A stretch of DNA of 54,953 bases from a virus (Duplodnaviria; Caudoviricetes), in IMG/VR virus record IMGVR_UViG_3300037785_000110, positions 1 through 54,953 of that record. One strand, written 5' to 3'. Positions 1 to 54,953 of this stretch are shown here, piece by piece. Position 1 is the first letter of the stretch. Each line of letters opens with the position of its first letter. The position numbers and the translations under genes were made by a program. Under the pieces are notes generated by a model that worked only from the letters and a program-made list of their open reading frames with translations, did no database searches and had not been told where the DNA came from.

Positions 1-1083
1 TCAGGACTTGCGATCCATGGCCTCGACGGCGCTGCGCATGTGGTCCGGGCTGTGGTGGCCATAGACGCGCTCGATCGTCTCGACGCTGGTCCCGAAGAAG
101 CCGGCCGCCGCCCACTTGTCGGCCCCGCGCTGCATCGCCCAGGTGATCGCGGTGTGTTTCAGGACGTGCGGCGTCACGCCAGAGAGGTCAATGTGGATCT
201 CCTGCTTCGCGGCCAGCTCGACGGCAAGTTCGACCGCCCTCGACCATCCCTTCCTGATGTCGCCCACCTTGGCGCCGGTGTAGTCCTCGACCACGAAGCG
301 CCGCCCGCGCGCCGCCTGGCGGCGTACGTGGGCCAGGTACTTGGCGGGGAGCCGGGCAGGGGTCTGCCGCTTCGCAGTCTGCCGCTTTCCGCCCGGCCGC
401 CGGTAGAGGATGCCATGAATGGTGTCGATGTGGCCCCCTGTCAGCGATGGGGTGTCGATGCGCAGGGCCAGAATCGTGGCCTTCCTGGACCCGGTGTAGA
501 GCCCGCAGAGGATGAAGTCGGCCAGGTGTCGCCCGTCCTTGCGAAGGGCCCGGGCCGCCCGCAACAGCCACGCCGCTTCCCGCCTGGTCAGCCAGCGCTC
601 GCGCGGCGGGTCTTTCGGGGGCATCGTGACCAGTGGCGCGGAGGTCAGGTATCCTGCCCGGTGGCAGTGGTTCAGCGCGGCCTGCAGGGTCCCGAGCTCA
701 CGCCGCACGGTGCCCGCCGCCCGGCCGCGAGCCGCCATGTAGCGGCGACAGGTCTCCGCCTTGACCGCAGACACGGGCAGGTCGGTCCAGAAGCGATCCA
801 GAGCCTCGACCGCGTAGATCAGCCGCTCGGGCGCGACGACGTGCGGGGCGTGTTCCTCAAGGTAGAGGGCAAGCGCCTGGCTGACGCTCAGGTGGCTCGG
901 TTCAGCCGGACCAGATGGCCGCCACTTCCGGGCGATGTACTCTGCAAGCTGCGCCTCAGCTTCCGGGCGGCTTGCAGTGCGGGTCGAGATGCGGACGCCG
1001 CCTGTGTCTCGGATTTCCCAGACCCCTTCTCCGTCGGCTCGGTCTCGCCAGTAGAGGCGGGGGCCTTTCGGTCGTGCCGGCAT
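1..1083 (-). CDS. int: Tyrosine recombinase (phage integrase)
   Basis: LYTGSRK (catalytic R), HVLKHT box and C-terminal RVYGHH (catalytic Y). Start placed at MPARPKGPRL. Confidence 0.93.
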   Translation of the reverse strand: MPARPKGPRLYWRDRADGEGVWEIRDTGGVRISTRTASRPEAEAQLAEYIARKWRPSGPAEPSHLSVSQALALYLEEHAPHVVAPERLIYAVEALDRFWTDLPVSAVKAETCRRYMAARGRAAGTVRRELGTLQAALNHCHRAGYLTSAPLVTMPPKDPPRERWLTRREAAWLLRAARALRKDGRHLADFILCGLYTGSRKATILALRIDTPSLTGGHIDTIHGILYRRPGGKRQTAKRQTPARLPAKYLAHVRRQAARGRRFVVEDYTGAKVGDIRKGWSRAVELAVELAAKQEIHIDLSGVTPHVLKHTAITWAMQRGADKWAAAGFFGTSVETIERVYGHHSPDHMRSAVEAMDRKS

Positions 1084-1238
1084 ATCTCGATCAGCCTTTC
1101 CAGATCCTCGGGGTGGATGCGGACCGAGCGCCCGCACCGCGTGACAAGGCCTTCCTGCTCGGCGCGCGCACGGAGCGCGGACCTGGGCAGGCCAGTCTGG
1201 TCAGCGGCCTGCGCAAAGGTCAACAGCTTCGGCGGCAT
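888..1238 (-). CDS. Excisionase-like HTH DNA-binding protein
   Basis: LLTFAQAADQTGLPRSALR...RIHPEDL resembles a Xis/MerR-like HTH. Lies upstream of and overlaps int. Confidence 0.7.
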   Translation of the reverse strand: MPPKLLTFAQAADQTGLPRSALRARAEQEGLVTRCGRSVRIHPEDLERLIEICRHDRKAPASTGETEPTEKGSGKSETQAASASRPALQAARKLRRSLQSTSPGSGGHLVRLNRAT

Positions 1239-1458
1239 CGCTCCCCTCCATCGCCCCGGCAAAGTCGCAGGACTCGAGCGCGTACTCGCGCTCCTGGTTG
1301 CCCCGGTCGTGGTCGATGCACACCAGCAGGTACTGGGGCCGCGGGTGCCACTTGTTCGAGCCGAACCGGATCAGCAGCGGGGTGATGTGCCGAACGTCGG
1401 TCTTGCCGGCGTAGTTCGTGTAGATCACGCGGATCGCGCGCGGATGATCGCGGGTCAT
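1201..1458 (-). CDS. Stand-alone WYL-domain protein
   Basis: IRVIYTNYAGKTDVRHITP...QYLLVCIDHDRGNQEREYAL matches the WYL pattern Y...G....R.I.P...Y/W-L.A.D..R...R.F. Confidence 0.75.
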   Translation of the reverse strand: MTRDHPRAIRVIYTNYAGKTDVRHITPLLIRFGSNKWHPRPQYLLVCIDHDRGNQEREYALESCDFAGAMEGSDAAEAVDLCAGR

Positions 1459-1640
1459 TTAATCGGGTCCTGAACGGTCGCGGTGATGTAGCCTCGGCTC
1501 GACTCGCGCGGGTCGGAACTCCCCTCGTTGGCGACGAGCGTGACGCCGTCTTCAAGCGCCTCCGGGCACCCAGCCAGAATCCAGTATGCAATGGCCATCT
1601 TGATCTCTTGCTCTTCGAGGTGGATCGTCGTTCTGGGCAT
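1455..1640 (-). CDS. Hypothetical protein
   Basis: AAGGAG RBS, ATGA coupling to the next gene. Confidence 0.7.
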   Translation of the reverse strand: MPRTTIHLEEQEIKMAIAYWILAGCPEALEDGVTLVANEGSSDPRESSRGYITATVQDPIK

Positions 1641-1641
1641 G

Positions 1642-2349
1642 TCATCTCTCCTTGATGGCGTGGTAGATCTTCACTAGCCCGCTCTCGGCATCGGCTAGGC
1701 GCTCCCAAGTTCCCACTTCGTACAGAACAGTGCTGGTGCGCGCTTGGGTCCACTCTTGCAGGGCCTCCAACGCCGGTCCCAGCTTGGCCTCCAAGGCATC
1801 CGCCCGTGCCCGCTGCTCGACCGCCTCGCGGTTTACGGCTGGCAGCAGTTCCGCGATCTGCGAGGCGTAGTCGTCCCGCTCGGCCTCAAGGGCTTCGATG
1901 TGGCGCAGTGCGGCGCGGCAAAGAATGTCCCCGTCACGGAGTGACACCGACAGAAGATCGGCCTTCACCCCGGCCAGTTCCTCAAGGTCGCGGTCTGAGC
2001 CGTCTTGCGGGTCAGGCATAGAGCCTTCTGCGCGCGTGATGCGGTCAATCTCGGCAATGATCAGCGCGCCCGCGCGGACCAAGTCCCTCCTGCGGGCGCT
2101 CAGATCGTCGTGTGCGCCAGCCGGTTTCCACCATTTCCGGTCCCACGTGATGGGCCAGAAATAGTGAACACATGCATCGCGCAACCGGGACGGGACGGCA
2201 TAGCAAGCCGCTGCAGCGCCAAGCTCGCCCCGGATGTGCTGATCGTCGTGTTCGGCTGACCAGCCCTCCTCAGTTACCTGCCGGATGCGCTCTTGCATCA
2301 CGTCATGCAGCCCTCGGCCGACGACAATTGTGACGGGCGGCCGACTCAT
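1642..2349 (-). CDS. Conserved phage protein (ERxRQ...EG...HDD...GELA / WP...WWKP / RRDLVRAGALIIAEIDR family) with coiled-coil tail
   Basis: Motif set recognised from many phage early-region proteins. Function unknown. Confidence 0.75.
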   Translation of the reverse strand: MSRPPVTIVVGRGLHDVMQERIRQVTEEGWSAEHDDQHIRGELGAAAACYAVPSRLRDACVHYFWPITWDRKWWKPAGAHDDLSARRRDLVRAGALIIAEIDRITRAEGSMPDPQDGSDRDLEELAGVKADLLSVSLRDGDILCRAALRHIEALEAERDDYASQIAELLPAVNREAVEQRARADALEAKLGPALEALQEWTQARTSTVLYEVGTWERLADAESGLVKIYHAIKER

Positions 2350-2903
2350 TTTAAGGCCTCCGACTGACGGCGGGCAAAATCAGCTTCCAGAGCGTCGCAG
2401 AAGCGTTTCAACTGTGCGGCGTTGGTCTTGCCCGCCTGCCAGTGCGCCTCGGCTTTTGCCACATTGCCAATGTCGTGCAGCAGGACGCCGCCCTCGTAGC
2501 TGGCCATGAAGAAGCAGTGGCCTCGGTCGCCACCGGGCATCCGCACCTCGCCGATCATGCGATACTGCGGCTTCATCTGGCGGAACTCTTCCATGACACG
2601 CATGAACCGTTCCTCGACGGTCAGCGCGTCCATGACTTTCCGGTCTTCCTCGATGGCAGCGAGCGCCTTTTCGATGTTCGCCACGGCGTCTTCATGGCTG
2701 AACCGGCTGCCGTCCTTCTTCGTCGTGTAGCCGGTGAGCTGCTTGTAGCCGTCGAGCCAGAACACGCGGTCGTGGCCGTTGCGGCGACCGGGGCCAAGGG
2801 TGATGCGGACGCCAAGAGCCTCGGCGCGCTCGACAAACTCGGGGAAGTCCTGCCGGAAGGACCGGCAAATCGGGTCGGTGGTTTTTTTCGTGTTCATGGT
2901 CAT
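2346..2903 (-). CDS. Hypothetical protein
   Basis: 4-nt overlaps with both neighbours, normal amino-acid composition. Confidence 0.75.
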   Translation of the reverse strand: MTMNTKKTTDPICRSFRQDFPEFVERAEALGVRITLGPGRRNGHDRVFWLDGYKQLTGYTTKKDGSRFSHEDAVANIEKALAAIEEDRKVMDALTVEERFMRVMEEFRQMKPQYRMIGEVRMPGGDRGHCFFMASYEGGVLLHDIGNVAKAEAHWQAGKTNAAQLKRFCDALEADFARRQSEALK

Positions 2904-3466
2904 GCGTCGCCCTCGGCGGCATCGCCCGCGTCGAAGGCCTTCGCGGCCCGGTCCAGAACGCCATAGGCCTCGGGCAGGTCATCGGGGCGCGTGGCCTTGA
3001 TCCAGTCCAGCAGAGCCTTGGTCTGCGTGTTGCAGCGGTCTACCGTCACGTGGGCGAGGGCCGCCTTTGCCCTGGCCTTCGTGATCGCTTTGTTCAGGTC
3101 GTCGCGGACGTTCTCGATCTTCTCCGCATGCTTGGCCTTCAACTGCTCGATGGCATCGACCTGACCGCCGTGGGCCGCGCTGGTCAGCGCCGACCGCCAC
3201 AGCTTGATGGCCGAGAACTGGCGCTTCTTGTGCTGGACCGCCCGGGTCGCCCGGGCCATCCACGTCGGGTCGGCCGAACACCGATCCGTGTCTCCATCAA
3301 CCTCAAGCTGGATCTCGTTCTCGATGTCGCTGATCTCGCTGCTCAGGAGAGCCATGGCCTCGGTGCATTCGCGCCGCGTCTGCGGCATCTCTTCCAGGGT
3401 CATCCCGGAGCGCTTCATCAGGCCACGAAGGCCCTTGCTGATCTGCAGCATGTTGCTCATGTCCAT
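2900..3466 (-). CDS. Hypothetical coiled-coil protein
   Basis: Start MDMSNML with AAGGGG RBS. The longer ORF-track start is an artefact. Confidence 0.7.
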   Translation of the reverse strand: MDMSNMLQISKGLRGLMKRSGMTLEEMPQTRRECTEAMALLSSEISDIENEIQLEVDGDTDRCSADPTWMARATRAVQHKKRQFSAIKLWRSALTSAAHGGQVDAIEQLKAKHAEKIENVRDDLNKAITKARAKAALAHVTVDRCNTQTKALLDWIKATRPDDLPEAYGVLDRAAKAFDAGDAAEGDA

Positions 3467-3477
3467 CTTGGTTCCCC

Positions 3478-3747
3478 TTACGGTTTCAGCTTGCCGCTGG
3501 TCAGCTTCATCGCCCTGATGTCGTAGGCGACCTCGTAGCGCTCCGCCCTGATCTGCCGGGAAATCTCTGCGATCGACCGCAGCCCGTGTGACCACAGGTC
3601 CCTCACCTTGGCCCGGCGCTCCCGTGCCTGTGGCGTCAGGGCCCGCCCCGGCTTTTCGTTGATCGGCAGCTGCGGTCGATGACCCTCCTTGAAGGCGGCG
3701 GCCATCATCGCTGCGCCCAGCTCTTCTTCGCTGATCCGCTTGTTCAT
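3478..3747 (-). CDS. Small HTH DNA-binding protein
   Basis: RRAKVRDLWSHGLRSIAEISRQI...VAYDI is HTH-like. Confidence 0.6.
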   Translation of the reverse strand: MNKRISEEELGAAMMAAAFKEGHRPQLPINEKPGRALTPQARERRAKVRDLWSHGLRSIAEISRQIRAERYEVAYDIRAMKLTSGKLKP

Positions 3748-3998
3748 GTGCTTCTCGCTCTCTTGGCCGCGTTGTGGCGGGCAAAGGCCCGGTCCCGCTC
3801 CGGCCAGTAATGCAGGGCCGCCTGGGCGGCATGGTGTTCGATGATCTCGCTGACGGGGCGCGCGATCCGACCCGACCCTCCACAGGCATTGCAGGGTGCC
3901 TCAAGGCGGCCGGGAGCAATCTCGCGCCCGGACACCTCGCGGCGCAGCTCGCACGCCGGGCAGGTCCAGCCATTGCCGTGGAGGGTCGGATCGGCCAT
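3744..3998 (-). CDS. Small zinc-finger protein
   Basis: CPAC...CNACGGSG, a DnaJ-like CxxCxGxG motif. Confidence 0.65.
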   Translation of the reverse strand: MADPTLHGNGWTCPACELRREVSGREIAPGRLEAPCNACGGSGRIARPVSEIIEHHAAQAALHYWPERDRAFARHNAAKRARST

Positions 3999-4002
3999 GG
4001 GC

Positions 4003-4947
4003 TCAGTCGTCCGACTGCTCGCGCTTCTTGGCCTCGACCATGACGTCCTGATAAATGTCGGGCGTCAGCTCCTTCATTTCCTCAAGGTTGGTCTTGTAGA
4101 AGTCGAGCACGAGGCTGGGCTGTGACGTCTCGGACAGATCGGCCATGATCGCGTTGGCCAGGTTCCGCATCCGCGCGATGTCGGCTTCGCTCGGGCCAAC
4201 CGGGGCCGCGGCATCCTTGGGCACCTCGCCGTCTTCGGTCACCTCGCCTTCGTCCGCTTCGCTGTCTTCCGGCTCCGGCTTGGGATCGGCCACCTCTGCG
4301 TCAGGGACCGGCTTCGGCTTCTGGGCCGGGGCCGCCTTCGCCGCCTTCGGGCGCTCGGCCGGCGGAGTGATGTCGCGGATCTCTTCGGCAGCGAGTTCGA
4401 CCTCGACCTGCATCGGAATGCCGATCATCACCTCGGGGCAGTACATGCGGATCAGGAACGCCGCCGACCGATACCGCAGCATCACCTCGGGCATGGACTT
4501 GTACTTGGGGTTTTTCGTCCAGCCTTCGGCCCGGGCCATTTCCATGTCGCAGGTCATCTGCACCCGCGCCCCGGTCTTGGCCATCACGGCAAAGGCCGTC
4601 ACGCTGAGGTCGTCACCCTCGCCGGTGATCTCCCAGCCGATCTGGTCCTGAAACACCCCGTGCTGGTTCGCCTTGGCGATCATGTACTGGGTGGAAAAGG
4701 ACGGCTTGCCGCCCACGAAGTAGATGTTCTGCGCGACGGTCAGCGGGTCCTCCCGCAGGCGCACCGCCATGTTCATCACCAGCGCGCCATTCGCGGCCGC
4801 CTGTTCGGGCGAGCCTTTGCGCAGGTGCTCGGGGAACAAGGCGGAATGCGCCAGCATCTTCCCGACGCGATAAAGCTGATCGAAAGAGCTGGGTTCCATG
4901 AGGGCCGCTGCGGGGTCGTAGGCAACGGGAACGGTCTTGTCAGACAT
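4003..4947 (-). CDS. RecT/Red-beta-like ssDNA annealing recombinase
   Basis: DPLTVAQNIYFVGGKP...MARAEGW..NPKYKSMPEVMLRYRSAAFLIRMYCPEV, acidic disordered C-terminus, AAGGA RBS. Confidence 0.75.
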   Translation of the reverse strand: MSDKTVPVAYDPAAALMEPSSFDQLYRVGKMLAHSALFPEHLRKGSPEQAAANGALVMNMAVRLREDPLTVAQNIYFVGGKPSFSTQYMIAKANQHGVFQDQIGWEITGEGDDLSVTAFAVMAKTGARVQMTCDMEMARAEGWTKNPKYKSMPEVMLRYRSAAFLIRMYCPEVMIGIPMQVEVELAAEEIRDITPPAERPKAAKAAPAQKPKPVPDAEVADPKPEPEDSEADEGEVTEDGEVPKDAAAPVGPSEADIARMRNLANAIMADLSETSQPSLVLDFYKTNLEEMKELTPDIYQDVMVEAKKREQSDD

Positions 4948-5200
4948 CAGCAGATTCCTTGCGATGGTGTGGATGGTTCGGGTTGGGGATCGCGCGGTAG
5001 AGACGGCCCGCGCTGAGGTAGGCCTGCACCATGCTGAACCTCCATGAGGCGGCCCAACCTGGATGGACGCGAGCACCCTCGTTCTGGCCAGGGGTCCCGT
5101 GCCACCATTCGATGACGTAGTGGCCCGCCGCGATCTCGTCCGCGAACTCCTGCATCGTCGTGATGCGCGGGCCGGTGAGGTATTTCAGGGGCCGGGCCAT
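4940..5200 (-). CDS. Hypothetical protein
   Basis: MARPLKYL..., TGATG coupling with the upstream gene. Confidence 0.65.
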   Translation of the reverse strand: MARPLKYLTGPRITTMQEFADEIAAGHYVIEWWHGTPGQNEGARVHPGWAASWRFSMVQAYLSAGRLYRAIPNPNHPHHRKESADV

Positions 5201-5931
5201 CAGGCCGCGACCCTCTTCTCCGTCACGAGAATGCCGGGGATCGCGGTGTGATCGACCTTGCTCGACCGCACGTCGGCCTCTGCCAGGCGCTGCAGGGCCG
5301 CGCGCACCTCTGGGGCGTCCTGGTAGTGCATGAACAGGAGCCGGACGTTGGTGATCTCCACCTGACGGATCGTGCGCAGCGCCACCGTGCGCCCGGCGCC
5401 GGATGCCGACTTGACGTTGGCGCTCTCCTTGCGCTTCGCTTCGCGCGCGGCCTCGTCGGCCGCTGCGCGGGCCGCCTCCGCCTCGAACTCGGCTTGCAGG
5501 TTGTTGGCCGCCTGCGCCTCGCGTTCCAGCCGCTCGGCTTCCTCGCGCGCCCGGCGGGCCTCTTCCTCGCGCGCCTTCCGGGCTTCTTCCTCGCGGCGCG
5601 CCTTTTCCTGCAGCCAAGGTTCCAGCTTCTTCTTGAGGCGCTCAGCGCAGACCTCGAGCTTTTTCTTGATGTCGCCGAAGTCCTTGTCGATCTTCCGCCC
5701 GGCTTCGAGATGCGGCTCCTTTGCCGTCGTGCGGGCCGTCTCGGCCTTCTTGTAGAGCCCGCGCAGCCCGCTGATCTGATCGGCCAGCGTCTGAGCGGTG
5801 GCCTCGTCGGCAATGGCCTCGAGGTCCAGCCACTGCTGGCTCGCCTTGATGAACTCGTCCGACGCCCGGACCAGGTCGGCAAAGACGTCGGGGTCATACG
5901 GGGGCGGGTTGTTGTGGCCCTGGTTGGTCAT
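5200..5931 (-). CDS. Coiled-coil phage protein with N-terminal GHNNPP motif
   Basis: GGAG RBS, long charged helix, located near the recombinase. Confidence 0.8.
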   Translation of the reverse strand: MTNQGHNNPPPYDPDVFADLVRASDEFIKASQQWLDLEAIADEATAQTLADQISGLRGLYKKAETARTTAKEPHLEAGRKIDKDFGDIKKKLEVCAERLKKKLEPWLQEKARREEEARKAREEEARRAREEAERLEREAQAANNLQAEFEAEAARAAADEAAREAKRKESANVKSASGAGRTVALRTIRQVEITNVRLLFMHYQDAPEVRAALQRLAEADVRSSKVDHTAIPGILVTEKRVAA

Positions 5932-5932
5932 G

Positions 5933-6328
5933 TCAGATCACTCCTGGAGGAAGGGTTGGGGAAGCGGAAAGGTCGATGCGCGCGCCGCTGTCGAAGTAGC
6001 GGTGGTCTCGCAGGCGCATGTCTGTCAGGCGGTCGAACTCTGCCTTGGTGATGGGGGTAAGCCATGAGAAGACCTCGCCCGGATCGGTCTCCTGGCGCAG
6101 GCCTTCCATCTCCCAGCGCAGCACCTCGGGTGCCGTCAGTTCTCCGGTGTCGGGGTCGATCTCGCGCTCGACGAAAATCCTGACCGGGACCCACGGGCCA
6201 CCGCGGACCAGGCGACGCTTGTAGAACCCGGCTTCGGCGATCCCGTCATGGCGGACTGCCGGCCGCCCGGCGACGGCAGCTTCCCACCAGCCGAAGAGCT
6301 GGCGGTATGTGGAAGGAGACCGGATCAT
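5933..6328 (-). CDS. Conserved hypothetical phage protein
   Basis: GFYKRRLVRGGPWVPVRIF motif, coupled to neighbours. Confidence 0.75.
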   Translation of the reverse strand: MIRSPSTYRQLFGWWEAAVAGRPAVRHDGIAEAGFYKRRLVRGGPWVPVRIFVEREIDPDTGELTAPEVLRWEMEGLRQETDPGEVFSWLTPITKAEFDRLTDMRLRDHRYFDSGARIDLSASPTLPPGVI

Positions 6329-6555
6329 TCCGCCGCCTCGCTTGCAGCCTTCTTCGCCGCCCGCTTCGGCCCCAGCCTGATCTTCTCGGCTTCCTTCTCC
6401 CGCCAGCGCTGAGCCTTCTGTGCCGCCTTGAACGCGGTCTGCTCACGCCAGACAAAGCCGAGGCCCTCGATCATCGCCAGAAACGGATCGCCAGGCGTCA
6501 TCGGCGAGAACGTCTGGATGCGACGGGACAGTAGGTTGCTGGGATCACGCATCAC
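6325..6555 (-). CDS. Hypothetical protein
   Basis: Overlaps both neighbours within the operon. Confidence 0.6.
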   Translation of the reverse strand: MMRDPSNLLSRRIQTFSPMTPGDPFLAMIEGLGFVWREQTAFKAAQKAQRWREKEAEKIRLGPKRAAKKAASEAAE

Positions 6556-7639
6556 GCGCCCCCGTCATCTGGTTCCACTCGCGCCCGTCCAGCAGGCGAC
6601 CGGCGGCCTTCTTGCCGACGCGGTAGATTATGTCCTTTCCATCGGGGCTGCCCCAATGGGGGTAGCTCTTGATGCGCTGGTCGGCCTCCTGCGGCGACAC
6701 TCCCCACGATTGCGCCCGCTCGGTGCCAAAAACGTGTTCCCCCATCTGCTTGAAGAAGAACGGGACGCCCGCCTCGACACACTGATCGCGCAGGGACCGC
6801 GCCCAGTTGGGGTTCATCGCGCGCGCGCCGCGACCGCTTTCACCGCCGACGATCAGCCAATCGAGACAGGGCAGCCAGATGCCCGGACAATCGGGACCGC
6901 CACCGGGGCAACCGCGGCAAGCGTCCTCGCCGGTCTCCGGACAATGATCGAGGCCGCCACTTAGGAACGGCGCGAGCTTAACCGGCCCCAGCAGCGGCTC
7001 GGCGCTGACGAACCGCACCGCCGCCGGGGTCGCCAGCAGGTGCGGGATGCGTTCGTCGGCGGTGGCCTGATCCTCGACCGACACCCCGAGCCAGACGTTG
7101 GGGAGGGGCCAGTCTGCGGCTGTGATCGCTCGGGCGACCGCACTGTCCCAGGCGGTCGGACCGTTCCCGTCCCACGCCCGAAACGCCGTCGCGATGCGCT
7201 CGGCCGCGTCGGACATGCGATAAGCTCGCACCCCGCCGTGCCCGCCTCCCAGCATGTATTCGCGCATCCGTTCCGGCCGCTTCGTCAGCACCTGAAACGT
7301 GTGCCGCGGCGCCAGCGCCATGACGGCGAACACCCGGTCGATCCATTCATCCGGCACTGCTTCGTGAAACAGGTCGCCATGCGCGCAGACGAAGATCATG
7401 CGCCTGCGCTTCCAGCGCAGGGGCTGGTCCAGCCATTGTTCGTTAAGGCGTACCTCGCCCGTCCAGACAGCGCGACCGCCCGTGATCCGGGTCAGCCCCT
7501 CGCGGCTGGGGTGGTTGCGCAGGCGCGTTGCGGCCAACCCCATGGCGTAGCAGTTGGTGCATCCCGCGCTGACCATCGTGCAGCCCGTGATCGGGTTCCA
7601 GGTCGCGTCGGTCCACTCGATGTTGCTGTTCTCAGCCAT
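6545..7639 (-). CDS. DUF5131 / phage Gp37-Gp68 family protein (radical-SAM-like)
   Basis: IEWTDATWNPITGC..VSAGCTNCYA, DLFHE, HTFQVLTKRP, NVWLGVSVEDQ, SAEPLLG, VGGESG, FFFKQ, GRLLDG. Confidence 0.92.
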   Translation of the reverse strand: MAENSNIEWTDATWNPITGCTMVSAGCTNCYAMGLAATRLRNHPSREGLTRITGGRAVWTGEVRLNEQWLDQPLRWKRRRMIFVCAHGDLFHEAVPDEWIDRVFAVMALAPRHTFQVLTKRPERMREYMLGGGHGGVRAYRMSDAAERIATAFRAWDGNGPTAWDSAVARAITAADWPLPNVWLGVSVEDQATADERIPHLLATPAAVRFVSAEPLLGPVKLAPFLSGGLDHCPETGEDACRGCPGGGPDCPGIWLPCLDWLIVGGESGRGARAMNPNWARSLRDQCVEAGVPFFFKQMGEHVFGTERAQSWGVSPQEADQRIKSYPHWGSPDGKDIIYRVGKKAAGRLLDGREWNQMTGARDA

Positions 7640-7803
7640 CACCGCCACCCCACCGGAGTCCACCAGCCGGTCAGCATCGCCGTGATCTGGAACACCAGCG
7701 ACCAGAACGCCGCGACGAACAGGAGCGCGACGGCCCGGTTGATCCAGCGATCCACCGCTTCGCCCGCGCGCCGCTTGTTCTCGGCCCGCGCGAGGTGGGT
7801 CAT
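7639..7803 (-). CDS. Small membrane protein
   Basis: Hydrophobic AVALLFVAAFWSLVFQITAML, TGATG coupling. Confidence 0.55.
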   Translation of the reverse strand: MTHLARAENKRRAGEAVDRWINRAVALLFVAAFWSLVFQITAMLTGWWTPVGWR

Positions 7804-7813
7804 TGGGATAGCG

Positions 7814-7849
7814 CCCCGGTCGCGCTGGGAGGAGGTCGCGCGACCGGGG
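7814..7849 (-). ncRNA. Hairpin with CCUCCUCCC loop (cuckoo/CcsR-like module)
   Basis: Perfect 12-bp stem (7814-7825 / 7838-7849). Minus-strand loop GACCTCCTCCCA. Confidence 0.5.
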
Positions 7850-7904
7850 GCCTCACGCCGCGTCTCGTGCTGGACGGCGGAGCTCGATGTCTCAGGGAGC
7901 GGGG

Positions 7905-8075
7905 TCACTGGGCAGACCCCACGAACATGCGGGCGCGCTTGCTGTCGCGGGACGCCATGTGTCGCAGCATTTCGTGCAGGCGCTTGGCCGCGTCGTCGTC
8001 CATGGCGAAGATCAAGCCGAGGGCCTTTTCCTCAATCGGGCGCGCGTCGGCGCGGTGTTCGGGCAATCGCTTCAC
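7905..8075 (-). CDS. Hypothetical protein
   Basis: GGAGG RBS before GTG, MKRLPEHRADARPIEEK... Confidence 0.6.
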   Translation of the reverse strand: MKRLPEHRADARPIEEKALGLIFAMDDDAAKRLHEMLRHMASRDSKRARMFVGSAQ

Positions 8076-8100
8076 GGGGGTGTCCTCCAATGGCGCGGGG

Positions 8101-8496
8101 TTACTCGGTGGCGGGGCGGGGAAGCTGGTCGAGGTCCAGCACCAACTTGTCGCCGTCGCGGCCCAAGGTGACGTTCGTGGTCCCGTAGGGGATGCGATGG
8201 GCAAGGTGCTTCGGGATGTTGATCTTGAGAGATCGGCTGGCCTTCGCTCCGTTCTTGGAGATCACCTTGAATTTGCCGCCGGGGTGCATGTGGAACCCGA
8301 TGAAGCGATCCCCGCTGAGGAACACATCCACCTTGTCGGCACGCCGCATGTCCTCGGGCAAAATGAGCGAGGCATTCCGGCCCTGCGTGCGCCCACGGCG
8401 AACGGCTGGTGTGTCCCGCGCACGCCGACCCGCAACGCCGCCCTGGCTGGGGATGTATTTTTCCCACGCGATGCCTGTCTTCGTTGATGCAGTCAC
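8101..8496 (-). CDS. Hypothetical basic protein
   Basis: GTGA coupling, 131 aa. Confidence 0.7.
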   Translation of the reverse strand: MTASTKTGIAWEKYIPSQGGVAGRRARDTPAVRRGRTQGRNASLILPEDMRRADKVDVFLSGDRFIGFHMHPGGKFKVISKNGAKASRSLKINIPKHLAHRIPYGTTNVTLGRDGDKLVLDLDQLPRPATE

Positions 8497-8771
8497 GGCC
8501 GGTGCCCCTTGAACAGCCGGGGCTTGCGCGTTGCGATCACGCGCCCGTCGTTGTCGTAGGCACTGGCAAAGCGCAGGCGGCGCGAGATGTGCGGGCGCGG
8601 CGGCGTCCCCCTGTAGGCGTGCGGGGCCTTGTAGTCGCGCCCATACTCGCGGGTCTGCTCGGCCGCGATCACCAGATCAGCATCCGGGTGGTCCACCATC
8701 CCGACAAAGCTGGCGAGCAGGCGTTGCGCCGTCTCAGCGGCACGGTGTTTCTTCAACAGGGTCAGGGTCAT
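8493..8771 (-). CDS. Hypothetical protein
   Basis: ATGA coupling. Confidence 0.65.
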   Translation of the reverse strand: MTLTLLKKHRAAETAQRLLASFVGMVDHPDADLVIAAEQTREYGRDYKAPHAYRGTPPRPHISRRLRFASAYDNDGRVIATRKPRLFKGHRP

Positions 8772-9004
8772 GTGTCGGCCTCGATGTCGGTTTCGTCGGC
8801 CAGCGCGAGGATCGCGCTGACAAGATCGGGGGGGAGGGATTGGGGATCAACTTCGACGCCAAGGATGGTCAGCGCCTCGATCTTGATGTCGTCCCACTGA
8901 ACCCAGCGGGGCGAGCCCGGCACAATGTAGTCGGTCGGCTCTCCGGTCGCGCTGAACGTGACCTCGACCGCCCCGGTCTCGTAGATGCCGGTGCCGCGCA
9001 TCAT
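8768..9004 (-). CDS. Hypothetical acidic protein
   Basis: GAGG RBS, ATGA overlap with the 9001-9177 ORF. Confidence 0.7.
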   Translation of the reverse strand: MMRGTGIYETGAVEVTFSATGEPTDYIVPGSPRWVQWDDIKIEALTILGVEVDPQSLPPDLVSAILALADETDIEADT

Positions 9005-9177
9005 TCGCCCTCGTAGATTTCCGCCCACACGCCGGGGGCAAACGAGCGGAAGAGAACCAGCTTGCCGTGCGCGTCGCGCCGGTAGAGAACGAGGGCTCCA
9101 CAGTGGGGTATGTCAAAGCTCTCTGCCCCGACAGCCATGGTATCCCCTTCCGAACTGGTCACGATGAACGTGCGCAT
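9001..9177 (-). CDS. Hypothetical 58-aa protein (not in the ORF track)
   Basis: MRTFIVTSSEGDTMAVGAESFDIPHCGALVLYRRDAHGKLVLFRSFAPGVWAEIYEGE. Fills the gap with stop/start overlaps at both ends. Confidence 0.7.
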   Translation of the reverse strand: MRTFIVTSSEGDTMAVGAESFDIPHCGALVLYRRDAHGKLVLFRSFAPGVWAEIYEGE

Positions 9178-9437
9178 CAGCCCGCCTCGGCCGGGGTGAC
9201 CCGCGCGTGGTAGCCGAACTGATGCAGGGCCAGGTTGATGTGGGAGATGGCCGTCAGCCGCTGATCGGAAGCCGCGTGCTGCAAGCCCAGCTGATCGAAC
9301 ATGAAAGACAGCAGCAGCGCATCATGCGACAAGCCCAGATGGTGGCGCGCCTCAAGGGTCGGGTCCGTTCGGCCCCGCTCCGCCGCAACGCGCTTCGCGG
9401 TCATGTGGGTGGCGTCTTTCATCTGCATCTCCTGCAA
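9177..9437 (-). CDS. First gene of the PL operon, hypothetical
   Basis: Immediately downstream of the predicted PL. The true start may be one of the internal ATGs after GGAG. Confidence 0.65.
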   Translation of the reverse strand: MQEMQMKDATHMTAKRVAAERGRTDPTLEARHHLGLSHDALLLSFMFDQLGLQHAASDQRLTAISHINLALHQFGYHARVTPAEAG

Positions 9438-9465
9438 CTGCCCAAAATTGGGCTGTCAGGAGGGC

Positions 9466-9494
9466 AGACTACATTGGGCTAAAGCCCTATGCAA
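9466..9494 (-). promoter_or_regulatory. PL-like sigma70 promoter
   Basis: Minus strand TTGCAT-17 nt-TAGTCT, with an operator in the spacer. Confidence 0.75.
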
Positions 9495-9515
9495 GCCTAA
9501 AGTGGGCAAAAGCCC
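9476..9515. promoter_or_regulatory. OL operators (two GGGC-WAAA-GCCC sites)
   Basis: GGGCTAAAGCCC at 9476-9487 and GGGCAAAAGCCC at 9504-9515. The identical pair recurs at OR. Confidence 0.85.
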
Positions 9516-9557
9516 GAAGGGCGCACATCGTCTTCAAGACGAATCAAGCTACGGGGT

Positions 9558-9857
9558 TCAGAAGCCGTAGGAAAACGACCGCATGAGACCTGGGATCGAA
9601 ACCAGAAGGCTGAGCACGATGCACGTCCACCATCTCGGGATCAGGGGCGCACGTGTGAGGGGGTAGGCCAGAAGGGTCAGCGCAGATGCAAGCAGCCAGA
9701 CAAATAGACCTCCGCCGGTAAGTTCAGCCAGTGCGCCAGGCCAATCTTGCCCGTCTCGCGTCAGGTTGGCCACCGTGCCTGTGGCAACACGCGCCCCGAA
9801 CACTGCCATCGCACCTACCAGCCATCCGGCCACCAGGTGCAGTACCGTGCGCATCAC
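9558..9857 (-). CDS. Multi-pass membrane protein downstream of the repressor (possible superinfection exclusion)
   Basis: About three hydrophobic segments, GTGA-coupled to the cI stop. Confidence 0.65.
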   Translation of the reverse strand: MMRTVLHLVAGWLVGAMAVFGARVATGTVANLTRDGQDWPGALAELTGGGLFVWLLASALTLLAYPLTRAPLIPRWWTCIVLSLLVSIPGLMRSFSYGF

Positions 9858-10480
9858 ATCTTCCCTCCGGCCCAGAGAACCTTGCCGACCACCTCGATGT
9901 CCCCGGCCGCATACTCGCGTGGCGGGTAGACGTCGCGGTTGTCCGAGATGACCATGATGAAGCCCGGCCGCGAGTGGCTCAGGCGCTTGACGTGCAGGAC
10001 GTCGAAGATCCGGATGACAAACAGGCCCTCATAGCCGTGGTTCCTCTTGGAGAGGTCCACCATCACGATGTCGTCTTCGCTGAGGGTCGGCACCATGCTG
10101 TCGCCCTTCACGGCGATGATCGCCAGGTGCCTGGGGTCGGTGCTGGTGATCGACCGCAGATAGTCGGGAGGGAAGGCCAGTGTGTGGGTCACGGTCTCGC
10201 CATCGACGACCGCGCCCGGTCCGGCGCTGGCCTCGATGTCGTAGACCGGCACAAGGCGGGCGTCGGATGGCGTCGCTTCAACTGCGATTGCGCGCGCCGG
10301 AAGAAGCCCTAAAGCGACCCTAATGCGCTCCGCGTTCTCGGTTGATGTTGTCGATCCATCCCGGCGGGAAAGATCGCGGACCACATCGTAGGTCACGTTT
10401 GCCCTGCGCGACAGCTCGGCCATCGAGAGCCCCTGTCGCTTCATCTCGGCCAGCATTTCGTCACGGAAGTTCATGGTCAT
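9854..10480 (-). CDS. cI: CI-like repressor (XRE HTH + S24 peptidase)
   Basis: GLSMAELSRRANV HTH, ASAGPG cleavage site, VKGDSMVP (Ser) and VKRL (Lys). Start at 10480 or 10474. Confidence 0.93.
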   Translation of the reverse strand: MTMNFRDEMLAEMKRQGLSMAELSRRANVTYDVVRDLSRRDGSTTSTENAERIRVALGLLPARAIAVEATPSDARLVPVYDIEASAGPGAVVDGETVTHTLAFPPDYLRSITSTDPRHLAIIAVKGDSMVPTLSEDDIVMVDLSKRNHGYEGLFVIRIFDVLHVKRLSHSRPGFIMVISDNRDVYPPREYAAGDIEVVGKVLWAGGKM

Positions 10481-10512
10481 CTCGTGCCGCGAGACCCGCT
10501 GCCCAAGCAACT

Positions 10513-10548
10513 GGGCTAAAGCCCTTGACCGCAAAAGGGCAAAAGCCC
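10513..10548. promoter_or_regulatory. OR operators
   Basis: GGGCTAAAGCCC at 10513-10524 and GGGCAAAAGCCC at 10537-10548, between the divergent cI and cro genes. Confidence 0.85.
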
Positions 10549-10553
10549 AATAT
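10525..10553 (+). promoter_or_regulatory. PR-like sigma70 promoter
   Basis: TTGACC-17 nt-CAATAT, flanked and overlapped by operators. Confidence 0.7.
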
Positions 10554-10578
10554 GCGCGCCATCACCATAGGCACGCAC

Positions 10579-10773
10579 ATGACCGAAACCTCCAAACTGA
10601 TCGAGCGCATCGAAAAGCACTGTGCTGAGCGTGGCATCACTGCTTCGACGTTCGGCTTTCATGTCGTCAACGACGGCAAGCTCATTGAGCGGCTGAAGAA
10701 CGGCAAGACGATCACCCTGAAGACACTGGCGAAGATTGAGGCCGCTCTCTCTTCGTCCGGTGAGGCAGCATGA
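10579..10773 (+). CDS. Cro-like HTH regulator
   Basis: 64 aa, divergent from cI. GITASTFG..VVNDGKLIERLKNGK resembles alphaproteobacterial phage Cro-like proteins. Confidence 0.8.
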   Translation: MTETSKLIERIEKHCAERGITASTFGFHVVNDGKLIERLKNGKTITLKTLAKIEAALSSSGEAA

Positions 10774-11132
10774 TGTCGGCGGGGCGTCTCGCATATCTCG
10801 GCGTCGCACGGCTGCTCCGTCGTTCTGAGGGGCACTTTGCCCTGTCCAGGCTGGCAAGGTCCTTCCAGAAATCGCAGCGGCATGCGCTCAGCGAGCAGGA
10901 AGCGCAGTCGCGCCTTGTCGCGGCGGCTCTGCGCAAGGCGTTCCCGAACGCTCGGTCCGAGGCCGATCTGGCCAAGCGGGCCGCGCCCCACTTCCGCAAC
11001 ACCGCCGGCGGCCATGCCTCCGAGCGGACCGTGCGCTACTGGCTGCGCGGCGAGACGTTGCCCGACTACATGAACACCCGGCGCCTGATGGAGATGGTCG
11101 GCCCCGCCTTCTTCTTCGGGGGCGACACATGA
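10770..11132 (+). CDS. CII-position HTH protein
   Basis: SERTVRYWLRGETLP recognition-helix-like segment, located after cro. Confidence 0.65.
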   Translation: MMSAGRLAYLGVARLLRRSEGHFALSRLARSFQKSQRHALSEQEAQSRLVAAALRKAFPNARSEADLAKRAAPHFRNTAGGHASERTVRYWLRGETLPDYMNTRRLMEMVGPAFFFGGDT

Positions 11133-11341
11133 TGTGGCCGGGCGCGGGAAACCCACTGGTCGAGAAGGCGCGGCGCGGCGAGCGCGTCACGCTGCTCGAC
11201 AAGATCAACGCCGAGCAGGACCCCGACGAGCTGGACCTGATGGTCAAGGCCGTGATGGCCCGCGGGCAGCAACTGTCCACGGACGAGTATCGCGCCTGGC
11301 TCAACCGGAGTTCCGCCCTTCGCGGGGGGCGCGCGAAGTGA
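11129..11341 (+). CDS. Hypothetical protein
   Basis: ATGA coupling, high GC3. Confidence 0.7.
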   Translation: MMWPGAGNPLVEKARRGERVTLLDKINAEQDPDELDLMVKAVMARGQQLSTDEYRAWLNRSSALRGGRAK

Positions 11342-11438
11342 GCAGCGCGAGACCAACCTCGGCCCCACCGAGCGCCATTGCGGCTCCTGCGCGGCCTGCT
11401 GGTCGACCGATCGCCCCATCGCATTCATCCGCCACTGA
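11338..11438 (+). pseudogene. Deletion remnant: C-terminal Cys-rich fragment (CGSCAACW...PIAF..H)
   Basis: Startless frame EQRETNLGPTERHCGSCAACWSTDRPIAFIRH* ends just before the next RBS. An out-of-frame GTG sits at 11338. Confidence 0.5.
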
Positions 11439-11448
11439 AAGGATCGCC

Positions 11449-11760
11449 ATGTCCCGAAAACTCGCACTGCTGGCAGGCGTCCTGCCGTTCCTCGGCGGGT
11501 TCTTCCCGACCGCAAAAAGCCCCGCCGTGCCGCGGCGCGACCGGGCTTTCTCCGTTGTGGCCGGGGAGGGCACGCGCCGGGCGAAGGAGCGCCTGCGGGC
11601 ACGTCAGCGCGCAAACGAGGGCACCCCAAACACCAGCAAGATGACCCGGCAGCGCCTGCGCGCCGAGGAGCGCCGCTGGCTCAAGGAGACGCGCATCACC
11701 CCGGCGGAGTTTGCCCGCCGGAAAATTGCCATCATCAACAAGGGATACCGCCATGCGTAA
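11449..11760 (+). CDS. Hypothetical basic protein
   Basis: AAAGGA RBS, hydrophobic N-terminus. Confidence 0.65.
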   Translation: MSRKLALLAGVLPFLGGFFPTAKSPAVPRRDRAFSVVAGEGTRRAKERLRARQRANEGTPNTSKMTRQRLRAEERRWLKETRITPAEFARRKIAIINKGYRHA

Positions 11761-12163
11761 CCAAACCATGCGCAGCCAAGAGGAACAGGTGCAGCAGCAC
11801 CGCAAGAAGCTGGGCTATGACCCCCAGTACCCGGGCCGGGGTTCCTCGGTGGCCCAGGAGTTCGGCCCCGACAAGGCAGAGGAGGCCGCAGTCATCAACC
11901 GTCGCGCGGAGCGGCTCACGGACGGCACTTTTGTCACGCATGAGGTGATCGGGCGGCTGGCGATGGTCCAGTCCTCGATCGAGGGCGCGGACTCCCGCGT
12001 CAGTGACGTCGTGGCTCGGCTTTTCGGTGAGTACTACCCGAAGCAAGCCGATTTCTCGGATGCCGCCGAAGGCTCGGTTGCTCGCATCTTCGAGATCATC
12101 GACCGGATCGACACGCGCATCAACGAGCTGCACGCCTCAATCGAACGGATCGAGGTGCTGTGA
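11753..12163 (+). CDS. Hypothetical coiled-coil protein
   Basis: AAGGGA RBS. Confidence 0.7.
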   Translation: MRNQTMRSQEEQVQQHRKKLGYDPQYPGRGSSVAQEFGPDKAEEAAVINRRAERLTDGTFVTHEVIGRLAMVQSSIEGADSRVSDVVARLFGEYYPKQADFSDAAEGSVARIFEIIDRIDTRINELHASIERIEVL

Positions 12164-12540
12164 TGTCCGACACCGCCACTGTTCAGTTGATCGGTCCCGA
12201 CGGCGAGGCCTCCAAGCCGATCAGCCTCGACCAATTCCAGGCCGCAACGCGCCGCGCGCGCGCGCCGATGAAGGAGAACGAGGCCGACAAGGCCGTGACC
12301 ATGGACGTCACCCTCGCCGCGCGCGAGGAACTGCGGTCCTTCGTCGAGCGGTACGAACAGCTTGACCGCGAGAAGGCCGACATCGCCGAGCAGATGAAGG
12401 AGGTCATGGCCGAGGCGAAGTCGCGCGGCTACGACACCAAGGTGCTGCGCAAGATCATCGCGCTGCGCAAGCGCGATCCGCAGGACCTGTCCGAGGAAGA
12501 GGCGATCCTCGCCCTCTACAAAGAAGCGCTGGGCATGTGA
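12160..12540 (+). CDS. gapR: GapR-like nucleoid-associated protein (DUF2312/UPF0335) with N-terminal extension
   Basis: ELRSFVERYEQLDREKADIAEQMKEVMAEAKSRGYDTKVLRKIIALRKRD...EEEAILALYKEALGM. Confidence 0.9.
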   Translation: MMSDTATVQLIGPDGEASKPISLDQFQAATRRARAPMKENEADKAVTMDVTLAAREELRSFVERYEQLDREKADIAEQMKEVMAEAKSRGYDTKVLRKIIALRKRDPQDLSEEEAILALYKEALGM

Positions 12541-12543
12541 GCC

Positions 12544-12867
12544 ATGCCATATCGCGCCGACGGAACCGGGTATCGCCACACCGACACCAGCCATGCCGCC
12601 GCTGTGGACATGGCTGGCAAGGTCATCACGCTTCGCGCCCAGGTGCTCGAGGTCCTTCGACGGCACCCGGATGGCCTGGACTCCGAGCAGATCGCCCAGC
12701 TGCTCGGGCGTGAATACGGCTCCATCCAGCCCAGAACTGCCGAACTTCGCAACGACGGCCTGATCGTCGACAGCGGGCGCCGCCACGAGAGCCGCTTCGG
12801 AAAGCGGATCATCGTCTGGCGTCACCGCGACCACCAGAAACCCCACCAGATGGAGATGCCGCTGTGA
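12544..12867 (+). CDS. Winged-helix DNA-binding protein
   Basis: GLDSEQIAQLLG...SIQPRTAELRNDGLIVDSGRR...IVW. Confidence 0.75.
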   Translation: MPYRADGTGYRHTDTSHAAAVDMAGKVITLRAQVLEVLRRHPDGLDSEQIAQLLGREYGSIQPRTAELRNDGLIVDSGRRHESRFGKRIIVWRHRDHQKPHQMEMPL

Positions 12868-13187
12868 CGAATGGCAATCAGGCATCGCGCCCGAGCATGC
12901 CGCGGACCTGCCGCGCCCCGGGCTGCAAGACGAAGATCTCGGCCCGCAGCGCGAGCGGCATGTGCCGCCAGCACAATCACACGCAGGGCCTGTGCCTCTG
13001 CCTGCAGTGCCAGGCCCGGGGCCGGGCAGGGAAGCCCAGTGCCGTCCTGCCGCCTGAGATCAAGCCAGAGCCACCCGCAAGCCCGGCAACGACACGGCAG
13101 TGGATGCCCCGCGCGACCGAGCATTTCAGCGCCCCCGCGGTCAAGCCGGTCACCCTGCCGATCGAGCCGTGGAATGTCGCGCGATGA
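12864..13187 (+). CDS. Cys/His-rich hypothetical protein
   Basis: CRAPGC...GMCRQH..H...CLCLQC. Confidence 0.6.
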   Translation: MTNGNQASRPSMPRTCRAPGCKTKISARSASGMCRQHNHTQGLCLCLQCQARGRAGKPSAVLPPEIKPEPPASPATTRQWMPRATEHFSAPAVKPVTLPIEPWNVAR

Positions 13188-13237
13188 TCTACGGCAGCGT
13201 CTGCAGCGGGATCGAACTGGTGGAGGCGCTGGGATGA
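13184..13237 (+). pseudogene. Internal-deletion remnant of a C5 DNA cytosine methyltransferase
   Basis: 17-aa ORF MIYGSVCSGIELVEALG, ATGA-coupled at both ends. YGSVCSGIE is the motif I start of phage Dcm-type enzymes. Confidence 0.7.
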
Positions 13238-13692
13238 CCGACCGCATTCGGGCCGCCGATCTCAAAGCCGCCCTGCGCGACTCTGATGGCAAGCAGAAGC
13301 GCCAGGACCGGGAAGGGCCCATCCACTTGGCCATTCTGGATCTGGTCCGGTTGATGCTGCCCGGCGCGGTGATCAACCACAGCCCAAACGAGACCGACAT
13401 GAGCGGCCCGCAGGCCGCCCGCATGGTGGCCAAGGCCAAGAAGCTGGGCATGCGTCCGGGCTACCCCGACATTGCCATCCTCTGGCGCGGCCAGTTCTGG
13501 ACCTTCGAGGTCAAGGCACCAGGCGAACACCCGACCAGCGCGCAGATCGAGTGCGGCAGGGACATCGTCGAGAATGGCGGCCGGTGGGCCGTCGTGCGCT
13601 CGGTCGACGAGGCGCTCCGCTTCCTCACCATGTGGATCGAAGGGATGCCGGAACCAGTGCAGGTGCTGCAGGTGCGGGGGGTGGTGCGGTGA
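13234..13692 (+). CDS. VRR-NUC domain nuclease (putative Holliday junction resolvase)
   Basis: HSPNE...KKLGMRPGYPDI...FEVKAP...Q...GG...VVRSVDE. Confidence 0.85.
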   Translation: MTDRIRAADLKAALRDSDGKQKRQDREGPIHLAILDLVRLMLPGAVINHSPNETDMSGPQAARMVAKAKKLGMRPGYPDIAILWRGQFWTFEVKAPGEHPTSAQIECGRDIVENGGRWAVVRSVDEALRFLTMWIEGMPEPVQVLQVRGVVR

Positions 13693-15068
13693 AGATACCA
13701 GTGCAGATTATGGTTGGTGATTGCCGCGATGCACTCCAAGGCCTGCATGATGCCAGCGTCGACAGCATCGTGACCGACCCTCCGTATGGCTTGCAGTTCA
13801 TGGGGAAGGACTGGGACCATGGCGTGCCGGGCGCCGACGTGTGGGCGGAATGTCTGCGCGTGCTCAAGCCCGGCGGATGGCTCTTGGCCTTCGCTGGTAC
13901 GCGCACGCAGCACCGCATGGCCACTGCCATCGAGGACGCGGGCTTCGAGATCCGCGACATGATCGGCTGGGCCTACGGCTCCGGCTTCCCGAAGTCGCTG
14001 GACGTGGCCAAAGCCATCGACTCGGCCGCAGGCATGCAGGGCGAGGTTGTCCCGAGCGGCGATCCGGTCAAACGCATGATCCCCGTCGCCGACCAGAATG
14101 CGACGGGCTCATGGATCAAGGAAAATGGCCGCACCTACCAGCCCGGCGAGTATGTGCCCGGCACGGCCGAAGCCTCGGCATGGCAGGGCTGGGGCACCGC
14201 GCTGAAACCAGCATGGGAGCCAATCACGGTGGCGCGCAAGCCGCTGGTCGGAACGGTAGCGAAAAACGTGCTCACATACAGCACCGGGGCGCTGAACATC
14301 GACGGGTGCCGGGTTGCTATCGATGAAAACCTGAACGGTGGAGCTTATGCAAAAGACGGCGGAAGGGGCGTTTCCCAATCGCTGCGCCAAGGTTCTGGAA
14401 TGAACCAGCCGGGGAAAACGGTTGGTTCTGAGTTCATTCAGCCACAAGGCCGCTGGCCCGCGAACCTGATCCACGACGGCAGCGACGAGGTGCTGGCCTG
14501 CTTTCCTGATACTAACGGCAGCGGCCCGCCTCGGGTTCTCAACCGTAGCGCCGGGAATCGGCGAGGCGATTGGGGCATGAATGCCCAAAAGGACGACGCT
14601 GCGCCGTTACGCGACGCTGGCCGTGGCTCCGCAGCCCGTTTCTTCTACTGCGCCAAGGCGTCCAAGGCTGACCGGGACGACGGACTCGACGACGTGGAGC
14701 CGCAGGCGTTCGTGCAATGGCAGACCGGCAACGGAGCCAGCGGCAAACCGTCCAGTCTGTCTGAGGGGCGCGAGACCGCGCACCGCAACACGCACCCCAC
14801 GGTGAAGCCGACGGAACTGATGCGTTACCTCGTCCGACTGGTCACGCCGCCCGGTGGTGTCGTGCTTGACCCGTTCATGGGTTCTGGCTCGACCGGCCGA
14901 GGTGCCATGTTGGAGGGGTTTTGCTTCATCGGCATCGACATGAGTTCTGACTACGCCGCAATCGCGCGGAAGCGCATTGCATCCGCAGGACGTGCCGCCA
15001 CCGCTGAGCGAGACCGGAAAACGGAGAATGCCAGACAGCCCGACCTGTTCGCGGGGGCAGCGGAATGA
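13689..15068 (+). CDS. DNA amino-methyltransferase (N6A/N4C, beta class)
   Basis: VTDPPY (motif IV) near the N-terminus, HPTVKP, and VLDPFMGSGSTG (motif I) near the C-terminus. Confidence 0.93.
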   Translation: MKIPVQIMVGDCRDALQGLHDASVDSIVTDPPYGLQFMGKDWDHGVPGADVWAECLRVLKPGGWLLAFAGTRTQHRMATAIEDAGFEIRDMIGWAYGSGFPKSLDVAKAIDSAAGMQGEVVPSGDPVKRMIPVADQNATGSWIKENGRTYQPGEYVPGTAEASAWQGWGTALKPAWEPITVARKPLVGTVAKNVLTYSTGALNIDGCRVAIDENLNGGAYAKDGGRGVSQSLRQGSGMNQPGKTVGSEFIQPQGRWPANLIHDGSDEVLACFPDTNGSGPPRVLNRSAGNRRGDWGMNAQKDDAAPLRDAGRGSAARFFYCAKASKADRDDGLDDVEPQAFVQWQTGNGASGKPSSLSEGRETAHRNTHPTVKPTELMRYLVRLVTPPGGVVLDPFMGSGSTGRGAMLEGFCFIGIDMSSDYAAIARKRIASAGRAATAERDRKTENARQPDLFAGAAE

Positions 15069-15433
15069 CCCACGCCCTGATCACCATGCGCTGGCTCACG
15101 GCCACCCTCGCAGGCTACAGGATCGACCTGTCTACAGAGGCGGCCGCACACCGCGACATTGCCTTTGCCCTGCTCCGGTCCGGGACGGACTTCCAGCACG
15201 AGCACGTCCTGTCGCCGCGCGACCGGGTCGACTTCTTCGTCGACGGCATCGCCATCGAGGTGAAGACCCAGGGTGCGCGCCGCAATGTCCTGCGACAGCT
15301 CGAACGCTATGCCGAGCACGACCAGGTGACGGGCCTGATCCTGGTGACGGCCAAGGGCTGGGTGCAGGGCGGCTTCACCGCCATCGGCGGCAAGCCGTTC
15401 GCTGTGGTCAGCCTGGCGGGGGCATGGCTATGA
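15065..15433 (+). CDS. Small PD-(D/E)XK-like nuclease
   Basis: EHVLSPRDRVDFFVDGIAIEVK...RQLERYA. Confidence 0.7.
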   Translation: MTHALITMRWLTATLAGYRIDLSTEAAAHRDIAFALLRSGTDFQHEHVLSPRDRVDFFVDGIAIEVKTQGARRNVLRQLERYAEHDQVTGLILVTAKGWVQGGFTAIGGKPFAVVSLAGAWL

Positions 15434-17100
15434 CCGTCGACTGGACCCTCGACCATGACGGCACGACGTGGGCGATCCGCGAGATGAAGCCGCACGTCCG
15501 GCTTCGGTTCAAGCAGCTTTTCAAGGTGATCGGGGCCGCCGCCGCACCGCCGTATTTCATGTTCGACAACATCGAGACGGCGCTCGACCTTCACTGGTTC
15601 TCGCAACGCTTCAAGGTGTCGATGACGCCCGAGGCCGCGGACCGGCTGGCACATCGCCTCAGCCAGCACGACAGCAGGTCGACACAACTCGACCAACTGC
15701 TGGCGCCCGACTATGTGCCGCGCGATCCCGGCGGCATCCGCGCTCCGGAGAAGGTCTTTCCCTACCAGGCCCGGGCGGCCGATCTGTACCGGACCCGCAC
15801 GCGCCTGCTGCTGATGGATCACGTCGGCCTTGGCAAGACGGTCTCCGCATTGGCCGCCCACGCCGACGGCTGGGGTCTGCCGGCCGCTGTCGTGGTGCAG
15901 CCGCACCTGTCACAGCAGTGGGTGGCCCAGTACATCAACCGGTTCACCAAGCTGCGGGCGTTCGAGGTCAAGGACCGCAACGTCCGGACGCTTCCCGCGG
16001 CTGACATCTACGTCTTCCGCTACTCCAACATTGCCGCCTGGGCGGACTATGCCGAGCGCCTGGGCATCAAGAGCCTGATCCTCGACGAGTGCCAGGAACT
16101 GCGGCACGGCAGGGCAACCGACAAGGGGCAGGGGGTAGAGCGCTTCCTTGACGTCGCCGACAATGTGATCGGTCTGACCGCCACCCCGATCTACAACTAC
16201 GGCAGCGAGATATTCAACGTCGTCAACATGATCGAGCCAGGCGTACTTGGCGGCTGGCAGGACTTCATCAACAACTGGTGCCGGTCCGACGGCACGCACT
16301 GGCTGGTCGAGGACCCGCGTGCCCTCGGCTCCTACCTGCGCGAGATCGGCCTGGTCCTGCGCCGCACGTCCGAGTCCGCAGAGGTCGCCCAGACACTGCC
16401 GCCGCTGCGCAAGATGGTCGTGGAGGTCGGCTGGAACGAGGGAGACGCGGAATCCGACCGCGACCTGCAGCGCCGGCTGGCGGAGCGCGTCATCTCCGGG
16501 TCCTTCCATCATCGCGGCATGGCCGCGCGCGAGCTGGACATGCTGCTGCGGCGCGAGACCGGCGTGGCCAAGGCGCGCGCCGTTGCCGCCTACGTCCGGA
16601 ACCTGTGCGAGAGCGGCGAGCGGGTCCTCCTCGCCGGCTGGCACCGCGACGTCTATGCCATCTGGAACAAGGTTCTGGCGGACCTGAACCCTGTCATGTT
16701 CACCGGGTCCGAGAGCCAGGCACAGAAGGCGCGGTCCAAGGCGGCGTTCTGTGGCGGAGACGCCCGGGTGATGATGATGTCCCTGCGCTCCGGGGCCGGT
16801 CTGGACGGGCTGCAGCATCATGCCTCGCATGTGGTCTACGGCGAGCTGGACTGGTCACCGCAGGTGCATGTGCAGTTCACCGGGCGTCTTCACCGGACAG
16901 GGCAGCAGAACCCGGTCACCGCGCACTTCCTGCATGTCGATGGCGGGTCTGACCCCACCATCCTCGGGGTCCTCGGACTCAAGGCCGCGCAGTCCCAGGG
17001 GATCTCCGATCCGTTCGACGACATCACCGAAGCAACCCAGCTCGACACCGGGCGCATGACGGCGCTGGCGCGGGCTGTGCTTGAGAGAATGAGGCAGTAG
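15430..17100 (+). CDS. SNF2-family helicase/ATPase
   Basis: PYQ, DHVGLGKT, ILDECQ, LTATP, GAGLDGLQ, QFTGRLHRTGQ. Confidence 0.88.
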   Translation: MTVDWTLDHDGTTWAIREMKPHVRLRFKQLFKVIGAAAAPPYFMFDNIETALDLHWFSQRFKVSMTPEAADRLAHRLSQHDSRSTQLDQLLAPDYVPRDPGGIRAPEKVFPYQARAADLYRTRTRLLLMDHVGLGKTVSALAAHADGWGLPAAVVVQPHLSQQWVAQYINRFTKLRAFEVKDRNVRTLPAADIYVFRYSNIAAWADYAERLGIKSLILDECQELRHGRATDKGQGVERFLDVADNVIGLTATPIYNYGSEIFNVVNMIEPGVLGGWQDFINNWCRSDGTHWLVEDPRALGSYLREIGLVLRRTSESAEVAQTLPPLRKMVVEVGWNEGDAESDRDLQRRLAERVISGSFHHRGMAARELDMLLRRETGVAKARAVAAYVRNLCESGERVLLAGWHRDVYAIWNKVLADLNPVMFTGSESQAQKARSKAAFCGGDARVMMMSLRSGAGLDGLQHHASHVVYGELDWSPQVHVQFTGRLHRTGQQNPVTAHFLHVDGGSDPTILGVLGLKAAQSQGISDPFDDITEATQLDTGRMTALARAVLERMRQ

Positions 17101-17643
17101 ATGACCAGAGTGCAGATCAGCAAGCGGGCTCGCTTCGAGATATTCAAGCGCGACGGCTTCATTTGCCAGTACTGCGGGGCGACTCCGCCCGATGTAGTCC
17201 TGCACGTCGACCACATAATTCCGGTCGCCGAAGGCGGCCAGAATGAGCCGGACAACCTCACAACGTCTTGCGCGGACTGCAATCTGGGTAAGGGGTCTCG
17301 CACGCTCGACCAGGTGCCGCAGTCGCTTCAAGACCAGGCAGAAGAGGCAAAGGAACGACGCGCCCAGGTGGAGGCGTATGCCAAGCTGCTTCAAGAGGCC
17401 CGCGAATCCTTCGAGGAGTGGTGCTGGGAGATAGCCGAAATCCTGAAACATGGGGCCTCCAACGGCTACAGCCGGCCGCAGTTCCGCAGCATCAAGATGT
17501 TCGTCAACAGGATCGGCTTCGGCCGGGTCAGAGAAGCTGCCGTCATTGCCGCGGACAAGTACCCAGAGGGCACCCGGCGGTTCAAGTACTTCTGCGGTGT
17601 GTGCTGGCGCATGACGCGCGAGGTGGAGGGGCAGGATGACTGA
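17101..17643 (+). CDS. HNH endonuclease
   Basis: RFEIFKRDGFICQYCG...HVDHIIP...GG...NLTTSCADCNLGK. Confidence 0.92.
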   Translation: MTRVQISKRARFEIFKRDGFICQYCGATPPDVVLHVDHIIPVAEGGQNEPDNLTTSCADCNLGKGSRTLDQVPQSLQDQAEEAKERRAQVEAYAKLLQEARESFEEWCWEIAEILKHGASNGYSRPQFRSIKMFVNRIGFGRVREAAVIAADKYPEGTRRFKYFCGVCWRMTREVEGQDD

Positions 17644-18523
17644 CCCGGTAGGCATGGTCCGTATCTCGCGCGGCATCTGGACGGACACAGCGTTCAAGGA
17701 CGAGCCGTACTCTGAGCGTGAGGCGTTCATCTGGCTGATCATGGAGGCCAGCTTCTCGGAGCGAGAGAAGCGTCTTGGCAGCGTCTCTCTGACGCTTGAG
17801 CGAGGCCAGTTGGCCGCGTCTACGCGCTTCATGGCGGACGCTTGGAAGTGGTCCGAGGCAAGGGTGCGTCGATATTTGGAGCGCGTCGAAAATCGACGCA
17901 TGATCAGGCGCGTCACCGACGCAGGCGTAACTGTCATAACTGTATGTAAATACGACGAATATCAAAGCCCGATCCGCGTCACCGACGCACCAACGACGCA
18001 GGAAGCGACGCAGCAACGACGCACCGGCGACGCAAACTATAATAAATTAGGTTTAGGTGGTGGTGGTGGGTGCGCGCGCGCACGCGAAGCAAGTCCCATG
18101 CCATTTTCAGGGGAAGACCGGCAACGGCTGCTCTCGGCGATCGGGGCAGACGTCACGCCAGACGGACACCCGCTCGGACGCATGGCCGACATGCAGGAGT
18201 TCTGCCAGTGGCGGAACGACCTGGGCCTCGACCTCGACACGATTTGCGCCGTGATCGGCGAGGTCATGGCAGGCAAGCGCGACGGCCCGCCCCACAGCTT
18301 CGCCTACTTCACCAAGGCCATGCAGCGCGCTGCAGGGGCCGCCCAGCGACCAACCCTCACCCCCATCATCGGAGGACTATCCCATGAGCACGCCTACCCC
18401 CATTCCCAGCGCCCCGTCCGGGAAGACCCAAAGCGCCAAGCAATCCGTGGAATTGCTCAAGGCTTCCTTGACAACCTTACCATCCTCGGCAGCGGAGGCG
18501 GAAACGCTGACCAAGGCGATTGA
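17636..18523 (+). CDS. Replication initiator (lambda O-like)
   Basis: N-terminal winged helix (LERGQLAAS.RFMADAWKWS..RVRRYL), internal iterons, C-terminal DnaD-like SFAYFTKAM. Confidence 0.8.
   Translation: MTDPVGMVRISRGIWTDTAFKDEPYSEREAFIWLIMEASFSEREKRLGSVSLTLERGQLAASTRFMADAWKWSEARVRRYLERVENRRMIRRVTDAGVTVITVCKYDEYQSPIRVTDAPTTQEATQQRRTGDANYNKLGLGGGGGCARAREASPMPFSGEDRQRLLSAIGADVTPDGHPLGRMADMQEFCQWRNDLGLDLDTICAVIGEVMAGKRDGPPHSFAYFTKAMQRAAGAAQRPTLTPIIGGLSHEHAYPHSQRPVREDPKRQAIRGIAQGFLDNLTILGSGGGNADQGD
17983..18055 (+). repeat. Iterons and AT-rich tract (putative replication origin)
   Basis: CGACGCA at 17983, 17994, 18006, 18017 and 18028 (11-12 nt period), extra copies at 17894 and 17917, then AAACTATAATAAATTAGGTTTA. 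Confidence 0.8.
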
Positions 18524-18884
18524 AGCGGCCAGCGTCCCCGCTGCGCCCGATGCCATCGCGCAGGAGGTCGTCACCATCCTGGCCGCATACTACGTCGACA
18601 ACTCGCCCGAGGCTGTGCAGCGCCGCATGGCTGAAATCTGGCTGATCCACCTTGGCCATTACCCGATCTGGGCCATCAAGGGCGCTACCGAATGGTGGCT
18701 GGGCCCCCAGAACAGCAAGCGCCGCTCCCGCCCGATGCCGGGTGACATCGCAGACCGCTGCGAGGTGGAGATGCTGCCGGTCCGCACTGCCGAGCGAGGC
18801 GTCCGCTGGTGGCGCCAGTACGAGGGGAAGTACCCCGACTTCATCCTCCTCGGGTTAACCCTCAAGCGCACATCAGAGAGCTGA
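18384..18884 (+). CDS. Replication accessory protein (P-like / helicase-loader position)
   Basis: GGAGG RBS, follows the initiator, W...L..YP.WAI..A...W...P.PGDI motif. Confidence 0.6.
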   Translation: MSTPTPIPSAPSGKTQSAKQSVELLKASLTTLPSSAAEAETLTKAIEAASVPAAPDAIAQEVVTILAAYYVDNSPEAVQRRMAEIWLIHLGHYPIWAIKGATEWWLGPQNSKRRSRPMPGDIADRCEVEMLPVRTAERGVRWWRQYEGKYPDFILLGLTLKRTSES

Positions 18885-18917
18885 GAAGCAGTCCAGAGTT
18901 TAAACTAGGCGGGACAC

Positions 18918-19526
18918 ATGCAGGCACTGAGAATCGGCGACACCGTGCAGCCGGAAGACACGGACGCGACACCTCTGGCGGGGCGACAGCCGCCACAGTG
19001 GTTCATCACCTTGGCCACCCCGACGAAGGACGCCGGGCTGGCCGCCTACTTCGACCTGATCGGGGCGGTGGAGGCGTGGCGGCCGACTGTCACGAAGTGG
19101 AAGGCGGCGCGCGGGCCGCGCAAGCGGGTGCAGTACCAGGCGAGCGCGGCCCCGGGCTATGTCTTCGTCCTGGTCGATCGCGCGCCGCGCTGGCACATCA
19201 TCCGCCAGCAGGCGGGGCGGCTCATGCGGGGCGTGGTTGGTCGCCATGGTCTGCCCATGCCGATCCCCGAGGACGTGATCGCGTCCATGCAGCTGGTGCC
19301 TGGCCGGATCGAGCTCTTGCGCAAGGAAGCGCTGCTGCGCCGCGAGGCGGAGCGGCTCGCCCGCATGCCGCGCCCGGGCGGCAAGGCCAGGCTGGCCGAG
19401 GGACCCTTGGCCGGGTTCGTGGTCGAGGTCGAGAGCATCGACCGCGGCGTGCTGCACTTCATCTGCCGGGGCATCAAGGGCATCGCCCGCATCGAGGACA
19501 CGGAAAGGGTCGAAGATGGCACCTAA
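18918..19526 (+). CDS. NusG-like transcription antiterminator (NGN + KOW)
   Basis: WFITL, PGYVFV, KOW PGGKARLAEGPLAGFVVEVESID. Sits in the lambda Q position. Confidence 0.85.
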   Translation: MQALRIGDTVQPEDTDATPLAGRQPPQWFITLATPTKDAGLAAYFDLIGAVEAWRPTVTKWKAARGPRKRVQYQASAAPGYVFVLVDRAPRWHIIRQQAGRLMRGVVGRHGLPMPIPEDVIASMQLVPGRIELLRKEALLRREAERLARMPRPGGKARLAEGPLAGFVVEVESIDRGVLHFICRGIKGIARIEDTERVEDGT

Positions 19527-19728
19527 TCGCAGAATTTCGGTCTTCGTTGAGCATCCGGACATGGACAGCTTGGCAATCAGCATTGGCGAGGAACTTGACC
19601 GGGCCTACGACATCAAGAACCGCGAGGTTGCCGCGCTTCGGCGCCAAGTCGAGACGTTCACCCGACAGTTGTCGGTCTTGGAGCGTCGCCAACTGCTGGT
19701 GGCCTCCCGCCGCAAGGTGCGCCGATGA
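19516..19728 (+). CDS. Hypothetical protein
   Basis: Short coiled coil, overlaps neighbours. Confidence 0.55.
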   Translation: MAPNRRISVFVEHPDMDSLAISIGEELDRAYDIKNREVAALRRQVETFTRQLSVLERRQLLVASRRKVRR

Positions 19729-20018
19729 CGGTCTTCCGGCGGCGGGGCGTCCCGGACCCACTATCCCGACCGGGGGTGGTAAAATCGGGATTTTACACCC
19801 CCCCAGGTCCGACGTCGGTGCCGCGGCTGCGGTCCATCACCTTCTGGGGCGCGATGACCGCTGCAATACCCGACCCCTTGTGGATCAACGGCAACCTGTT
19901 CCTGCCTCGCGGCCAGATCATCGAGATCCGGAAGGGCCACCTCTGGCTGGGCAGGAGGTACGTCCGGTGCGATGTTGCCATGATGTGGGGAGATGTGCCG
20001 CCGGCGCAGTGGGCTTGA
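19725..20018 (+). CDS. Hypothetical protein
   Basis: ATGA coupling. Confidence 0.5.
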   Translation: MTVFRRRGVPDPLSRPGVVKSGFYTPPGPTSVPRLRSITFWGAMTAAIPDPLWINGNLFLPRGQIIEIRKGHLWLGRRYVRCDVAMMWGDVPPAQWA

Positions 20019-20204
20019 CTGAGCGATTCGGCACCTGCATGTTGTGGGGCAAGTCGAGAGTAAACACCATCACGGTGAACGTAGCGCCCAAGGCGCGAGA
20101 AATCGGCGGCGCGGGCGGGCAGATAGCCTGCTGATGCGACAGGGGCGAAGGCTCCGCACCGGGATCATTGCGAGGTGAGAAGCGGGTGGGAAACTGCCTC
20201 GACT

Positions 20205-20234
20205 GGGCGGCATCACGACGGTGCCGCCCATTTT
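20205..20234 (+). terminator. Putative intrinsic terminator ahead of the late genes
   Basis: GGGCGGCAT-cacgacg-GTGCCGCCC followed by ATTTT. Confidence 0.55.
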
Positions 20235-20248
20235 CACAAGGGGACGCC

Positions 20249-20509
20249 ATGCCCGACGCCATCGCCACCTGGGGCGCGCATCAGGTCGAGATCTTCTACC
20301 CGGCGTCGATCATGGGCCCGCGCCTCGACACCGAGATCAGTGCCATCGCCTTTGCTCACGGCGGCCGATGGCTGGGCAGCGGGACAGACCTTCTGGACCG
20401 GGACATCTGCTTCCGCTTCAAGAGCGAGTTCCTCGCCAAGACCTTTGCGCAGCGCATCTTCCAGTTGATGACCTGCCGCACCCGCTACGTCGAGATCCCG
20501 CCGCGCTGA
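20249..20509 (+). CDS. Hypothetical protein
   Basis: AAGGGG RBS, high GC3. Confidence 0.7.
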   Translation: MPDAIATWGAHQVEIFYPASIMGPRLDTEISAIAFAHGGRWLGSGTDLLDRDICFRFKSEFLAKTFAQRIFQLMTCRTRYVEIPPR

Positions 20510-20577
20510 CGCCCGGCCGCGATCCGCAACTCGCGCCCCTTGGCGCCAGTGAGAGGCACCCCGCGCAAGCCGGGTGA

Positions 20578-21162
20578 GTGACCATGCCAGCGAAGAAGAC
20601 CGAGCCTGCAAAGGCACCCCGAAAGGCCACGAAAGCCCCGCGCAAGCCCCGCGCCAAGCCCGCCGCCGCGCCGGAGCCCACCTGGACCGAGTACCAGGGG
20701 CGGGGGTTTTCGATCGACGTGGCCGAGCGCGTGCTTGCCGAGCTCGCAGCCGGGCGCACCCTCACAAGCGTCTGCCGCGACCCGGGCATGCCGTCAGCGC
20801 AGACCGTCTGCAAATGGGCTCTGAACGACATCAACGGCTTTGCCGAGCGCTACGAAGAAGCCCGCAAGATCGGCTACATGCTGATGGCCGACGAGATCGT
20901 TGACATCGCGGACGACGGCTCGAACGACTGGATGAAGCGCCACGGCGAGAAGAGCGAGGGCTGGATCGTCAACGGCGAGGCCATCCAGCGCTCAAAACTG
21001 CGGGCCGACACTCGCAAGTGGCTGCTGCCGAAGGTGCTGCCGGATATGTACGGCGACAAGTCCGAGCTGGTGATCACCGACAAGCGGACCGATTCCGAGC
21101 TGCTGGCCGAACTGGCTGAGCTCGAACAGAAGGTGAAGGGGCTGACCGCCACGGTCCACTGA
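20578..21162 (+). CDS. terS: Terminase small subunit (Sf6-like)
   Basis: GRTLTSVCRDPGMPS..TV.KW...DEIVDIADDGSND...IQRSKLRADTRKW...P..YGDK. Confidence 0.9.
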   Translation: MTMPAKKTEPAKAPRKATKAPRKPRAKPAAAPEPTWTEYQGRGFSIDVAERVLAELAAGRTLTSVCRDPGMPSAQTVCKWALNDINGFAERYEEARKIGYMLMADEIVDIADDGSNDWMKRHGEKSEGWIVNGEAIQRSKLRADTRKWLLPKVLPDMYGDKSELVITDKRTDSELLAELAELEQKVKGLTATVH

Positions 21163-21932
21163 TGGCCCGCCTGTCGCCCGATCAGCGTCAGGCAGTCGAG
21201 CGGAAGATCGCCCTGCTCAAGGCGATGGAGCGCCGCTACGCCCAGCGCCAGTTCTACCGGCTCTACCCCGACCAGGACGTGGAGCTGCCCGACGGGACCA
21301 CGACCTACGCCCGGTCGAAGTACCCCAAGCACATGGAGTTTTTCGAGGCAGGGGCCCGCTACCGCGAGCGCTGCGCCATGGCCGCCAACCGCGTGGGCAA
21401 GACCTTCGGCATGGGTGGCTTCGAGATCGCCGCGCACCTGACCGGCGAGTACCCCCCATGGTGGGTCGGCCGCAGGTTCGAGAAGCCGATCCGGGCCTGG
21501 GCCGCGGGCAAGACCAACGAGACGACGCGGGACATTGTCCAGACCACCCTGGTCGGAGACGTCCAGTCCGGCACCCGGAAGACGGTCACCGGCACCGGGA
21601 TCGTGCCGGGCGAGCGGCTGGGGCAGGTGGCCTGGAAGCAGGGGGTCCCGGACCTCCTCGACACCATCAAGGTCCGTCACGTCTCGGGCGGATGGAGCAC
21701 GCTGGGGTTCAAGTCCTACCAGCAGGGGCGCGGCAGCTTCGAGGGCACCGCGCAGCACGTCATCTGGCTCGACGAGGAGCCGCCCATCGACATCTACGGC
21801 GAGTGCCTGATCCGCACCGCGACCACAGGCGGGATCATCATGCTGACCTTCACCCCGCTTGAGGGGCTGAGCGAGACGGTGATGCAGTTCCTTCCCCAAG
21901 ACATGCGACCGGAAGTCGCCGACGAGGAGTGA
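21162..21932 (+). CDS. terL: Terminase large subunit, N-terminal ATPase part (P22-like)
   Basis: AANRVGKT Walker A, FKSYQQGR, IWLDEEPP Walker B, LTFTP coupling motif, then a stop. Confidence 0.92.
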   Translation: MARLSPDQRQAVERKIALLKAMERRYAQRQFYRLYPDQDVELPDGTTTYARSKYPKHMEFFEAGARYRERCAMAANRVGKTFGMGGFEIAAHLTGEYPPWWVGRRFEKPIRAWAAGKTNETTRDIVQTTLVGDVQSGTRKTVTGTGIVPGERLGQVAWKQGVPDLLDTIKVRHVSGGWSTLGFKSYQQGRGSFEGTAQHVIWLDEEPPIDIYGECLIRTATTGGIIMLTFTPLEGLSETVMQFLPQDMRPEVADEE

Positions 21933-21935
21933 CCC

Positions 21936-22289
21936 ATGGGCACCACAGCACTTGACCGCTCGCAGACCGGGGATGGCGCCGTCGTCGTGACCTGGGCGGG
22001 CTGCGCGGCCGGCGACACCGGCGCGGTCTACACCCCGCGGCGGCAGGAGGCCCTTGCGGCCAACGTCCAGTTCTCCGGCACCTTCGGCGGCACCATCGTC
22101 CTGCAGGGCTCGAACGACAACACGAACTGGGTGACGCTCACGGACCAGTCCGGTGTCGCCATTTCGACGTCGGCGGCGGCGGCCTTCGAGTTCTCCTGCA
22201 GCATGGCCTATATCCGCCCGCTGCCCGGTTCCGGCGTCAGCGACGTCGACGTCGCCATGTGCCTTCGCGGAGAGCGGCAGACCAACTGA
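21936..22289 (+). CDS. 117-aa beta-rich protein inserted between the terL halves
   Basis: GAGGAG RBS. VQFSGTFGGTIVLQGSNDNTNWVTL suggests a beta-sandwich, possibly a virion protein. Confidence 0.8.
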   Translation: MGTTALDRSQTGDGAVVVTWAGCAAGDTGAVYTPRRQEALAANVQFSGTFGGTIVLQGSNDNTNWVTLTDQSGVAISTSAAAAFEFSCSMAYIRPLPGSGVSDVDVAMCLRGERQTN

Positions 22290-23035
22290 TGGGAGAGGTG
22301 TCCCCGTCCCGCTACATGGTGCAGGCGGGCTGGGACGACGTCCCGCACCTGGACGAGAAGACCAAGCGCGAGCTCTACGAGTCGACCCCGCCCTACCTCA
22401 GGGAAGCCCGGTCGAAAGGTGTCCCGTCCCTCGGCGCCGGTGCCATCTACCCGATCCCCTGGGAAGAGGTGTCCTGCCAGCCCTTCCAGATCCCGCCGTT
22501 CTGGCGCCGCGCCTATGGCATGGACGTCGGATGGAACCGAACGGCCTCCATATGGCTGGCCCAGGACCCACTGGACTCGGTGATGTACGCCTACGCCGAG
22601 CACTACCGGGGCCAGGCGATCCCGCTGATCCATGCGGAGTCGATCAAGGCCCGGGGCGCTTGGATACCGGGTGCCATTGACCCGGCGTCGCGCGGTCGAA
22701 GCCAAGAGGACGGCAAGAAGCTGCTCGACACGTACCGCGGGCACGGCCTGAACCTGACCGAGGCCATCAACGCGGTCGAGGCCGGCATCTACGAGGTCTG
22801 GTCCCTGATCACGACCGGACGGCTCAAGTTCTTCACGACGCTGACCAGCACCGCAGCCGAGTACCGGCTCTACCGGCGCGACGAGAACGGCAAGATCGTG
22901 AAGAAGAACGACCACCTGATGGACGGTCTGCGCTACGGCATCAGCCGCTTCAACGAGATCGCCAAGGTCCGGCCGCCAGAGAACGCAGGCGGCACCAGCA
23001 CTGTCCAGATTGCCGACAACAAGGCAGGGTACTGA
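22289..23035 (+). CDS. terL: Terminase large subunit, C-terminal lid + RNase H-like nuclease part
   Basis: AGWDDVPHL, R..G.P..G.G.IY, GMDVGW, IDPA, KKNDHLMDGLRY. TGATG coupling at both ends. Confidence 0.9.
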   Translation: MGEVSPSRYMVQAGWDDVPHLDEKTKRELYESTPPYLREARSKGVPSLGAGAIYPIPWEEVSCQPFQIPPFWRRAYGMDVGWNRTASIWLAQDPLDSVMYAYAEHYRGQAIPLIHAESIKARGAWIPGAIDPASRGRSQEDGKKLLDTYRGHGLNLTEAINAVEAGIYEVWSLITTGRLKFFTTLTSTAAEYRLYRRDENGKIVKKNDHLMDGLRYGISRFNEIAKVRPPENAGGTSTVQIADNKAGY

Positions 23036-25338
23036 TGAACGCAGTCGCCAGCAACTTCGACGAGCCAGACCGCGCGCCCGCGTCGGACGAGACGCTCGCA
23101 GAACGTCTGACCGCGTTCGTGAGCCTGCTCGAGACCGAGGCCAAGCGGCGCGTCGACCGGCGCAACGTCGTCGAGCAGCGCTGGCTCGAGGACCTGCGCC
23201 AGTACCATGGCGTCTACCCGCCCGACGTGGCCAGGAAGCTGCAGGAGAACAAGACCTCGCAGGTCTTCCTGAACCTCACCCGGCCGAAGACCGACGCCAT
23301 GATGGCGCGGCTTTGGGACCTCCTCTTCCCGACGGATGACCGCAACTGGTCGATCGAACCCACCCCGGTCCCGGACATGGTCCGCGAGGCCGAGGCCGCC
23401 ATGAAGGAAGAGAAGGAGGCCGCCGCCGCGGCCGACCAGTCCAACGAGCAGGCCGCGCAGGCCGCCGAGGACGGGCAGCATGAGGCACGGGAAACGCTGA
23501 TTGCCCAGGCCGAGGAGCAGGAGGGCAAGGCGCGGGCCGCCCGCCAGGCCTACGAGGTCCTCTTCGCCATCCAGGAGGAAGCCAAGCGCCGGTCCGACCT
23601 GATGCAGGAGCAGATCGACGACCAGATGCGCACCTGCCGGTTCCAGGCCGAGGCCCGGGACATGATCGAGGACGGGTGCAAGATCGGGATGGGTGTCCTC
23701 AAGGCCCCCGTGACCGGCCATCGGCGCAAGCAGACATGGCGGCAGGTGACCGACGGCGACCGGACCTTCCATGTCCTCGAGCAAGATGCCGACGACATGC
23801 CGGCGGCGCACTGGGTCGACCCCTGGTCCTTCTTCCCCGACCCGGAAGCCCGCACGGTCGACGACTCGGACGGCTTCTACGAGCGCCACCTGATGACCAA
23901 GGCGCAGATGCGGAAGCTGGCCAAGCGCCCGGACATGGACAAGGACGCGATCCGCGAGATCCTCCGGTCCGACGCCCGCACATCGCTGCCGTCCTACATG
24001 ACGGAGCTGGTCGACCTGACCGGGCAGAACAATTCCGACCTGCGTGACCTCTACACCGTGTGGGAGTTCACCGGGCAGATCGACGCCGAGGCCCTCGAGG
24101 TCCTGCGCGACTCGGGTGTCGATGGGGCCGAGGAGGTGGCGCGGCAGTTCACCGCGAAGGACTCGGATGAAATCGACCCCTTGGCCGAGATCAACGCGCG
24201 CATCTGGTTCTGCGAGGGGCGCGTCCTGTCCTTCGCCCTCCACCAACTCGACTCGGGCGAGCCGATCTACAGCGTCTTCAACCTGTGCCGCGACGAGACC
24301 AGCCTCTTCGGCTATGGCATCCCCTACCTGATGCGGGACCCGCAGGCGTTCGTGAACAGCGCCATCCGCATGATGATGGACAACGGCGCACTGGCCACCG
24401 GGCCGCAGATCGTCGTCAACCGCAACCTGGTCGAGCCCGAGGACGGGCAGTGGAAGATGCGGCCGCGCAAGGTGTGGGTGTGGAAGAACGGCGCGCAGGC
24501 GGCGCCGAACGCCCAGCCGTTCCAGACCTTCAACATCGACATGCACCAGGCCGAGCTGGCCAACATCATCGAGATCGGCCGTGCGCTGATCGACGAGATG
24601 ACGTCCATGCCCCAGATCGCCCAGGGCGAGCAGGGCAGCGGCGTCACCAAGACCGCGCAGGGCATGGCCCTCCTGATGAACTCGGCCAACGTCGTGTTCC
24701 GGCGCGTGGTCCGCAACTTCGACGACGACGTCACCATTCCGACCATTCGCCGGTTCTACCACTGGAACATGCAGTTCTCGGAGCGTGACGAGATCAAGGG
24801 CGACTACGACGTGGTCGCGCGCGGTTCGAGCGTCCTGCTGGTCCGCGAGATGCAGGCGCAGAACCTGATGATGATTGCCCTGCAGCTTGGCGATCATCCG
24901 CGCTACGGCCGCCGGATCGACGAGGACAAGATCCTCGAGCAGTTGCTCAAGGCGCAGACCATCGGCAGCGTCGACATTCTCCGCAGCCCGGCTGACCAGC
25001 GGAAGTTCGATCAGGAGCAGGCCAAGAACGTGCCGCCCGAGCAGCAGGCCGCCATGGTCGCCGCCCAGGCGAAGATGCAGGAGCTGGAACTCCGCAAGGC
25101 CGAGATGGCCCAGGCGCGGGAACTGTCGCAGATGGAGTGGGACGCCCGCATGGCGATCGCCCAGATGCAGAACGACCTGGCGCTCGAGAAGATCGCGTCC
25201 GCCGTCGGCATGAAGCGCGAGGAGCTGCAGGCCAAGCTGGAAGACATGGCCCAGCGCCGCGACGCCGACGAGCGCCGCCTGGCCACCGAGGTTGGCATGG
25301 CCCGCCAGACCGGCAAGAGCGCCGGGGGCGCGGTGTGA
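23035..25338 (+). CDS. Portal protein
   Basis: 767 aa directly after TerL. VDPWSFFPDP, FGYGIP and TAQGMALLM motifs, coiled-coil C-terminal barrel. Confidence 0.85.
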   Translation: MNAVASNFDEPDRAPASDETLAERLTAFVSLLETEAKRRVDRRNVVEQRWLEDLRQYHGVYPPDVARKLQENKTSQVFLNLTRPKTDAMMARLWDLLFPTDDRNWSIEPTPVPDMVREAEAAMKEEKEAAAAADQSNEQAAQAAEDGQHEARETLIAQAEEQEGKARAARQAYEVLFAIQEEAKRRSDLMQEQIDDQMRTCRFQAEARDMIEDGCKIGMGVLKAPVTGHRRKQTWRQVTDGDRTFHVLEQDADDMPAAHWVDPWSFFPDPEARTVDDSDGFYERHLMTKAQMRKLAKRPDMDKDAIREILRSDARTSLPSYMTELVDLTGQNNSDLRDLYTVWEFTGQIDAEALEVLRDSGVDGAEEVARQFTAKDSDEIDPLAEINARIWFCEGRVLSFALHQLDSGEPIYSVFNLCRDETSLFGYGIPYLMRDPQAFVNSAIRMMMDNGALATGPQIVVNRNLVEPEDGQWKMRPRKVWVWKNGAQAAPNAQPFQTFNIDMHQAELANIIEIGRALIDEMTSMPQIAQGEQGSGVTKTAQGMALLMNSANVVFRRVVRNFDDDVTIPTIRRFYHWNMQFSERDEIKGDYDVVARGSSVLLVREMQAQNLMMIALQLGDHPRYGRRIDEDKILEQLLKAQTIGSVDILRSPADQRKFDQEQAKNVPPEQQAAMVAAQAKMQELELRKAEMAQARELSQMEWDARMAIAQMQNDLALEKIASAVGMKREELQAKLEDMAQRRDADERRLATEVGMARQTGKSAGGAV

Positions 25339-25568
25339 GCACCCTCCGCGGCAAGATCAAGCCCGACACCTTCGAGTGGGGCCTAGTCCGCAAGTACATC
25401 AACGCGCGCATCGAACTGCTGCGCAGCCAGCTCGAAGCAGACATCGGCCCGACGGAGACCGCCCGCCTGCGCGGGGCCGTCGCGGAACTTCGCCAGATGA
25501 TCGCCGAGGTCGAGCCCAGTGCTCCCTTGGACCCCGCCATGCACGAGGACGAGCCGCCGCTCTACTGA
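25335..25568 (+). CDS. Small protein between portal and scaffold
   Basis: GTGA coupling, W..V......RI..LR..LE.......A.LRG motif. Confidence 0.7.
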   Translation: MSTLRGKIKPDTFEWGLVRKYINARIELLRSQLEADIGPTETARLRGAVAELRQMIAEVEPSAPLDPAMHEDEPPLY

Positions 25569-25636
25569 GCCGCCGCAGCCTCGGCATTCAACCGGCCGCC
25601 CACCCGGGCCGCCATCAACAACCCAAGGTGTGAGAG

Positions 25637-26608
25637 ATGACCGAGAAGACGGGAACCCCGTCGCCCGCAGCCGCCGGCGACGAGATGACGGACCAGGAAC
25701 TGTGGGACAGCTTCATCAGTGAAGAGACCAGCCCCCCCGACACGACCGACAGCGACGCCCCCGGCTCCGAGCCCGGCAGCGACGATGACCGGGACGACGG
25801 CGCGGACCAGGCCGAATTTGCCGACGAGAATGCCACCGACCCGGACCCGACCGACGACACGGACAAGCACGCCAACCCGCCGCCCGCCGAAACCATCGAC
25901 TGGAAGGCAAAGGCCGAGGAACTCGAGCACAAGCACCGCTCGGACCAAGGCCGCCTGAAAGCGACGCAGCGGAAGGTGGCGGATCTGCAGAAGGAAATCG
26001 ACCGGCTGAAAGCAAAGCCGTCCACGACCGCGACCGACGAGGAAATCCAGCAGCGCGAACAGCGCATGGAGAGCCTCAAGGCTGAATACCCCGACGTCGC
26101 CGAGCCGCTGATCGAGGAGATCAACTCCCTCCGCAGCCGCCTCGGCGAGTTGGACGAGCGAGACAAGGACCGTCTGACCACTGCCGAGGGCGAACTCACC
26201 GAGATCGTCACCGAGCAGTGGGGTGTCTTCACGGAGCACCACCCGGACGGGATCGACGTCATCCGGAAGAACCGCGCCGCCTTCGACACCTGGCTGGAAG
26301 ACCAGCCCAAGGCCACGCGGGACATCTACGCTCAGAACGTCAGCCAGATCGTCGACGGGACCGGGACCGCCAAGCTGGTCAGCCAGTTCAAGGCCTTCCT
26401 GCAGGAGCAGTCGGGTAGCACCCCGCCGCCCGGCAAACCCGAAACCCGACCGAGCGACCGCCGCGATCTTCAACGCCGAGGTGCCGCAAGCACGCGCAGC
26501 AACACCCGCAAGCCGCTGTCCGGGAACGACATTCCCGACACCGACGACCCGGAAGCGCTGTGGAATGCCTTCGACAACCTCGACGCCAAGAAGGCCGCGC
26601 GCCGGTAA
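25637..26608 (+). CDS. Capsid scaffolding protein
   Basis: Acidic disordered N-terminus and coiled coil, directly before the capsid gene. Confidence 0.75.
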   Translation: MTEKTGTPSPAAAGDEMTDQELWDSFISEETSPPDTTDSDAPGSEPGSDDDRDDGADQAEFADENATDPDPTDDTDKHANPPPAETIDWKAKAEELEHKHRSDQGRLKATQRKVADLQKEIDRLKAKPSTTATDEEIQQREQRMESLKAEYPDVAEPLIEEINSLRSRLGELDERDKDRLTTAEGELTEIVTEQWGVFTEHHPDGIDVIRKNRAAFDTWLEDQPKATRDIYAQNVSQIVDGTGTAKLVSQFKAFLQEQSGSTPPPGKPETRPSDRRDLQRRGAASTRSNTRKPLSGNDIPDTDDPEALWNAFDNLDAKKAARR

Positions 26609-26635
26609 TCGGTCTCCCCCCAGGAGGCTTGTGAC

Positions 26636-27640
26636 ATGACCGTCACGAAATCCAACGACTCGGGCATCTCTCAGCGCACGAACGTCTACGCTGAGCGCCA
26701 GATGCTCAAGCACGCCGGGCCCGTCATGGTGCTCGAGAAGACCGGGCCGCTGATGAAGCGGATGCCGAAGAACAAGTCGGAGACCATCAAGTTCCGGCGC
26801 CCGAAGGTCTTCACCGCCGCGACCACCCCCCTTGTCGAGGGCGTCACGCCCACTGCCACCGCGTTCGAGTACGAAGACGTCTCGGGCTCGCTCAAGCAGT
26901 ACGGCATGGTGGTCGGCATCACCGATGTCATCGAGGACACCCACGAAGACCCGGTGCTGCAGGACGCAACGCTGCAGGCAGGCGAGAACATCGGCCGCAC
27001 CATGGAGGCCCTCGACTGGGGCGTCCTGCGCGCCGGGACCAACGTGTTTTACGGCAACGGCGCGTCCCGCGCGTCGGTCAACACGGCGATTTCTCTCAAC
27101 AAGCAGCGCGCCGTGACCCGTGCTCTTCGCGCCCAGAAGGCCATGAAGATCACCAACATCCTGTCGCCGTCGCCGAACTACGAGACGCGCGCGATCGAAG
27201 CGTCGTACATCGCGGTCTCGCACACGGACCTCGAGCACGACATTCGCCAGATGACCGGCTTTGTGCCCGTCGCTGAGTACGGTCGCATGTCCCCGATCTG
27301 CGAAGAGGAGATCGGGGCGGTCGAGGACGTCCGCTATCTGCTGTCGCCCGACCTGACGCCCTTCCTGGCGGCCGGGTCCGGCACCCTGAACGGCATGATC
27401 TCGGCCGGCGCGGCCAACGTCGACGTCTACCCGGTGCTCTACTTCGGCAAGGAGGCCTGGGGCCGCGTCGCGCTGCGCGGGCAGGGGGCGGTTTCGCCCT
27501 CGATCATCCCGGTCGGCCAGAAGACGAAGGACGACCCGCTCGGCCAGCGCGGCTATGTGGGCTGGAAGACCTGGCACCTGTGCCTGCGCCTCAACGAGGC
27601 CTGGATGGCCCGCCTCGAGGTTGGCGCGACCGACCTCTGA
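26636..27640 (+). CDS. Major capsid protein, N4-gp56 family
   Basis: AGGAGG RBS, MPKNKSETIKFRR, LVEGVTP, LKQYG, EIGAVEDVR, DPLGQRGYVGWK. Confidence 0.92.
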   Translation: MTVTKSNDSGISQRTNVYAERQMLKHAGPVMVLEKTGPLMKRMPKNKSETIKFRRPKVFTAATTPLVEGVTPTATAFEYEDVSGSLKQYGMVVGITDVIEDTHEDPVLQDATLQAGENIGRTMEALDWGVLRAGTNVFYGNGASRASVNTAISLNKQRAVTRALRAQKAMKITNILSPSPNYETRAIEASYIAVSHTDLEHDIRQMTGFVPVAEYGRMSPICEEEIGAVEDVRYLLSPDLTPFLAAGSGTLNGMISAGAANVDVYPVLYFGKEAWGRVALRGQGAVSPSIIPVGQKTKDDPLGQRGYVGWKTWHLCLRLNEAWMARLEVGATDL

Positions 27641-27648
27641 TGACCTGA

Positions 27649-27676
27649 CCGGGGGCGGCTTACCGGCGGCCCCCGG
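27649..27676 (+). terminator. GC-rich hairpin after the capsid gene
   Basis: CCGGGGGC...GCCCCCGG inverted repeat with no clear U tract. Confidence 0.35.
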
Positions 27677-27737
27677 CACATCACCGGGTCAGCGCGCAGC
27701 GCGGCCCTGACACCCACACAACCGAAAGGATGGACCC

Positions 27738-28055
27738 ATGTTCAAGGGGCATCTCAAGACCGGCACGGTGACGGGGACCGGCGCGGCGATCAACGTCGTC
27801 CTGGGCTTCGTTCCCGCCGTCGTGCTGCTGTTCAACAAGACCGATCCGGGCGTCTTCATCTGGACCAAGGACATGGCCAACGCCTCGGCACTCAAGCTGA
27901 CCGACGCACCGGCCCTGACCTTCCCGACCTCGAACGGCATCACCCCCTACGAGGGCGTGGCCGGAACCACGGGCAAGGGCTTCACGATCGGGGCGGACTC
28001 GGACCTGAACGCGGCCAGCGACGTCCTCTACTACGTCGCGTTCGGCGACGAGTAA
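27738..28055 (+). CDS. Putative head decoration/cement protein
   Basis: 105 aa, Gly/Thr-rich and beta-like, right after the capsid gene, AAAGGA RBS. Confidence 0.6.
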   Translation: MFKGHLKTGTVTGTGAAINVVLGFVPAVVLLFNKTDPGVFIWTKDMANASALKLTDAPALTFPTSNGITPYEGVAGTTGKGFTIGADSDLNAASDVLYYVAFGDE

Positions 28056-28083
28056 CCGGTCCAGCCAGCCAGTCACACAGCAC

Positions 28084-28111
28084 AGGGCGCACCTTCGGGT
28101 GCGCCCTTTCT
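28084..28111 (+). terminator. Intrinsic terminator
   Basis: AGGGCGCACC-TTCG-GGTGCGCCCT-TTCT: perfect 10-bp stem with a C(UUCG)G loop. Confidence 0.75.
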
Positions 28112-28129
28112 CATGCAGGAGAGGCACTC

Positions 28130-28546
28130 ATGGAAGAGACCCTCAAGGACCCGACGCAGGCCGACTACGAGGCCGCCCGGGCAACGCTCACGCCGTCCGA
28201 CCTGACCGCGCAGGGCATCCCGAAAGTGGAGCCGATCAGCGACGCCCTCGTCGCCAATGGCTTCCGCAAGATCACCGCCGCCGAGCGCGACGTCTTCGAG
28301 GAAAGCATTCCCGAGGCTCCGGCAGCGCCCGACGCGCCCGAGGAGGCCGCTGCGCCCGAAGAGGCTCCGGCGCCCGGGTTCCTGCGCATCCGGCTCGACG
28401 CCGCCGATGCCAACCCGTTGCCCATCTACGTCCACGGCGTGGGTTCCTTCTCGCTGCGCGTCGGCGAGGAAAAGGCCCTGCCGGAGGCGGCCATCGACGC
28501 CCTGCGCAACGCAGGCGGCGTCTCGTTCACCATCCTGGAGGACTGA
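28130..28546 (+). CDS. Hypothetical structural-region protein
   Basis: GGAGAGG RBS, two small domains joined by a PEA-rich linker. Confidence 0.75.
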   Translation: MEETLKDPTQADYEAARATLTPSDLTAQGIPKVEPISDALVANGFRKITAAERDVFEESIPEAPAAPDAPEEAAAPEEAPAPGFLRIRLDAADANPLPIYVHGVGSFSLRVGEEKALPEAAIDALRNAGGVSFTILED

Positions 28547-28549
28547 GCC

Positions 28550-29062
28550 ATGCCCGCACATTCCATCGAAACCGTGCCTGTCAGCGTCCTGCGCGACTAC
28601 GCCCGGACCACTCTCGGCCTCGAACTGGCGGACACGACCAAGCGCAACGACATCATCGGCAAGATGCGTTCGGTTGGCTTCACGGCCGATATGATCGAGG
28701 TCCCCGGCGATCCGGAGCAACTGCAGCGCCCCGAGGCCACCGCGGCCGACGAGAACGGGCCCGTCCGCTTCAAGCGCGACGCCCAAGGCCAGATCGTCAA
28801 GGGCGATGGCGGGCTGCCGGTCAAGGAGTACCGCATCCTGATCCCGAAGGAGGACAAGCCCGGCGGCGAGGAACCGGTGTACGTGTCGGTGAACGGGGTC
28901 GCCATGTGGATCACCCGTGGCGAGCAGCACTGGGTTGACGAGAAGTACGTCGAGGCCCTCAAGAACGCGGTCAACTTCGTCTATCCGCAGTACGAGGATG
29001 GCCTGGGTGGCCTCGGGACCCCGCGCGAGGTCCAGTCCTACCCTTACCAGATTGCCATTTGA
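28550..29062 (+). CDS. Conserved structural-region protein
   Basis: GGAGG RBS, PVYVSVNG...I.RG...V...YVEALKNA motif. Confidence 0.75.
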   Translation: MPAHSIETVPVSVLRDYARTTLGLELADTTKRNDIIGKMRSVGFTADMIEVPGDPEQLQRPEATAADENGPVRFKRDAQGQIVKGDGGLPVKEYRILIPKEDKPGGEEPVYVSVNGVAMWITRGEQHWVDEKYVEALKNAVNFVYPQYEDGLGGLGTPREVQSYPYQIAI

Positions 29063-29071
29063 GGCTGGTCC

Positions 29072-29776
29072 GTGGCGACCTTCCTCGAACTGTGTCAGGC
29101 GGTGGCGCGTGAAAGCGGCACCGTCCCGACCATTGGCGATCCGCAGACCGTCGTGAACCAGACCGGCCGCCTTGCGCGCGTGGTCTACTGGACACAGGCG
29201 GCTTGGAACGCGATCCAGCGCGAAAGCCCGAACTGGCGCTGGATGCAGGCGGATTTCAGCGGCAGCACCGTGGCCGGCGTGCAGTTCTATGACGCCGCCG
29301 CCATGGGCATCACCCGCTTCCGGGCCTGGGATCACCGGGCCCAGGGCGTGGGCAACTACTTCACCCTCTACGATCCCGACATCGGCCAGGCAGACGAGGG
29401 TCGCCTCTCGATCCTCGACTACGAGGACTTCCGCATGACGTGCATGATCGGAGAGGCAGCGACGATGCAGGGCAAGCCGTCCTGGCTCACCATCGCGCCC
29501 GACGACACGCTGGGCCTGCACAAGACGCCGGACAAGGCCTACACCCTGCGCGGTCGCTACGTGAAGTCCCAGCAGGTGCTGGCGCTCGACAGCGATGTGC
29601 CCGAGATGCCGGCCGACTTCCACGACGCCATCACCTGGCGCGCGCTGATCCTGATGGGGACCTACGACGAGGCCACCCAGCAGATGCCCACCTGGGCGTT
29701 CGAGTATTCGACCATCATGGACGAGCTGCGCCGGTCCCAGTTGCCGCGCATCGACGTCGGGGGGCCGTTGGCCTGA
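29072..29776 (+). CDS. Head-tail adaptor protein
   Basis: MATFLELCQAVARE N-terminus, W.WM, TPDKAYTL, P.MPADFHDAI. Located before the nozzle. Confidence 0.75.
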   Translation: MATFLELCQAVARESGTVPTIGDPQTVVNQTGRLARVVYWTQAAWNAIQRESPNWRWMQADFSGSTVAGVQFYDAAAMGITRFRAWDHRAQGVGNYFTLYDPDIGQADEGRLSILDYEDFRMTCMIGEAATMQGKPSWLTIAPDDTLGLHKTPDKAYTLRGRYVKSQQVLALDSDVPEMPADFHDAITWRALILMGTYDEATQQMPTWAFEYSTIMDELRRSQLPRIDVGGPLA

Positions 29777-31851
29777 TGGCACAGGCGGCACAGATCGTCC
29801 CCATGCGCGGCGGCCTCGACCTGGTCACACCGCACATGCAGAAGGCCCCGGGCTTCCTGATCTCGGCGCTGAACTACGAGAGCGAGGCGCGCGGCTATCG
29901 CCGGGTGCTGGGCTACGAGCGGCTGGACGGGCGGCCGAAGCCCAGCGCCGCCGGGTACTTCATCCTCAACTTCGATGCCGGGCAGACCGAGATCGCCGAA
30001 GACGACGTCGTGACCGGGGCCACCTCGGGTGCGACCGGTATCGCGCTGCGCACCGCCACCGTCGACACCGGGACGTGGGGCGGCGGCGATGCGGCCGGCT
30101 GGGTCGCGCTCTACAACGTCTCCGGCACCTTCCAGGACGACGAGAACCTGCAGGTTTCGGCGGCCACGGTCGCGGTCGCCAACGGGGCGGCGCTCGCAGA
30201 CGCCGCCAGCACCGACGATCTGAACACCGCGCTGCGCCTCGAGGCGGTCGAAAAGCGCCGGGCTGCCATCTCCGCAGTGCCGGGATCAGGCCCGGTGCGG
30301 GGGATCTTCACCCTGTCGGGCGACATCTACGCCTTCCGGGACAATGCGGGCGCCACCGCCTGCGTCATGCACAAGGCGACGGCATCCGGCTGGGCGGCGC
30401 AGACCTTCGGGCACACGCTGGCATTCACCGCAGGCACCGCCGCCTTCTCGGAAGGCGACACCGTCACCGGCGGATCGTCCTCGGCCACTGCCACCGTCGA
30501 GCGCGTGATCGTGACAGGCGGGACCTGGGGCGCGGGCGACGCGGTCGGATACCTGGTCCTGTCCGGGGTGTCCGGGACCTTCACGAGCTCCGAGACCATC
30601 TCCTCGGCCGGCGGCTCGGCTACGGGCGGCGGCGCACAGGCCGCGATCACCCTGCCGCCGGGCGGGAAGTACCGGACGGCAGTCCACAACTTCTTCGGGG
30701 CATCGAACCTGCGCCGGGCCTACTGCGCCAACGGCACCGGGCGGGCCTTCGAGTGGGACGGCTCCGTCATGGCCCCGATCAACACCGGGCTGAGCGCCGC
30801 GCTGGACAAGCCGCAGTTCGTCTCGGTCCACTCCAACCACCTGCTGCTGGGCTACGCCGGGGGCGCGGTGCTGGGGTCGGGGACCGGCCTGCCGCTTTCG
30901 TTCCTTGCCGCCGACGGCGCGTTCGAGATCGGCCTGGGCGAGGACATCACTGGAATCCAGCGAGCCTCGCGCACCGCCACGGTCATCACCGGGCGCAACA
31001 TTCTGTCCTACCTGGTCGGGACCGACTCCACCAACATCGAACTCCGCGACATCGCCGACGACAGCGGCGCGATCGCCGATACGCTGCAGGCCGTCGGCAA
31101 GCCCTACTTCCTCGACGACATCGGGGTGCGGGACCTGGCCACGGCGCAGACCTTCGGCGACTGGCAGATCGGCACCGTCACCACGCTGATCGAACCCTAC
31201 ATCACCGGGCGCCGCACCGGCGGCAAGGCAGTGACCGGCGCCCTGCGCGTCCGCAGCCGGAGCCAGTACCGCCTGTTCTACGAGGACGGGGAAGGGGTCT
31301 CGATCTACTTTGGTCGGAAGAACCCCGAGTGCATGCTGTTCACGCTCGGCTTCACGCCGAAATGCCTGCACTCGGGCGACGATGCGGACGGCTACGAGAT
31401 CCTCCTCGCGGGCGATGATGAAGGCTGGGTCTTCCAGCTGGACGCCGGGACCTCGGCAGATGGCGAGGTGATCACCGCCTACCTGCGGACCACCTTCCTG
31501 CACCAAAGCGCGCCGAACCGCGACAAGCGCTACCACCGGGCGTTCATCGACGTCGACAGCGGCGGCGAAGGGACGGCGCTCTCCTACGTGGCTGACTTCG
31601 GCTACGGCAGTGACGATTCTCCGTCGGGTGTCGAGCAGAGCACCGACCTGGCGGGCGGCGGCGGCATCTGGGACGTGGCGACCTGGGATGCCTTTGTCTG
31701 GGACGCCAGCATTCAGGGGCAGGCGATCGCTGACCTCGATGGCATCGGCGAGAACGTCTCGCTGGCGATCATGTCCGACGCCACCGACGAGGCACCCCAC
31801 ACGATCGCCAGCCTCACGATCAACTACACCCCCCGGAGGATGCAGCGGTGA
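29776..31851 (+). CDS. Tail nozzle / stabilisation protein (P22 gp10 or T7 gp12 position)
   Basis: 691 aa, beta-rich, GGLDLVTP N-terminus, WD...WD...WD near the C-terminus. Confidence 0.7.
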   Translation: MAQAAQIVPMRGGLDLVTPHMQKAPGFLISALNYESEARGYRRVLGYERLDGRPKPSAAGYFILNFDAGQTEIAEDDVVTGATSGATGIALRTATVDTGTWGGGDAAGWVALYNVSGTFQDDENLQVSAATVAVANGAALADAASTDDLNTALRLEAVEKRRAAISAVPGSGPVRGIFTLSGDIYAFRDNAGATACVMHKATASGWAAQTFGHTLAFTAGTAAFSEGDTVTGGSSSATATVERVIVTGGTWGAGDAVGYLVLSGVSGTFTSSETISSAGGSATGGGAQAAITLPPGGKYRTAVHNFFGASNLRRAYCANGTGRAFEWDGSVMAPINTGLSAALDKPQFVSVHSNHLLLGYAGGAVLGSGTGLPLSFLAADGAFEIGLGEDITGIQRASRTATVITGRNILSYLVGTDSTNIELRDIADDSGAIADTLQAVGKPYFLDDIGVRDLATAQTFGDWQIGTVTTLIEPYITGRRTGGKAVTGALRVRSRSQYRLFYEDGEGVSIYFGRKNPECMLFTLGFTPKCLHSGDDADGYEILLAGDDEGWVFQLDAGTSADGEVITAYLRTTFLHQSAPNRDKRYHRAFIDVDSGGEGTALSYVADFGYGSDDSPSGVEQSTDLAGGGGIWDVATWDAFVWDASIQGQAIADLDGIGENVSLAIMSDATDEAPHTIASLTINYTPRRMQR

Positions 31852-33113
31852 GCAATGACTACTTCAACTCCTCCGCCCCGATCACGCGCCAGACGCTGGC
31901 CCGGTCGACCAGCGTCAACGCCATCGCCGCAGCCCTGGTCGCCGCCTTCGACAAGCTGCCCACCCGCAATGCGATCTGGCGCTCGACACACCAGTTCGGC
32001 ACCACCACGGGAACCGCCGGCGTCTACGCGCTCAGCCTGGCCGACACGTCCTTTGCCCTCGACACCGGCACCATTGTCCGGTGCGTCATCAATGTGGCCA
32101 ACACCGGGGCGTCGAGCCTGAACGTGAACGGCACCGGGGCCCGGGTGATCAAGCGGATCGACGGCACCGACGTCGAGGCCGGAGACCTCTACACCGGCGC
32201 GTTTGTCGAGCTGGGCTACAACGGGACGAACTGGGTGCTGCTGTCCGGCTCGCCGGTCCACATGGCCGGGATCGCGTCCGTTCTGGGGGCGGCGCTCTCC
32301 TTCACGGGCGCGGTCACCTTCTCCGGCAGCGCGACATTCACCGCCGTGCCGTCCTTCCCTGGCAACCCGGTCTTCTCCGGTAACCCGTCCTTCACGGGAA
32401 GCCCCAGCTTCGCTGCGGTGGGCAACAAGGCCACCATTCGGTCGGACCTCGGGGTGCAACAGTCGAACGGCAACCTGTCCGCGCTTGCTGGCCTGACCGG
32501 TGTGGCCGACCGGATCGCATACTTCACGGGCGCCGCAGCCATGGCGCTGGCAACGCTCACGTCCTTCGGGCGCTCCCTGATCGCTGCTGTGGATGCCGCA
32601 GCCGCGCGCGTTCTGCTTGGCCTGCGGATCGGTGTTGATGTGCAGGCCTACAACCCGAACCTATCCAGCCTGTCCGGGCTGACCTTCGCGGCCAACAAGG
32701 GCCTCTACACCACAGCGGCCAACACGGCGGCGCTCTTCGACCTGACTGCGGCAGGTCGGGCGCTGCTGGATGACGCGAATGCGGCGGCGCAACGGAGCAC
32801 GCTGGGGCTTGGCAGCCTCGCCACGCTTAACACCGTCGGCACCGCCCAGATCGACAGTGGCGAGCAGATGACCGCCGCCAATGTTTCAGATGCCTACGCC
32901 GCCCGCGCGCTCGATGAAATCGGGCAGATGAGGCTGATGACAATCCAATATGGGAACGGTACCGGGAACCCTTACGCCATCGGATCGACCTACTCAGGTA
33001 GCACTTGGGGCCTGACTGGGACGTGGCGCGTCATGGGGGCCACGTCGGTCTCCTACACCTATTTCAGCAACGAATATACCCAGTGGCTTTGGCTATTGAA
33101 GAGGACGGCATGA
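31848..33113 (+). CDS. Tail fibre protein
   Basis: ANTGASSLNVNGTGA motif, two ~53-aa LT.FGR.L...DAAA.R..LGL repeats, tip GTWRVMG. Confidence 0.85.
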   Translation: MSNDYFNSSAPITRQTLARSTSVNAIAAALVAAFDKLPTRNAIWRSTHQFGTTTGTAGVYALSLADTSFALDTGTIVRCVINVANTGASSLNVNGTGARVIKRIDGTDVEAGDLYTGAFVELGYNGTNWVLLSGSPVHMAGIASVLGAALSFTGAVTFSGSATFTAVPSFPGNPVFSGNPSFTGSPSFAAVGNKATIRSDLGVQQSNGNLSALAGLTGVADRIAYFTGAAAMALATLTSFGRSLIAAVDAAAARVLLGLRIGVDVQAYNPNLSSLSGLTFAANKGLYTTAANTAALFDLTAAGRALLDDANAAAQRSTLGLGSLATLNTVGTAQIDSGEQMTAANVSDAYAARALDEIGQMRLMTIQYGNGTGNPYAIGSTYSGSTWGLTGTWRVMGATSVSYTYFSNEYTQWLWLLKRTA

Positions 33114-33478
33114 TGCAGTTCCGCAACCCGAAATACACGGCACAAGGCCATATTGACTGCGAGGTTCTGGTTGGCGGGGAGTGGCTTCCGACGACCGTGG
33201 CCCGTGATGATGCAGGGGCCGGATATGACGCCGCCGCGCTCTTCGCGGCGATCGAGGCCGCGGGTGGCGTAGAGCCGTACTCCGCCCCCGAGCGCGATCT
33301 GGCCGCCGAGGTCCGTGCGGAGCGCGACATTCGCCTCGCCAAGACCGACTGGCAGGCGCTGCCCGACAACCCGCGCTGCACCCCGGATCTGCTGACCTAC
33401 CGCCAGGCACTGCGGGACGTGACCGATCAGCCGGGCTTCCCGCACAGCGTCACCTGGCCCACCCAAACCAGCACGTAG
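33110..33478 (+). CDS. Tail fibre assembly chaperone
   Basis: RNPKY...IDCEV, VRAERD.RL..TDW..LPD...YRQALRDVTDQPGFP..VTWP. Confidence 0.88.
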   Translation: MMQFRNPKYTAQGHIDCEVLVGGEWLPTTVARDDAGAGYDAAALFAAIEAAGGVEPYSAPERDLAAEVRAERDIRLAKTDWQALPDNPRCTPDLLTYRQALRDVTDQPGFPHSVTWPTQTST

Positions 33479-33491
33479 AAGAGGCCGCCTG

Positions 33492-35735
33492 ATGAACCTC
33501 CCCCTTCTCCTGAACCGCCGCCGCCGGGGTGCCTTCGCAGGGGCCTTCGAGTCGTACCTGAGCGACGCTGCGCTGGCCTTCATGTCCAAGATCGCGGCGA
33601 ACCCGGTGCTGGACGACCCCGATCTGGCCCTGTTCGTCAACTGCGATGAGCACGGGGTCTTCGCCTACAAGGGGGACCAAGGTTTCGGGAACGGGGAAGC
33701 CCTCTACGCCGACCCCAACGCTGTCCTCGCAAACGCGGCAACCGGCCCGGCGCGTCCTTTTATCGGGGCGTCTGGCGGGTATGAGATCGCGCTGCACAGC
33801 CTGACCGGAGACGACGACTTTTCCAACTGGACCGCCGCTGGAACCGGTGTTGGAGGTTATGAGAGCGTCAGTGGATGCTCGGGCAGCGGCAACTACATCT
33901 TCTGCCGTTGGACCGCCCCCATTGCATCAGGGACCACAGTCAAGATGGAAGTTGACGCCTACGGTGTCTCTCCCGGCGACACGGTCCGGCTCGAAGTCAA
34001 CACCGATACCGGGGGTGCCTCGTTCACGGTCCTCACCATCGCCGCAGAAGGCGAGACGCTGAGCGTCGAGCATACACTGACAGGCAACGCTTCGCGTGTG
34101 GACTTCCGCATCGGTCAGGGCACCGGCACGAAGGCGGCGTGGAACCCGAAAAACTGCTGGGGCCGGATCACCTCGCTGGCAGGTATCTGGCCGATGCAGA
34201 ACCTCGGCGGCTTCACGAATGTCACGCTGCCCAAGCGCACCGGCCCGTGGTGGGGCGTCGGCGTCGAGTATGACCCGGACACCGGCAAGCCTCGGCGGTT
34301 CGTGACGGGCGGGGAGCGCGGTGAGTTGGTCACGGCCAGCACGCTGACTGCGGCAAGCGTGCTTATCTCCGGTTCGACGAAGGCGGATCGAACCGACTAC
34401 GTTATGGGTGTAGGCGAACGGTGGCCCGGCCTGACTGTTACCGGCACCGGCGCGACGTGGAACCGCTGCAATTTCGTAGTCGGCAAGACTGTCACCAGCG
34501 GGCAGACTTACGTTGGGGTTCTCTACTACGCAGCGGGAACGTCCGGTCGGGCATATGTGGACTGCCGAAACGTGTCTGGCGCGACCAGTTCCACTCTTTA
34601 CGCGGCCGTCGGCGGATCGTGGACCTTTGGCGGCGCTGCCGGACCGATGGCTGTAGTAAGCGACACGGTATGGTCGGGTTCCGTCCGTAAGCTGGTGTTC
34701 ACCTTCGTTCCCAATTTCACCGGGACGTGTGAGGTAGGTTTCGGCCCGCACAGTGCGGTCACGGGTGAAACGATCATCGGCTATGCTGCTCAGTTTGCAC
34801 AGGGCGCGTCCGAATACCCCTTCATGCCGGTGCTGGAAGGCGGCCAGACCGTCCACGCCGCGCAGAAGATCGAGCGCGCGGCAAACGAGTTCATGCCGCT
34901 GGGGGCGAACGTCTATTCGGCGCTGGGGCAGATCGGGGCCATCGGGTCGAGCGGGTCGCCGTGGGAGAGCAGCACGGGAGAGGGCCGCTTCTCGGTCAGC
35001 GGGAACGTGCTGACCCTGAGCGCGGGATCGGCTGCGGAGATCGTGTCCCTGTTGGCCGCGCCGCTGGGCCTCTCGGATGGCGATGTTGTCGAGGTCGATG
35101 TAACATTGGCTCGAACCGATGGGGGCATTGAGTTTCGCAGCCCCGCTGGCGTTGTTCAGGTAGCCTTGGGCCTGACCTCTCCCAACACACGCACCGTTAA
35201 GCGCCAATTCACGGTCAGCGGTGGTGTCGTGTGTCAGCTTCGCGCCGGAAACACTCAGGCCGCAGGCTCCATCACCATCAACGCCGTGCGGCAGGTCCAG
35301 TCGAGCGAGGCCGCCCTGGTCGTGGATCGGACTGTCCGGGCGCTGGGGGTGGTTCAATTTGCCGCCGCGCTTCACAGGGACAGCACGGCTTCCACCGAGC
35401 GGTTCTTGGAGGTTCGGCAGACCGCAGGAAACACGCTGGAGGCAAACACGGTTGTCGCGTCCACAGATGACGCCTCGACGCTTGACGGCTCCGTTGCGAC
35501 GGGCGACCGCCAGAAACTCGTCGTCTCGCGCTCGGCTTCCGAGATGACCGGCAAGGCCGAAGGGGTGACTGCCCCTGCGGCCAATGCGGTCGGTGCGGTC
35601 GATGACTTTGCCCGCCTGACCATCGGCACAAACGGCTGGAACGGCGGGGACGCTGACGCGGGCGACATTCACGCAATCGCGGTGTTCAGCCGAGTGCTGA
35701 CCTCTACCGAACAGGGGGAGCTTGTGGACGCATGA
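33492..35735 (+). CDS. Large beta-rich fibre/spike with carbohydrate-binding-like modules (possible head fibre)
   Basis: 747 aa, Gly/Thr/Ser/Val-rich, AQFAQG motif, LamG-like end GDIHAIAVFSRVLT..E. Confidence 0.65.
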   Translation: MNLPLLLNRRRRGAFAGAFESYLSDAALAFMSKIAANPVLDDPDLALFVNCDEHGVFAYKGDQGFGNGEALYADPNAVLANAATGPARPFIGASGGYEIALHSLTGDDDFSNWTAAGTGVGGYESVSGCSGSGNYIFCRWTAPIASGTTVKMEVDAYGVSPGDTVRLEVNTDTGGASFTVLTIAAEGETLSVEHTLTGNASRVDFRIGQGTGTKAAWNPKNCWGRITSLAGIWPMQNLGGFTNVTLPKRTGPWWGVGVEYDPDTGKPRRFVTGGERGELVTASTLTAASVLISGSTKADRTDYVMGVGERWPGLTVTGTGATWNRCNFVVGKTVTSGQTYVGVLYYAAGTSGRAYVDCRNVSGATSSTLYAAVGGSWTFGGAAGPMAVVSDTVWSGSVRKLVFTFVPNFTGTCEVGFGPHSAVTGETIIGYAAQFAQGASEYPFMPVLEGGQTVHAAQKIERAANEFMPLGANVYSALGQIGAIGSSGSPWESSTGEGRFSVSGNVLTLSAGSAAEIVSLLAAPLGLSDGDVVEVDVTLARTDGGIEFRSPAGVVQVALGLTSPNTRTVKRQFTVSGGVVCQLRAGNTQAAGSITINAVRQVQSSEAALVVDRTVRALGVVQFAAALHRDSTASTERFLEVRQTAGNTLEANTVVASTDDASTLDGSVATGDRQKLVVSRSASEMTGKAEGVTAPAANAVGAVDDFARLTIGTNGWNGGDADAGDIHAIAVFSRVLTSTEQGELVDA

Positions 35736-36280
35736 CCGGAGTCATTGTTGAGACCATCGCCGGGACGCCCGAGGCCGTCCTGACCGCCTTCACCGCCTTC
35801 GGCTTGTGGCTTCCCGACGCGGACCCGCCGCAGCTTGCCGCGCCTTGCACGGTGTCCGGTGTGCCGGGCGCGCAGATCGGGCCGGGGCAGATCGCGTGGG
35901 TCACCGCCCCTGCATACGACGAGGCAGGCGAGGTCACGAACAAGCCGGAAGCCGACGCCCGGCGGCTCTACCCGATCCGCGTGGACAACCGGGGCAATCC
36001 GGTCGATCCGCTTGCTACGCTAGACGCCGTGATCGCCGCCGCTTTGCCTGTTGACGCGGGCTTCGCGGCCCGGCTGCGCGCACTGGCGGCGGGAATGACC
36101 CTCGGCGATCCCGAGGGCGACCCCGAGGCGCTGATCCATCCGCCGCAAGGGCAGAGCGCGGTGTCCCTACCGTCGCTGATCTTTCGGCTCTGGGCGTCGC
36201 ACGGCGTCCTGACCACCGACCCGGTTCTCGGCCCGATCCTCACGCTCGCGGGGGTGAGCCTGTTGGTCCCGGGGGAATAG
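35732..36280 (+). CDS. Hypothetical protein
   Basis: ATGA-coupled to the fibre gene. Confidence 0.7.
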   Translation: MTGVIVETIAGTPEAVLTAFTAFGLWLPDADPPQLAAPCTVSGVPGAQIGPGQIAWVTAPAYDEAGEVTNKPEADARRLYPIRVDNRGNPVDPLATLDAVIAAALPVDAGFAARLRALAAGMTLGDPEGDPEALIHPPQGQSAVSLPSLIFRLWASHGVLTTDPVLGPILTLAGVSLLVPGE

Positions 36281-36739
36281 ATGCCTCGGCCGCGCTTCCC
36301 GACTCAGGCGAAGCTCGCCGGCGCAATCGCCGCAGCGGTGGCTGGAAGCTGGCTGCTGCTGGCGGAGCCGCACAACGGGGGCGTCGTGGCGGTCGAGATC
36401 GCGGCCTATGAGGATGCGCTGGACCTGGGCGGTGTCGTGTTCTGCGAGGACATGGTGAGCGCGGCGGTGATCTGGTCCGGGCACCCGAAAGCCTGCTTCT
36501 GCCCGACGGTGAATTTCCATGTCCATGCCGCGAGCTCGTCGTTCGGCGGCATCGAGATCAAGGCCTATCAGGCGACGATCGCCATGGCCGATCTGTCCAG
36601 CCCGTCGATCCGGCGCGCGCTGCTCGACGCCTTCGACCGCGGCATCTACGGGCCGGGCGACTTCCTCGACCCGATTCCGGCAACCGATCTGGCCCAGAGG
36701 GGCGAAGTGAAACTGTGCGTGCCGAAGGGAACCCCATGA
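36281..36739 (+). CDS. Hypothetical protein with hydrophobic N-terminus
   Basis: Abuts both neighbours, high GC3. Confidence 0.65.
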   Translation: MPRPRFPTQAKLAGAIAAAVAGSWLLLAEPHNGGVVAVEIAAYEDALDLGGVVFCEDMVSAAVIWSGHPKACFCPTVNFHVHAASSSFGGIEIKAYQATIAMADLSSPSIRRALLDAFDRGIYGPGDFLDPIPATDLAQRGEVKLCVPKGTP

Positions 36740-36957
36740 CTGACAGACCGCCGCCCCACTGGGATGACCTGAGCGACGCGCAGAAGGTCGCGCTGATCGA
36801 AGCCGCCGACACGCGCCTGTTCTGGCAGAACGCGGGGCGCCGGTTGGCATGGCTCAAGGTGCCCGCGTCCGTGATCCTGGCCCTGGCAGCGGCATGGAGC
36901 GTCATCGGGGAGGGGCTCGCGCACATCATCATCCGCATGGGGGAGGCCCTGAAATGA
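36736..36957 (+). CDS. Putative holin (single-TM small protein)
   Basis: 73 aa with hydrophobic VPASVILALAAAWSVIG, upstream of the endolysin. Confidence 0.5.
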   Translation: MTDRPPPHWDDLSDAQKVALIEAADTRLFWQNAGRRLAWLKVPASVILALAAAWSVIGEGLAHIIIRMGEALK

Positions 36958-37514
36958 CACCGCCGGCCAAGGTCAAGGAGGCGATGGGGTGGCACTTGTG
37001 GGTCTGGGCGGTGAGTGTCGTGCTGATCCTCGCCAGCACGGTCTGGACCCAGGTCGCACAGTGGCGCGCTCCGAGTGGCCCGCCCGTGATCTTCGACCGC
37101 GTGGAGGCGCTGAACAGCCCCCTGCACGTCGGAGAGCGCCTGCTGGTCCGCGTCTATCGGGACAAGCTGCGCGATGACTGCCCGGTCACGTCCTTCCGGT
37201 CAGCAATCGACCAGGACGGCCGCACCTATGATCTGCCGGATCGCACCTACTCCGGCGGCCCCACCGACACCGAGTTCTTCGATGTCGAATACGACACCAC
37301 CAGCCTGCCGGTCGGGCAGTACGACCTGATCGTGGAGCTGTCCTACGCCTGCCCGGAGGAGACCTTCGTGATCGACCAGCCTGAGGCGCGCTTCCGCGTC
37401 CACAACGGTCTGGGCCCGGCGTCGATCGAGAGCATCGTCGAGCAGCAGAGCATCATCATCGAGGACCTGCAGCGGCAGGTCGAGCAACTCGTAGCCCCGG
37501 AGGTCAAGGAATGA
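36954..37514 (+). CDS. Membrane-anchored protein with extracytoplasmic domain (lysis cassette)
   Basis: N-terminal TM, two Cys, GGAGG RBS. Confidence 0.65.
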   Translation: MTPPAKVKEAMGWHLWVWAVSVVLILASTVWTQVAQWRAPSGPPVIFDRVEALNSPLHVGERLLVRVYRDKLRDDCPVTSFRSAIDQDGRTYDLPDRTYSGGPTDTEFFDVEYDTTSLPVGQYDLIVELSYACPEETFVIDQPEARFRVHNGLGPASIESIVEQQSIIIEDLQRQVEQLVAPEVKE

Positions 37515-38179
37515 CTGGCAAGACCCTGTATGCCCACTGGCGCGACGTGCCGTCCGAGGCCTGGCACTGGCCGTCCTTCTCGCCCGAGGAGATCGCCTGC
37601 CGTGGCACCGGCAAGCTGCTGGTGGACCCGCGCGCGATGGACATGCTGCAGGCCCTCCGCGACCGGATCGGCAAGCCGATGATCGTCAACTCGGGCTATC
37701 GCTCTCCCGAGCACAACCGGGCGGTCGGTGGCGCGGCCCGGTCGAAGCACATGGAGGGGATCGCCTTCGACGTGCGGATGGACAACCACGACCCGCAGGC
37801 GTTCATGGCGGCGGCGCGCGAGATCGGATTCAAGGGCATCGGGGAGTATCCCGACCTGGGCTTCACGCACATCGACGCGCGCGAGACGCCTGCACACTGG
37901 GCGGGCTCGACCGGGCGCTACTGGCCGACGCGCTCGGTCAACGACCGCTTCGCCCCCGAGGTCCAGCCGACTCCGGTGGCTGATGCGGCGAAGCAGGGCG
38001 CGGGCATCGTGGTCGCCGTGACTGCGGCCGAGGGCGTCCTGACTGACGTGGCCGACAAGGCGGCGCCGATCTTCCCGGCCGAGTGGATCAGCTACCTGCT
38101 GATCGCGGTGGCAGTCCTCGGCGTCGCCCGGGTGCTGCTGCCGCTGGTGCTGAAACCGCAGGAGGACGAGCAGGCATGA
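37511..38179 (+). CDS. Endolysin, peptidase M15A (YcbK-like) with C-terminal hydrophobic helices
   Basis: NSGYRSPEHNRAVGGA..SKHMEGIAFD...FTHID (Zn ligands H, D, H). Confidence 0.9.
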   Translation: MTGKTLYAHWRDVPSEAWHWPSFSPEEIACRGTGKLLVDPRAMDMLQALRDRIGKPMIVNSGYRSPEHNRAVGGAARSKHMEGIAFDVRMDNHDPQAFMAAAREIGFKGIGEYPDLGFTHIDARETPAHWAGSTGRYWPTRSVNDRFAPEVQPTPVADAAKQGAGIVVAVTAAEGVLTDVADKAAPIFPAEWISYLLIAVAVLGVARVLLPLVLKPQEDEQA

Positions 38180-38682
38180 TGTCGCAAGAAGAACTGGACT
38201 GGCACGACATGAACGATGCTCGGATGAAGGCGCGAGAGACCACGAAGGCGCACATCGCGCGCGTTCGGGAACTGCTCAACGACGCCGCAGCCCGTCTCAA
38301 TGTGCGGGGCTTCCACCACGATATGAGCAAGTATGACCCGGTCGAGTTGGAGCCTCTTGCTCGAATGCAAATGCTGATCGACCGCGAGGGGCAAGCACCC
38401 TACGGGTCCGAGGAATACAAGCGCCGGACTGCAATGCTGGGGCCGATGCTCAAGCATCACTACGCCAACAACAGCCACCATCCCGAGCATTATCCCGAGG
38501 GCGTGGACGGGATGGACCTGTTCGACCTCATGGAGATGTTCTTCGACTGGAAGGCCGCGTCTGAACGGGGCGAGGAAAGCGCCATGAACATCAGCACGGC
38601 CTGCGAACGCTTCCGTGTCGCGCCGCAGTTGCAGCGCATCTTTGAGAACACGGCGGATCGGCTGGGGTTCAAACGGGCATGA
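38176..38682 (+). CDS. DUF5662-like HD-domain protein
   Basis: H...V...HDMSKY...E...HHYANNSHHPEHY...M...DLMEMFFDWKAA. Confidence 0.8.
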   Translation: MMSQEELDWHDMNDARMKARETTKAHIARVRELLNDAAARLNVRGFHHDMSKYDPVELEPLARMQMLIDREGQAPYGSEEYKRRTAMLGPMLKHHYANNSHHPEHYPEGVDGMDLFDLMEMFFDWKAASERGEESAMNISTACERFRVAPQLQRIFENTADRLGFKRA

Positions 38683-38780
38683 TCTGGTGGTTCCTCGCGG
38701 GATTCGTTGCAGGCGTTGTGGCTATCTTGGTCGCCGCTGCCGTCGCCATAGTCAGAGAAGGTATGCGGGGGCACCTGTGA
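38679..38780 (+). CDS. 33-aa membrane peptide (not in the ORF track)
   Basis: MIWWFLAGFVAGVVAILVAAAVAIVREGMRGHL, 4-nt overlaps at both ends. Confidence 0.6.
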   Translation: MIWWFLAGFVAGVVAILVAAAVAIVREGMRGHL

Positions 38781-39013
38781 TCGCGCTGCTGGGATCGCGC
38801 TGGGGCCGCTACGCCCTGCTGGTCGGTGTCGGCGCATTCACGGTGCTGGTGGTGATCCTCTACCTGGATGACCGGGCCAAGCGCCTCGCCGCGATCGAGA
38901 CCCTGAAATCGGCTCTGAGGGCCGCAGAAGCACGGAGGAAGGCAGATGAGGAAGTCCGCGGCATGTCTCGCGCTGATCGTGACGACGCTCTGGCTGAGTG
39001 GCTGCGCGACTGA
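38777..39013 (+). CDS. i-spanin (Rz-like)
   Basis: N-terminal TM followed by a charged coiled coil. Confidence 0.75.
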   Translation: MIALLGSRWGRYALLVGVGAFTVLVVILYLDDRAKRLAAIETLKSALRAAEARRKADEEVRGMSRADRDDALAEWLRD

Positions 39014-39140
39014 CGCGCCTTTCTGCCAGGCTGCATCGCCCATCCGTCCGTCATCGGCTGACCGGCTGACTGACGGGACCGCAGATCAAGTCCTCGCGCA
39101 CAACCTGACCGGGGCGGATCTCTGCGGGTGGAAGCCATAG
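38946..39140 (+). CDS. o-spanin (Rz1-like lipoprotein)
   Basis: Signal peptide with lipobox LSGC, FC...PI, C-terminal CGWKP. Overlaps the i-spanin. Confidence 0.85.
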   Translation: MRKSAACLALIVTTLWLSGCATDAPFCQAASPIRPSSADRLTDGTADQVLAHNLTGADLCGWKP

Positions 39141-39189
39141 CGCGGCGTCCCCCAGTCCCCGCCCAACACCCCATCAAAGGAGACACCGC

Positions 39190-39966
39190 ATGGCCACGAC
39201 GCCGCTGGACGATCTGCTCCCGAAACCCCAGGGTCTTGGCGCAGCCGCCGAGCCCCCGCCCGATCTGAGCAAGGCGCCCGCCACGCCGACCCCGCGCACG
39301 ATGACGACGGCCGTGACGCCGCCCGCCAACCCGATGCCGCCCGGGCTCGGGGTGGGGGCAACGACCGACGTAGGAAAGATCGCCGCCGAGTACGCCGCCC
39401 AGGACAGCGCGCTCATGCAGCGCGCGCGCACCGAGGGCCGCCAGATCGCGAACCAGCGCGGCCTGCTGAACAGCTCCATCGCCGCCCAGGCCGCGCAGAA
39501 CGCCATTCTCGACCGGGCGATCCCGATGGCGCAGCAGGAATCCCAGCAGCGCTTCCAAGCCGGACTGTCGGCACAGGAGTTCGGGCAGGCCAAGAACCTC
39601 TCCGCCCAGGAGTTCGAGCAGCAGAAGGGCCTGCAGGAGCAGCGCATCTTCGGCGAGATGGACCTCGCTCAACTGGATGCCGACACGCGGAAGACGTTGC
39701 TCGACATGGAAAGCGGGCTGAAGGAGCGGCTCGCCCAGCTGGACGTCGACACCGAGGACCGGACGAACATGATGTCCATGATCACCTCGTTCAACGACCA
39801 GTACCAGCAGGCCATGCGGTCGATCCTCTCGAACCCCGACATCGGGGCCGGGGATCGCAACGCCCTGCTGACTTCCGCAGGTGACTTCCTGCGGCGGCAG
39901 ACCGACATGATCGAGAGCCTGTACGGGTTCAAGATCAACTGGTCTGGTGGCAGCATCACCGCCTGA
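39190..39966 (+). CDS. Putative internal virion/ejection protein
   Basis: AAAGGAG RBS, ANQRGLLNSSIA..AAQ.A motif, Gln-rich helices. Confidence 0.7.
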   Translation: MATTPLDDLLPKPQGLGAAAEPPPDLSKAPATPTPRTMTTAVTPPANPMPPGLGVGATTDVGKIAAEYAAQDSALMQRARTEGRQIANQRGLLNSSIAAQAAQNAILDRAIPMAQQESQQRFQAGLSAQEFGQAKNLSAQEFEQQKGLQEQRIFGEMDLAQLDADTRKTLLDMESGLKERLAQLDVDTEDRTNMMSMITSFNDQYQQAMRSILSNPDIGAGDRNALLTSAGDFLRRQTDMIESLYGFKINWSGGSITA

Positions 39967-40460
39967 TGGGGCGCGCCCACATTCGCCCGGCCCATTTCGC
40001 CGACATACCGCGGATCATGGAGATCCTCGACTGGGCCCATGGTGCGTCGCGCTACGCTGCCTTCTCCGGGATCGACCGCCGCAACGCCAAGGCCGTCCTG
40101 GTCAGCTGCATCGGGCAGCAGTCCATCATCCCGGGCCCGAACACGACAATGACCGTGGTGGCCGAAAGGCACGCCGAAATCGAAGCCATCCTGATCGGGG
40201 TGCTGCGCCCGCTGTACGAGGGCCTCGACGTCTGCATCGCCACCGACCTGCTGTGGCTGGCCAAGCCCGGGGCCGACGCCCGCAGCGCCAGGCGCATCCT
40301 GAACGCCTTCCATCGGTGGGCTGGGCAGTACGACGGGCACGTCGTGATCCGTCATGGCGTCATGGACGCAATCGGTGACCCGGCGGTCGTCGGGCGCATC
40401 TTCGAGAAGGCAGGCTTCCGGCGGGCCGGGGCGATCTACGAGAAGGAGATCACAGCATGA
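39966..40460 (+). CDS. GNAT-fold protein of the virion core module
   Basis: IRPAHFADIPRI start and IFEKAGFRRAG end, typical of GNAT folds. Confidence 0.7.
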   Translation: MGRAHIRPAHFADIPRIMEILDWAHGASRYAAFSGIDRRNAKAVLVSCIGQQSIIPGPNTTMTVVAERHAEIEAILIGVLRPLYEGLDVCIATDLLWLAKPGADARSARRILNAFHRWAGQYDGHVVIRHGVMDAIGDPAVVGRIFEKAGFRRAGAIYEKEITA

Positions 40461-40945
40461 GTTTCCAGGCCTTGTTCACGGGCATCGGCACCCTCTTCAA
40501 GGGTGGCGCAGTCGCCGGAGCGGCCGGTGCCGGGGCTGGCGCGGCAACAGCCGCCACGGCCGGCGGGATCTTCGGTGGTGGCGGGATGACCGTCCTGGGG
40601 TCAGCTCTGGGCGGCCTCGGAACGGCGCTGATGAAGCAGTCCGAGATGGACAACGAGCGCGACATGCGCCGCGAGGAAGAGGCGCGCCGCGAAGCGCGCT
40701 ACTCCGGCGCAGGTGATGCGGTGCGGTTCTGGGAGGACGGCGAGCAGCCGCAGGGGCTCGGGGCCGGGGCGGCCAGCGCCACCGCGCCGCGCCCGGTCGG
40801 GCAGACCGCGCCGCGCATCGGCGAGCAGTACACCATGGGCCTTGGCGCCGGTGCGACGCCCGCCGCCGCGCAGCCGCAGGCCCCCGCCGCCGCACCGCCG
40901 CGCTACAGCTACGACCGCCGCACCGGTCGCCTGGTCACGAGCTGA
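40457..40945 (+). CDS. Small ejection (DNA transfer) protein
   Basis: Gly/Ala-rich hydrophobic N-terminus then a charged helix. P22 gp7 or T7 gp14 position. Confidence 0.65.
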   Translation: MSFQALFTGIGTLFKGGAVAGAAGAGAGAATAATAGGIFGGGGMTVLGSALGGLGTALMKQSEMDNERDMRREEEARREARYSGAGDAVRFWEDGEQPQGLGAGAASATAPRPVGQTAPRIGEQYTMGLGAGATPAAAQPQAPAAAPPRYSYDRRTGRLVTS

Positions 40946-40956
40946 GGAGAGCCGCC

Positions 40957-41526
40957 ATGGAAATGATGCAGGGGCTGGGCGCAGGCGCGCCGCAGCCGCA
41001 AGAGGATCGCGCACAGGCCATGACGCCCAACGGCGCCAAGGAAGCCACGCCCGAGCAGCAAGCGCAGTTCGACAAGTTCGTGCAGATGTCCATGGTCATC
41101 CTGTACGACCCGCAGTTCGTGCAGAAGGCCCGCGAGATGATCCGGGGCCCGCAGGGGCCGGTCGAGGGTGTGGCCGATGTCGGCATTGCCATCGTGTCGC
41201 GGATCATCATGCAGGCCCAGAAGGAGCGCCAGCAGATCGACCCCGCCGTCATCCTTCATGGCGGGTGGCAGGTGATCAACTACATCGCCGAGGTCGCGCG
41301 CCTCAGTGCGGGCGTTGACCTGTCCGACGAGGACGTGGAGACTGCCTATTATCTCGCGGCCGACAAGCTGCGCGCTGTGCTCGACAAGGCGGGGCTGACG
41401 ACCGGTGGGCCGTCTCCCGAGCAGATGATCGAGCAAGCCCGCACCGATGTCGGTGACGACCAGCTGCGATCCGCCCTCGAGCGCACGCAGAAGGCCCGCC
41501 GCAACCCGATCGGAGGTGCTCAATGA
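40957..41526 (+). CDS. Hypothetical protein in the ejection module
   Basis: GAGGAG RBS. Confidence 0.75.
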   Translation: MEMMQGLGAGAPQPQEDRAQAMTPNGAKEATPEQQAQFDKFVQMSMVILYDPQFVQKAREMIRGPQGPVEGVADVGIAIVSRIIMQAQKERQQIDPAVILHGGWQVINYIAEVARLSAGVDLSDEDVETAYYLAADKLRAVLDKAGLTTGGPSPEQMIEQARTDVGDDQLRSALERTQKARRNPIGGAQ

Positions 41527-42251
41527 GCATGATCTTGGGGGGGCTGGCGGCCGGTCTCGGCGACGGTCTGGTGGAGCTGGCCAAGCAGCGGCGTGAAGAC
41601 TTCCTGAACGCCCAGAAGCGGCAGCAGGATCTCGAGGACGAAGATCGCAGGGCAGGCCGGTCCCGATCCGGCCGCACCGGCGGGACCGGGGGCCGGACGG
41701 GGGGCGACGACCGCTTCAAGCCGATCAGCCGCGGGCTCACCGGCGACATTCGCCAGTGGGGCGCCGACAACGACCTCGACGAGGCGACGATCCAGCGCTT
41801 CATCACCGAGGTCGAGCGTGTCGTCGGCACCGAGGGCATGACCGAAAACCAGGCGTGGAACTACGTCCTGACGCATGCAGGCCGCGGGGACCTCGAAGTG
41901 CGGACCCCCGCCCGGATGCCCTGGGGCGAAGACACCGTGGAGACCAAGCCGGGAGAGGGGCCCTACGACGGGACCTTCAACTATCCCGACAGTGCGCCCG
42001 CCGCCGCCCCGCGCGTGCCCGAGGGCCTGGGCGCCGGGGCATCTCCGGAGGCCCAGACGGACGTTCCCGGTCTTGGCACCCCGCGTCAGGCCGCACCGCA
42101 GGTCACGCGACCGCAGATCGACGGCCCGCCCGCGATGCCCGGGGCAGGGCGTAGCGGCCCGCCCGGCGCGCCGCCGGTCGGCACCATCATGGACGGCTAC
42201 CGCTTCAAGGGTGGCGATCCCGCAGACGAGAAGAACTGGGAGCCGGTGTAG
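41523..42251 (+). CDS. Putative ejection protein
   Basis: LGGLAAGLGDG N-terminus, C-terminal GTIMDGYRFKGGDPADEKNW. Confidence 0.7.
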   Translation: MSMILGGLAAGLGDGLVELAKQRREDFLNAQKRQQDLEDEDRRAGRSRSGRTGGTGGRTGGDDRFKPISRGLTGDIRQWGADNDLDEATIQRFITEVERVVGTEGMTENQAWNYVLTHAGRGDLEVRTPARMPWGEDTVETKPGEGPYDGTFNYPDSAPAAAPRVPEGLGAGASPEAQTDVPGLGTPRQAAPQVTRPQIDGPPAMPGAGRSGPPGAPPVGTIMDGYRFKGGDPADEKNWEPV

Positions 42252-45200
42252 ATGGCAAAGCCTTGGGAGCGGTTTCAGGGAACGAAGAAGCCGTGGGAGC
42301 AGTTCCAGAGCGACGCGCGGTCGGCACAGCCCGCCCCGCTTGCGCCGCCGCCGGAAGCCGGGCGGCTGCCCGGTCTTGGTGCGCCGGACCCCGAACCGGC
42401 CCCGGCCGCGCCCGAGGCGCCGCGCCGGTCCTCTGCCATCCTGCCGGGCGACGGGCGCGCGATTGCAGATGCCGCCCGCCCGGAGACGCGCGGAGAACGG
42501 CAGTACCGTGAGCTGACGAACCCGCCTCGCCCGGTCCCGGTCGAGCCGCAAGCGCCGGAAGAGCGCCGCCCCGGTGTCGGGTCCTCGACCCGTCGGGACT
42601 CCCTGCAGGCATCCCGTGACCGCGCCGCCGAGGCAGATGCCGGTCGCATCCCCCAGCCGATGTCCGATCTCGGGAAGCGGGTTTGGGAAATGGTCGTAGA
42701 AGGTGCGGCCAGCAACCTTGAGGGCGGCGTGTCGCGTGAAGGCAACCCGGCGCCATCCTTCCCGGAGTTCCGGTCCGGTGCCGAGGATCGCCTTGCGCAG
42801 CGGCGCGATCAGTTCTCCTTCGCCACGCGCCTCCTGATGTCCGGCACCGGCCCCGACGGGAATCCGCTGACCGATGCCGAGCGCGCCGACCTGCAGTCCG
42901 CGCAGGCCTGGGCGCGCGAGGAGATCGCCCGCATCGAGACGGAAGTGGGGGCTCTGACGCCGAACCCGCCCGCGACCTGGGCCGACAGCCGCAGCTTTGA
43001 GGCAGGGAATGACCTGCGGGCATGGGGTGAGAAGCTGGTGGGTGCGCCCGATCCGCAGTTCGATGACCGCTTTGCGTCCTCGCTGGCCAGCGGCGCCGGG
43101 AGCATGGCGTACTTCATCGGCGTCGGCATCCTGACCGGCGGTGTCGGTACCGCCTACAGCGGTGCCACGATGAACCAGTCGCAGGTCTACCGGGACGCCC
43201 TGGCCTTCGGCGCCGACGAGGACACCGCGCGCCAGGCCGCGCGCTGGGGTGCGGTGATCGGATCTTCCGAGGTCATCCCGATCATGCGCGCGCTTGAGCC
43301 GCTCGAGCGCTACGCCCCGGGGATCAAGAACCGGGTGGCGGCCGCGATCATCAAGAAGATCGGCGGCAACGCGACCGAGGAGGCCATTCAGGAGGGCACG
43401 TCGCAGGTCCTGAACAACCTGGTCGCCAAGGGCTACTACGACCCCGAGCGCGGGATCACCGAGGGTGTGGCCGAGTCCGCCCTGATCGGCGCGATCCTTG
43501 GCGGTGGTGTCGGTGCCATCGGCGCGGCGCGGCCGGGCGGCCTGACAGAAGATGCGGCACCCGGTGCCGATCCCGACCCGCAGCGGCTGAACAGCCCCCG
43601 CCTGACCGAAAGCGACCGTGCCAGCCCGATCCCCAACGACGTGATCGACGACGGGAAGGCAACGATCGAGGCCGTTCTGAACGGCGCACCGCTGCCGCCC
43701 GTGGCCACCCCCGCGCAGCCCGCGCCGCCGGTCGGCACCGACCAGGTCGCGCAACCCCCCGCACCCGTGCCGCCGTCCGCACCCGAGGCACCGGCTGGAC
43801 TCGGTGCGCCGGCCGCGCCTGATGCGCCGCCTGTGGCCCCGGCGGCATCGGTCGAAGGCCGCCGCCTCGGTGAGCCGATGCCGGTCATCGACGGCGATGA
43901 AGTGGTGCCCGGGCAGTATGTCGCTCAGGACCTCGACACCGGCGAGTTCGTCGACGTGTCCGACCAGGTGCAGCAGTCGCAGCAACCGCCCACGCCTCAG
44001 CCCGATGGCAAGACCCAACCCGAGGAGACCGATGCCGCACCCGCCCCGCCGCCCGCCGCACCCCGCCCGGTTCCCGATGCTGGTGACCAGACGCCCGTGG
44101 GGCTTGGTCCGGTGGATCGGCCGCAGGCAGGCGCGGATGCTGCGGCGTCGAGCGTAGAGGTCCCGGCGGCCGCAGAGCCGCGGCGCGTCCCGGATCAGGC
44201 TCAGGCCCCCGCGCGCCCGGCCCAGTCCCGCCCCGTCCGCCAGCCGCCCGACCGGGCCGCTTTCCCGGACACGGCCGAGGGCAACGCCCGCTTTGCCGAG
44301 GCAGACGCGCGCTGGGCCTACGGCAGCTTGACTCGCCCGGTCATCACGACGCTGCGTGACAACGGCATCCGGATCGACCCGAACGGGAAGGCTGCCATCG
44401 ACCTCGAGGCCATGGGCGTCACCCCCAGGACGGCCCCCGGCCTGTTCAAGCGTGGCGGCCTCAAGGACCTCGACAACATCGTCGCCAGCGAGTTCGAGGC
44501 CCTCCGGGAGATCGTGAAGACCGACGACGGCACGGGGTACTTCGACCTCGAGGACCTCAAGTCGGCCATCTCGGAAGAGGTCAGCAAGAGCCCGCGCTTG
44601 CCGGATGCGGTGCGACAGGCCGTGAACCTGCGCGAGGAAGCGGATCGCCGGCGCTCGGTCCGCGGGCTTGTCGACCAGTGGTCCGACGAGAACGAGATCA
44701 GTGCGCTGACAGAGGCCGAGAAGGAGGATATGGTCGAAATCCTCCTTGCGGAGCCCGATTATGAAATCGAGGATGCCGCCGAGCGCGTGTTCATCCGCAG
44801 CGAACGGGACAGTGAAGCCGATGTACGAGCATCTGACCAAGGAAGGGCAGGCGGCCGCCAAGCGGTTGAGGACGAGATCCCGTTTGGGGAAGTTGAGCCC
44901 CGAGGACCAGAAGGAAGCCGACCGGCTCCTGACACTGGCCGAGCAGATCAACCGGGCCAAGGCGAAGCGCAAAGCGAAAGGACCGACGCAGGCGAGCAGC
45001 TCCTGACGCCTGGCGTTGCCCCGATCACGGAAGCCGATCGCCAGCAGGCCGAGGTCACCCGCCGGTCCGATGCGCCGATGCGCGGGCGCAACGAGGGCCC
45101 GGCGTCCGGGCGTGACGACCTCTTCGGGAACCCGGAGGACCGCCGCGACCTGTTCGACGCGCCGCAGGCAGAGACCGAAACCGCTCGGCAGGTCGACGAC

Positions 45201-48200
45201 CTCGGTAACCCGGTCCCGAATGTCTCGACGCGGCAGGTCGGCACGACGCCGCAGGAGGCGCGTGATCAAGCCCGCGCTCGCCGTGAGGCGCAGTCCGGCC
45301 CCAAGGCGTCGCCCGCGGCCCGGCGCGCGCTCGACACGCTGAGCAAGGAAGAGCGCGCCCGGCTCGACGACATCAACAAGCGCCTGGCGGACAAGCTGCG
45401 GAACCAGACCAACAGCGGTCTGGACCCCGAACTGGTGTCGCTGGCAGTCGAGAGCGCCACGCTCTACGTCAAGGCCGGGGTGCGCCGCTTCCGCGAGTAC
45501 ATCACCGCCCTGGCCGATGCCACGGGCCTGCCCATTCAGACGCTTGGGAGATATGCCCGCATCGCGTACAATGACGTCCGCGACGAGATGGAGGCCAATG
45601 GCGAGGCCGTCGCCGACATGGACGACAGCCGCGCCGTGATCCAGGAACTCGCCCGGCTGAACCGCGAGGAGCGCGACAATGCACCAGGCACCGGCGGCGA
45701 TCTGGAACAGGATCGCGGAGACGCAGGACCTCAAGACGGACTGGGCGCAGCAGATGTTCCCGCTGCCGCCGGACGAGATGTCGAAGGCGCTGGACCGGGA
45801 GGAGGCGCGGATCGCCAAGGCGGTGGGCGGCGACGCACTGGTGGCGGCGGCGTATCTGCGGGTGATGCCGCTGGTCTGGGAAGCGGACGCGATCGAGGGA
45901 CTGGCGCGGATCGACGGGCCGAACCCGGCGCTTCCGCTGATCAGGACCGCGCAGGAAGCCGTGATCGTCGCCAGCAACGACTACCCGATGACGAAGGCAC
46001 AGCAGCAGACACTGCACGGGCTGCTTCGGACGCACCCGGACAAGGAGACCGGGCGCGGCAGCAAGCAGAAGCAGACCGCCTGACCGTCAAGCCGGGCGAC
46101 GAGGCCAACGTTCGCGCCACGCTGCCCCTGCTTCTTCCCGAGCAACAGGACGACGTGCTCAAGGTCGAGCGGCGCTTCGCCAAGCCGGACGGCTTTGGCA
46201 TGCTGCTGACCAACAGCACCGGGACCGGGAAGACGTACTCCGCCGGCGGGGTCATCAAGCGCTTCGCTCAGCAGGGCAAGACCAACGTCCTGATCCTCGC
46301 GCCGTCGCAGGGCATCCTCGACGCCTGGGTCGGCATGGGCAAGGATCTCGGGCTCGACATCACCAAGCTGGCCGACACCGGCACCGCAGGTGATGGGATC
46401 GTGGCAACGACCTACGCCAACGCCGCGGCCAACGATGCCCTCGCCAAGCGCGAGTGGGACCTGATCGTGCCGGACGAGGCGCACAACCTGTCCTCGAACC
46501 AGGCCGGTGAGCAGACCGGCGCGCTGAAAGCGCTCCGGGCGGTGTCGAACCATCCGGACGGGCGGTACACCAAGGCCAAAATGCTGCTGGCCGACGAGTG
46601 GGCGAAGGCCGAGGCCATGCCGCCCGGCAAGCCACAGGATGCGGTAAAGCAGGCACTGTGGACCAAGACCCGCGACCTGGCCGACAGCCTCAAGGCCCGG
46701 GGCCGGTCCCGCGTCCTGTTCCTGTCTGCGACGCCCTTCGCCTACGACAAGAACACCGACTATGCCGAGGGCTACCTCTTCCAGTACGGGGAGGATGGCG
46801 TCACGGATTCCGGGTCGCGCCAGTCCGGGCGCAACCTCTTCATGGTGCAGAACTTCGGCTACCGCATCCGCTACCACAAGCTGACCCAGCCCGAGGCGGC
46901 GGTGGATCGCGGCGTGTTCGAGCGCGAGTTTCACGAACGCCTCAAGCGTGAAGGGTCTCTGTCGGGCCGGTCGCTGTCGGTCGAGGCCGACTATGACCGC
47001 CGGTTCTCGGCCGTGGACAGCACCATCGGCAATGACATCGACCGGGCACTGGAATACCTGCGCAACAAGCAGAGCGAGAAGGGCGCGGGCGAGGGCTGGC
47101 GCCAGGTCAACAAGCTGGTGACGCGGCACTTCGGCTATCTCGAGCGCATGCAGCTCCTCGAGGCGATCAAGGCCGAGAAGGCGATCCCGGACATTCGCAA
47201 GCACCTCGACATGGGCCGCAAGGTCGTCGTCTTCCACGACTTCAATGTGGGCGGTGGTCGGTCCCCGTTCTCTCTGCCGATCGGAGACGGGGAGCTGGGC
47301 TACGGCGAGTTCACGACGTTCCTCGCTGAAAACCCCTATGTGACCAAGCTGGATTTCTCGGGCCTGGCCGCGCCGAAGGAACAGATCAAGGCGGCGTTCG
47401 GGACGCGGGCGAGGGAGTACAATGGCACGGTGCCGAACCGCGAGCGCGCGGCGGCCAAGGAGGCCTTCAACCGTGATGGCTCCGGTGTCGACGTGCTGAT
47501 CGTGCAGTCCGCCGCAGGCGAGGCGGGCATCTCCCTGCACGACACCAGCGGCAAGCACCAGCGCGCCCTGATCAACCTCGGGATGCCGACGCGGCCGGTC
47601 ACGACCTTGCAGCAGGAAGGCCGCATCCGGCGGGTGGGGTCCGTCTCGGACGCCATCTTCCGCTACTACACCATCGGCACGACCTGGGAGCGTGAGGCCT
47701 TCGCCCGCAAGATCGCCGAGAAGAGCGGCACGGTCGAAAACCTGGCCCTGGGCAACGAAGCCCGGGCAATCCGCGAGTCCTTCATCGAAGCCTACACCGA
47801 GGCCGACCGGCATCCGCCGGGCATGGAGGGCGAGGGCAAGGGCGGCAAGGACCGGGACCGCAGCGTTGCCCTCACGTCGCCCTACGAGCAGGCCAAGACG
47901 CACTACTTCGCCCGGCAGAAGAACACCCGCAACCGGCAGTCCCGGCAGGGCATCGACTTCTATGCGACCCCCGAGCCGCTGGGCTTCAAGATGGTCGGAT
48001 GGGCCGGCGCGCGCGAGTACGAGAAGGTCCTCGAGCCGTCGGCGGGCGATGGAGCGATCGCGCGCTACTTCCCCGAGAACACCGATCGGACCATCATCGA
48101 GCCTTCGGCAGACCTCGCATCGCAGGCCCAGCTGCGCACGGCCGGCGCGCGGTCCGTCACCGGCACCTTCGAGGGCTACCACATCAACAACAAGCACGAC

Positions 48201-51200
48201 GTGATCGTGATGAACCCGCCGTTCGGGAACGGCGGGAAGACGGCCTATGAGCATGTCGCCAAGGCGATGAAGCACCTCCGCCCGGGTGGGCGGATCGTGG
48301 CCCTGGTGCCCCGCGGTCCGGCGGCCGACAAGAACATGGCCAAGCTGCTCGATCCCGAAATGGTGAAGGTGGACGAATGGCACCTGACCGCGTCGGTAGA
48401 GCTTCCGCCGGTGGCGTTCGAGAAGGCCGGGACCAGCGTGCGCACCTACGTCATGGTTCTCGACCGCACCATGGAGCCGGTCGACGCGCCCACGCGCCGG
48501 ATCAACATGACCGGGGCCGAGAGCATTGCCGAGTTCTTCGAGCGCCTGGAAGGGATCGACGTCCCGGCCCGGCCTGCGGCCCTGGTGGAGCCCGGGGCCA
48601 TCGCCGAGATGTCGAACGCGGCCGACGAGGCCGCCCTGACCATCCAGATCCCGGAGGTGGCGGCGGCGGCCGACGGCTTCGACACCTTCGACTTCGCCCA
48701 CAGCCAGACCGGGGAGCGCAAGTACGGCGCCAACGCCAAGGAGCGCGTCACCCGCGAGCAGTACGACGCGATGAAGGAGGTGGCTCGCCAGCACGGCGGC
48801 TACTGGTCGCGCTACCAGAACGCCGCTCAGGGGGCCAAGCGCGGCTTCCTGTTCCCGTCGGCGGACGACCGGGACGCCTTTGTGGACGCCATGACGCGCC
48901 CGACGGCGGTCAAGGAGCAGCGCCGCCTGACGATGCAGGACGACGACAATGCGACCGAGGGCGTCTTCTACAGCCCGCTCCTGCGGGCGGTGCAGGGGGC
49001 GAAGCAGACCAAGGCCCCGGCGGGCGACTGGAAGGCCATCCTGTCGAAGATGCCGGGCGTCAAGCAGGTGGAGATCGAGTGGATCGGGGTCTACGACTGG
49101 CTCGACAGCCAGGAGGGCGCGCAGGTCCCGCGCGCGGCGCTCGAACAGTTCATCCGAGATGGGCAGATCGACCTGGTCGAGGAGGTGCTGGGAGACCGCA
49201 TGTCCTATCTGTCCGACGCATTTGACTCCGCCCGGGAAGACGAGATGTTCGAGGGGTGGACGGATGCAGAGATCGAGGAACAAATCCTCGCGGATGCCGA
49301 GGCCGAAGGCAGTTACGAACCGCCTCGCTTCGAGGAATACACCGAGCGCGGCGGCGAGAACTACCGCGAGGTCCTGATCCGGGTGCCGAACCTGCACGAG
49401 ACGGGGAAGAACCTCCCCGATCCGACATATGACCGCGCAGCGCAGGAGCGCGACCGCAAGCGCATGGAAGAAATCTATGCCGAAAACGGCGTCTCCACAT
49501 CTGACATGCAGGCAGTTCTGCGGCTGAACCGTGAGAACGACGAGCTTCGCCAGATCAATGATCGACTCGTGCAGCGCGACATGAACGATCGTGGCAAAAG
49601 CCCCTTCGTCCAGTCCGCCCACTTCGTGCAGGAGAACATCGTCGTTCACGCCCGGCTGAAAGATCGCTCCGGCCCGAACGGTGAGCGCATCCTGTTCGTG
49701 GAGGAGATCCAGTCCGATCTGGCGTCGAAATGGCGCGAGAACACCGAGAGCCCAGAGGTGACGGCCCGGCGGCGGGAGTTGGAGGCTGAAGCGTCGACGT
49801 TGCAGCGCGAGAACGAGCGCACGCTGGCTCGGGTGCAGCGGCGAGCCGAGCGGACCGGCAAATGGGATGCGGATTGGTCGATCGTGGCCGCCGCGCAGGC
49901 CATCGAAGAAGCTATCGGAATTGTGCGTGGCGACGAGAGCCCAAGGCGCGCCAGCGACCCCATCCGCAGAAGCGGCATTGTCAATGAAATGACCGGGCCG
50001 GAATGGGCTGATTTGCGCGAGGAAGTACAGGCGCAGTTTGACCGAGACAAAGAGCTTCGAGATGCAAGGCTCGCCCTCGGCACCGAGCGCAGCATGGACC
50101 CCAGCACACCTGACACCCCGTTCAAGGAGGAACACACCTACGCGCTGATGGTGAAGCGGCTTCTGCGCATGGCGGCGGAGCAGGGCTATGACCGGCTCGC
50201 CTGGACGCCGGGCTACATGCAGGCCGAGCGGTGGAACAACGCCGCGCAGAGCGTGGTGGAGGAGGTGGAGTGGTATTCGCCTGACCAGGTGGCGCTGGCT
50301 CAATATCGCTATGTCGACCTCACCATGTCCGACGGCGGCCGCACAATCAGCACGTCCGTCACGCCGCAGGGCGTGATCGAAGGCGCGGCGGGGAACGATA
50401 TGCTGGAAGGAAAGGCGCTGTCCGCGCTGATCGGCCCCAGCCTCGCCCGACAGATCATGTCCGAGCCTTCCGGCTCCATCACCGGCCAGAAGATCACCTT
50501 CCCGGACTCGGGCTATGCCATCGCCTACGATCAGCAGATCAAGCGCTCGGTCGACCGGATTGCCAAGGGCACCGGGGCGCGGGTGGAGCAGGCGCGGGAT
50601 ATGCCGGATTTCTCTCGCACTGTTGACGAGGATATGCTGGCGCCAGTTGTGGCAAACCTTACGCCAGAGCAAGCGCTGCAGGTCGCTGTTGATGGCGTAG
50701 AGGAATCGGCTCAGACCGTCTCTTTGTGGAAGGCGAAGATCGCAAAAGATGGACCACGCGCCCTCCTGTCCATCCGCCCGCGCAGGCTTGCCGAGCGCCT
50801 TGAGCGAATGGGAATCGCAATCCCCGGCAACCCCGTCTGGTCCATCACGATCACGCCCGAACTGCGTGAGAAGGCACTGGCCCCGCAGCCGATCCTGCAG
50901 AAGCCTGCCTTCGGCGCGCAGAACGCCACGATCATGGACGAGGCCACGGTGCGCGAGCTTCTGCCGGGTTTCCGTGAGCGCCTCGAGCGCGTCGGGCTTG
51001 GCCGGGTGCGCCTGGGCATCGACCTGACCGGCCAGCGCCAGGGGGCCATGCTGGTGAACCGCATGGGGGCCATCGACATCTTGATCGGGGCCAGCCTCAA
51101 TCCGAAGGCGACACTCTATCACGAGGTGATCCACGCGCTTCGGGTCGGCAACCTGTTCTCCGATGCGGAGTGGTCGCGCCTGTCCAAGCGTGCCGAGGAA

Positions 51201-54200
51201 ACCTGGATTGCCAAGCACCAGATCGAGGAGCGCTACCCGGACCTGACCCGCGAGGAGCAGATCGAAGAGGCGATCGCCGAGGAGTTCGGCGTCTGGGCCG
51301 CGGGCCGGGACGACAACCCGGGCGGCATCCGGCTGACCTTCGACAAGATCAAGCGGTTTCTCAAGGCCATCGCGGAAGCCCTGACGTCGCGCGGGTTTTT
51401 CACTGCCGATGACGTGTTCGGGAAGGTTCTGTCCGGCGAGGTCGGGCGCCGTCACGCCGGCAACACCGGCTCCCGCCGCCGCATGTTCCCGATCGGCCTG
51501 GAAGGCATGCCCGACGAGGCGGTGGCCGCGCAGCGCGATCAGACGCTCGACAGCCCCCAGAGCCCGCAGTTCAAGCGGTGGTTCGGCGACAGCAAAGTGG
51601 TCGGCTCCGACGGCGCGCCGCTGGTGGTTTACCATGGGACCAACGCGGATTTCGAGGCCTTCGACCCAAAGAAAGTCGGCAGCACCTTTAACGACGACAA
51701 GAAAGGATTCTTCTTCACGAACAGCACTGGCGAAGACATGGCCAGTGGCTACGCCACGATGGAAGGTGCGCGCGACGGAGGAAACATTATTGCTGCGTAC
51801 GTAGCGCTGCAGAATCCATACACCACCAGAGATTACCTCTTCGGCATCGGCTACAGTGACGCAGAACTAGACGCCATGACACCTGTCGAGATGTCTCGTG
51901 AAGCCCTAGACGGGCGCGGCGTCGTCGGCTGGTGGGACTACATGAAGAGAAGCTTGATGCCAGACATTGAGCGAGGTGGCTTTGATGGCGTTCTGTTAGA
52001 AGATTTTGACATGAACGTCCGGGGCGAACCCGAGAAGCTTGTGGTCGCCTTCCGGCCTGAGCAGGTCAAGTCGATCTTCAACCAGGGCACTTTCAACCCC
52101 GACACCGCGATCATGCGCGAGCAGCGCCCGGCGCGCGCGGTGCGTCGTCTCTCCGCCGCCGGCCGCCAGAAGGTCGCGCAGTCCACCAACACCTCGCACA
52201 TTCCGGATCGGCGCGTCTTCGACGAGCTCGCCCGGCGCAATGTCTCTGTGCTGGACCGGATCGGCGGGGCGCGAGGCGCGATCATGGACCGGATCGACCG
52301 GACGCGGATCGTGCTGCAGGACCGGATGCTTCCACTGCTCCGCGCCGAAGAGGGCATCACGGCAACGACCGGCGACAAGATCGACCGGGCGGACTCGGCT
52401 TACTTCGCCGAGGAGCGCTATTCCGGGCGCGTCGGCGCGCGGCTGGATGCCATCGACGAGCAGTTCACGAAGCCGATCATCGGCCTGATTGCCGATGCCA
52501 GCAACAGCAAGGCAGGGGCCATCACGCTCACCGACAAGGATGGCCGCACCCGGACCGGGGCTGATGCCGCTGGGATCTGGCTGGCGGCCCGGCACGCTAA
52601 GGAGCGCAACGCGCGGATCGCGGCCATCAACCCGAACATGCCCGACGGCGGCGCCGGGATGACCAATGCCGAAGCCGATGCCATCCTCTCCGAGGCAGCG
52701 TCGAGCCCGCACGCTGATCGGCTGCGGAAGATCGGTGTCCTGACAGACCGGCTCGGTCGCCAGATGATCGACTTGCGCGAGCAGGCCGGGCTGCTGACCG
52801 GCGATGAAGCCGACACCTGGCGGCGCATGTACCAGCACTATGTCCCGCTGCGCGGCTTCTCCGAGACGGAGATGTATGACCTGGTGGTCAACGAGTATTC
52901 CGGGATCGGCCGGCGCTACACCGTGCGCGGCCCGGAAACCCAGCGCGCCCTGGGGCGGACGTCGGAGGCCTTCAACCCGTTGGCGACCATTCTGACCATG
53001 GCTCAGGAGGTGTCCATCCGGGCAGAGAAGAACCTGGTCGGGCAGGCGGTCGTGCGACTGGCGCAGCGCTACCCGAACCCGGCCATGTGGGAGGTCTCGA
53101 AGCCGGAAACCCAGCGCTTCTACAACCGCAAGTCCGGCTACGTCGAGAGCCGCGTGGTCGGGCCGACGGCGCGCCCGATGGGCCCGAACGAGATGGCCGT
53201 GAAGATCGACGGTGTCGAACACCGGCTGACCCTCAAGGACCCGCGTCTTGCCTCGGCACTGGGCCAACTGGGCAGCGAGCAGATGGGCGTCTTCATGCGC
53301 GTCATGTCCGGCTTCTCGCGGTACTTCTCCGCCATCAACACCATGCTCTCGCCGCCGTTCATCATCGTGAACGCCTTCCGCGACATGGTGACCGCACAGG
53401 TCAACATGGGCGAGCAGGTGCCCAAGGGCATGCAGGCTCGCGTCCGAAAGGCGGCCCTCGGCAACTGGGGCCGGGCGTTCCTTGGCGCGTACAAGGGTAT
53501 GGGTGGCAAGGCCAACACCCAGTGGGCACAGCACTTCAAGGAGTTCGAGGCCAGCGGCGCCAAGGTGTCGTTCTGGAAGATCGAGACGCCGGAGCTGATG
53601 GGGGCCGACCTCGAGCGGCGCATCGGCCTTGCGTCCGGGACCAAGCTGGGAAGCAAGCTGCGTCGGCTGGTACGACCGTCGACGCGCGACAACCCGGCGC
53701 TGGCATGGATCGAGCGCGTGAACCTCTCGGTCGACAACGCGGTGCGCCTGGCGTCCTTCGTCGAGGCCCGAGCCGCAGGCATGTCGATCGAGGACGCCGC
53801 GTCGCTCTCGAAGAACCTGACGGTCAACTTCAACCGCCGCGGCGAGATTGGCGCGCAGATGAACGCGCTCTTCCCGTTCGCCAATGCCGCGATCCAAGGC
53901 TCCCAGGTCCTGATCAAGGCCATGGGGTCGCGCCAGGTGAAGGCGACCGTGGTCGGCATGGTCCTCTTCGGCATCGCCAATGACCTGCTGAACGCGATGC
54001 TCTCGGCGCGCGACGACGACGACGAGCTCGAATACGACCAGATCCCCAACTACATCTTGGCCCGGAACCTGGTGCTGGCGACCCCGTGGGACGAGACCTT
54101 CGCCACCGTGCCGCTGCCCTACGGCTACAACGCCTTCTTCTATCTCGGGAACCGGATCGGGAAGGTGATGCGCGGCGTGGTGCCGGCAGATCGCGCGGTC

Positions 54201-54953
54201 GGGCAGGTCCTTTCCACTTTCGTGGGGGCGTTCTCCCCGCTCAGTGGCGAGACCGCGCAGCAGTTCTTCATGCCCACCGCGCTAGACCATGTGAACGAGC
54301 TGGCCCAGAACCGCGACTGGCTCGGGCGCCCGATCCGGCCCGAGAACCCCTATGGCGACTTCGGGCCGCAGGCCTACAAGGAGTACAGCGCCACCGGGCC
54401 GTCGCGTGCCCTGGCGCGCACCCTGAACTGGGCGACGGGTGGCTCGGAGCTCGAAAGCGGCGTCATCGACATCTCGCCGGAGTATTTCGACCACACCGCC
54501 AAGTTCCTGACCGGCGGGGCCGGGCGGTTCGCCATGCAGACCTACGGGCTTGCCGAGATGGCGGCCGAGGGGCGGCTGCAGGACGTGGAGGCGTACCAGA
54601 TCCCGCTTGTCCGGGTAATGCGGACCGAGTCCGCGGACTTCCTTGACACCAACCGATATTTCCGGTTCCGCTCGGTCGTAGAAGAAAGCCGGGCCATGGT
54701 CCGCCGTGCGGAAGAGCGGGGTATCCCCCCACTGGAAAGCCATGTCCGCGCCGCCGGGCTCTACAGCGCCCTGCGCGCTGCAGAGCGTGAGCGCCGCGGT
54801 CTCTCGGACAAGATCGACAACGTCTACGCCGACGACAGCCTGTCCGGACGGGAGCGGGCCGATCAGCTGCGCCCGCTCACCGAGGAGCGCGGCACGGTCT
54901 ACAAGCGGTTCAACCGGGCGTTCATCGAGGCCATGGGGCCGCAGGCGGAGTGA
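42252..54953 (+). CDS. Giant polyvalent virion protein (DarB-like: SF2 helicase, N6-adenine MTase, metallopeptidase, ART-like, LPD38-like)
   Basis: 4233 aa. STGTGKT (~46215), DEAH (46473), SATP, QQEGRIRR (~47610); LEPSAGDG (~48030), NPPF (~48213); EEIQSD (~49700); HEVIH (51120); FKRWFGDSKVV..PLVVYHGT..GFFFT..VAF.PEQVKS (~51560-52100); VNFNRRG/PFANAAIQG/PLPYG (~53820-54130). Confidence 0.9.
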   Translation: MAKPWERFQGTKKPWEQFQSDARSAQPAPLAPPPEAGRLPGLGAPDPEPAPAAPEAPRRSSAILPGDGRAIADAARPETRGERQYRELTNPPRPVPVEPQAPEERRPGVGSSTRRDSLQASRDRAAEADAGRIPQPMSDLGKRVWEMVVEGAASNLEGGVSREGNPAPSFPEFRSGAEDRLAQRRDQFSFATRLLMSGTGPDGNPLTDAERADLQSAQAWAREEIARIETEVGALTPNPPATWADSRSFEAGNDLRAWGEKLVGAPDPQFDDRFASSLASGAGSMAYFIGVGILTGGVGTAYSGATMNQSQVYRDALAFGADEDTARQAARWGAVIGSSEVIPIMRALEPLERYAPGIKNRVAAAIIKKIGGNATEEAIQEGTSQVLNNLVAKGYYDPERGITEGVAESALIGAILGGGVGAIGAARPGGLTEDAAPGADPDPQRLNSPRLTESDRASPIPNDVIDDGKATIEAVLNGAPLPPVATPAQPAPPVGTDQVAQPPAPVPPSAPEAPAGLGAPAAPDAPPVAPAASVEGRRLGEPMPVIDGDEVVPGQYVAQDLDTGEFVDVSDQVQQSQQPPTPQPDGKTQPEETDAAPAPPPAAPRPVPDAGDQTPVGLGPVDRPQAGADAAASSVEVPAAAEPRRVPDQAQAPARPAQSRPVRQPPDRAAFPDTAEGNARFAEADARWAYGSLTRPVITTLRDNGIRIDPNGKAAIDLEAMGVTPRTAPGLFKRGGLKDLDNIVASEFEALREIVKTDDGTGYFDLEDLKSAISEEVSKSPRLPDAVRQAVNLREEADRRRSVRGLVDQWSDENEISALTEAEKEDMVEILLAEPDYEIEDAAERVFIRSERDSEADVRASDQGRAGGRQAVEDEIPFGEVEPRGPEGSRPAPDTGRADQPGQGEAQSERTDAGEQLLTPGVAPITEADRQQAEVTRRSDAPMRGRNEGPASGRDDLFGNPEDRRDLFDAPQAETETARQVDDLGNPVPNVSTRQVGTTPQEARDQARARREAQSGPKASPAARRALDTLSKEERARLDDINKRLADKLRNQTNSGLDPELVSLAVESATLYVKAGVRRFREYITALADATGLPIQTLGRYARIAYNDVRDEMEANGEAVADMDDSRAVIQELARLNREERDNAPGTGGDLEQDRGDAGPQDGLGAADVPAAAGRDVEGAGPGGGADRQGGGRRRTGGGGVSAGDAAGLGSGRDRGTGADRRAEPGASADQDRAGSRDRRQQRLPDDEGTAADTARAASDAPGQGDRARQQAEADRLTVKPGDEANVRATLPLLLPEQQDDVLKVERRFAKPDGFGMLLTNSTGTGKTYSAGGVIKRFAQQGKTNVLILAPSQGILDAWVGMGKDLGLDITKLADTGTAGDGIVATTYANAAANDALAKREWDLIVPDEAHNLSSNQAGEQTGALKALRAVSNHPDGRYTKAKMLLADEWAKAEAMPPGKPQDAVKQALWTKTRDLADSLKARGRSRVLFLSATPFAYDKNTDYAEGYLFQYGEDGVTDSGSRQSGRNLFMVQNFGYRIRYHKLTQPEAAVDRGVFEREFHERLKREGSLSGRSLSVEADYDRRFSAVDSTIGNDIDRALEYLRNKQSEKGAGEGWRQVNKLVTRHFGYLERMQLLEAIKAEKAIPDIRKHLDMGRKVVVFHDFNVGGGRSPFSLPIGDGELGYGEFTTFLAENPYVTKLDFSGLAAPKEQIKAAFGTRAREYNGTVPNRERAAAKEAFNRDGSGVDVLIVQSAAGEAGISLHDTSGKHQRALINLGMPTRPVTTLQQEGRIRRVGSVSDAIFRYYTIGTTWEREAFARKIAEKSGTVENLALGNEARAIRESFIEAYTEADRHPPGMEGEGKGGKDRDRSVALTSPYEQAKTHYFARQKNTRNRQSRQGIDFYATPEPLGFKMVGWAGAREYEKVLEPSAGDGAIARYFPENTDRTIIEPSADLASQAQLRTAGARSVTGTFEGYHINNKHDVIVMNPPFGNGGKTAYEHVAKAMKHLRPGGRIVALVPRGPAADKNMAKLLDPEMVKVDEWHLTASVELPPVAFEKAGTSVRTYVMVLDRTMEPVDAPTRRINMTGAESIAEFFERLEGIDVPARPAALVEPGAIAEMSNAADEAALTIQIPEVAAAADGFDTFDFAHSQTGERKYGANAKERVTREQYDAMKEVARQHGGYWSRYQNAAQGAKRGFLFPSADDRDAFVDAMTRPTAVKEQRRLTMQDDDNATEGVFYSPLLRAVQGAKQTKAPAGDWKAILSKMPGVKQVEIEWIGVYDWLDSQEGAQVPRAALEQFIRDGQIDLVEEVLGDRMSYLSDAFDSAREDEMFEGWTDAEIEEQILADAEAEGSYEPPRFEEYTERGGENYREVLIRVPNLHETGKNLPDPTYDRAAQERDRKRMEEIYAENGVSTSDMQAVLRLNRENDELRQINDRLVQRDMNDRGKSPFVQSAHFVQENIVVHARLKDRSGPNGERILFVEEIQSDLASKWRENTESPEVTARRRELEAEASTLQRENERTLARVQRRAERTGKWDADWSIVAAAQAIEEAIGIVRGDESPRRASDPIRRSGIVNEMTGPEWADLREEVQAQFDRDKELRDARLALGTERSMDPSTPDTPFKEEHTYALMVKRLLRMAAEQGYDRLAWTPGYMQAERWNNAAQSVVEEVEWYSPDQVALAQYRYVDLTMSDGGRTISTSVTPQGVIEGAAGNDMLEGKALSALIGPSLARQIMSEPSGSITGQKITFPDSGYAIAYDQQIKRSVDRIAKGTGARVEQARDMPDFSRTVDEDMLAPVVANLTPEQALQVAVDGVEESAQTVSLWKAKIAKDGPRALLSIRPRRLAERLERMGIAIPGNPVWSITITPELREKALAPQPILQKPAFGAQNATIMDEATVRELLPGFRERLERVGLGRVRLGIDLTGQRQGAMLVNRMGAIDILIGASLNPKATLYHEVIHALRVGNLFSDAEWSRLSKRAEETWIAKHQIEERYPDLTREEQIEEAIAEEFGVWAAGRDDNPGGIRLTFDKIKRFLKAIAEALTSRGFFTADDVFGKVLSGEVGRRHAGNTGSRRRMFPIGLEGMPDEAVAAQRDQTLDSPQSPQFKRWFGDSKVVGSDGAPLVVYHGTNADFEAFDPKKVGSTFNDDKKGFFFTNSTGEDMASGYATMEGARDGGNIIAAYVALQNPYTTRDYLFGIGYSDAELDAMTPVEMSREALDGRGVVGWWDYMKRSLMPDIERGGFDGVLLEDFDMNVRGEPEKLVVAFRPEQVKSIFNQGTFNPDTAIMREQRPARAVRRLSAAGRQKVAQSTNTSHIPDRRVFDELARRNVSVLDRIGGARGAIMDRIDRTRIVLQDRMLPLLRAEEGITATTGDKIDRADSAYFAEERYSGRVGARLDAIDEQFTKPIIGLIADASNSKAGAITLTDKDGRTRTGADAAGIWLAARHAKERNARIAAINPNMPDGGAGMTNAEADAILSEAASSPHADRLRKIGVLTDRLGRQMIDLREQAGLLTGDEADTWRRMYQHYVPLRGFSETEMYDLVVNEYSGIGRRYTVRGPETQRALGRTSEAFNPLATILTMAQEVSIRAEKNLVGQAVVRLAQRYPNPAMWEVSKPETQRFYNRKSGYVESRVVGPTARPMGPNEMAVKIDGVEHRLTLKDPRLASALGQLGSEQMGVFMRVMSGFSRYFSAINTMLSPPFIIVNAFRDMVTAQVNMGEQVPKGMQARVRKAALGNWGRAFLGAYKGMGGKANTQWAQHFKEFEASGAKVSFWKIETPELMGADLERRIGLASGTKLGSKLRRLVRPSTRDNPALAWIERVNLSVDNAVRLASFVEARAAGMSIEDAASLSKNLTVNFNRRGEIGAQMNALFPFANAAIQGSQVLIKAMGSRQVKATVVGMVLFGIANDLLNAMLSARDDDDELEYDQIPNYILARNLVLATPWDETFATVPLPYGYNAFFYLGNRIGKVMRGVVPADRAVGQVLSTFVGAFSPLSGETAQQFFMPTALDHVNELAQNRDWLGRPIRPENPYGDFGPQAYKEYSATGPSRALARTLNWATGGSELESGVIDISPEYFDHTAKFLTGGAGRFAMQTYGLAEMAAEGRLQDVEAYQIPLVRVMRTESADFLDTNRYFRFRSVVEESRAMVRRAEERGIPPLESHVRAAGLYSALRAAERERRGLSDKIDNVYADDSLSGRERADQLRPLTEERGTVYKRFNRAFIEAMGPQAE
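44032..44157 (+). CDS. Candidate nested small ORF (+1 frame in the giant gene), 41 aa
   Basis: GAGGAG at 44022-44027, nearly all codons G/C-ending, Arg/Pro-rich. Confidence 0.3.
   Translation: MPHPPRRPPHPARFPMLVTRRPWGLVRWIGRRQARMLRRRA
44821..45006 (+). CDS. Nested small basic helical protein (+1 frame in the giant gene), 61 aa
   Basis: MYEHLTKEGQAAAKRLRTRSRLGKLSPEDQKEADRLLTLAEQINRAKAK... The GC3 bias moves to this frame. RBS is weak. Confidence 0.55.
   Translation: MYEHLTKEGQAAAKRLRTRSRLGKLSPEDQKEADRLLTLAEQINRAKAKRKAKGPTQASSS
45679..46083 (+). CDS. Nested 134-aa protein (+1 frame in the giant gene)
   Basis: GAGGAG 7 nt upstream, about 10 of 134 codons A/T-ending by hand count, globular composition. 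The host frame here is a G/R/A/D linker. Confidence 0.75.
   Translation: MHQAPAAIWNRIAETQDLKTDWAQQMFPLPPDEMSKALDREEARIAKAVGGDALVAAAYLRVMPLVWEADAIEGLARIDGPNPALPLIRTAQEAVIVASNDYPMTKAQQQTLHGLLRTHPDKETGRGSKQKQTA

What the first reader, a model, noticed from the sequence alone, without database searches (positions are those of the whole stretch)
44022..46083. Repeated pattern: three +1-frame ORFs occupy successive linkers of the giant gene
Seen: the ORFs at 44032, 44821 and 45679 are all in the +1 frame. Each begins where the giant frame reads an acidic run ending D-A, D-V or N-A (EETDA, SEADV, EERDNA). In two of the three this run spells GAGGAG...ATG. Each covers a disordered linker preceding a folded block. 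Inference: the polyprotein may have grown by reading through small upstream genes, capturing partner-plus-enzyme cassettes while the partner stays independently translated. This would be a general design for polyvalent proteins that I do not know to be described.
Basis: partly seen in the sequence, partly recalled or inferred. Interest (0 to 1): 0.8.

Follow-up and report, generated by a model that had tools for sequence, protein, structure and literature searches.

The report
Hidden genes inside giant phage gene
One of the three small reading frames is a real, widely conserved protein gene hidden in a second frame inside the floppy linker of a giant phage protein gene; a second is probably real and the third is probably chance.

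Summary

- **ORF 45679..46083: a real gene.**
  - It carries the phage's normal codon usage, while the giant frame loses it there.
  - Its product folds confidently: pLDDT 90.
  - The family has 547 clusters in a 1.84-billion-protein library.
  - It sits in the same +1 position in 47 of 49 loci examined. These include Ruegeria, Serratia, Klebsiella, Pseudomonas and 45%-GC Vibrio phages.
  - It has an invariant ATG, a Shine-Dalgarno in 41 of 47 loci and a stop 46-67 codons ahead of the helicase P-loop in 38 of 47.
  - The giant frame stays open through it far beyond chance and is predicted disordered exactly there.
- **ORF 44821: probably real.** It has the codon signature and positional analogues, but no homologue.
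- **ORF 44032: probably chance.**

Related phages nest further +1 genes, including an HNH endonuclease. The read-through-capture idea is plausible but unproven. This scan has reported the same kind of nesting on other DNA. My literature searches found no description of it.

The parts
42252..54953 (+). Giant DarB-like polyvalent protein gene, 4233 aa, complete (TGA at 54951-54953).
   Evidence: Pfam finds ResIII, Helicase_C, MTS, ART-PolyVal and LPD38. Synteny with the DarB-like genes of the named phages: an acetyltransferase gene lies upstream here and in Parlo, Skulduggery and ZX1, where lysis genes follow the giant gene.
45679..46083 (+). Nested gene 'family A', 134 aa, in the +1 frame. Residues 1-120 are the conserved all-alpha fold. 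Residues 121-134 are a window-specific tail.
   Evidence: Codon phase switch. 30 homologues at 45-78% identity. 547 clusters. Nested in 47 of 49 loci. AF2 pLDDT 90.3.
45666..45671 (+). Shine-Dalgarno GAGGAG, 7 nt before the ATG of family A.
   Evidence: An SD core is present in 41 of 47 loci, against 11% of control +1 ATGs.
45544..45572 (+). Candidate internal sigma-70-like promoter (TTGGGA-17-TACAAT), 107 nt upstream of the family A start, inside the coding sequence of the upstream domain.
   Evidence: 2 sites found against 0.1 expected. The closest relative L045 has TTGGCC-17-TATAAT at the same place, while 14 other loci end the hexamer in C. This is a consensus match only.
45318..45677 (+). 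Folded helical 'X' domain of the giant protein, directly upstream of the overlap.
   Evidence: pLDDT 82-97. Conserved in 20 loci. A homologous domain stands in one frame with family A in P0036.
45678..46040 (+). Giant-frame linker that shares its DNA with family A. It is Gly/Arg/Asp/Ala-rich and predicted disordered.
   Evidence: translation. pLDDT 29-47 at segment residues 124-240. Giant-frame identity 0.28 against 0.41 for the nested frame. Kept open beyond chance.
46137..46505 (+). Start of the SF2/SNF2-type helicase module (ResIII hit, giant residues 1296-1418). The P-loop lies 46 codons after the family A stop.
44821..45006 (+). Probable second nested gene: a 61-aa basic helical peptide in the +1 frame.
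   Evidence: Second strongest phase switch. Positional analogues lie before the same giant-frame motif in L001, L003, L037 and L045, and one search shows a similar short basic +1 peptide in L002 whose position before that motif was not checked. No homologue was found. Against one strain variant, 2 of 4 SNPs are silent only in the +1 frame.
44706..44734 (+). Candidate promoter-like site (CTGACA-17-TATGGT), 87 nt upstream of ATG 44821.
   Evidence: Consensus match only.
44032..44157 (+). 41-codon +1 ORF in a Pro/Ala-rich linker, preceded by GAGGAG at 44022-44027. Probably a chance ORF.
   Evidence: No codon preference for +1 (-0.05 per codon; -3.81 vs -3.76). Not flagged. The product is Arg/Pro-rich. 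No tblastn match in 36 loci.

Best explanation
The window's last gene encodes a 4233-residue DarB-like polyvalent protein of a tailed phage. It is read in one frame from 42252 to 54953.

Inside it, in the +1 frame, lies a separate gene at 45679..46083 (family A). It is translated from its own Shine-Dalgarno and ATG into a compact all-helical protein of about 120 residues. The same DNA, read in the giant frame, gives an unstructured spacer of about 120 residues between a small helical domain (X) and the helicase-methyltransferase module. So one frame carries a fold and the other a tether.

A second, shorter +1 gene (44821..45006) probably does the same in the preceding linker. The third ORF (44032) is most likely a chance frame in a Pro/Ala-rich stretch.

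Inferred, not shown:
- Family A is a dedicated partner of the neighbouring X/helicase module, for example an assembly or packaging helper or a regulator. The analogy is with the small proteins that accompany DarB in phage P1.
- Nesting keeps partner and enzyme co-inherited and co-expressed.
- The spacer frame arose when the giant frame came to read through a pre-existing small gene. The +1 geometry is the only one in which that is cheap, because every stop in the reading-through frame needs a T at the resident gene's wobble position.
For: Real gene:
- At 45627-46077 the giant frame's GC by codon position is 0.88-0.98 / 0.54-0.78 / 0.44-0.64 (0.44-0.48 in the core windows 45702-45927), against about 0.65 / 0.45 / 0.9 elsewhere. 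That is the normal pattern shifted by one base.
- It is the top frame switch in the gene.
- 30 database homologues at 45-78% identity share an invariant M1.
- A profile finds 547 clusters at E<=1e-3 and 408 at E<=1e-10. The best 150 are all 566 aa or shorter, and most are 115-140 aa starting at residue 1.
- AF2 gives pLDDT 90.3 and pTM 0.83.

Conserved nesting:
- Nested in the +1 frame in 36 of 36 viral contigs, 6 of 6 named phages including two Vibrio phages at 44-45% GC, and 4 of 6 genome contigs.

Independent start:
- SD core in 41 of 47 loci, against 360 of 3256 control ATGs.
- A +1 stop directly precedes the ATG in 13 loci.

Giant frame is read:
- It is open in all 47 nested loci. Per-locus chance was computed for 43 of them and is 0.05-0.84.
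- Joint log10 P is -6.5 for 9 lineages under 50% identical and -18.5 for 29 loci.
- A related DarB-like giant protein is found in virions by mass spectrometry (PMC9144972, passages).

Order/disorder complementarity:
- The giant-frame segment has pLDDT below 50 at residues 124-240, flanked by folded X (82-97) and helicase (75-93).

Module link:
- P0036 carries X (50% identity over 64 residues, E 2e-20) and family A in one frame.
- The family A stop lies 46-67 aa before the helicase P-loop in 38 of 47 loci, and upstream of it in all 47.

Geometry:
- Mean P(open) is 0.30 for the frame the giant gene uses, against 0.0012 for the other frame.

Generality:
- Further nested +1 families exist. One is an HNH endonuclease (PHROG 3377, E 2e-45), with the giant frame open through it at P 0.011 and 0.051.
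Against: - There is no expression data. No RNA run holds the stretch, and no proteomics could be checked for the nested products.
- In the window alone, neither frame's openness is significant: 0.60 and 0.22.
- The function of family A is unknown. It has no Pfam or PHROG family and no fold match: 0 Foldseek hits at E<=0.001, best VIA Z 4.3.
- No locus shows the unfused state that the capture model predicts.
- For ORF 44821 there is no homologue. The analogues are not BLAST-significant, and only 4 SNPs fall inside it.
- The promoter-like sites are consensus matches.
Confidence: 0.85

Rival explanations
1. All three ORFs are chance open frames of a GC-rich gene and none is translated.
For: ORF counts match shuffled controls. 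The strand also carries 1485- and 1884-aa antisense ORFs typical of GC-rich DNA. ORF 44032 fits this reading.
Against: For 45679: amino-acid conservation down to 27% identity across alpha- and gammaproteobacterial phages, including 45%-GC genomes. Also the codon phase switch, a confident fold, SD enrichment and 547 clusters.
Confidence: 0.03
2. Recoding: ribosomes translating the giant gene shift into the +1 frame, so family A is made as the C-terminal end of a truncated giant protein rather than as a separate protein.
For: Both frames are open and adjacent. Phages use programmed frameshifts elsewhere (general knowledge; PMC5009743 seen in a search listing only).
Against: A +1-frame stop directly precedes the ATG in 13 of 47 loci and lies within 11 codons in 27. 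The ATG is invariant and an SD is present in 41 of 47. Database proteins start at residue 1 of the domain.
Confidence: 0.04
3. Opposite direction of origin: the linkers came first and the small genes arose de novo inside them by overprinting. There was no capture of pre-existing genes.
For: No unfused intermediate in 49 loci. Overprinting is the usual origin of viral overlaps (PMC8227390 and PMC3494269, abstracts only).
Against: The nested frame has the genome's normal codon usage and a compact fold, while the giant frame has the odd composition and the disorder expected of the younger frame. Families A, C and E occur as in-frame parts of ordinary proteins. One nested gene is an HNH endonuclease, which cannot have arisen in a linker.
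Confidence: 0.15
4. The giant ORF is not one protein. The upstream part and the helicase part are made separately, and the frame across family A is open without being used.
For: In the window alone the giant frame would stay open by chance 60% of the time.
Against: It is open in 47 of 47 nested loci, with joint log10 P of -6.5 to -18.5. It is also open across the nested HNH gene at P 0.011 and 0.051. No ATG/GTG/TTG lies near the helicase N-terminus in the window; there is only CTG at 46080. GenBank annotates single CDSs. A related giant protein is in virions.
Confidence: 0.05

Closest known systems
Rz1 embedded in Rz (two-component spanin genes of lambda and many phages, including Parlo and Bcep22-like phages)
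   Same: A small gene lies wholly inside a larger gene on the same strand in the +1 frame, with its own start. Both products are made, and they work together. The embedded class is mentioned in PMC9144972 and PMC6606913 (passages). The lambda details are recalled.
   Different: Rz1 is a lipoprotein of the lysis cassette, and Rz is about 150 aa. Here the host gene is a virion polyvalent enzyme of more than 4000 aa, the overlap falls in a disordered inter-domain linker, and several unrelated nested families occur along one gene. There is no sequence or fold similarity.
comS inside srfAB of Bacillus subtilis (recalled, not checked here)
   Same: A small, independently translated ORF lies out of frame inside a giant multi-module gene.
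   Different: comS is a 46-aa regulatory peptide inside a folded NRPS module of a cellular operon. Family A is a folded 120-aa protein over a disordered linker. It is conserved across many phage genera and tied in position to one module.
Hepatitis B virus polymerase spacer overlapping preS/S (recalled, not checked here)
   Same: The tolerant, disordered spacer of a multi-domain protein shares its DNA with a constrained gene in another frame.
   Different: That is an animal virus with a compact genome and a different frame relation and biology. It is a resemblance of logic only.
Phage P1 Dar system: DarB with small co-packaged proteins Ulx, DdrA, DdrB, Hdf
   Same: A helicase-methyltransferase antirestriction protein works and is packaged together with small accessory proteins (PMC12810830, passages).
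   Different: In P1 the small proteins are separate, non-overlapping genes. Family A gave no tblastn match to any P1 record at E<=1e-3 among the 8 records hit. A partner role for family A is inferred, not shown.
Polyvalent proteins (Iyer et al. 2017, PMC5512222)
   Same: The giant gene is a member: it has ART-PolyVal and LPD38 domains together with a helicase and a methylase.
   Different: The main text of that paper has no occurrence of 'overlapping' or 'frameshift'. Its 'nested' and 'reading frame' hits concern other things (find mode). Second-frame genes in the linkers are not part of the published description as far as I could see.

Membership tests
Same-strand nested (dual-coding) gene pair | Both frames are open over the whole overlap. 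| tested here: met
   47 of 49 loci.
Same-strand nested (dual-coding) gene pair | The nested frame is under protein-level selection. | tested here: met
   Invariant and near-invariant residues across 24-30 sequences. Nested-frame identity 0.41 against 0.28 for the giant frame, with the nested wobble position most variable. Confident fold.
Same-strand nested (dual-coding) gene pair | The containing frame is kept open by selection. | tested here: met
   Joint log10 P of -6.5 (9 lineages) to -18.5 (29 loci) under synonymous shuffles of the nested gene. The window alone is not significant (0.60).
Same-strand nested (dual-coding) gene pair | Both products are actually made. | not testable with these tools
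   No RNA holder is listed. No proteomics is available for the nested ORFs. The supplements of PMC9144972 are closed.
Polyvalent / DarB-like virion protein | Many unrelated enzymatic domains in one polypeptide, with family-specific LPD and ART-PolyVal domains. | tested here: met
   Pfam LPD38 2.4e-37 and ART-PolyVal 9e-23, plus ResIII, Helicase_C and MTS.
Polyvalent / DarB-like virion protein | Packaged in the virion and delivered with the DNA. | not tested
   Only by analogy: gene position among structural genes and JC1 gp69 in the virion proteome.
Programmed ribosomal frameshift product | The +1 segment is reachable only from the upstream frame and has no start of its own. | tested here: not met
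   Invariant ATG, SD in 41 of 47 loci, and a +1 stop directly before the ATG in 13 loci.
P1 Ulx/Ddr-type DarB accessory proteins | Sequence or fold relationship to the P1 proteins. | tested here: inconclusive
   tblastn of family A against 50,697 phage records hit 8 records, none of them P1. No fold match in PDB or BFVD. I did not verify that P1 is in the collection.
Embedded spanin (Rz1) | Lipoprotein signal and a position in the lysis cassette. | tested here: not met
   Family A begins MHQAPAAIWN with no signal-like or lipobox segment. It lies in the DarB-like gene, upstream of the lysis genes.

The most novel reading that the evidence does not exclude
Giant polyvalent virion proteins of phages are built as 'two-frame operons'. 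Their disordered linkers are systematically dual-coding, and each hosts an independently translated small partner gene, or even a homing endonuclease. These proteins grow by reading through resident small genes in the one frame (resident at +1) where every stop can be removed silently. That would make second-frame genes a regular, overlooked part of the antirestriction and counter-defence arsenal, and a general route by which multi-domain proteins acquire linkers.
Probability: 0.4. Interest if true: 0.85.

Novelty: new variant of a known kind. Interest (0 to 1): 0.72.

Why it matters
- **Missing annotation.** In six of six named phage records examined, the only feature annotated under the match is the giant CDS, so a protein family with hundreds of sequence clusters is missing from curated phage annotation.
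- **The rule gene callers use.** Gene callers do not allow long same-strand overlaps (general knowledge). The arrangement shows that this can hide real genes exactly where phages keep their counter-defence enzymes.
- **A design rule.** One stretch of DNA gives a fold in one frame and a disordered tether in the other. There is also a simple codon-level reason why the nested gene is always at +1.
- **A route to function.** If the small proteins are partners of the DarB-like modules, they are handles for working out how these injected giants are assembled, packaged or controlled.
- **Testability.** Clean separation-of-function mutations are available, silent in one frame and null in the other.

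Tried and rejected
**Function and fold of family A**
- Pfam and PHROGs gave no family.
- Foldseek against PDB and BFVD gave no hit at E<=0.001.
- VIA-align wide gave a best Z of 4.3, which is uninformative for a helical protein.
- The ESM Atlas gave no usable hit.

**Binding of family A to the upstream X domain**
- Complex prediction returned no verdict: score 0.02 against a mark of 0.32. It counts neither way.

**ORF 44821**
- No tblastn hit in 36 loci at E<=1.
- No homologue of 33-107 aa in the 5.8-billion-protein set.
- No relative of the ORF in the metagenome contigs, and none of the giant-frame domain before it in viral or metagenome contigs.
- It therefore rests on codon signature, positional analogues and four SNPs.

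**ORF 44032**
- No support was found.

**Expression**
- No RNA holder is listed for 44600-46400.
- Contigs of four DNA runs were laid. One run carries a 98.7%-identical strain with 24 SNPs, too few for a selection test. Parts of the stretch without cover in runs X4 and X6 mean nothing.

**Context of database homologues**
I could not see whether the roughly 120-aa database proteins are nested or free-standing on their contigs.

**Kin genomes**

**Literature**
- Searches found no paper describing second-frame genes in DarB-like or polyvalent genes.
- Subscription journals and supplementary files were not searchable. The JC1 proteome supplement, which might hold peptides, could not be seen.

**Considered and dropped**
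- Assembly frameshift errors: 47 independent loci share the frame relation.
- Minus-strand coding: the minus-strand frames score below the nested frame.

Full report
**What is at the coordinates.**
The window is a 54,953-base virus record at 67% GC. Its last gene, 42252..54953, is a complete 4233-codon ORF whose TGA is the final triplet of the window. Pfam finds ResIII and Helicase_C, a methyltransferase, ART-PolyVal and LPD38. It is therefore a DarB-like polyvalent protein. An acetyltransferase gene lies about 2 kb upstream, as in the Parlo, Skulduggery and ZX1 records, where the matching giant gene is followed by lysis genes.

The giant frame reads EETDA, SEADV and EERDNA there, and GAGGAG precedes two of them. 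That part of the pattern is forced. A +1 ATG makes the giant frame read xAT-Gxx, and a GGAG-type ribosome site makes it read Glu/Gly/Arg codons.

**Is it more than chance?**
As bare ORFs, no.
- The giant gene holds 18 +1-frame ATG ORFs of 40 codons or more, against a mean of 13.5 in 500 synonymous-codon shuffles (P 0.048).
- It holds 12 against 9.5 at 60 or more (P 0.16), and 4 against 4.4 at 100 or more (P 0.70).

What separates the three is the coding signature.
- Across 45627-46077 the giant frame's GC by codon position turns from about 0.65/0.45/0.9 to 0.88-0.98/0.54-0.78/0.44-0.64, with third-position GC of 0.44-0.48 in the core windows 45702-45927. That is the genome's normal pattern moved by one base.
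- I trained a codon model on the giant gene itself. ORF 45679 scores +0.50 per codon for +1 over the giant frame, the maximum in the gene (null mean -1.0, sd 0.32).
- ORF 44821 scores +0.30.
- ORF 44032 scores -0.05.
- A scan of the whole gene flags only 44796-45020 and 45666-46082.
- Minus-strand frames score lower than the nested frame.

**ORF 45679 is a real gene, and the nesting is conserved.**
- Its product has 30 database homologues at 45-78% identity, about 120 aa long, with an invariant first Met.
- A profile of 24 diverse members finds 547 clusters at E<=1e-3 and 408 at E<=1e-10 in 1.84 billion representatives. The best 150 are all 566 aa or shorter, and most are 115-140 aa starting at domain residue 1.
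- AlphaFold gives a compact all-helical fold for residues 1-120 (pLDDT 90.3, pTM 0.83). The window-specific tail 121-134 is unconfident.

In context:
- All 36 viral contigs that encode a relative have it in the +1 frame of a giant ORF of 2322-5383 codons, some cut by contig ends.
- So do 6 of 6 distinct named phages: Ruegeria 45A6, Serratia Parlo, Pseudomonas Skulduggery, Klebsiella ZX1, and Vibrio 1.232.O and D274 at 44-45% GC. In each record the only feature annotated under the match is the giant CDS.
- So do 4 of 6 genome contigs.
- The two exceptions are a degraded copy (L048) and a free-standing gene (L046, below).
- An SD core lies 4-18 nt before the ATG in 41 of 47 loci, against 360 of 3256 (11%) other +1 ATGs in the same giant genes.
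- In 13 loci a +1 stop directly precedes the ATG, which excludes entry by frameshifting from upstream.

**The giant frame is also kept.**
I shuffled synonymous codons of the nested gene in 43 of the 47 nested loci. The giant frame stays open with probability 0.05-0.84 per locus, and 0.60 in the window. The +1 frame stays open given the giant-frame protein with probability 0.002-0.44, and 0.22 in the window. So the window alone proves nothing.

Taken as independent, 9 lineages under 50% identical give joint log10 P of -6.5 and -10.5, and 29 loci under 90% identical give -18.5 and -29.8. Over 29 non-redundant loci, amino-acid identity is 0.41 in the nested frame and 0.28 in the giant frame. The nested wobble position is the most variable: 0.45, 0.39 and 0.50 for nested positions 1, 2 and 3.

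I modelled the giant-frame segment 45318-46532 with 20 relatives.
- The X domain folds (pLDDT 82-97).
- There is no structure at residues 124-240 (pLDDT 29-47).
- The helicase start folds (75-93).
- The overlap is residues 121-255. The giant frame regains structure just where the nested protein's conserved part ends.

So one frame carries a fold and the other a tether.

**Position and links.**
- The family A stop lies 46-67 codons before the helicase P-loop in 38 of 47 loci and 175-362 codons before it in the other 9. It is upstream of the helicase in every case.
- The domain just upstream in the window (X, 45318-45677) is conserved in 20 loci.
- In database protein P0036, a homologue of X (50% over 64 residues, E 2e-20) and family A stand in one frame. 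By fusion logic this suggests the two work together.
- A direct complex prediction gave no verdict, so binding remains inferred.

**The pattern is general.**
The frame-switch scan of 37 giant genes flagged only the +1 frame. It flagged family A in all 37 and further segments in many loci. Their +1 ORFs form families:
- B, in 5 loci just upstream of family A.
- C, in 3 loci. It matches the N-terminus of P0033 (E 2e-6).
- D, in 2 loci. It is an HNH endonuclease (PHROG 3377, E 2e-45), with the giant frame open through it at P 0.011 and 0.051.
- E, in 2 loci. It is fused in frame behind family A in a free-standing 373-aa gene of a Bradyrhizobium island with an integrase (E 3e-11).
- F, in one lineage.

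Why always +1? With family A genes, synonymous shuffles leave the frame used by the giant gene open with mean probability 0.30, and the other frame with 0.0012. A stop in the reading-through frame needs T at the resident's wobble position.

**ORF 44821.**
It has the second-best coding signature. It has no homologue in any search, and the domain before it has no relatives either.

It ends just before a conserved giant-frame motif (T-D/E-A-G-D/E-Q). In L001, L003, L037 and L045, short basic helical +1 peptides end at the same place, with lowered giant-frame third-position GC. L002 has a similar short basic +1 peptide, but I did not check its position against that motif. The similarity among these peptides is not BLAST-significant.

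Against a 98.7%-identical strain in one seawater run:
- Of the 4 SNPs inside this ORF, 2 are silent only in the +1 frame, and the other 2 are T>S and R>K in that frame.
- Of the 18 SNPs outside both ORFs, 13 are silent in the giant frame.
- The sample is too small for a test.

I put it at about 0.55 that this is a translated gene.

**ORF 44032.**
It shows no frame preference, its product is Arg/Pro-rich, and it is not conserved. I put it at about 0.1.

**Promoter-like sites.**
The only two sigma-70-like matches on the + strand of 43800-46300 lie 87 nt before ATG 44821 and 107 nt before ATG 45679, against 0.1 expected. The second reuses a conserved Tyr-Asn of the X domain.
- The window has TACAAT there and its closest relative L045 has TATAAT, both with a -35-like hexamer.
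- The 14 other loci end the hexamer in C.
- This is suggestive only.

**Mechanism and origin.**
- Shown: two overlapping frames are both under selection; one encodes a folded small protein with its own start signals; the other encodes a disordered spacer of a giant multi-enzyme protein.
- Inferred: family A is a partner of the adjacent X/helicase module. The analogy is with the small proteins packaged with P1 DarB (PMC12810830, passages).
- Inferred: the spacer frame is the younger one, born when the giant frame read through a resident gene.
  - For this: codon usage, fold against disorder, the read-through HNH gene, and the frame geometry.
  - Against this: no unfused intermediate in 49 loci.

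**What is known.**
- Nested same-strand genes are known in phages. Rz1 embedded in Rz is mentioned in PMC9144972 and PMC6606913 (passages).
- The paper that defines polyvalent proteins has no 'overlapping' or 'frameshift' in its text (PMC5512222, find mode).
- Six literature searches found no description of second-frame genes in these giants. Supplements were closed, and subscription journals are not covered.
- Earlier notes of this same scan report the same kind of nesting in DarB-like or polyvalent genes of at least eight other genomes. Those are AI notes, not independent evidence.

**Verdict.**
- This is a new variant of a known kind, and a widespread protein family missing from the annotation of the named phage records I examined.

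Noticed in passing
L011 6563..7042; L017 7058..7597: An HNH endonuclease gene (PHROG 3377, E 2e-45) sits in the +1 frame inside the giant gene of two related viral contigs. The two copies are 51% identical. The giant frame is open through it at chance 0.011 and 0.051.
   Followed up: partly
L002 9275..9487; L003 about 9330..9547; L006 about 5120..5296; L009 9734..9934; L013 9761..9937: A second conserved nested +1 family ('B', about 60-70 aa) lies in the linker just upstream of family A. It has no Pfam or PHROG match.
   Followed up: partly
L017 8774..8962; L014 6977..7177; L011 8330..8647; also L011 14174..14344 and L014 14120..14284: Two more nested +1 families. 'C' also forms the N-terminus of database proteins P0033 and P0036. 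'E' is also fused behind family A in the Bradyrhizobium protein of L046.
   Followed up: partly
L046 10001..11122: A free-standing 373-aa gene (family A plus family E plus more) lies in a Bradyrhizobium chromosomal island. Within 20 kb the island also has an integrase, a PrimPol/DUF3631 gene, an SNF2 helicase, an N6-methylase, a deaminase and a TIR-domain gene.
   Followed up: partly
L001, giant frame just after 10363: The helicase P-loop of this contig's giant protein is interrupted right after GTGTGK by a stretch that looks like an intein (Hint-like sequence).
   Followed up: no
P0071 (566 aa database protein): It carries two tandem family A domains followed by DUF6794 (E 2e-12). P0166, P0172 and P0139 have family A at the N-terminus of 360-560-aa proteins with no known domains.
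   Followed up: no
window 41520..45977 (-) and 45981..51635 (-): Antisense ORFs of 1485 and 1884 codons run opposite the giant gene. They score worse than the + strand frames in the region tested and look like the usual GC-rich artefact. The break between them falls inside family A.
   Followed up: partly
window 46039..46083: The window's family A gene runs 13-14 codons past the point where all homologues stop. The tail is unconserved, has low pLDDT, and carries an E>G change in a near-identical strain. The giant frame is already structured there.
   Followed up: partly
window 44982..45060: A short giant-frame motif (T-D/E-A-G-D/E-Q followed by a Pro-Gly-x-x-Pro-Ile-Thr-like stretch) is conserved at 52-67% identity in L003, L037 and L045, directly after the linker that holds ORF 44821. 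Its role is unknown.
   Followed up: no
window 37511..38179; 39966..40460: A peptidase/endolysin-like gene (PHROG 17373, E 1e-57) and an acetyltransferase gene (PHROG 1249, E 4e-10) lie upstream of the giant gene. Seven of the ten ORFs tested between 33492 and 42251 have no PHROG match.
   Followed up: no

What the first reader, a model, noticed from the sequence alone, without database searches (positions are those of the whole stretch)
45666..46083. Likely real gene nested inside the giant polyvalent protein, just ahead of its helicase domain
Seen: a strong SD (GAGGAG, 7-nt spacer) and ATG open a 134-aa ORF in the +1 frame. Its product looks folded (MHQAPAAIWNRIAETQDLKTDWAQQMFPL...AAAYLRVMPLVWEADAI...). 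Only about 10 of 134 codons end in A/T. Over the same span the giant frame loses its GC3 bias and reads as low-complexity G/R/A/D sequence, yet stays open. The nested ORF stops shortly before the helicase region. Inference: both frames are under selection. The nested product may be a cognate inhibitor or chaperone that keeps the injected enzyme domains quiet during virion assembly. Standard annotation would miss it.
Basis: partly seen in the sequence, partly recalled or inferred. Interest (0 to 1): 0.85.

Follow-up and report, generated by a model that had tools for sequence, protein, structure and literature searches.

The report
Hidden gene inside giant phage gene
A small, well-folded protein is encoded in a second reading frame inside the floppy linker of this prophage's 4,233-residue injected-enzyme gene, and related phages keep both frames intact, so one stretch of DNA codes for two proteins that annotation misses.

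Summary
ORF 45679-46083 (134 aa, here "X") lies in the +1 frame of the complete giant gene 42252-54953, behind GAGGAG plus a 7-nt spacer.

Over the overlap the codon-position GC pattern belongs to X (0.69/0.46/0.92). In the giant frame it is 0.92/0.69/0.46.

In this GC-rich window alone, two open frames are not significant (P 0.11 and 0.79). Comparison decides it:
- In 47 of 47 related loci (GC 37-69%; Alpha-, Beta- and Gammaproteobacteria hosts where named) X starts with ATG and sits in +1 of an open long frame.
- X is the better conserved frame.
- X avoids T at third positions, which keeps the giant frame free of stops (conservative joint P about 2.5e-20).
- X folds confidently (pLDDT 90). 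The giant-frame reading of the same DNA is predicted disordered.
- X also occurs as a non-nested domain elsewhere, so it is probably the older gene.

X matches nothing in Pfam, PHROGs or NCBIfam and has no clear fold neighbour. Its function is unknown; the inhibitor/chaperone idea is untested.

Earlier AI notes of this scan report analogous nested genes in other DarB-like genes on other DNA. No paper I reached mentions one.

The parts
42252..54953 (+). Giant polyvalent (DarB-like) gene, 4233 aa, complete. Pfam domains: ResIII/Helicase_C helicase, MTS methyltransferase, ART-PolyVal, LPD38.
45666..45671 (+). Shine-Dalgarno-like GAGGAG, 7 nt upstream of the X start codon.
   Evidence: The duplex energy with a recalled anti-SD motif is -8.1 kcal/mol, stronger than all but 3.9% of the other ATGs in the giant ORF. 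Across 36 distinct loci the mean is -7.2, against -2.9 for background ATGs.
45658..45660 (+). Last stop codon in the X frame upstream of the ATG, 18 nt before it.
45679..46083 (+). Nested gene X, 134 aa, in the +1 frame of the giant gene. Runs from ATG to TGA.
45694..46026 (+). Folded all-alpha core of X: helices spanning residues 6-116. Residues 121-134 are a low-confidence tail that relatives of 116-131 aa mostly lack.
   Evidence: pLDDT 90.3, pTM 0.83.
45681..45998 (+). Giant-frame reading of the overlap: a predicted disordered, hydrophobic-poor G/R/A/D linker (about giant residues 1144-1249).
   Evidence: model residues 65-171 are coil; pLDDT is under 50 at 80-166, while the flanks score 82-89.
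46122..46145 (+). First conserved helicase motif LPLLLPEQ in the giant frame, 38 nt after the X stop.
45544..45572 (+). Weak sigma-70-like promoter match (TTGGGA-17-TACAAT, 9 of 12) ending 106 nt upstream of the X ATG. Not a conserved feature.
   Evidence: Such sites occur in 6 of 40 loci, against a background of 0.032 per 235 nt.

Best explanation
X (45679-46083) is a genuine protein-coding gene nested in the +1 frame of the giant DarB-like polyvalent protein gene.

Shown by the sequences:
- The same ~400 nt are kept open and under selection in two frames across distant phages, prophages and phage-like plasmids.
- X has its own conserved ATG and SD-like site.
- X gives a confidently folded ~115-residue helical domain.
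- The giant frame reads the same DNA as a stop-free, hydrophilic, disordered tether just ahead of the helicase.

Inferred mechanism:
- Ribosomes that load at the internal SD/ATG on the giant gene's mRNA make free X.
- Ribosomes already in frame 0 read through and make the single giant polypeptide.
- X is probably the older coding sequence. The linker arose when an upstream gene and the helicase-methylase gene were joined by reading across X in another frame. This is easy in GC-rich DNA, where that frame is open by chance in about 10-30% of resamplings.

Inferred function, at roughly 0.3 on its own: X is a separately made partner or module of the helicase-methyltransferase part of the giant protein, for example an assembly, packaging or regulatory subunit. 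The confidence given applies to the real, dual-coded nested gene, not to this function.
For: 1. Conservation in the +1 frame.
- tblastn of X finds 8 phage records (6 phages). All matches start at query residue 1, and all lie under the annotated giant CDS.
- Arithmetic on the annotated CDS starts puts each match in frame +1.
- In 43 of 43 loci (the window, 6 GenBank phages, 36 IMG/VR contigs) X starts with ATG, is 116-134 aa long, and lies in +1 of an open frame of 2125-4233 codons. The third frame is open for only 9-96 codons and never spans X.
- Four more nested cases: a Halocynthiibacter prophage, a Comamonas plasmid and two Acinetobacter records at 37-39% GC.

2. X is the frame under purifying selection.
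- Mean pairwise nucleotide difference by X codon position is 0.448/0.383/0.498, so the giant frame's third position is the least variable.
- Amino-acid identity is 0.418 in the X frame and 0.286 in the giant frame.
- In a local tblastn, X hits 42 of 42 loci in frame +1. The frame-0 translation of the same span hits 12 of 42.

3. The giant frame is also constrained.
- Given X's protein, resampled synonymous codons leave frame 0 open in 0-29% of trials per locus. The figure is 0 of 2000 in the Vibrio phages and Acinetobacter, where 8-12 stops are expected.
- Taking one value for each of 9 clusters at 50% identity gives a Poisson P of about 2.5e-20.
- T at X third positions is 0.052 against 0.123 expected, and is lower in 39 of 40 loci. 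Frame-0 hydrophobicity is below the simulation in 40 of 40 loci.

4. X has its own start.
- ATG is present in 47 of 47 loci.
- SD duplex energy is -6 kcal/mol or stronger in 25 of 36 loci, against 11.6% of other ATGs.
- A stop in the X frame abuts the ATG in 11 of 43 loci and in L045.

5. Fold.
- AlphaFold2 on 30 sequences gives pLDDT 90.3 and pTM 0.83 for X.
- The giant-frame reading, with 31 sequences from the same kind of loci, scores below 50 across residues 80-166 while its flanks score 82-89.

6. The family is large and also exists un-nested.
- 465 clusters at 50% identity match at E<=1e-3, and 291 at E<=1e-10.
- A Bradyrhizobium island carries X as the N-terminal domain of a ~373-aa protein, with no giant ORF.
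- Longer X proteins are called on contigs of 12-96 kb.

7. Link to the helicase.
- The helicase query finds exactly the same 8 phage records as X.
- In plasmid records, 4 fetched homologues were examined. The 3 with an N-terminal extension carry X, and the Aquimarina one has neither X nor an extension.

8. Not an assembly artefact: contigs of 4 independent runs show no indels over 45300-46500.
Against: - There is no expression evidence of any kind: no RNA run holds the stretch (see Tried and rejected), and I had no Ribo-seq or proteomics.
- In the window alone the dual openness is not significant (P 0.108 and 0.786).
- The loci are related by descent, so counts such as 47 of 47 are not independent events. 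The joint P treats 9 clusters as independent, which is only roughly true.
- The SD-like site is weak in some loci (-2.5 kcal/mol in L026 and L033).
- In database proteins P0037, P0039, P0040 and P0049, the segment that precedes X in the giant frame is in frame with X. An A-X fusion product therefore exists in some genomes, which keeps a frameshift-type reading alive.
- Function is unsupported. X has no Pfam, PHROGs or NCBIfam family. Foldseek finds nothing at E<=0.001. The best structural Z is 4.3.
- The two natural variants seen inside X change its protein (A57T, E123G) and say nothing either way.
Confidence: 0.85

Rival explanations
1. X is not started on its own. It is added to the upstream part of the giant protein by a programmed +1 ribosomal frameshift. 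This would give a short A-X product ending at the X stop, beside the full-length giant protein.
For: In database proteins P0037, P0039, P0040 and P0049, the ~60-aa segment that lies in the giant frame right upstream of X is in the same frame as X. A purine-rich SD-like site just upstream of a shift site is known to stimulate the prfB +1 frameshift (recalled).
Against: - ATG is the first aligned codon in 47 of 47 loci, which a frameshift product would not need.
- A stop in the X frame directly abuts the ATG in 11 of 43 loci and in L045, and lies 3-6 nt before it in four more. That leaves no room for a shift site.
- The 20 nt upstream share no slippery motif.
- Every tblastn match starts at residue 1.
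Confidence: 0.05
2. The giant ORF is an annotation illusion at this point. The real genes are an upstream gene, X, and a helicase-methylase gene. Frame 0 across X is not translated into a functional linker.
For: - The frame-0 reading is poorly conserved and predicted disordered.
- In GC-rich members it could stay open by chance (P up to 0.29).
- In Acinetobacter the helicase-methylase is a separate, shorter gene.
Against: - Frame 0 has no stop anywhere between the upstream part and the helicase in 47 of 47 loci, including genomes of 37-46% GC where 8-12 stops are expected.
- T is depleted at X third positions in 39 of 40 loci.
- The upstream part has no stop of its own, so ribosomes must read on.
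- Even the short Acinetobacter genes start upstream of X and read through it.
Confidence: 0.07
3. This is a chance ORF in GC-rich DNA, or a pair of compensating assembly or sequencing frameshifts, with no biological meaning.
For: The window is 66.8% GC and carries antisense ORFs of 1485 and 1884 aa over the same gene. Given the giant-frame protein, the +1 frame stays open in 78.6% of resamplings.
Against: - The +1 frame is conserved at protein level down to 27% identity in AT-rich phages.
- 465 database clusters match the X profile.
- X folds with pLDDT 90.
- Three other +1 ORFs of the same gene hit 0 of 42 loci.
- Contigs of 4 other runs show no indels.
Confidence: 0.01

Closest known systems
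Rz1 embedded in Rz (two-component spanin genes of phage lambda and many others; the 'embedded class' is named in PMC9144972 and PMC6606913, passages read)
   Same: A complete small gene with its own start, wholly nested in the +1 frame of a larger phage gene on the same strand. Both products are made from one stretch of DNA.
   Different: - Rz1 is an outer-membrane lipoprotein with a signal peptide and lipobox. X has neither (it starts MHQAPAAIWN) and is a soluble-looking helical domain.
- The host gene here is a 4233-aa virion-type enzyme gene, not a lysis gene.
- The overlap here falls on a disordered linker.
- Here the nested gene looks like the older one.
Hepatitis B virus polymerase spacer overlapping the preS/S envelope gene; classic overprinted genes of phiX174 (recalled, not read here; overprinting reviews PMC8227390 and PMC6188560 seen as search listings only)
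   Same: A tolerant, disordered spacer of a large multi-domain enzyme shares its DNA with a structured protein read in another frame. Codon-position composition tells which frame is ancestral.
   Different: - A different virus world, with no sequence relation.
- Here the arrangement is spread over tailed phages, prophages and phage-like plasmids of several bacterial classes.
- The nested gene also exists as a free-standing domain.
P1 DarB and the large polyvalent proteins (Iyer et al. 2017, PMC5512222, passages searched; Bcep22-like DarB homologues, PMC9144972, passages)
   Same: The host gene has the helicase plus N6-methyltransferase core, with ART-PolyVal and LPD38 domains. DarB-like proteins of Bcep22-like phages are virion-associated by proteomics (PMC9144972, Table 6 passage). 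P1 DarB needs small accessory proteins for packaging (cited in that paper; otherwise recalled).
   Different: - None of these papers' searched passages mentions a gene nested inside the giant gene.
- X is unrelated by sequence to anything named there.
- No role in packaging is shown for X.
Nested +1 genes in other DarB-like or polyvalent genes noted earlier in this scan (AI notes e1-5356815, e1-6093044, e1-4729500, e1-1951285, e1-2771386, e1-5853707; unchecked)
   Same: The same layout: a small gene in frame +1 inside the unstructured linker of a giant methylase-helicase or polyvalent gene, conserved in many elements and unannotated.
   Different: - Some of those are TnpV-like. X is not: PF14198 matches 0 of 100 family members and nothing in the window.
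- A look-up by sequence found no look-alike of X in other windows, so these may be independent families.

Membership tests
Same-strand nested (overprinted) gene pair | Both reading frames are open over the whole overlap in homologues. | tested here: met
   True in 47 of 47 loci. The third frame never spans X.
Same-strand nested (overprinted) gene pair | Purifying selection acts on the nested frame. | tested here: met
   X codon position 2 is the least variable and position 3 the most (0.383 against 0.498). Identity is 0.418 in the X frame and 0.286 in the giant frame. X hits 42 of 42 loci and 465 database clusters.
Same-strand nested (overprinted) gene pair | Selection acts on the host frame over the overlap. 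| tested here: met
   Stop avoidance: P is 0-0.29 per locus, with a joint P of about 2.5e-20 over 9 clusters. T is depleted at X third positions in 39 of 40 loci.
Same-strand nested (overprinted) gene pair | The nested gene has its own translation start signal. | tested here: met
   ATG is present in 47 of 47 loci. The SD-like duplex is -6 kcal/mol or stronger in 25 of 36 loci, against 11.6% of background ATGs. This is sequence-level evidence only.
Same-strand nested (overprinted) gene pair | Both products are actually made. | not testable with these tools
   I had no RNA, Ribo-seq or proteomic data for this element or its relatives.
Large polyvalent / DarB-like proteins (host gene) | Several unrelated enzymatic domains in one polypeptide, including helicase, N6-MTase and LPD domains. 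| tested here: met
   Pfam hits: ResIII, Helicase_C, MTS (22.1 bits, just under its 23-bit cut-off), ART-PolyVal, LPD38.
Large polyvalent / DarB-like proteins (host gene) | Packaged in the virion and injected. | not testable with these tools
   Only by analogy with JC1 gp69 proteomics (PMC9144972 passage).
TnpV (PF14198) | A match to the family profile. | tested here: not met
   0 of 100 X family members match at E<=1. The window has no match at E<=10.
Programmed ribosomal frameshift product | A conserved shift site, and no need for a start codon in the new frame. | tested here: not met
   ATG is invariant. A stop abuts the ATG in 12 loci. The 20 nt upstream share no motif.
Rz1-type spanin | An N-terminal lipoprotein signal peptide with a lipobox Cys. 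| tested here: not met
   The X N-terminus MHQAPAAIWNRIAETQ has no hydrophobic signal and no Cys. The model is a soluble helical bundle.
PrmC_N (PF17827) helical substrate-binding domain | A match to the family profile or fold. | tested here: inconclusive
   5 of 100 members give weak hits, best E 0.0015. No HemK/PrmC chain appears among the listed structural matches.

The most novel reading that the evidence does not exclude
The linkers of giant polyvalent phage proteins are, at least here, the shadows of older small genes.
- Two genes were welded into one injected polypeptide by reading straight across an intervening gene (X) in another frame.
- The fusion cost nothing, because X went on being made from its own start.
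- The trick recurs. A second nested +1 gene, Y, sits in another linker of L017, L020 and L023. Y is fused in frame to X in free-standing proteins, which marks X and Y as working partners.

This would be a general route of gene fusion by overprinting. It would also mean a hidden layer of small proteins that act with injected anti-defence enzymes.
Probability: 0.4. Interest if true: 0.8.

Novelty: new variant of a known kind. Interest (0 to 1): 0.72.

Why it matters
Gene finders forbid long same-strand overlaps, so a protein family with hundreds of sequence clusters has stayed unannotated inside one of the largest genes of these phages. None of the 8 GenBank phage records lists it.

It is a clean natural case of long dual coding (about 120 codons), kept from 37% to 69% GC. 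That makes it useful for testing how two proteins share one sequence: a folded domain in one frame and a stop-free, hydrophilic spacer in the other.

It suggests how giant polyvalent proteins may grow, by fusing genes across a third gene.

In practice, any knock-out, truncation or domain mapping of the DarB-like gene near the helicase also hits X. Phenotypes assigned to the giant protein may therefore belong to the small one.

Tried and rejected
- **Family and fold searches for X gave nothing usable.**
  - Pfam, PHROGs and NCBIfam: 0 families.
  - PDB sequence profile: only marginal hits to ETV6 SAM fusions and TOM5.
  - ESM Atlas: no usable hit.
  - Foldseek against PDB and BFVD: nothing at E<=0.001.
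  - VIA-align wide: best Z 4.3, to YpgQ.
  - PADLOC was not run.
- **Co-fold.** X (residues 1-122, alignment A1) was folded with the helicase region of the giant protein (residues 1285-1860, alignment A4). Scores were 0.00, 0.61 and 0.00, so there is no verdict. This is neither for nor against binding.
- **Expression.** No RNA holder is listed for 44500-47500.
- **Population variants.** There are only 2 substitutions inside X in other runs' contigs, too few for a frame-specific test.
- **Internal promoter.** There is one weak match 106 nt upstream of the X ATG in the window. Such sites occur in only 6 of 40 loci, so it is not a conserved feature.
- **RNA structure around the start.** z = -0.5, which is nothing.
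- **Other +1 ORFs of the giant gene** (43681-44157, 44710-45006, 45007-45342). They hit 0 of 42 loci, and the second hits 0 phage records. The frame-0 readings of the same spans hit 0, 0 and 2 of 42, so those regions are simply divergent. The test cannot decide, and they are not supported.
- **tblastn of X against plasmids** found nothing. A profile search of fetched loci then did find X in 3 of the 4 plasmid-collection records examined.
- **Context of the long X proteins.**
  - The search for related loci with P0039 and with P0157 in viral contigs found no relative.
  - Alignment A2 was too diverse for the scan.
- **Literature.**
  - Five searches found no paper that describes a gene nested in a DarB-like or polyvalent gene.
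  - Passages of PMC5512222, PMC13299392, PMC9505181, PMC6606913 and PMC9144972 do not mention one either.
  - I read passages only, not whole texts, and supplements were closed. A proteomics supplement could hold X peptides unnoticed.
Full report
**1. The observation**

- The window is 66.8% GC.
- The giant ORF 42252..54953 is complete: 4233 aa, with its stop at the last bases.
- Pfam finds ResIII (residues 1296-1418), Helicase_C, MTS, ART-PolyVal and LPD38 in it. It is therefore a DarB-like large polyvalent protein.
- GAGGAG (45666-45671), a 7-nt spacer and ATG (45679) open a 134-codon ORF in frame +1. It ends at 46083.
- Over this span GC by codon position is 0.689/0.459/0.919 in the nested frame. 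That is almost the giant gene's own overall pattern of 0.696/0.486/0.844.
- The giant frame over the same span reads 0.919/0.689/0.459. A finer scan places the switch at about 45600-46080.
- The giant frame there is G/R/A/D-rich, with 6% hydrophobic residues against 28% downstream.
- The nested stop lies 38 nt before the helicase motif LPLLLPEQ.

**2. Is it more than chance?**

Not from the window alone.
- Resampling synonymous codons leaves the giant frame open in 10.8% of trials given X's protein.
- It leaves the +1 frame open in 78.6% of trials given the giant-frame protein.
- ORFs of 1485 and 1884 aa lie antisense to the same gene.

The case rests on relatives.

**3. Relatives**

- tblastn of X against 50,697 phage records finds 8 records from 6 phages: Ruegeria 45A6, Serratia Parlo, Klebsiella ZX1, Vibrio D274, Vibrio 1.232.O and Pseudomonas Skulduggery. 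Identity is 27-61%.
- Every match starts at query residue 1, and every match lies under the annotated giant CDS only.
- From the annotated CDS starts, each match is in frame +1.
- The protein database holds 30 unnamed clusters of 105-130 aa, all on contigs of 5.3 kb or less (alignment A1).
- A scan of IMG/VR with A1 gave 36 loci.
- In 43 of 43 loci X starts with ATG, is 116-134 aa long, and lies in frame +1 of an open frame of 2125-4233 codons that spans it. Many of these frames are cut by the locus end.
- The third frame is open for only 9-96 codons and never spans X.
- Four further nested cases came from other routes:
  - a Halocynthiibacter prophage (L045);
  - a Comamonas plasmid (L046);
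  - two Acinetobacter records (L047 and L048, GC 0.39 and 0.37). There the helicase-methylase is a separate gene of 1276-1336 aa that still starts upstream of X and reads through it.
- An Aquimarina helicase homologue has neither X nor the N-terminal extension.
- The helicase query finds exactly the same 8 phage records as X.

**4. Which frame is selected? Both, in different ways**

Across 36 distinct X sequences:
- Mean pairwise nucleotide difference is 0.448, 0.383 and 0.498 at X codon positions 1, 2 and 3. The giant frame's third position is therefore the least variable.
- A helicase control shows the normal 0.361/0.310/0.543 in the giant frame.
- Amino-acid identity is 0.418 in the X frame and 0.286 in the giant frame.
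- In a local tblastn, X hits 42 of 42 loci in frame +1. The frame-0 reading of the same span hits 12 of 42, and more weakly.
- Three other +1 ORFs of the window's giant gene hit 0 of 42.

The giant frame is kept open against expectation:
- Given X's protein, P(open) is 0-0.29 per locus. In the Vibrio phages it is 0 of 2000, with 12-13 stops expected. In Acinetobacter it is 0 of 2000, with about 8 expected.
- Taking the most lenient value for each of 9 clusters at 50% identity gives a Poisson P of about 2.5e-20. The clusters are not fully independent, so this is an order of magnitude only.
- The means is visible in the sequence. T at X third positions is 0.052 against 0.123 expected, and is lower in 39 of 40 loci.
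- The frame-0 reading is less hydrophobic than in resamplings in 40 of 40 loci.

**5. Start signal**

- ATG is present in 47 of 47 loci.
- The duplex energy of the 17 nt upstream with an anti-SD motif (recalled consensus) averages -7.2 kcal/mol, against -2.9 for all other ATGs in the same giant ORFs.
- It is -6 or stronger in 25 of 36 loci, against 11.6% of background ATGs. It is weak in L026 and L033.
- A stop in the X frame directly abuts the ATG in 11 of 43 loci and in L045.
- The 20 nt upstream share no slippery motif.

This argues for internal initiation and against a frameshift fusion.

**6. Fold**

- With 30 sequences, AlphaFold2 gives X a mean pLDDT of 90.3 and pTM of 0.83. Helices span residues 6-116, followed by a low-confidence tail.
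- The giant-frame reading of 45489-46241, with 31 sequences from the same kind of loci, folds at both ends (pLDDT 82-89). It is coil with pLDDT below 50 across residues 80-166, inside the overlap.
- Folded and unfolded parts of the two frames are thus nearly complementary.

**7. What X is**

- X has no Pfam, PHROGs or NCBIfam family and no clear structural neighbour.
- It is not TnpV.
- A profile search of 1.84 billion representatives finds 465 clusters at E<=1e-3. Most are about 120 aa and match from residue 1.
- 35 of the 150 listed are longer than 160 aa.
- The longer ones looked up sit on contigs of 12-96 kb and are named only 'hypothetical'.
- In a Bradyrhizobium island with an integrase, a PrimPol-DUF3631 gene, an SNF2 helicase and a deaminase, X is the N-terminal domain of a ~373-aa protein. 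There is no giant ORF there.
- Segments fused in frame to X elsewhere match pieces of the giant genes:
  - The upstream segment 'U' of P0037, P0039, P0040 and P0049 matches the giant frame right before X in L017, L020, L023, L046, L011, L012, L010 and L002.
  - The C-terminal part of P0042 matches the giant frame about 2 kb upstream of X in six loci.
  - The part after X in P0183, P0052 and P0040 matches a second short +1 ORF ('Y') about 4 kb downstream of X in L017, L020 and L023. That ORF again lies over a G/R/D-rich stretch of the giant frame.

X is thus one mobile module of the polyvalent-protein repertoire. In this lineage it is delivered as a separate polypeptide.

**8. How it most likely works**

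Shown: there are two selected frames, X has its own start signal, X is a folded domain, and the giant frame reads the overlap as a disordered spacer.

Inferred:
- X is translated by internal initiation on the giant gene's mRNA. Ribosomes in frame 0 read through.
- X is the older sequence, for three reasons. Its frame carries the genome's codon-position signature. It exists un-nested. The X-less helicase homologue also lacks the linker.
- The fusion of the upstream part to the helicase-methylase arose by reading across X. This is an event with odds of 10-30% per trial in GC-rich DNA, later held by selection in AT-rich hosts.

Speculative: X works with the helicase-methylase module as a subunit, assembly factor or regulator. 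The only support is strict co-occurrence and position.

**9. Against, and limits**

- There is no expression evidence.
- The loci are related by descent.
- Some SD-like sites are weak.
- In-frame U-X proteins exist.
- The two population variants inside X are both non-synonymous in X.
- Contigs of four other runs show no indels, so an assembly artefact is excluded.

**10. Known or new**

- Nested +1 genes with their own starts are a known kind in phages, for example Rz1 in Rz.
- Five literature searches and the passages read from five papers show no record of a gene nested in a DarB-like or polyvalent gene.
- Earlier AI notes of this scan report analogous, partly TnpV-like, nested genes in other giant methylase-helicase genes on other DNA. 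No look-alike of X itself was on record.
- I rate it a new variant of a known kind, real and of good interest. The function is still open.

Noticed in passing
L017:10153-10341, L020:~10110-10290, L023:~10070-10236: A second short +1-frame ORF ('Y', about 55 aa, motif PGPFDTLETWE) lies inside the giant gene about 4 kb downstream of X. It sits over another G/R/D-rich stretch of the giant frame. It matches the segment that follows X in frame in the free-standing proteins P0183, P0052 and P0040. It is absent from the window.
   Followed up: partly
window 44710-45006 (+1 frame): A second place where the GC3 signal moves to the +1 frame (44700-45000), with an open +1 stretch of 98 codons. It has no relative in 42 loci or in the phage collection. 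The giant-frame reading of the same span also has none, so the test cannot decide.
   Followed up: partly
proteins P0037, P0039, P0040, P0049; loci L017, L020, L023, L046 and others, just upstream of X: The ~60-aa helical segment 'U' (..KPYIRRF..) precedes X in the giant frame of the loci. In some database proteins it is in the same frame as X. In L031 and L019 a U-like segment lies after X instead.
   Followed up: partly
L047:5185-9195 and L048:5041-8871 (Acinetobacter): Here the helicase-methyltransferase is a stand-alone gene of 1276-1336 aa, not part of a giant gene. X is still nested in frame +1 of its N-terminal extension, at 37-39% GC.
   Followed up: yes
L044:198-15458 (Bradyrhizobium sp. 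LjRoot220): The un-nested X protein lies in an integrated island with a tyrosine integrase, a PrimPol-DUF3631 gene, an SNF2-type helicase and a 527-aa deaminase-domain protein.
   Followed up: partly
window 41520-45977 and 45981-51635, minus strand: Antisense ORFs of 1485 and 1884 aa lie over the giant gene. They are the usual product of high GC3 and a reminder that ORF length means little here.
   Followed up: no
X family alignment A2: 5 of 100 members give weak Pfam hits to PrmC_N, the helical substrate-binding domain of HemK-type methyltransferases (best E 0.0015). The giant protein's methyltransferase matches the MTS family, to which HemK-type enzymes are related (recalled). No structural support was found.
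   Followed up: no
protein P0065 (566 aa): It carries two copies of the X domain in one chain and a C-terminal DUF6794.
   Followed up: no
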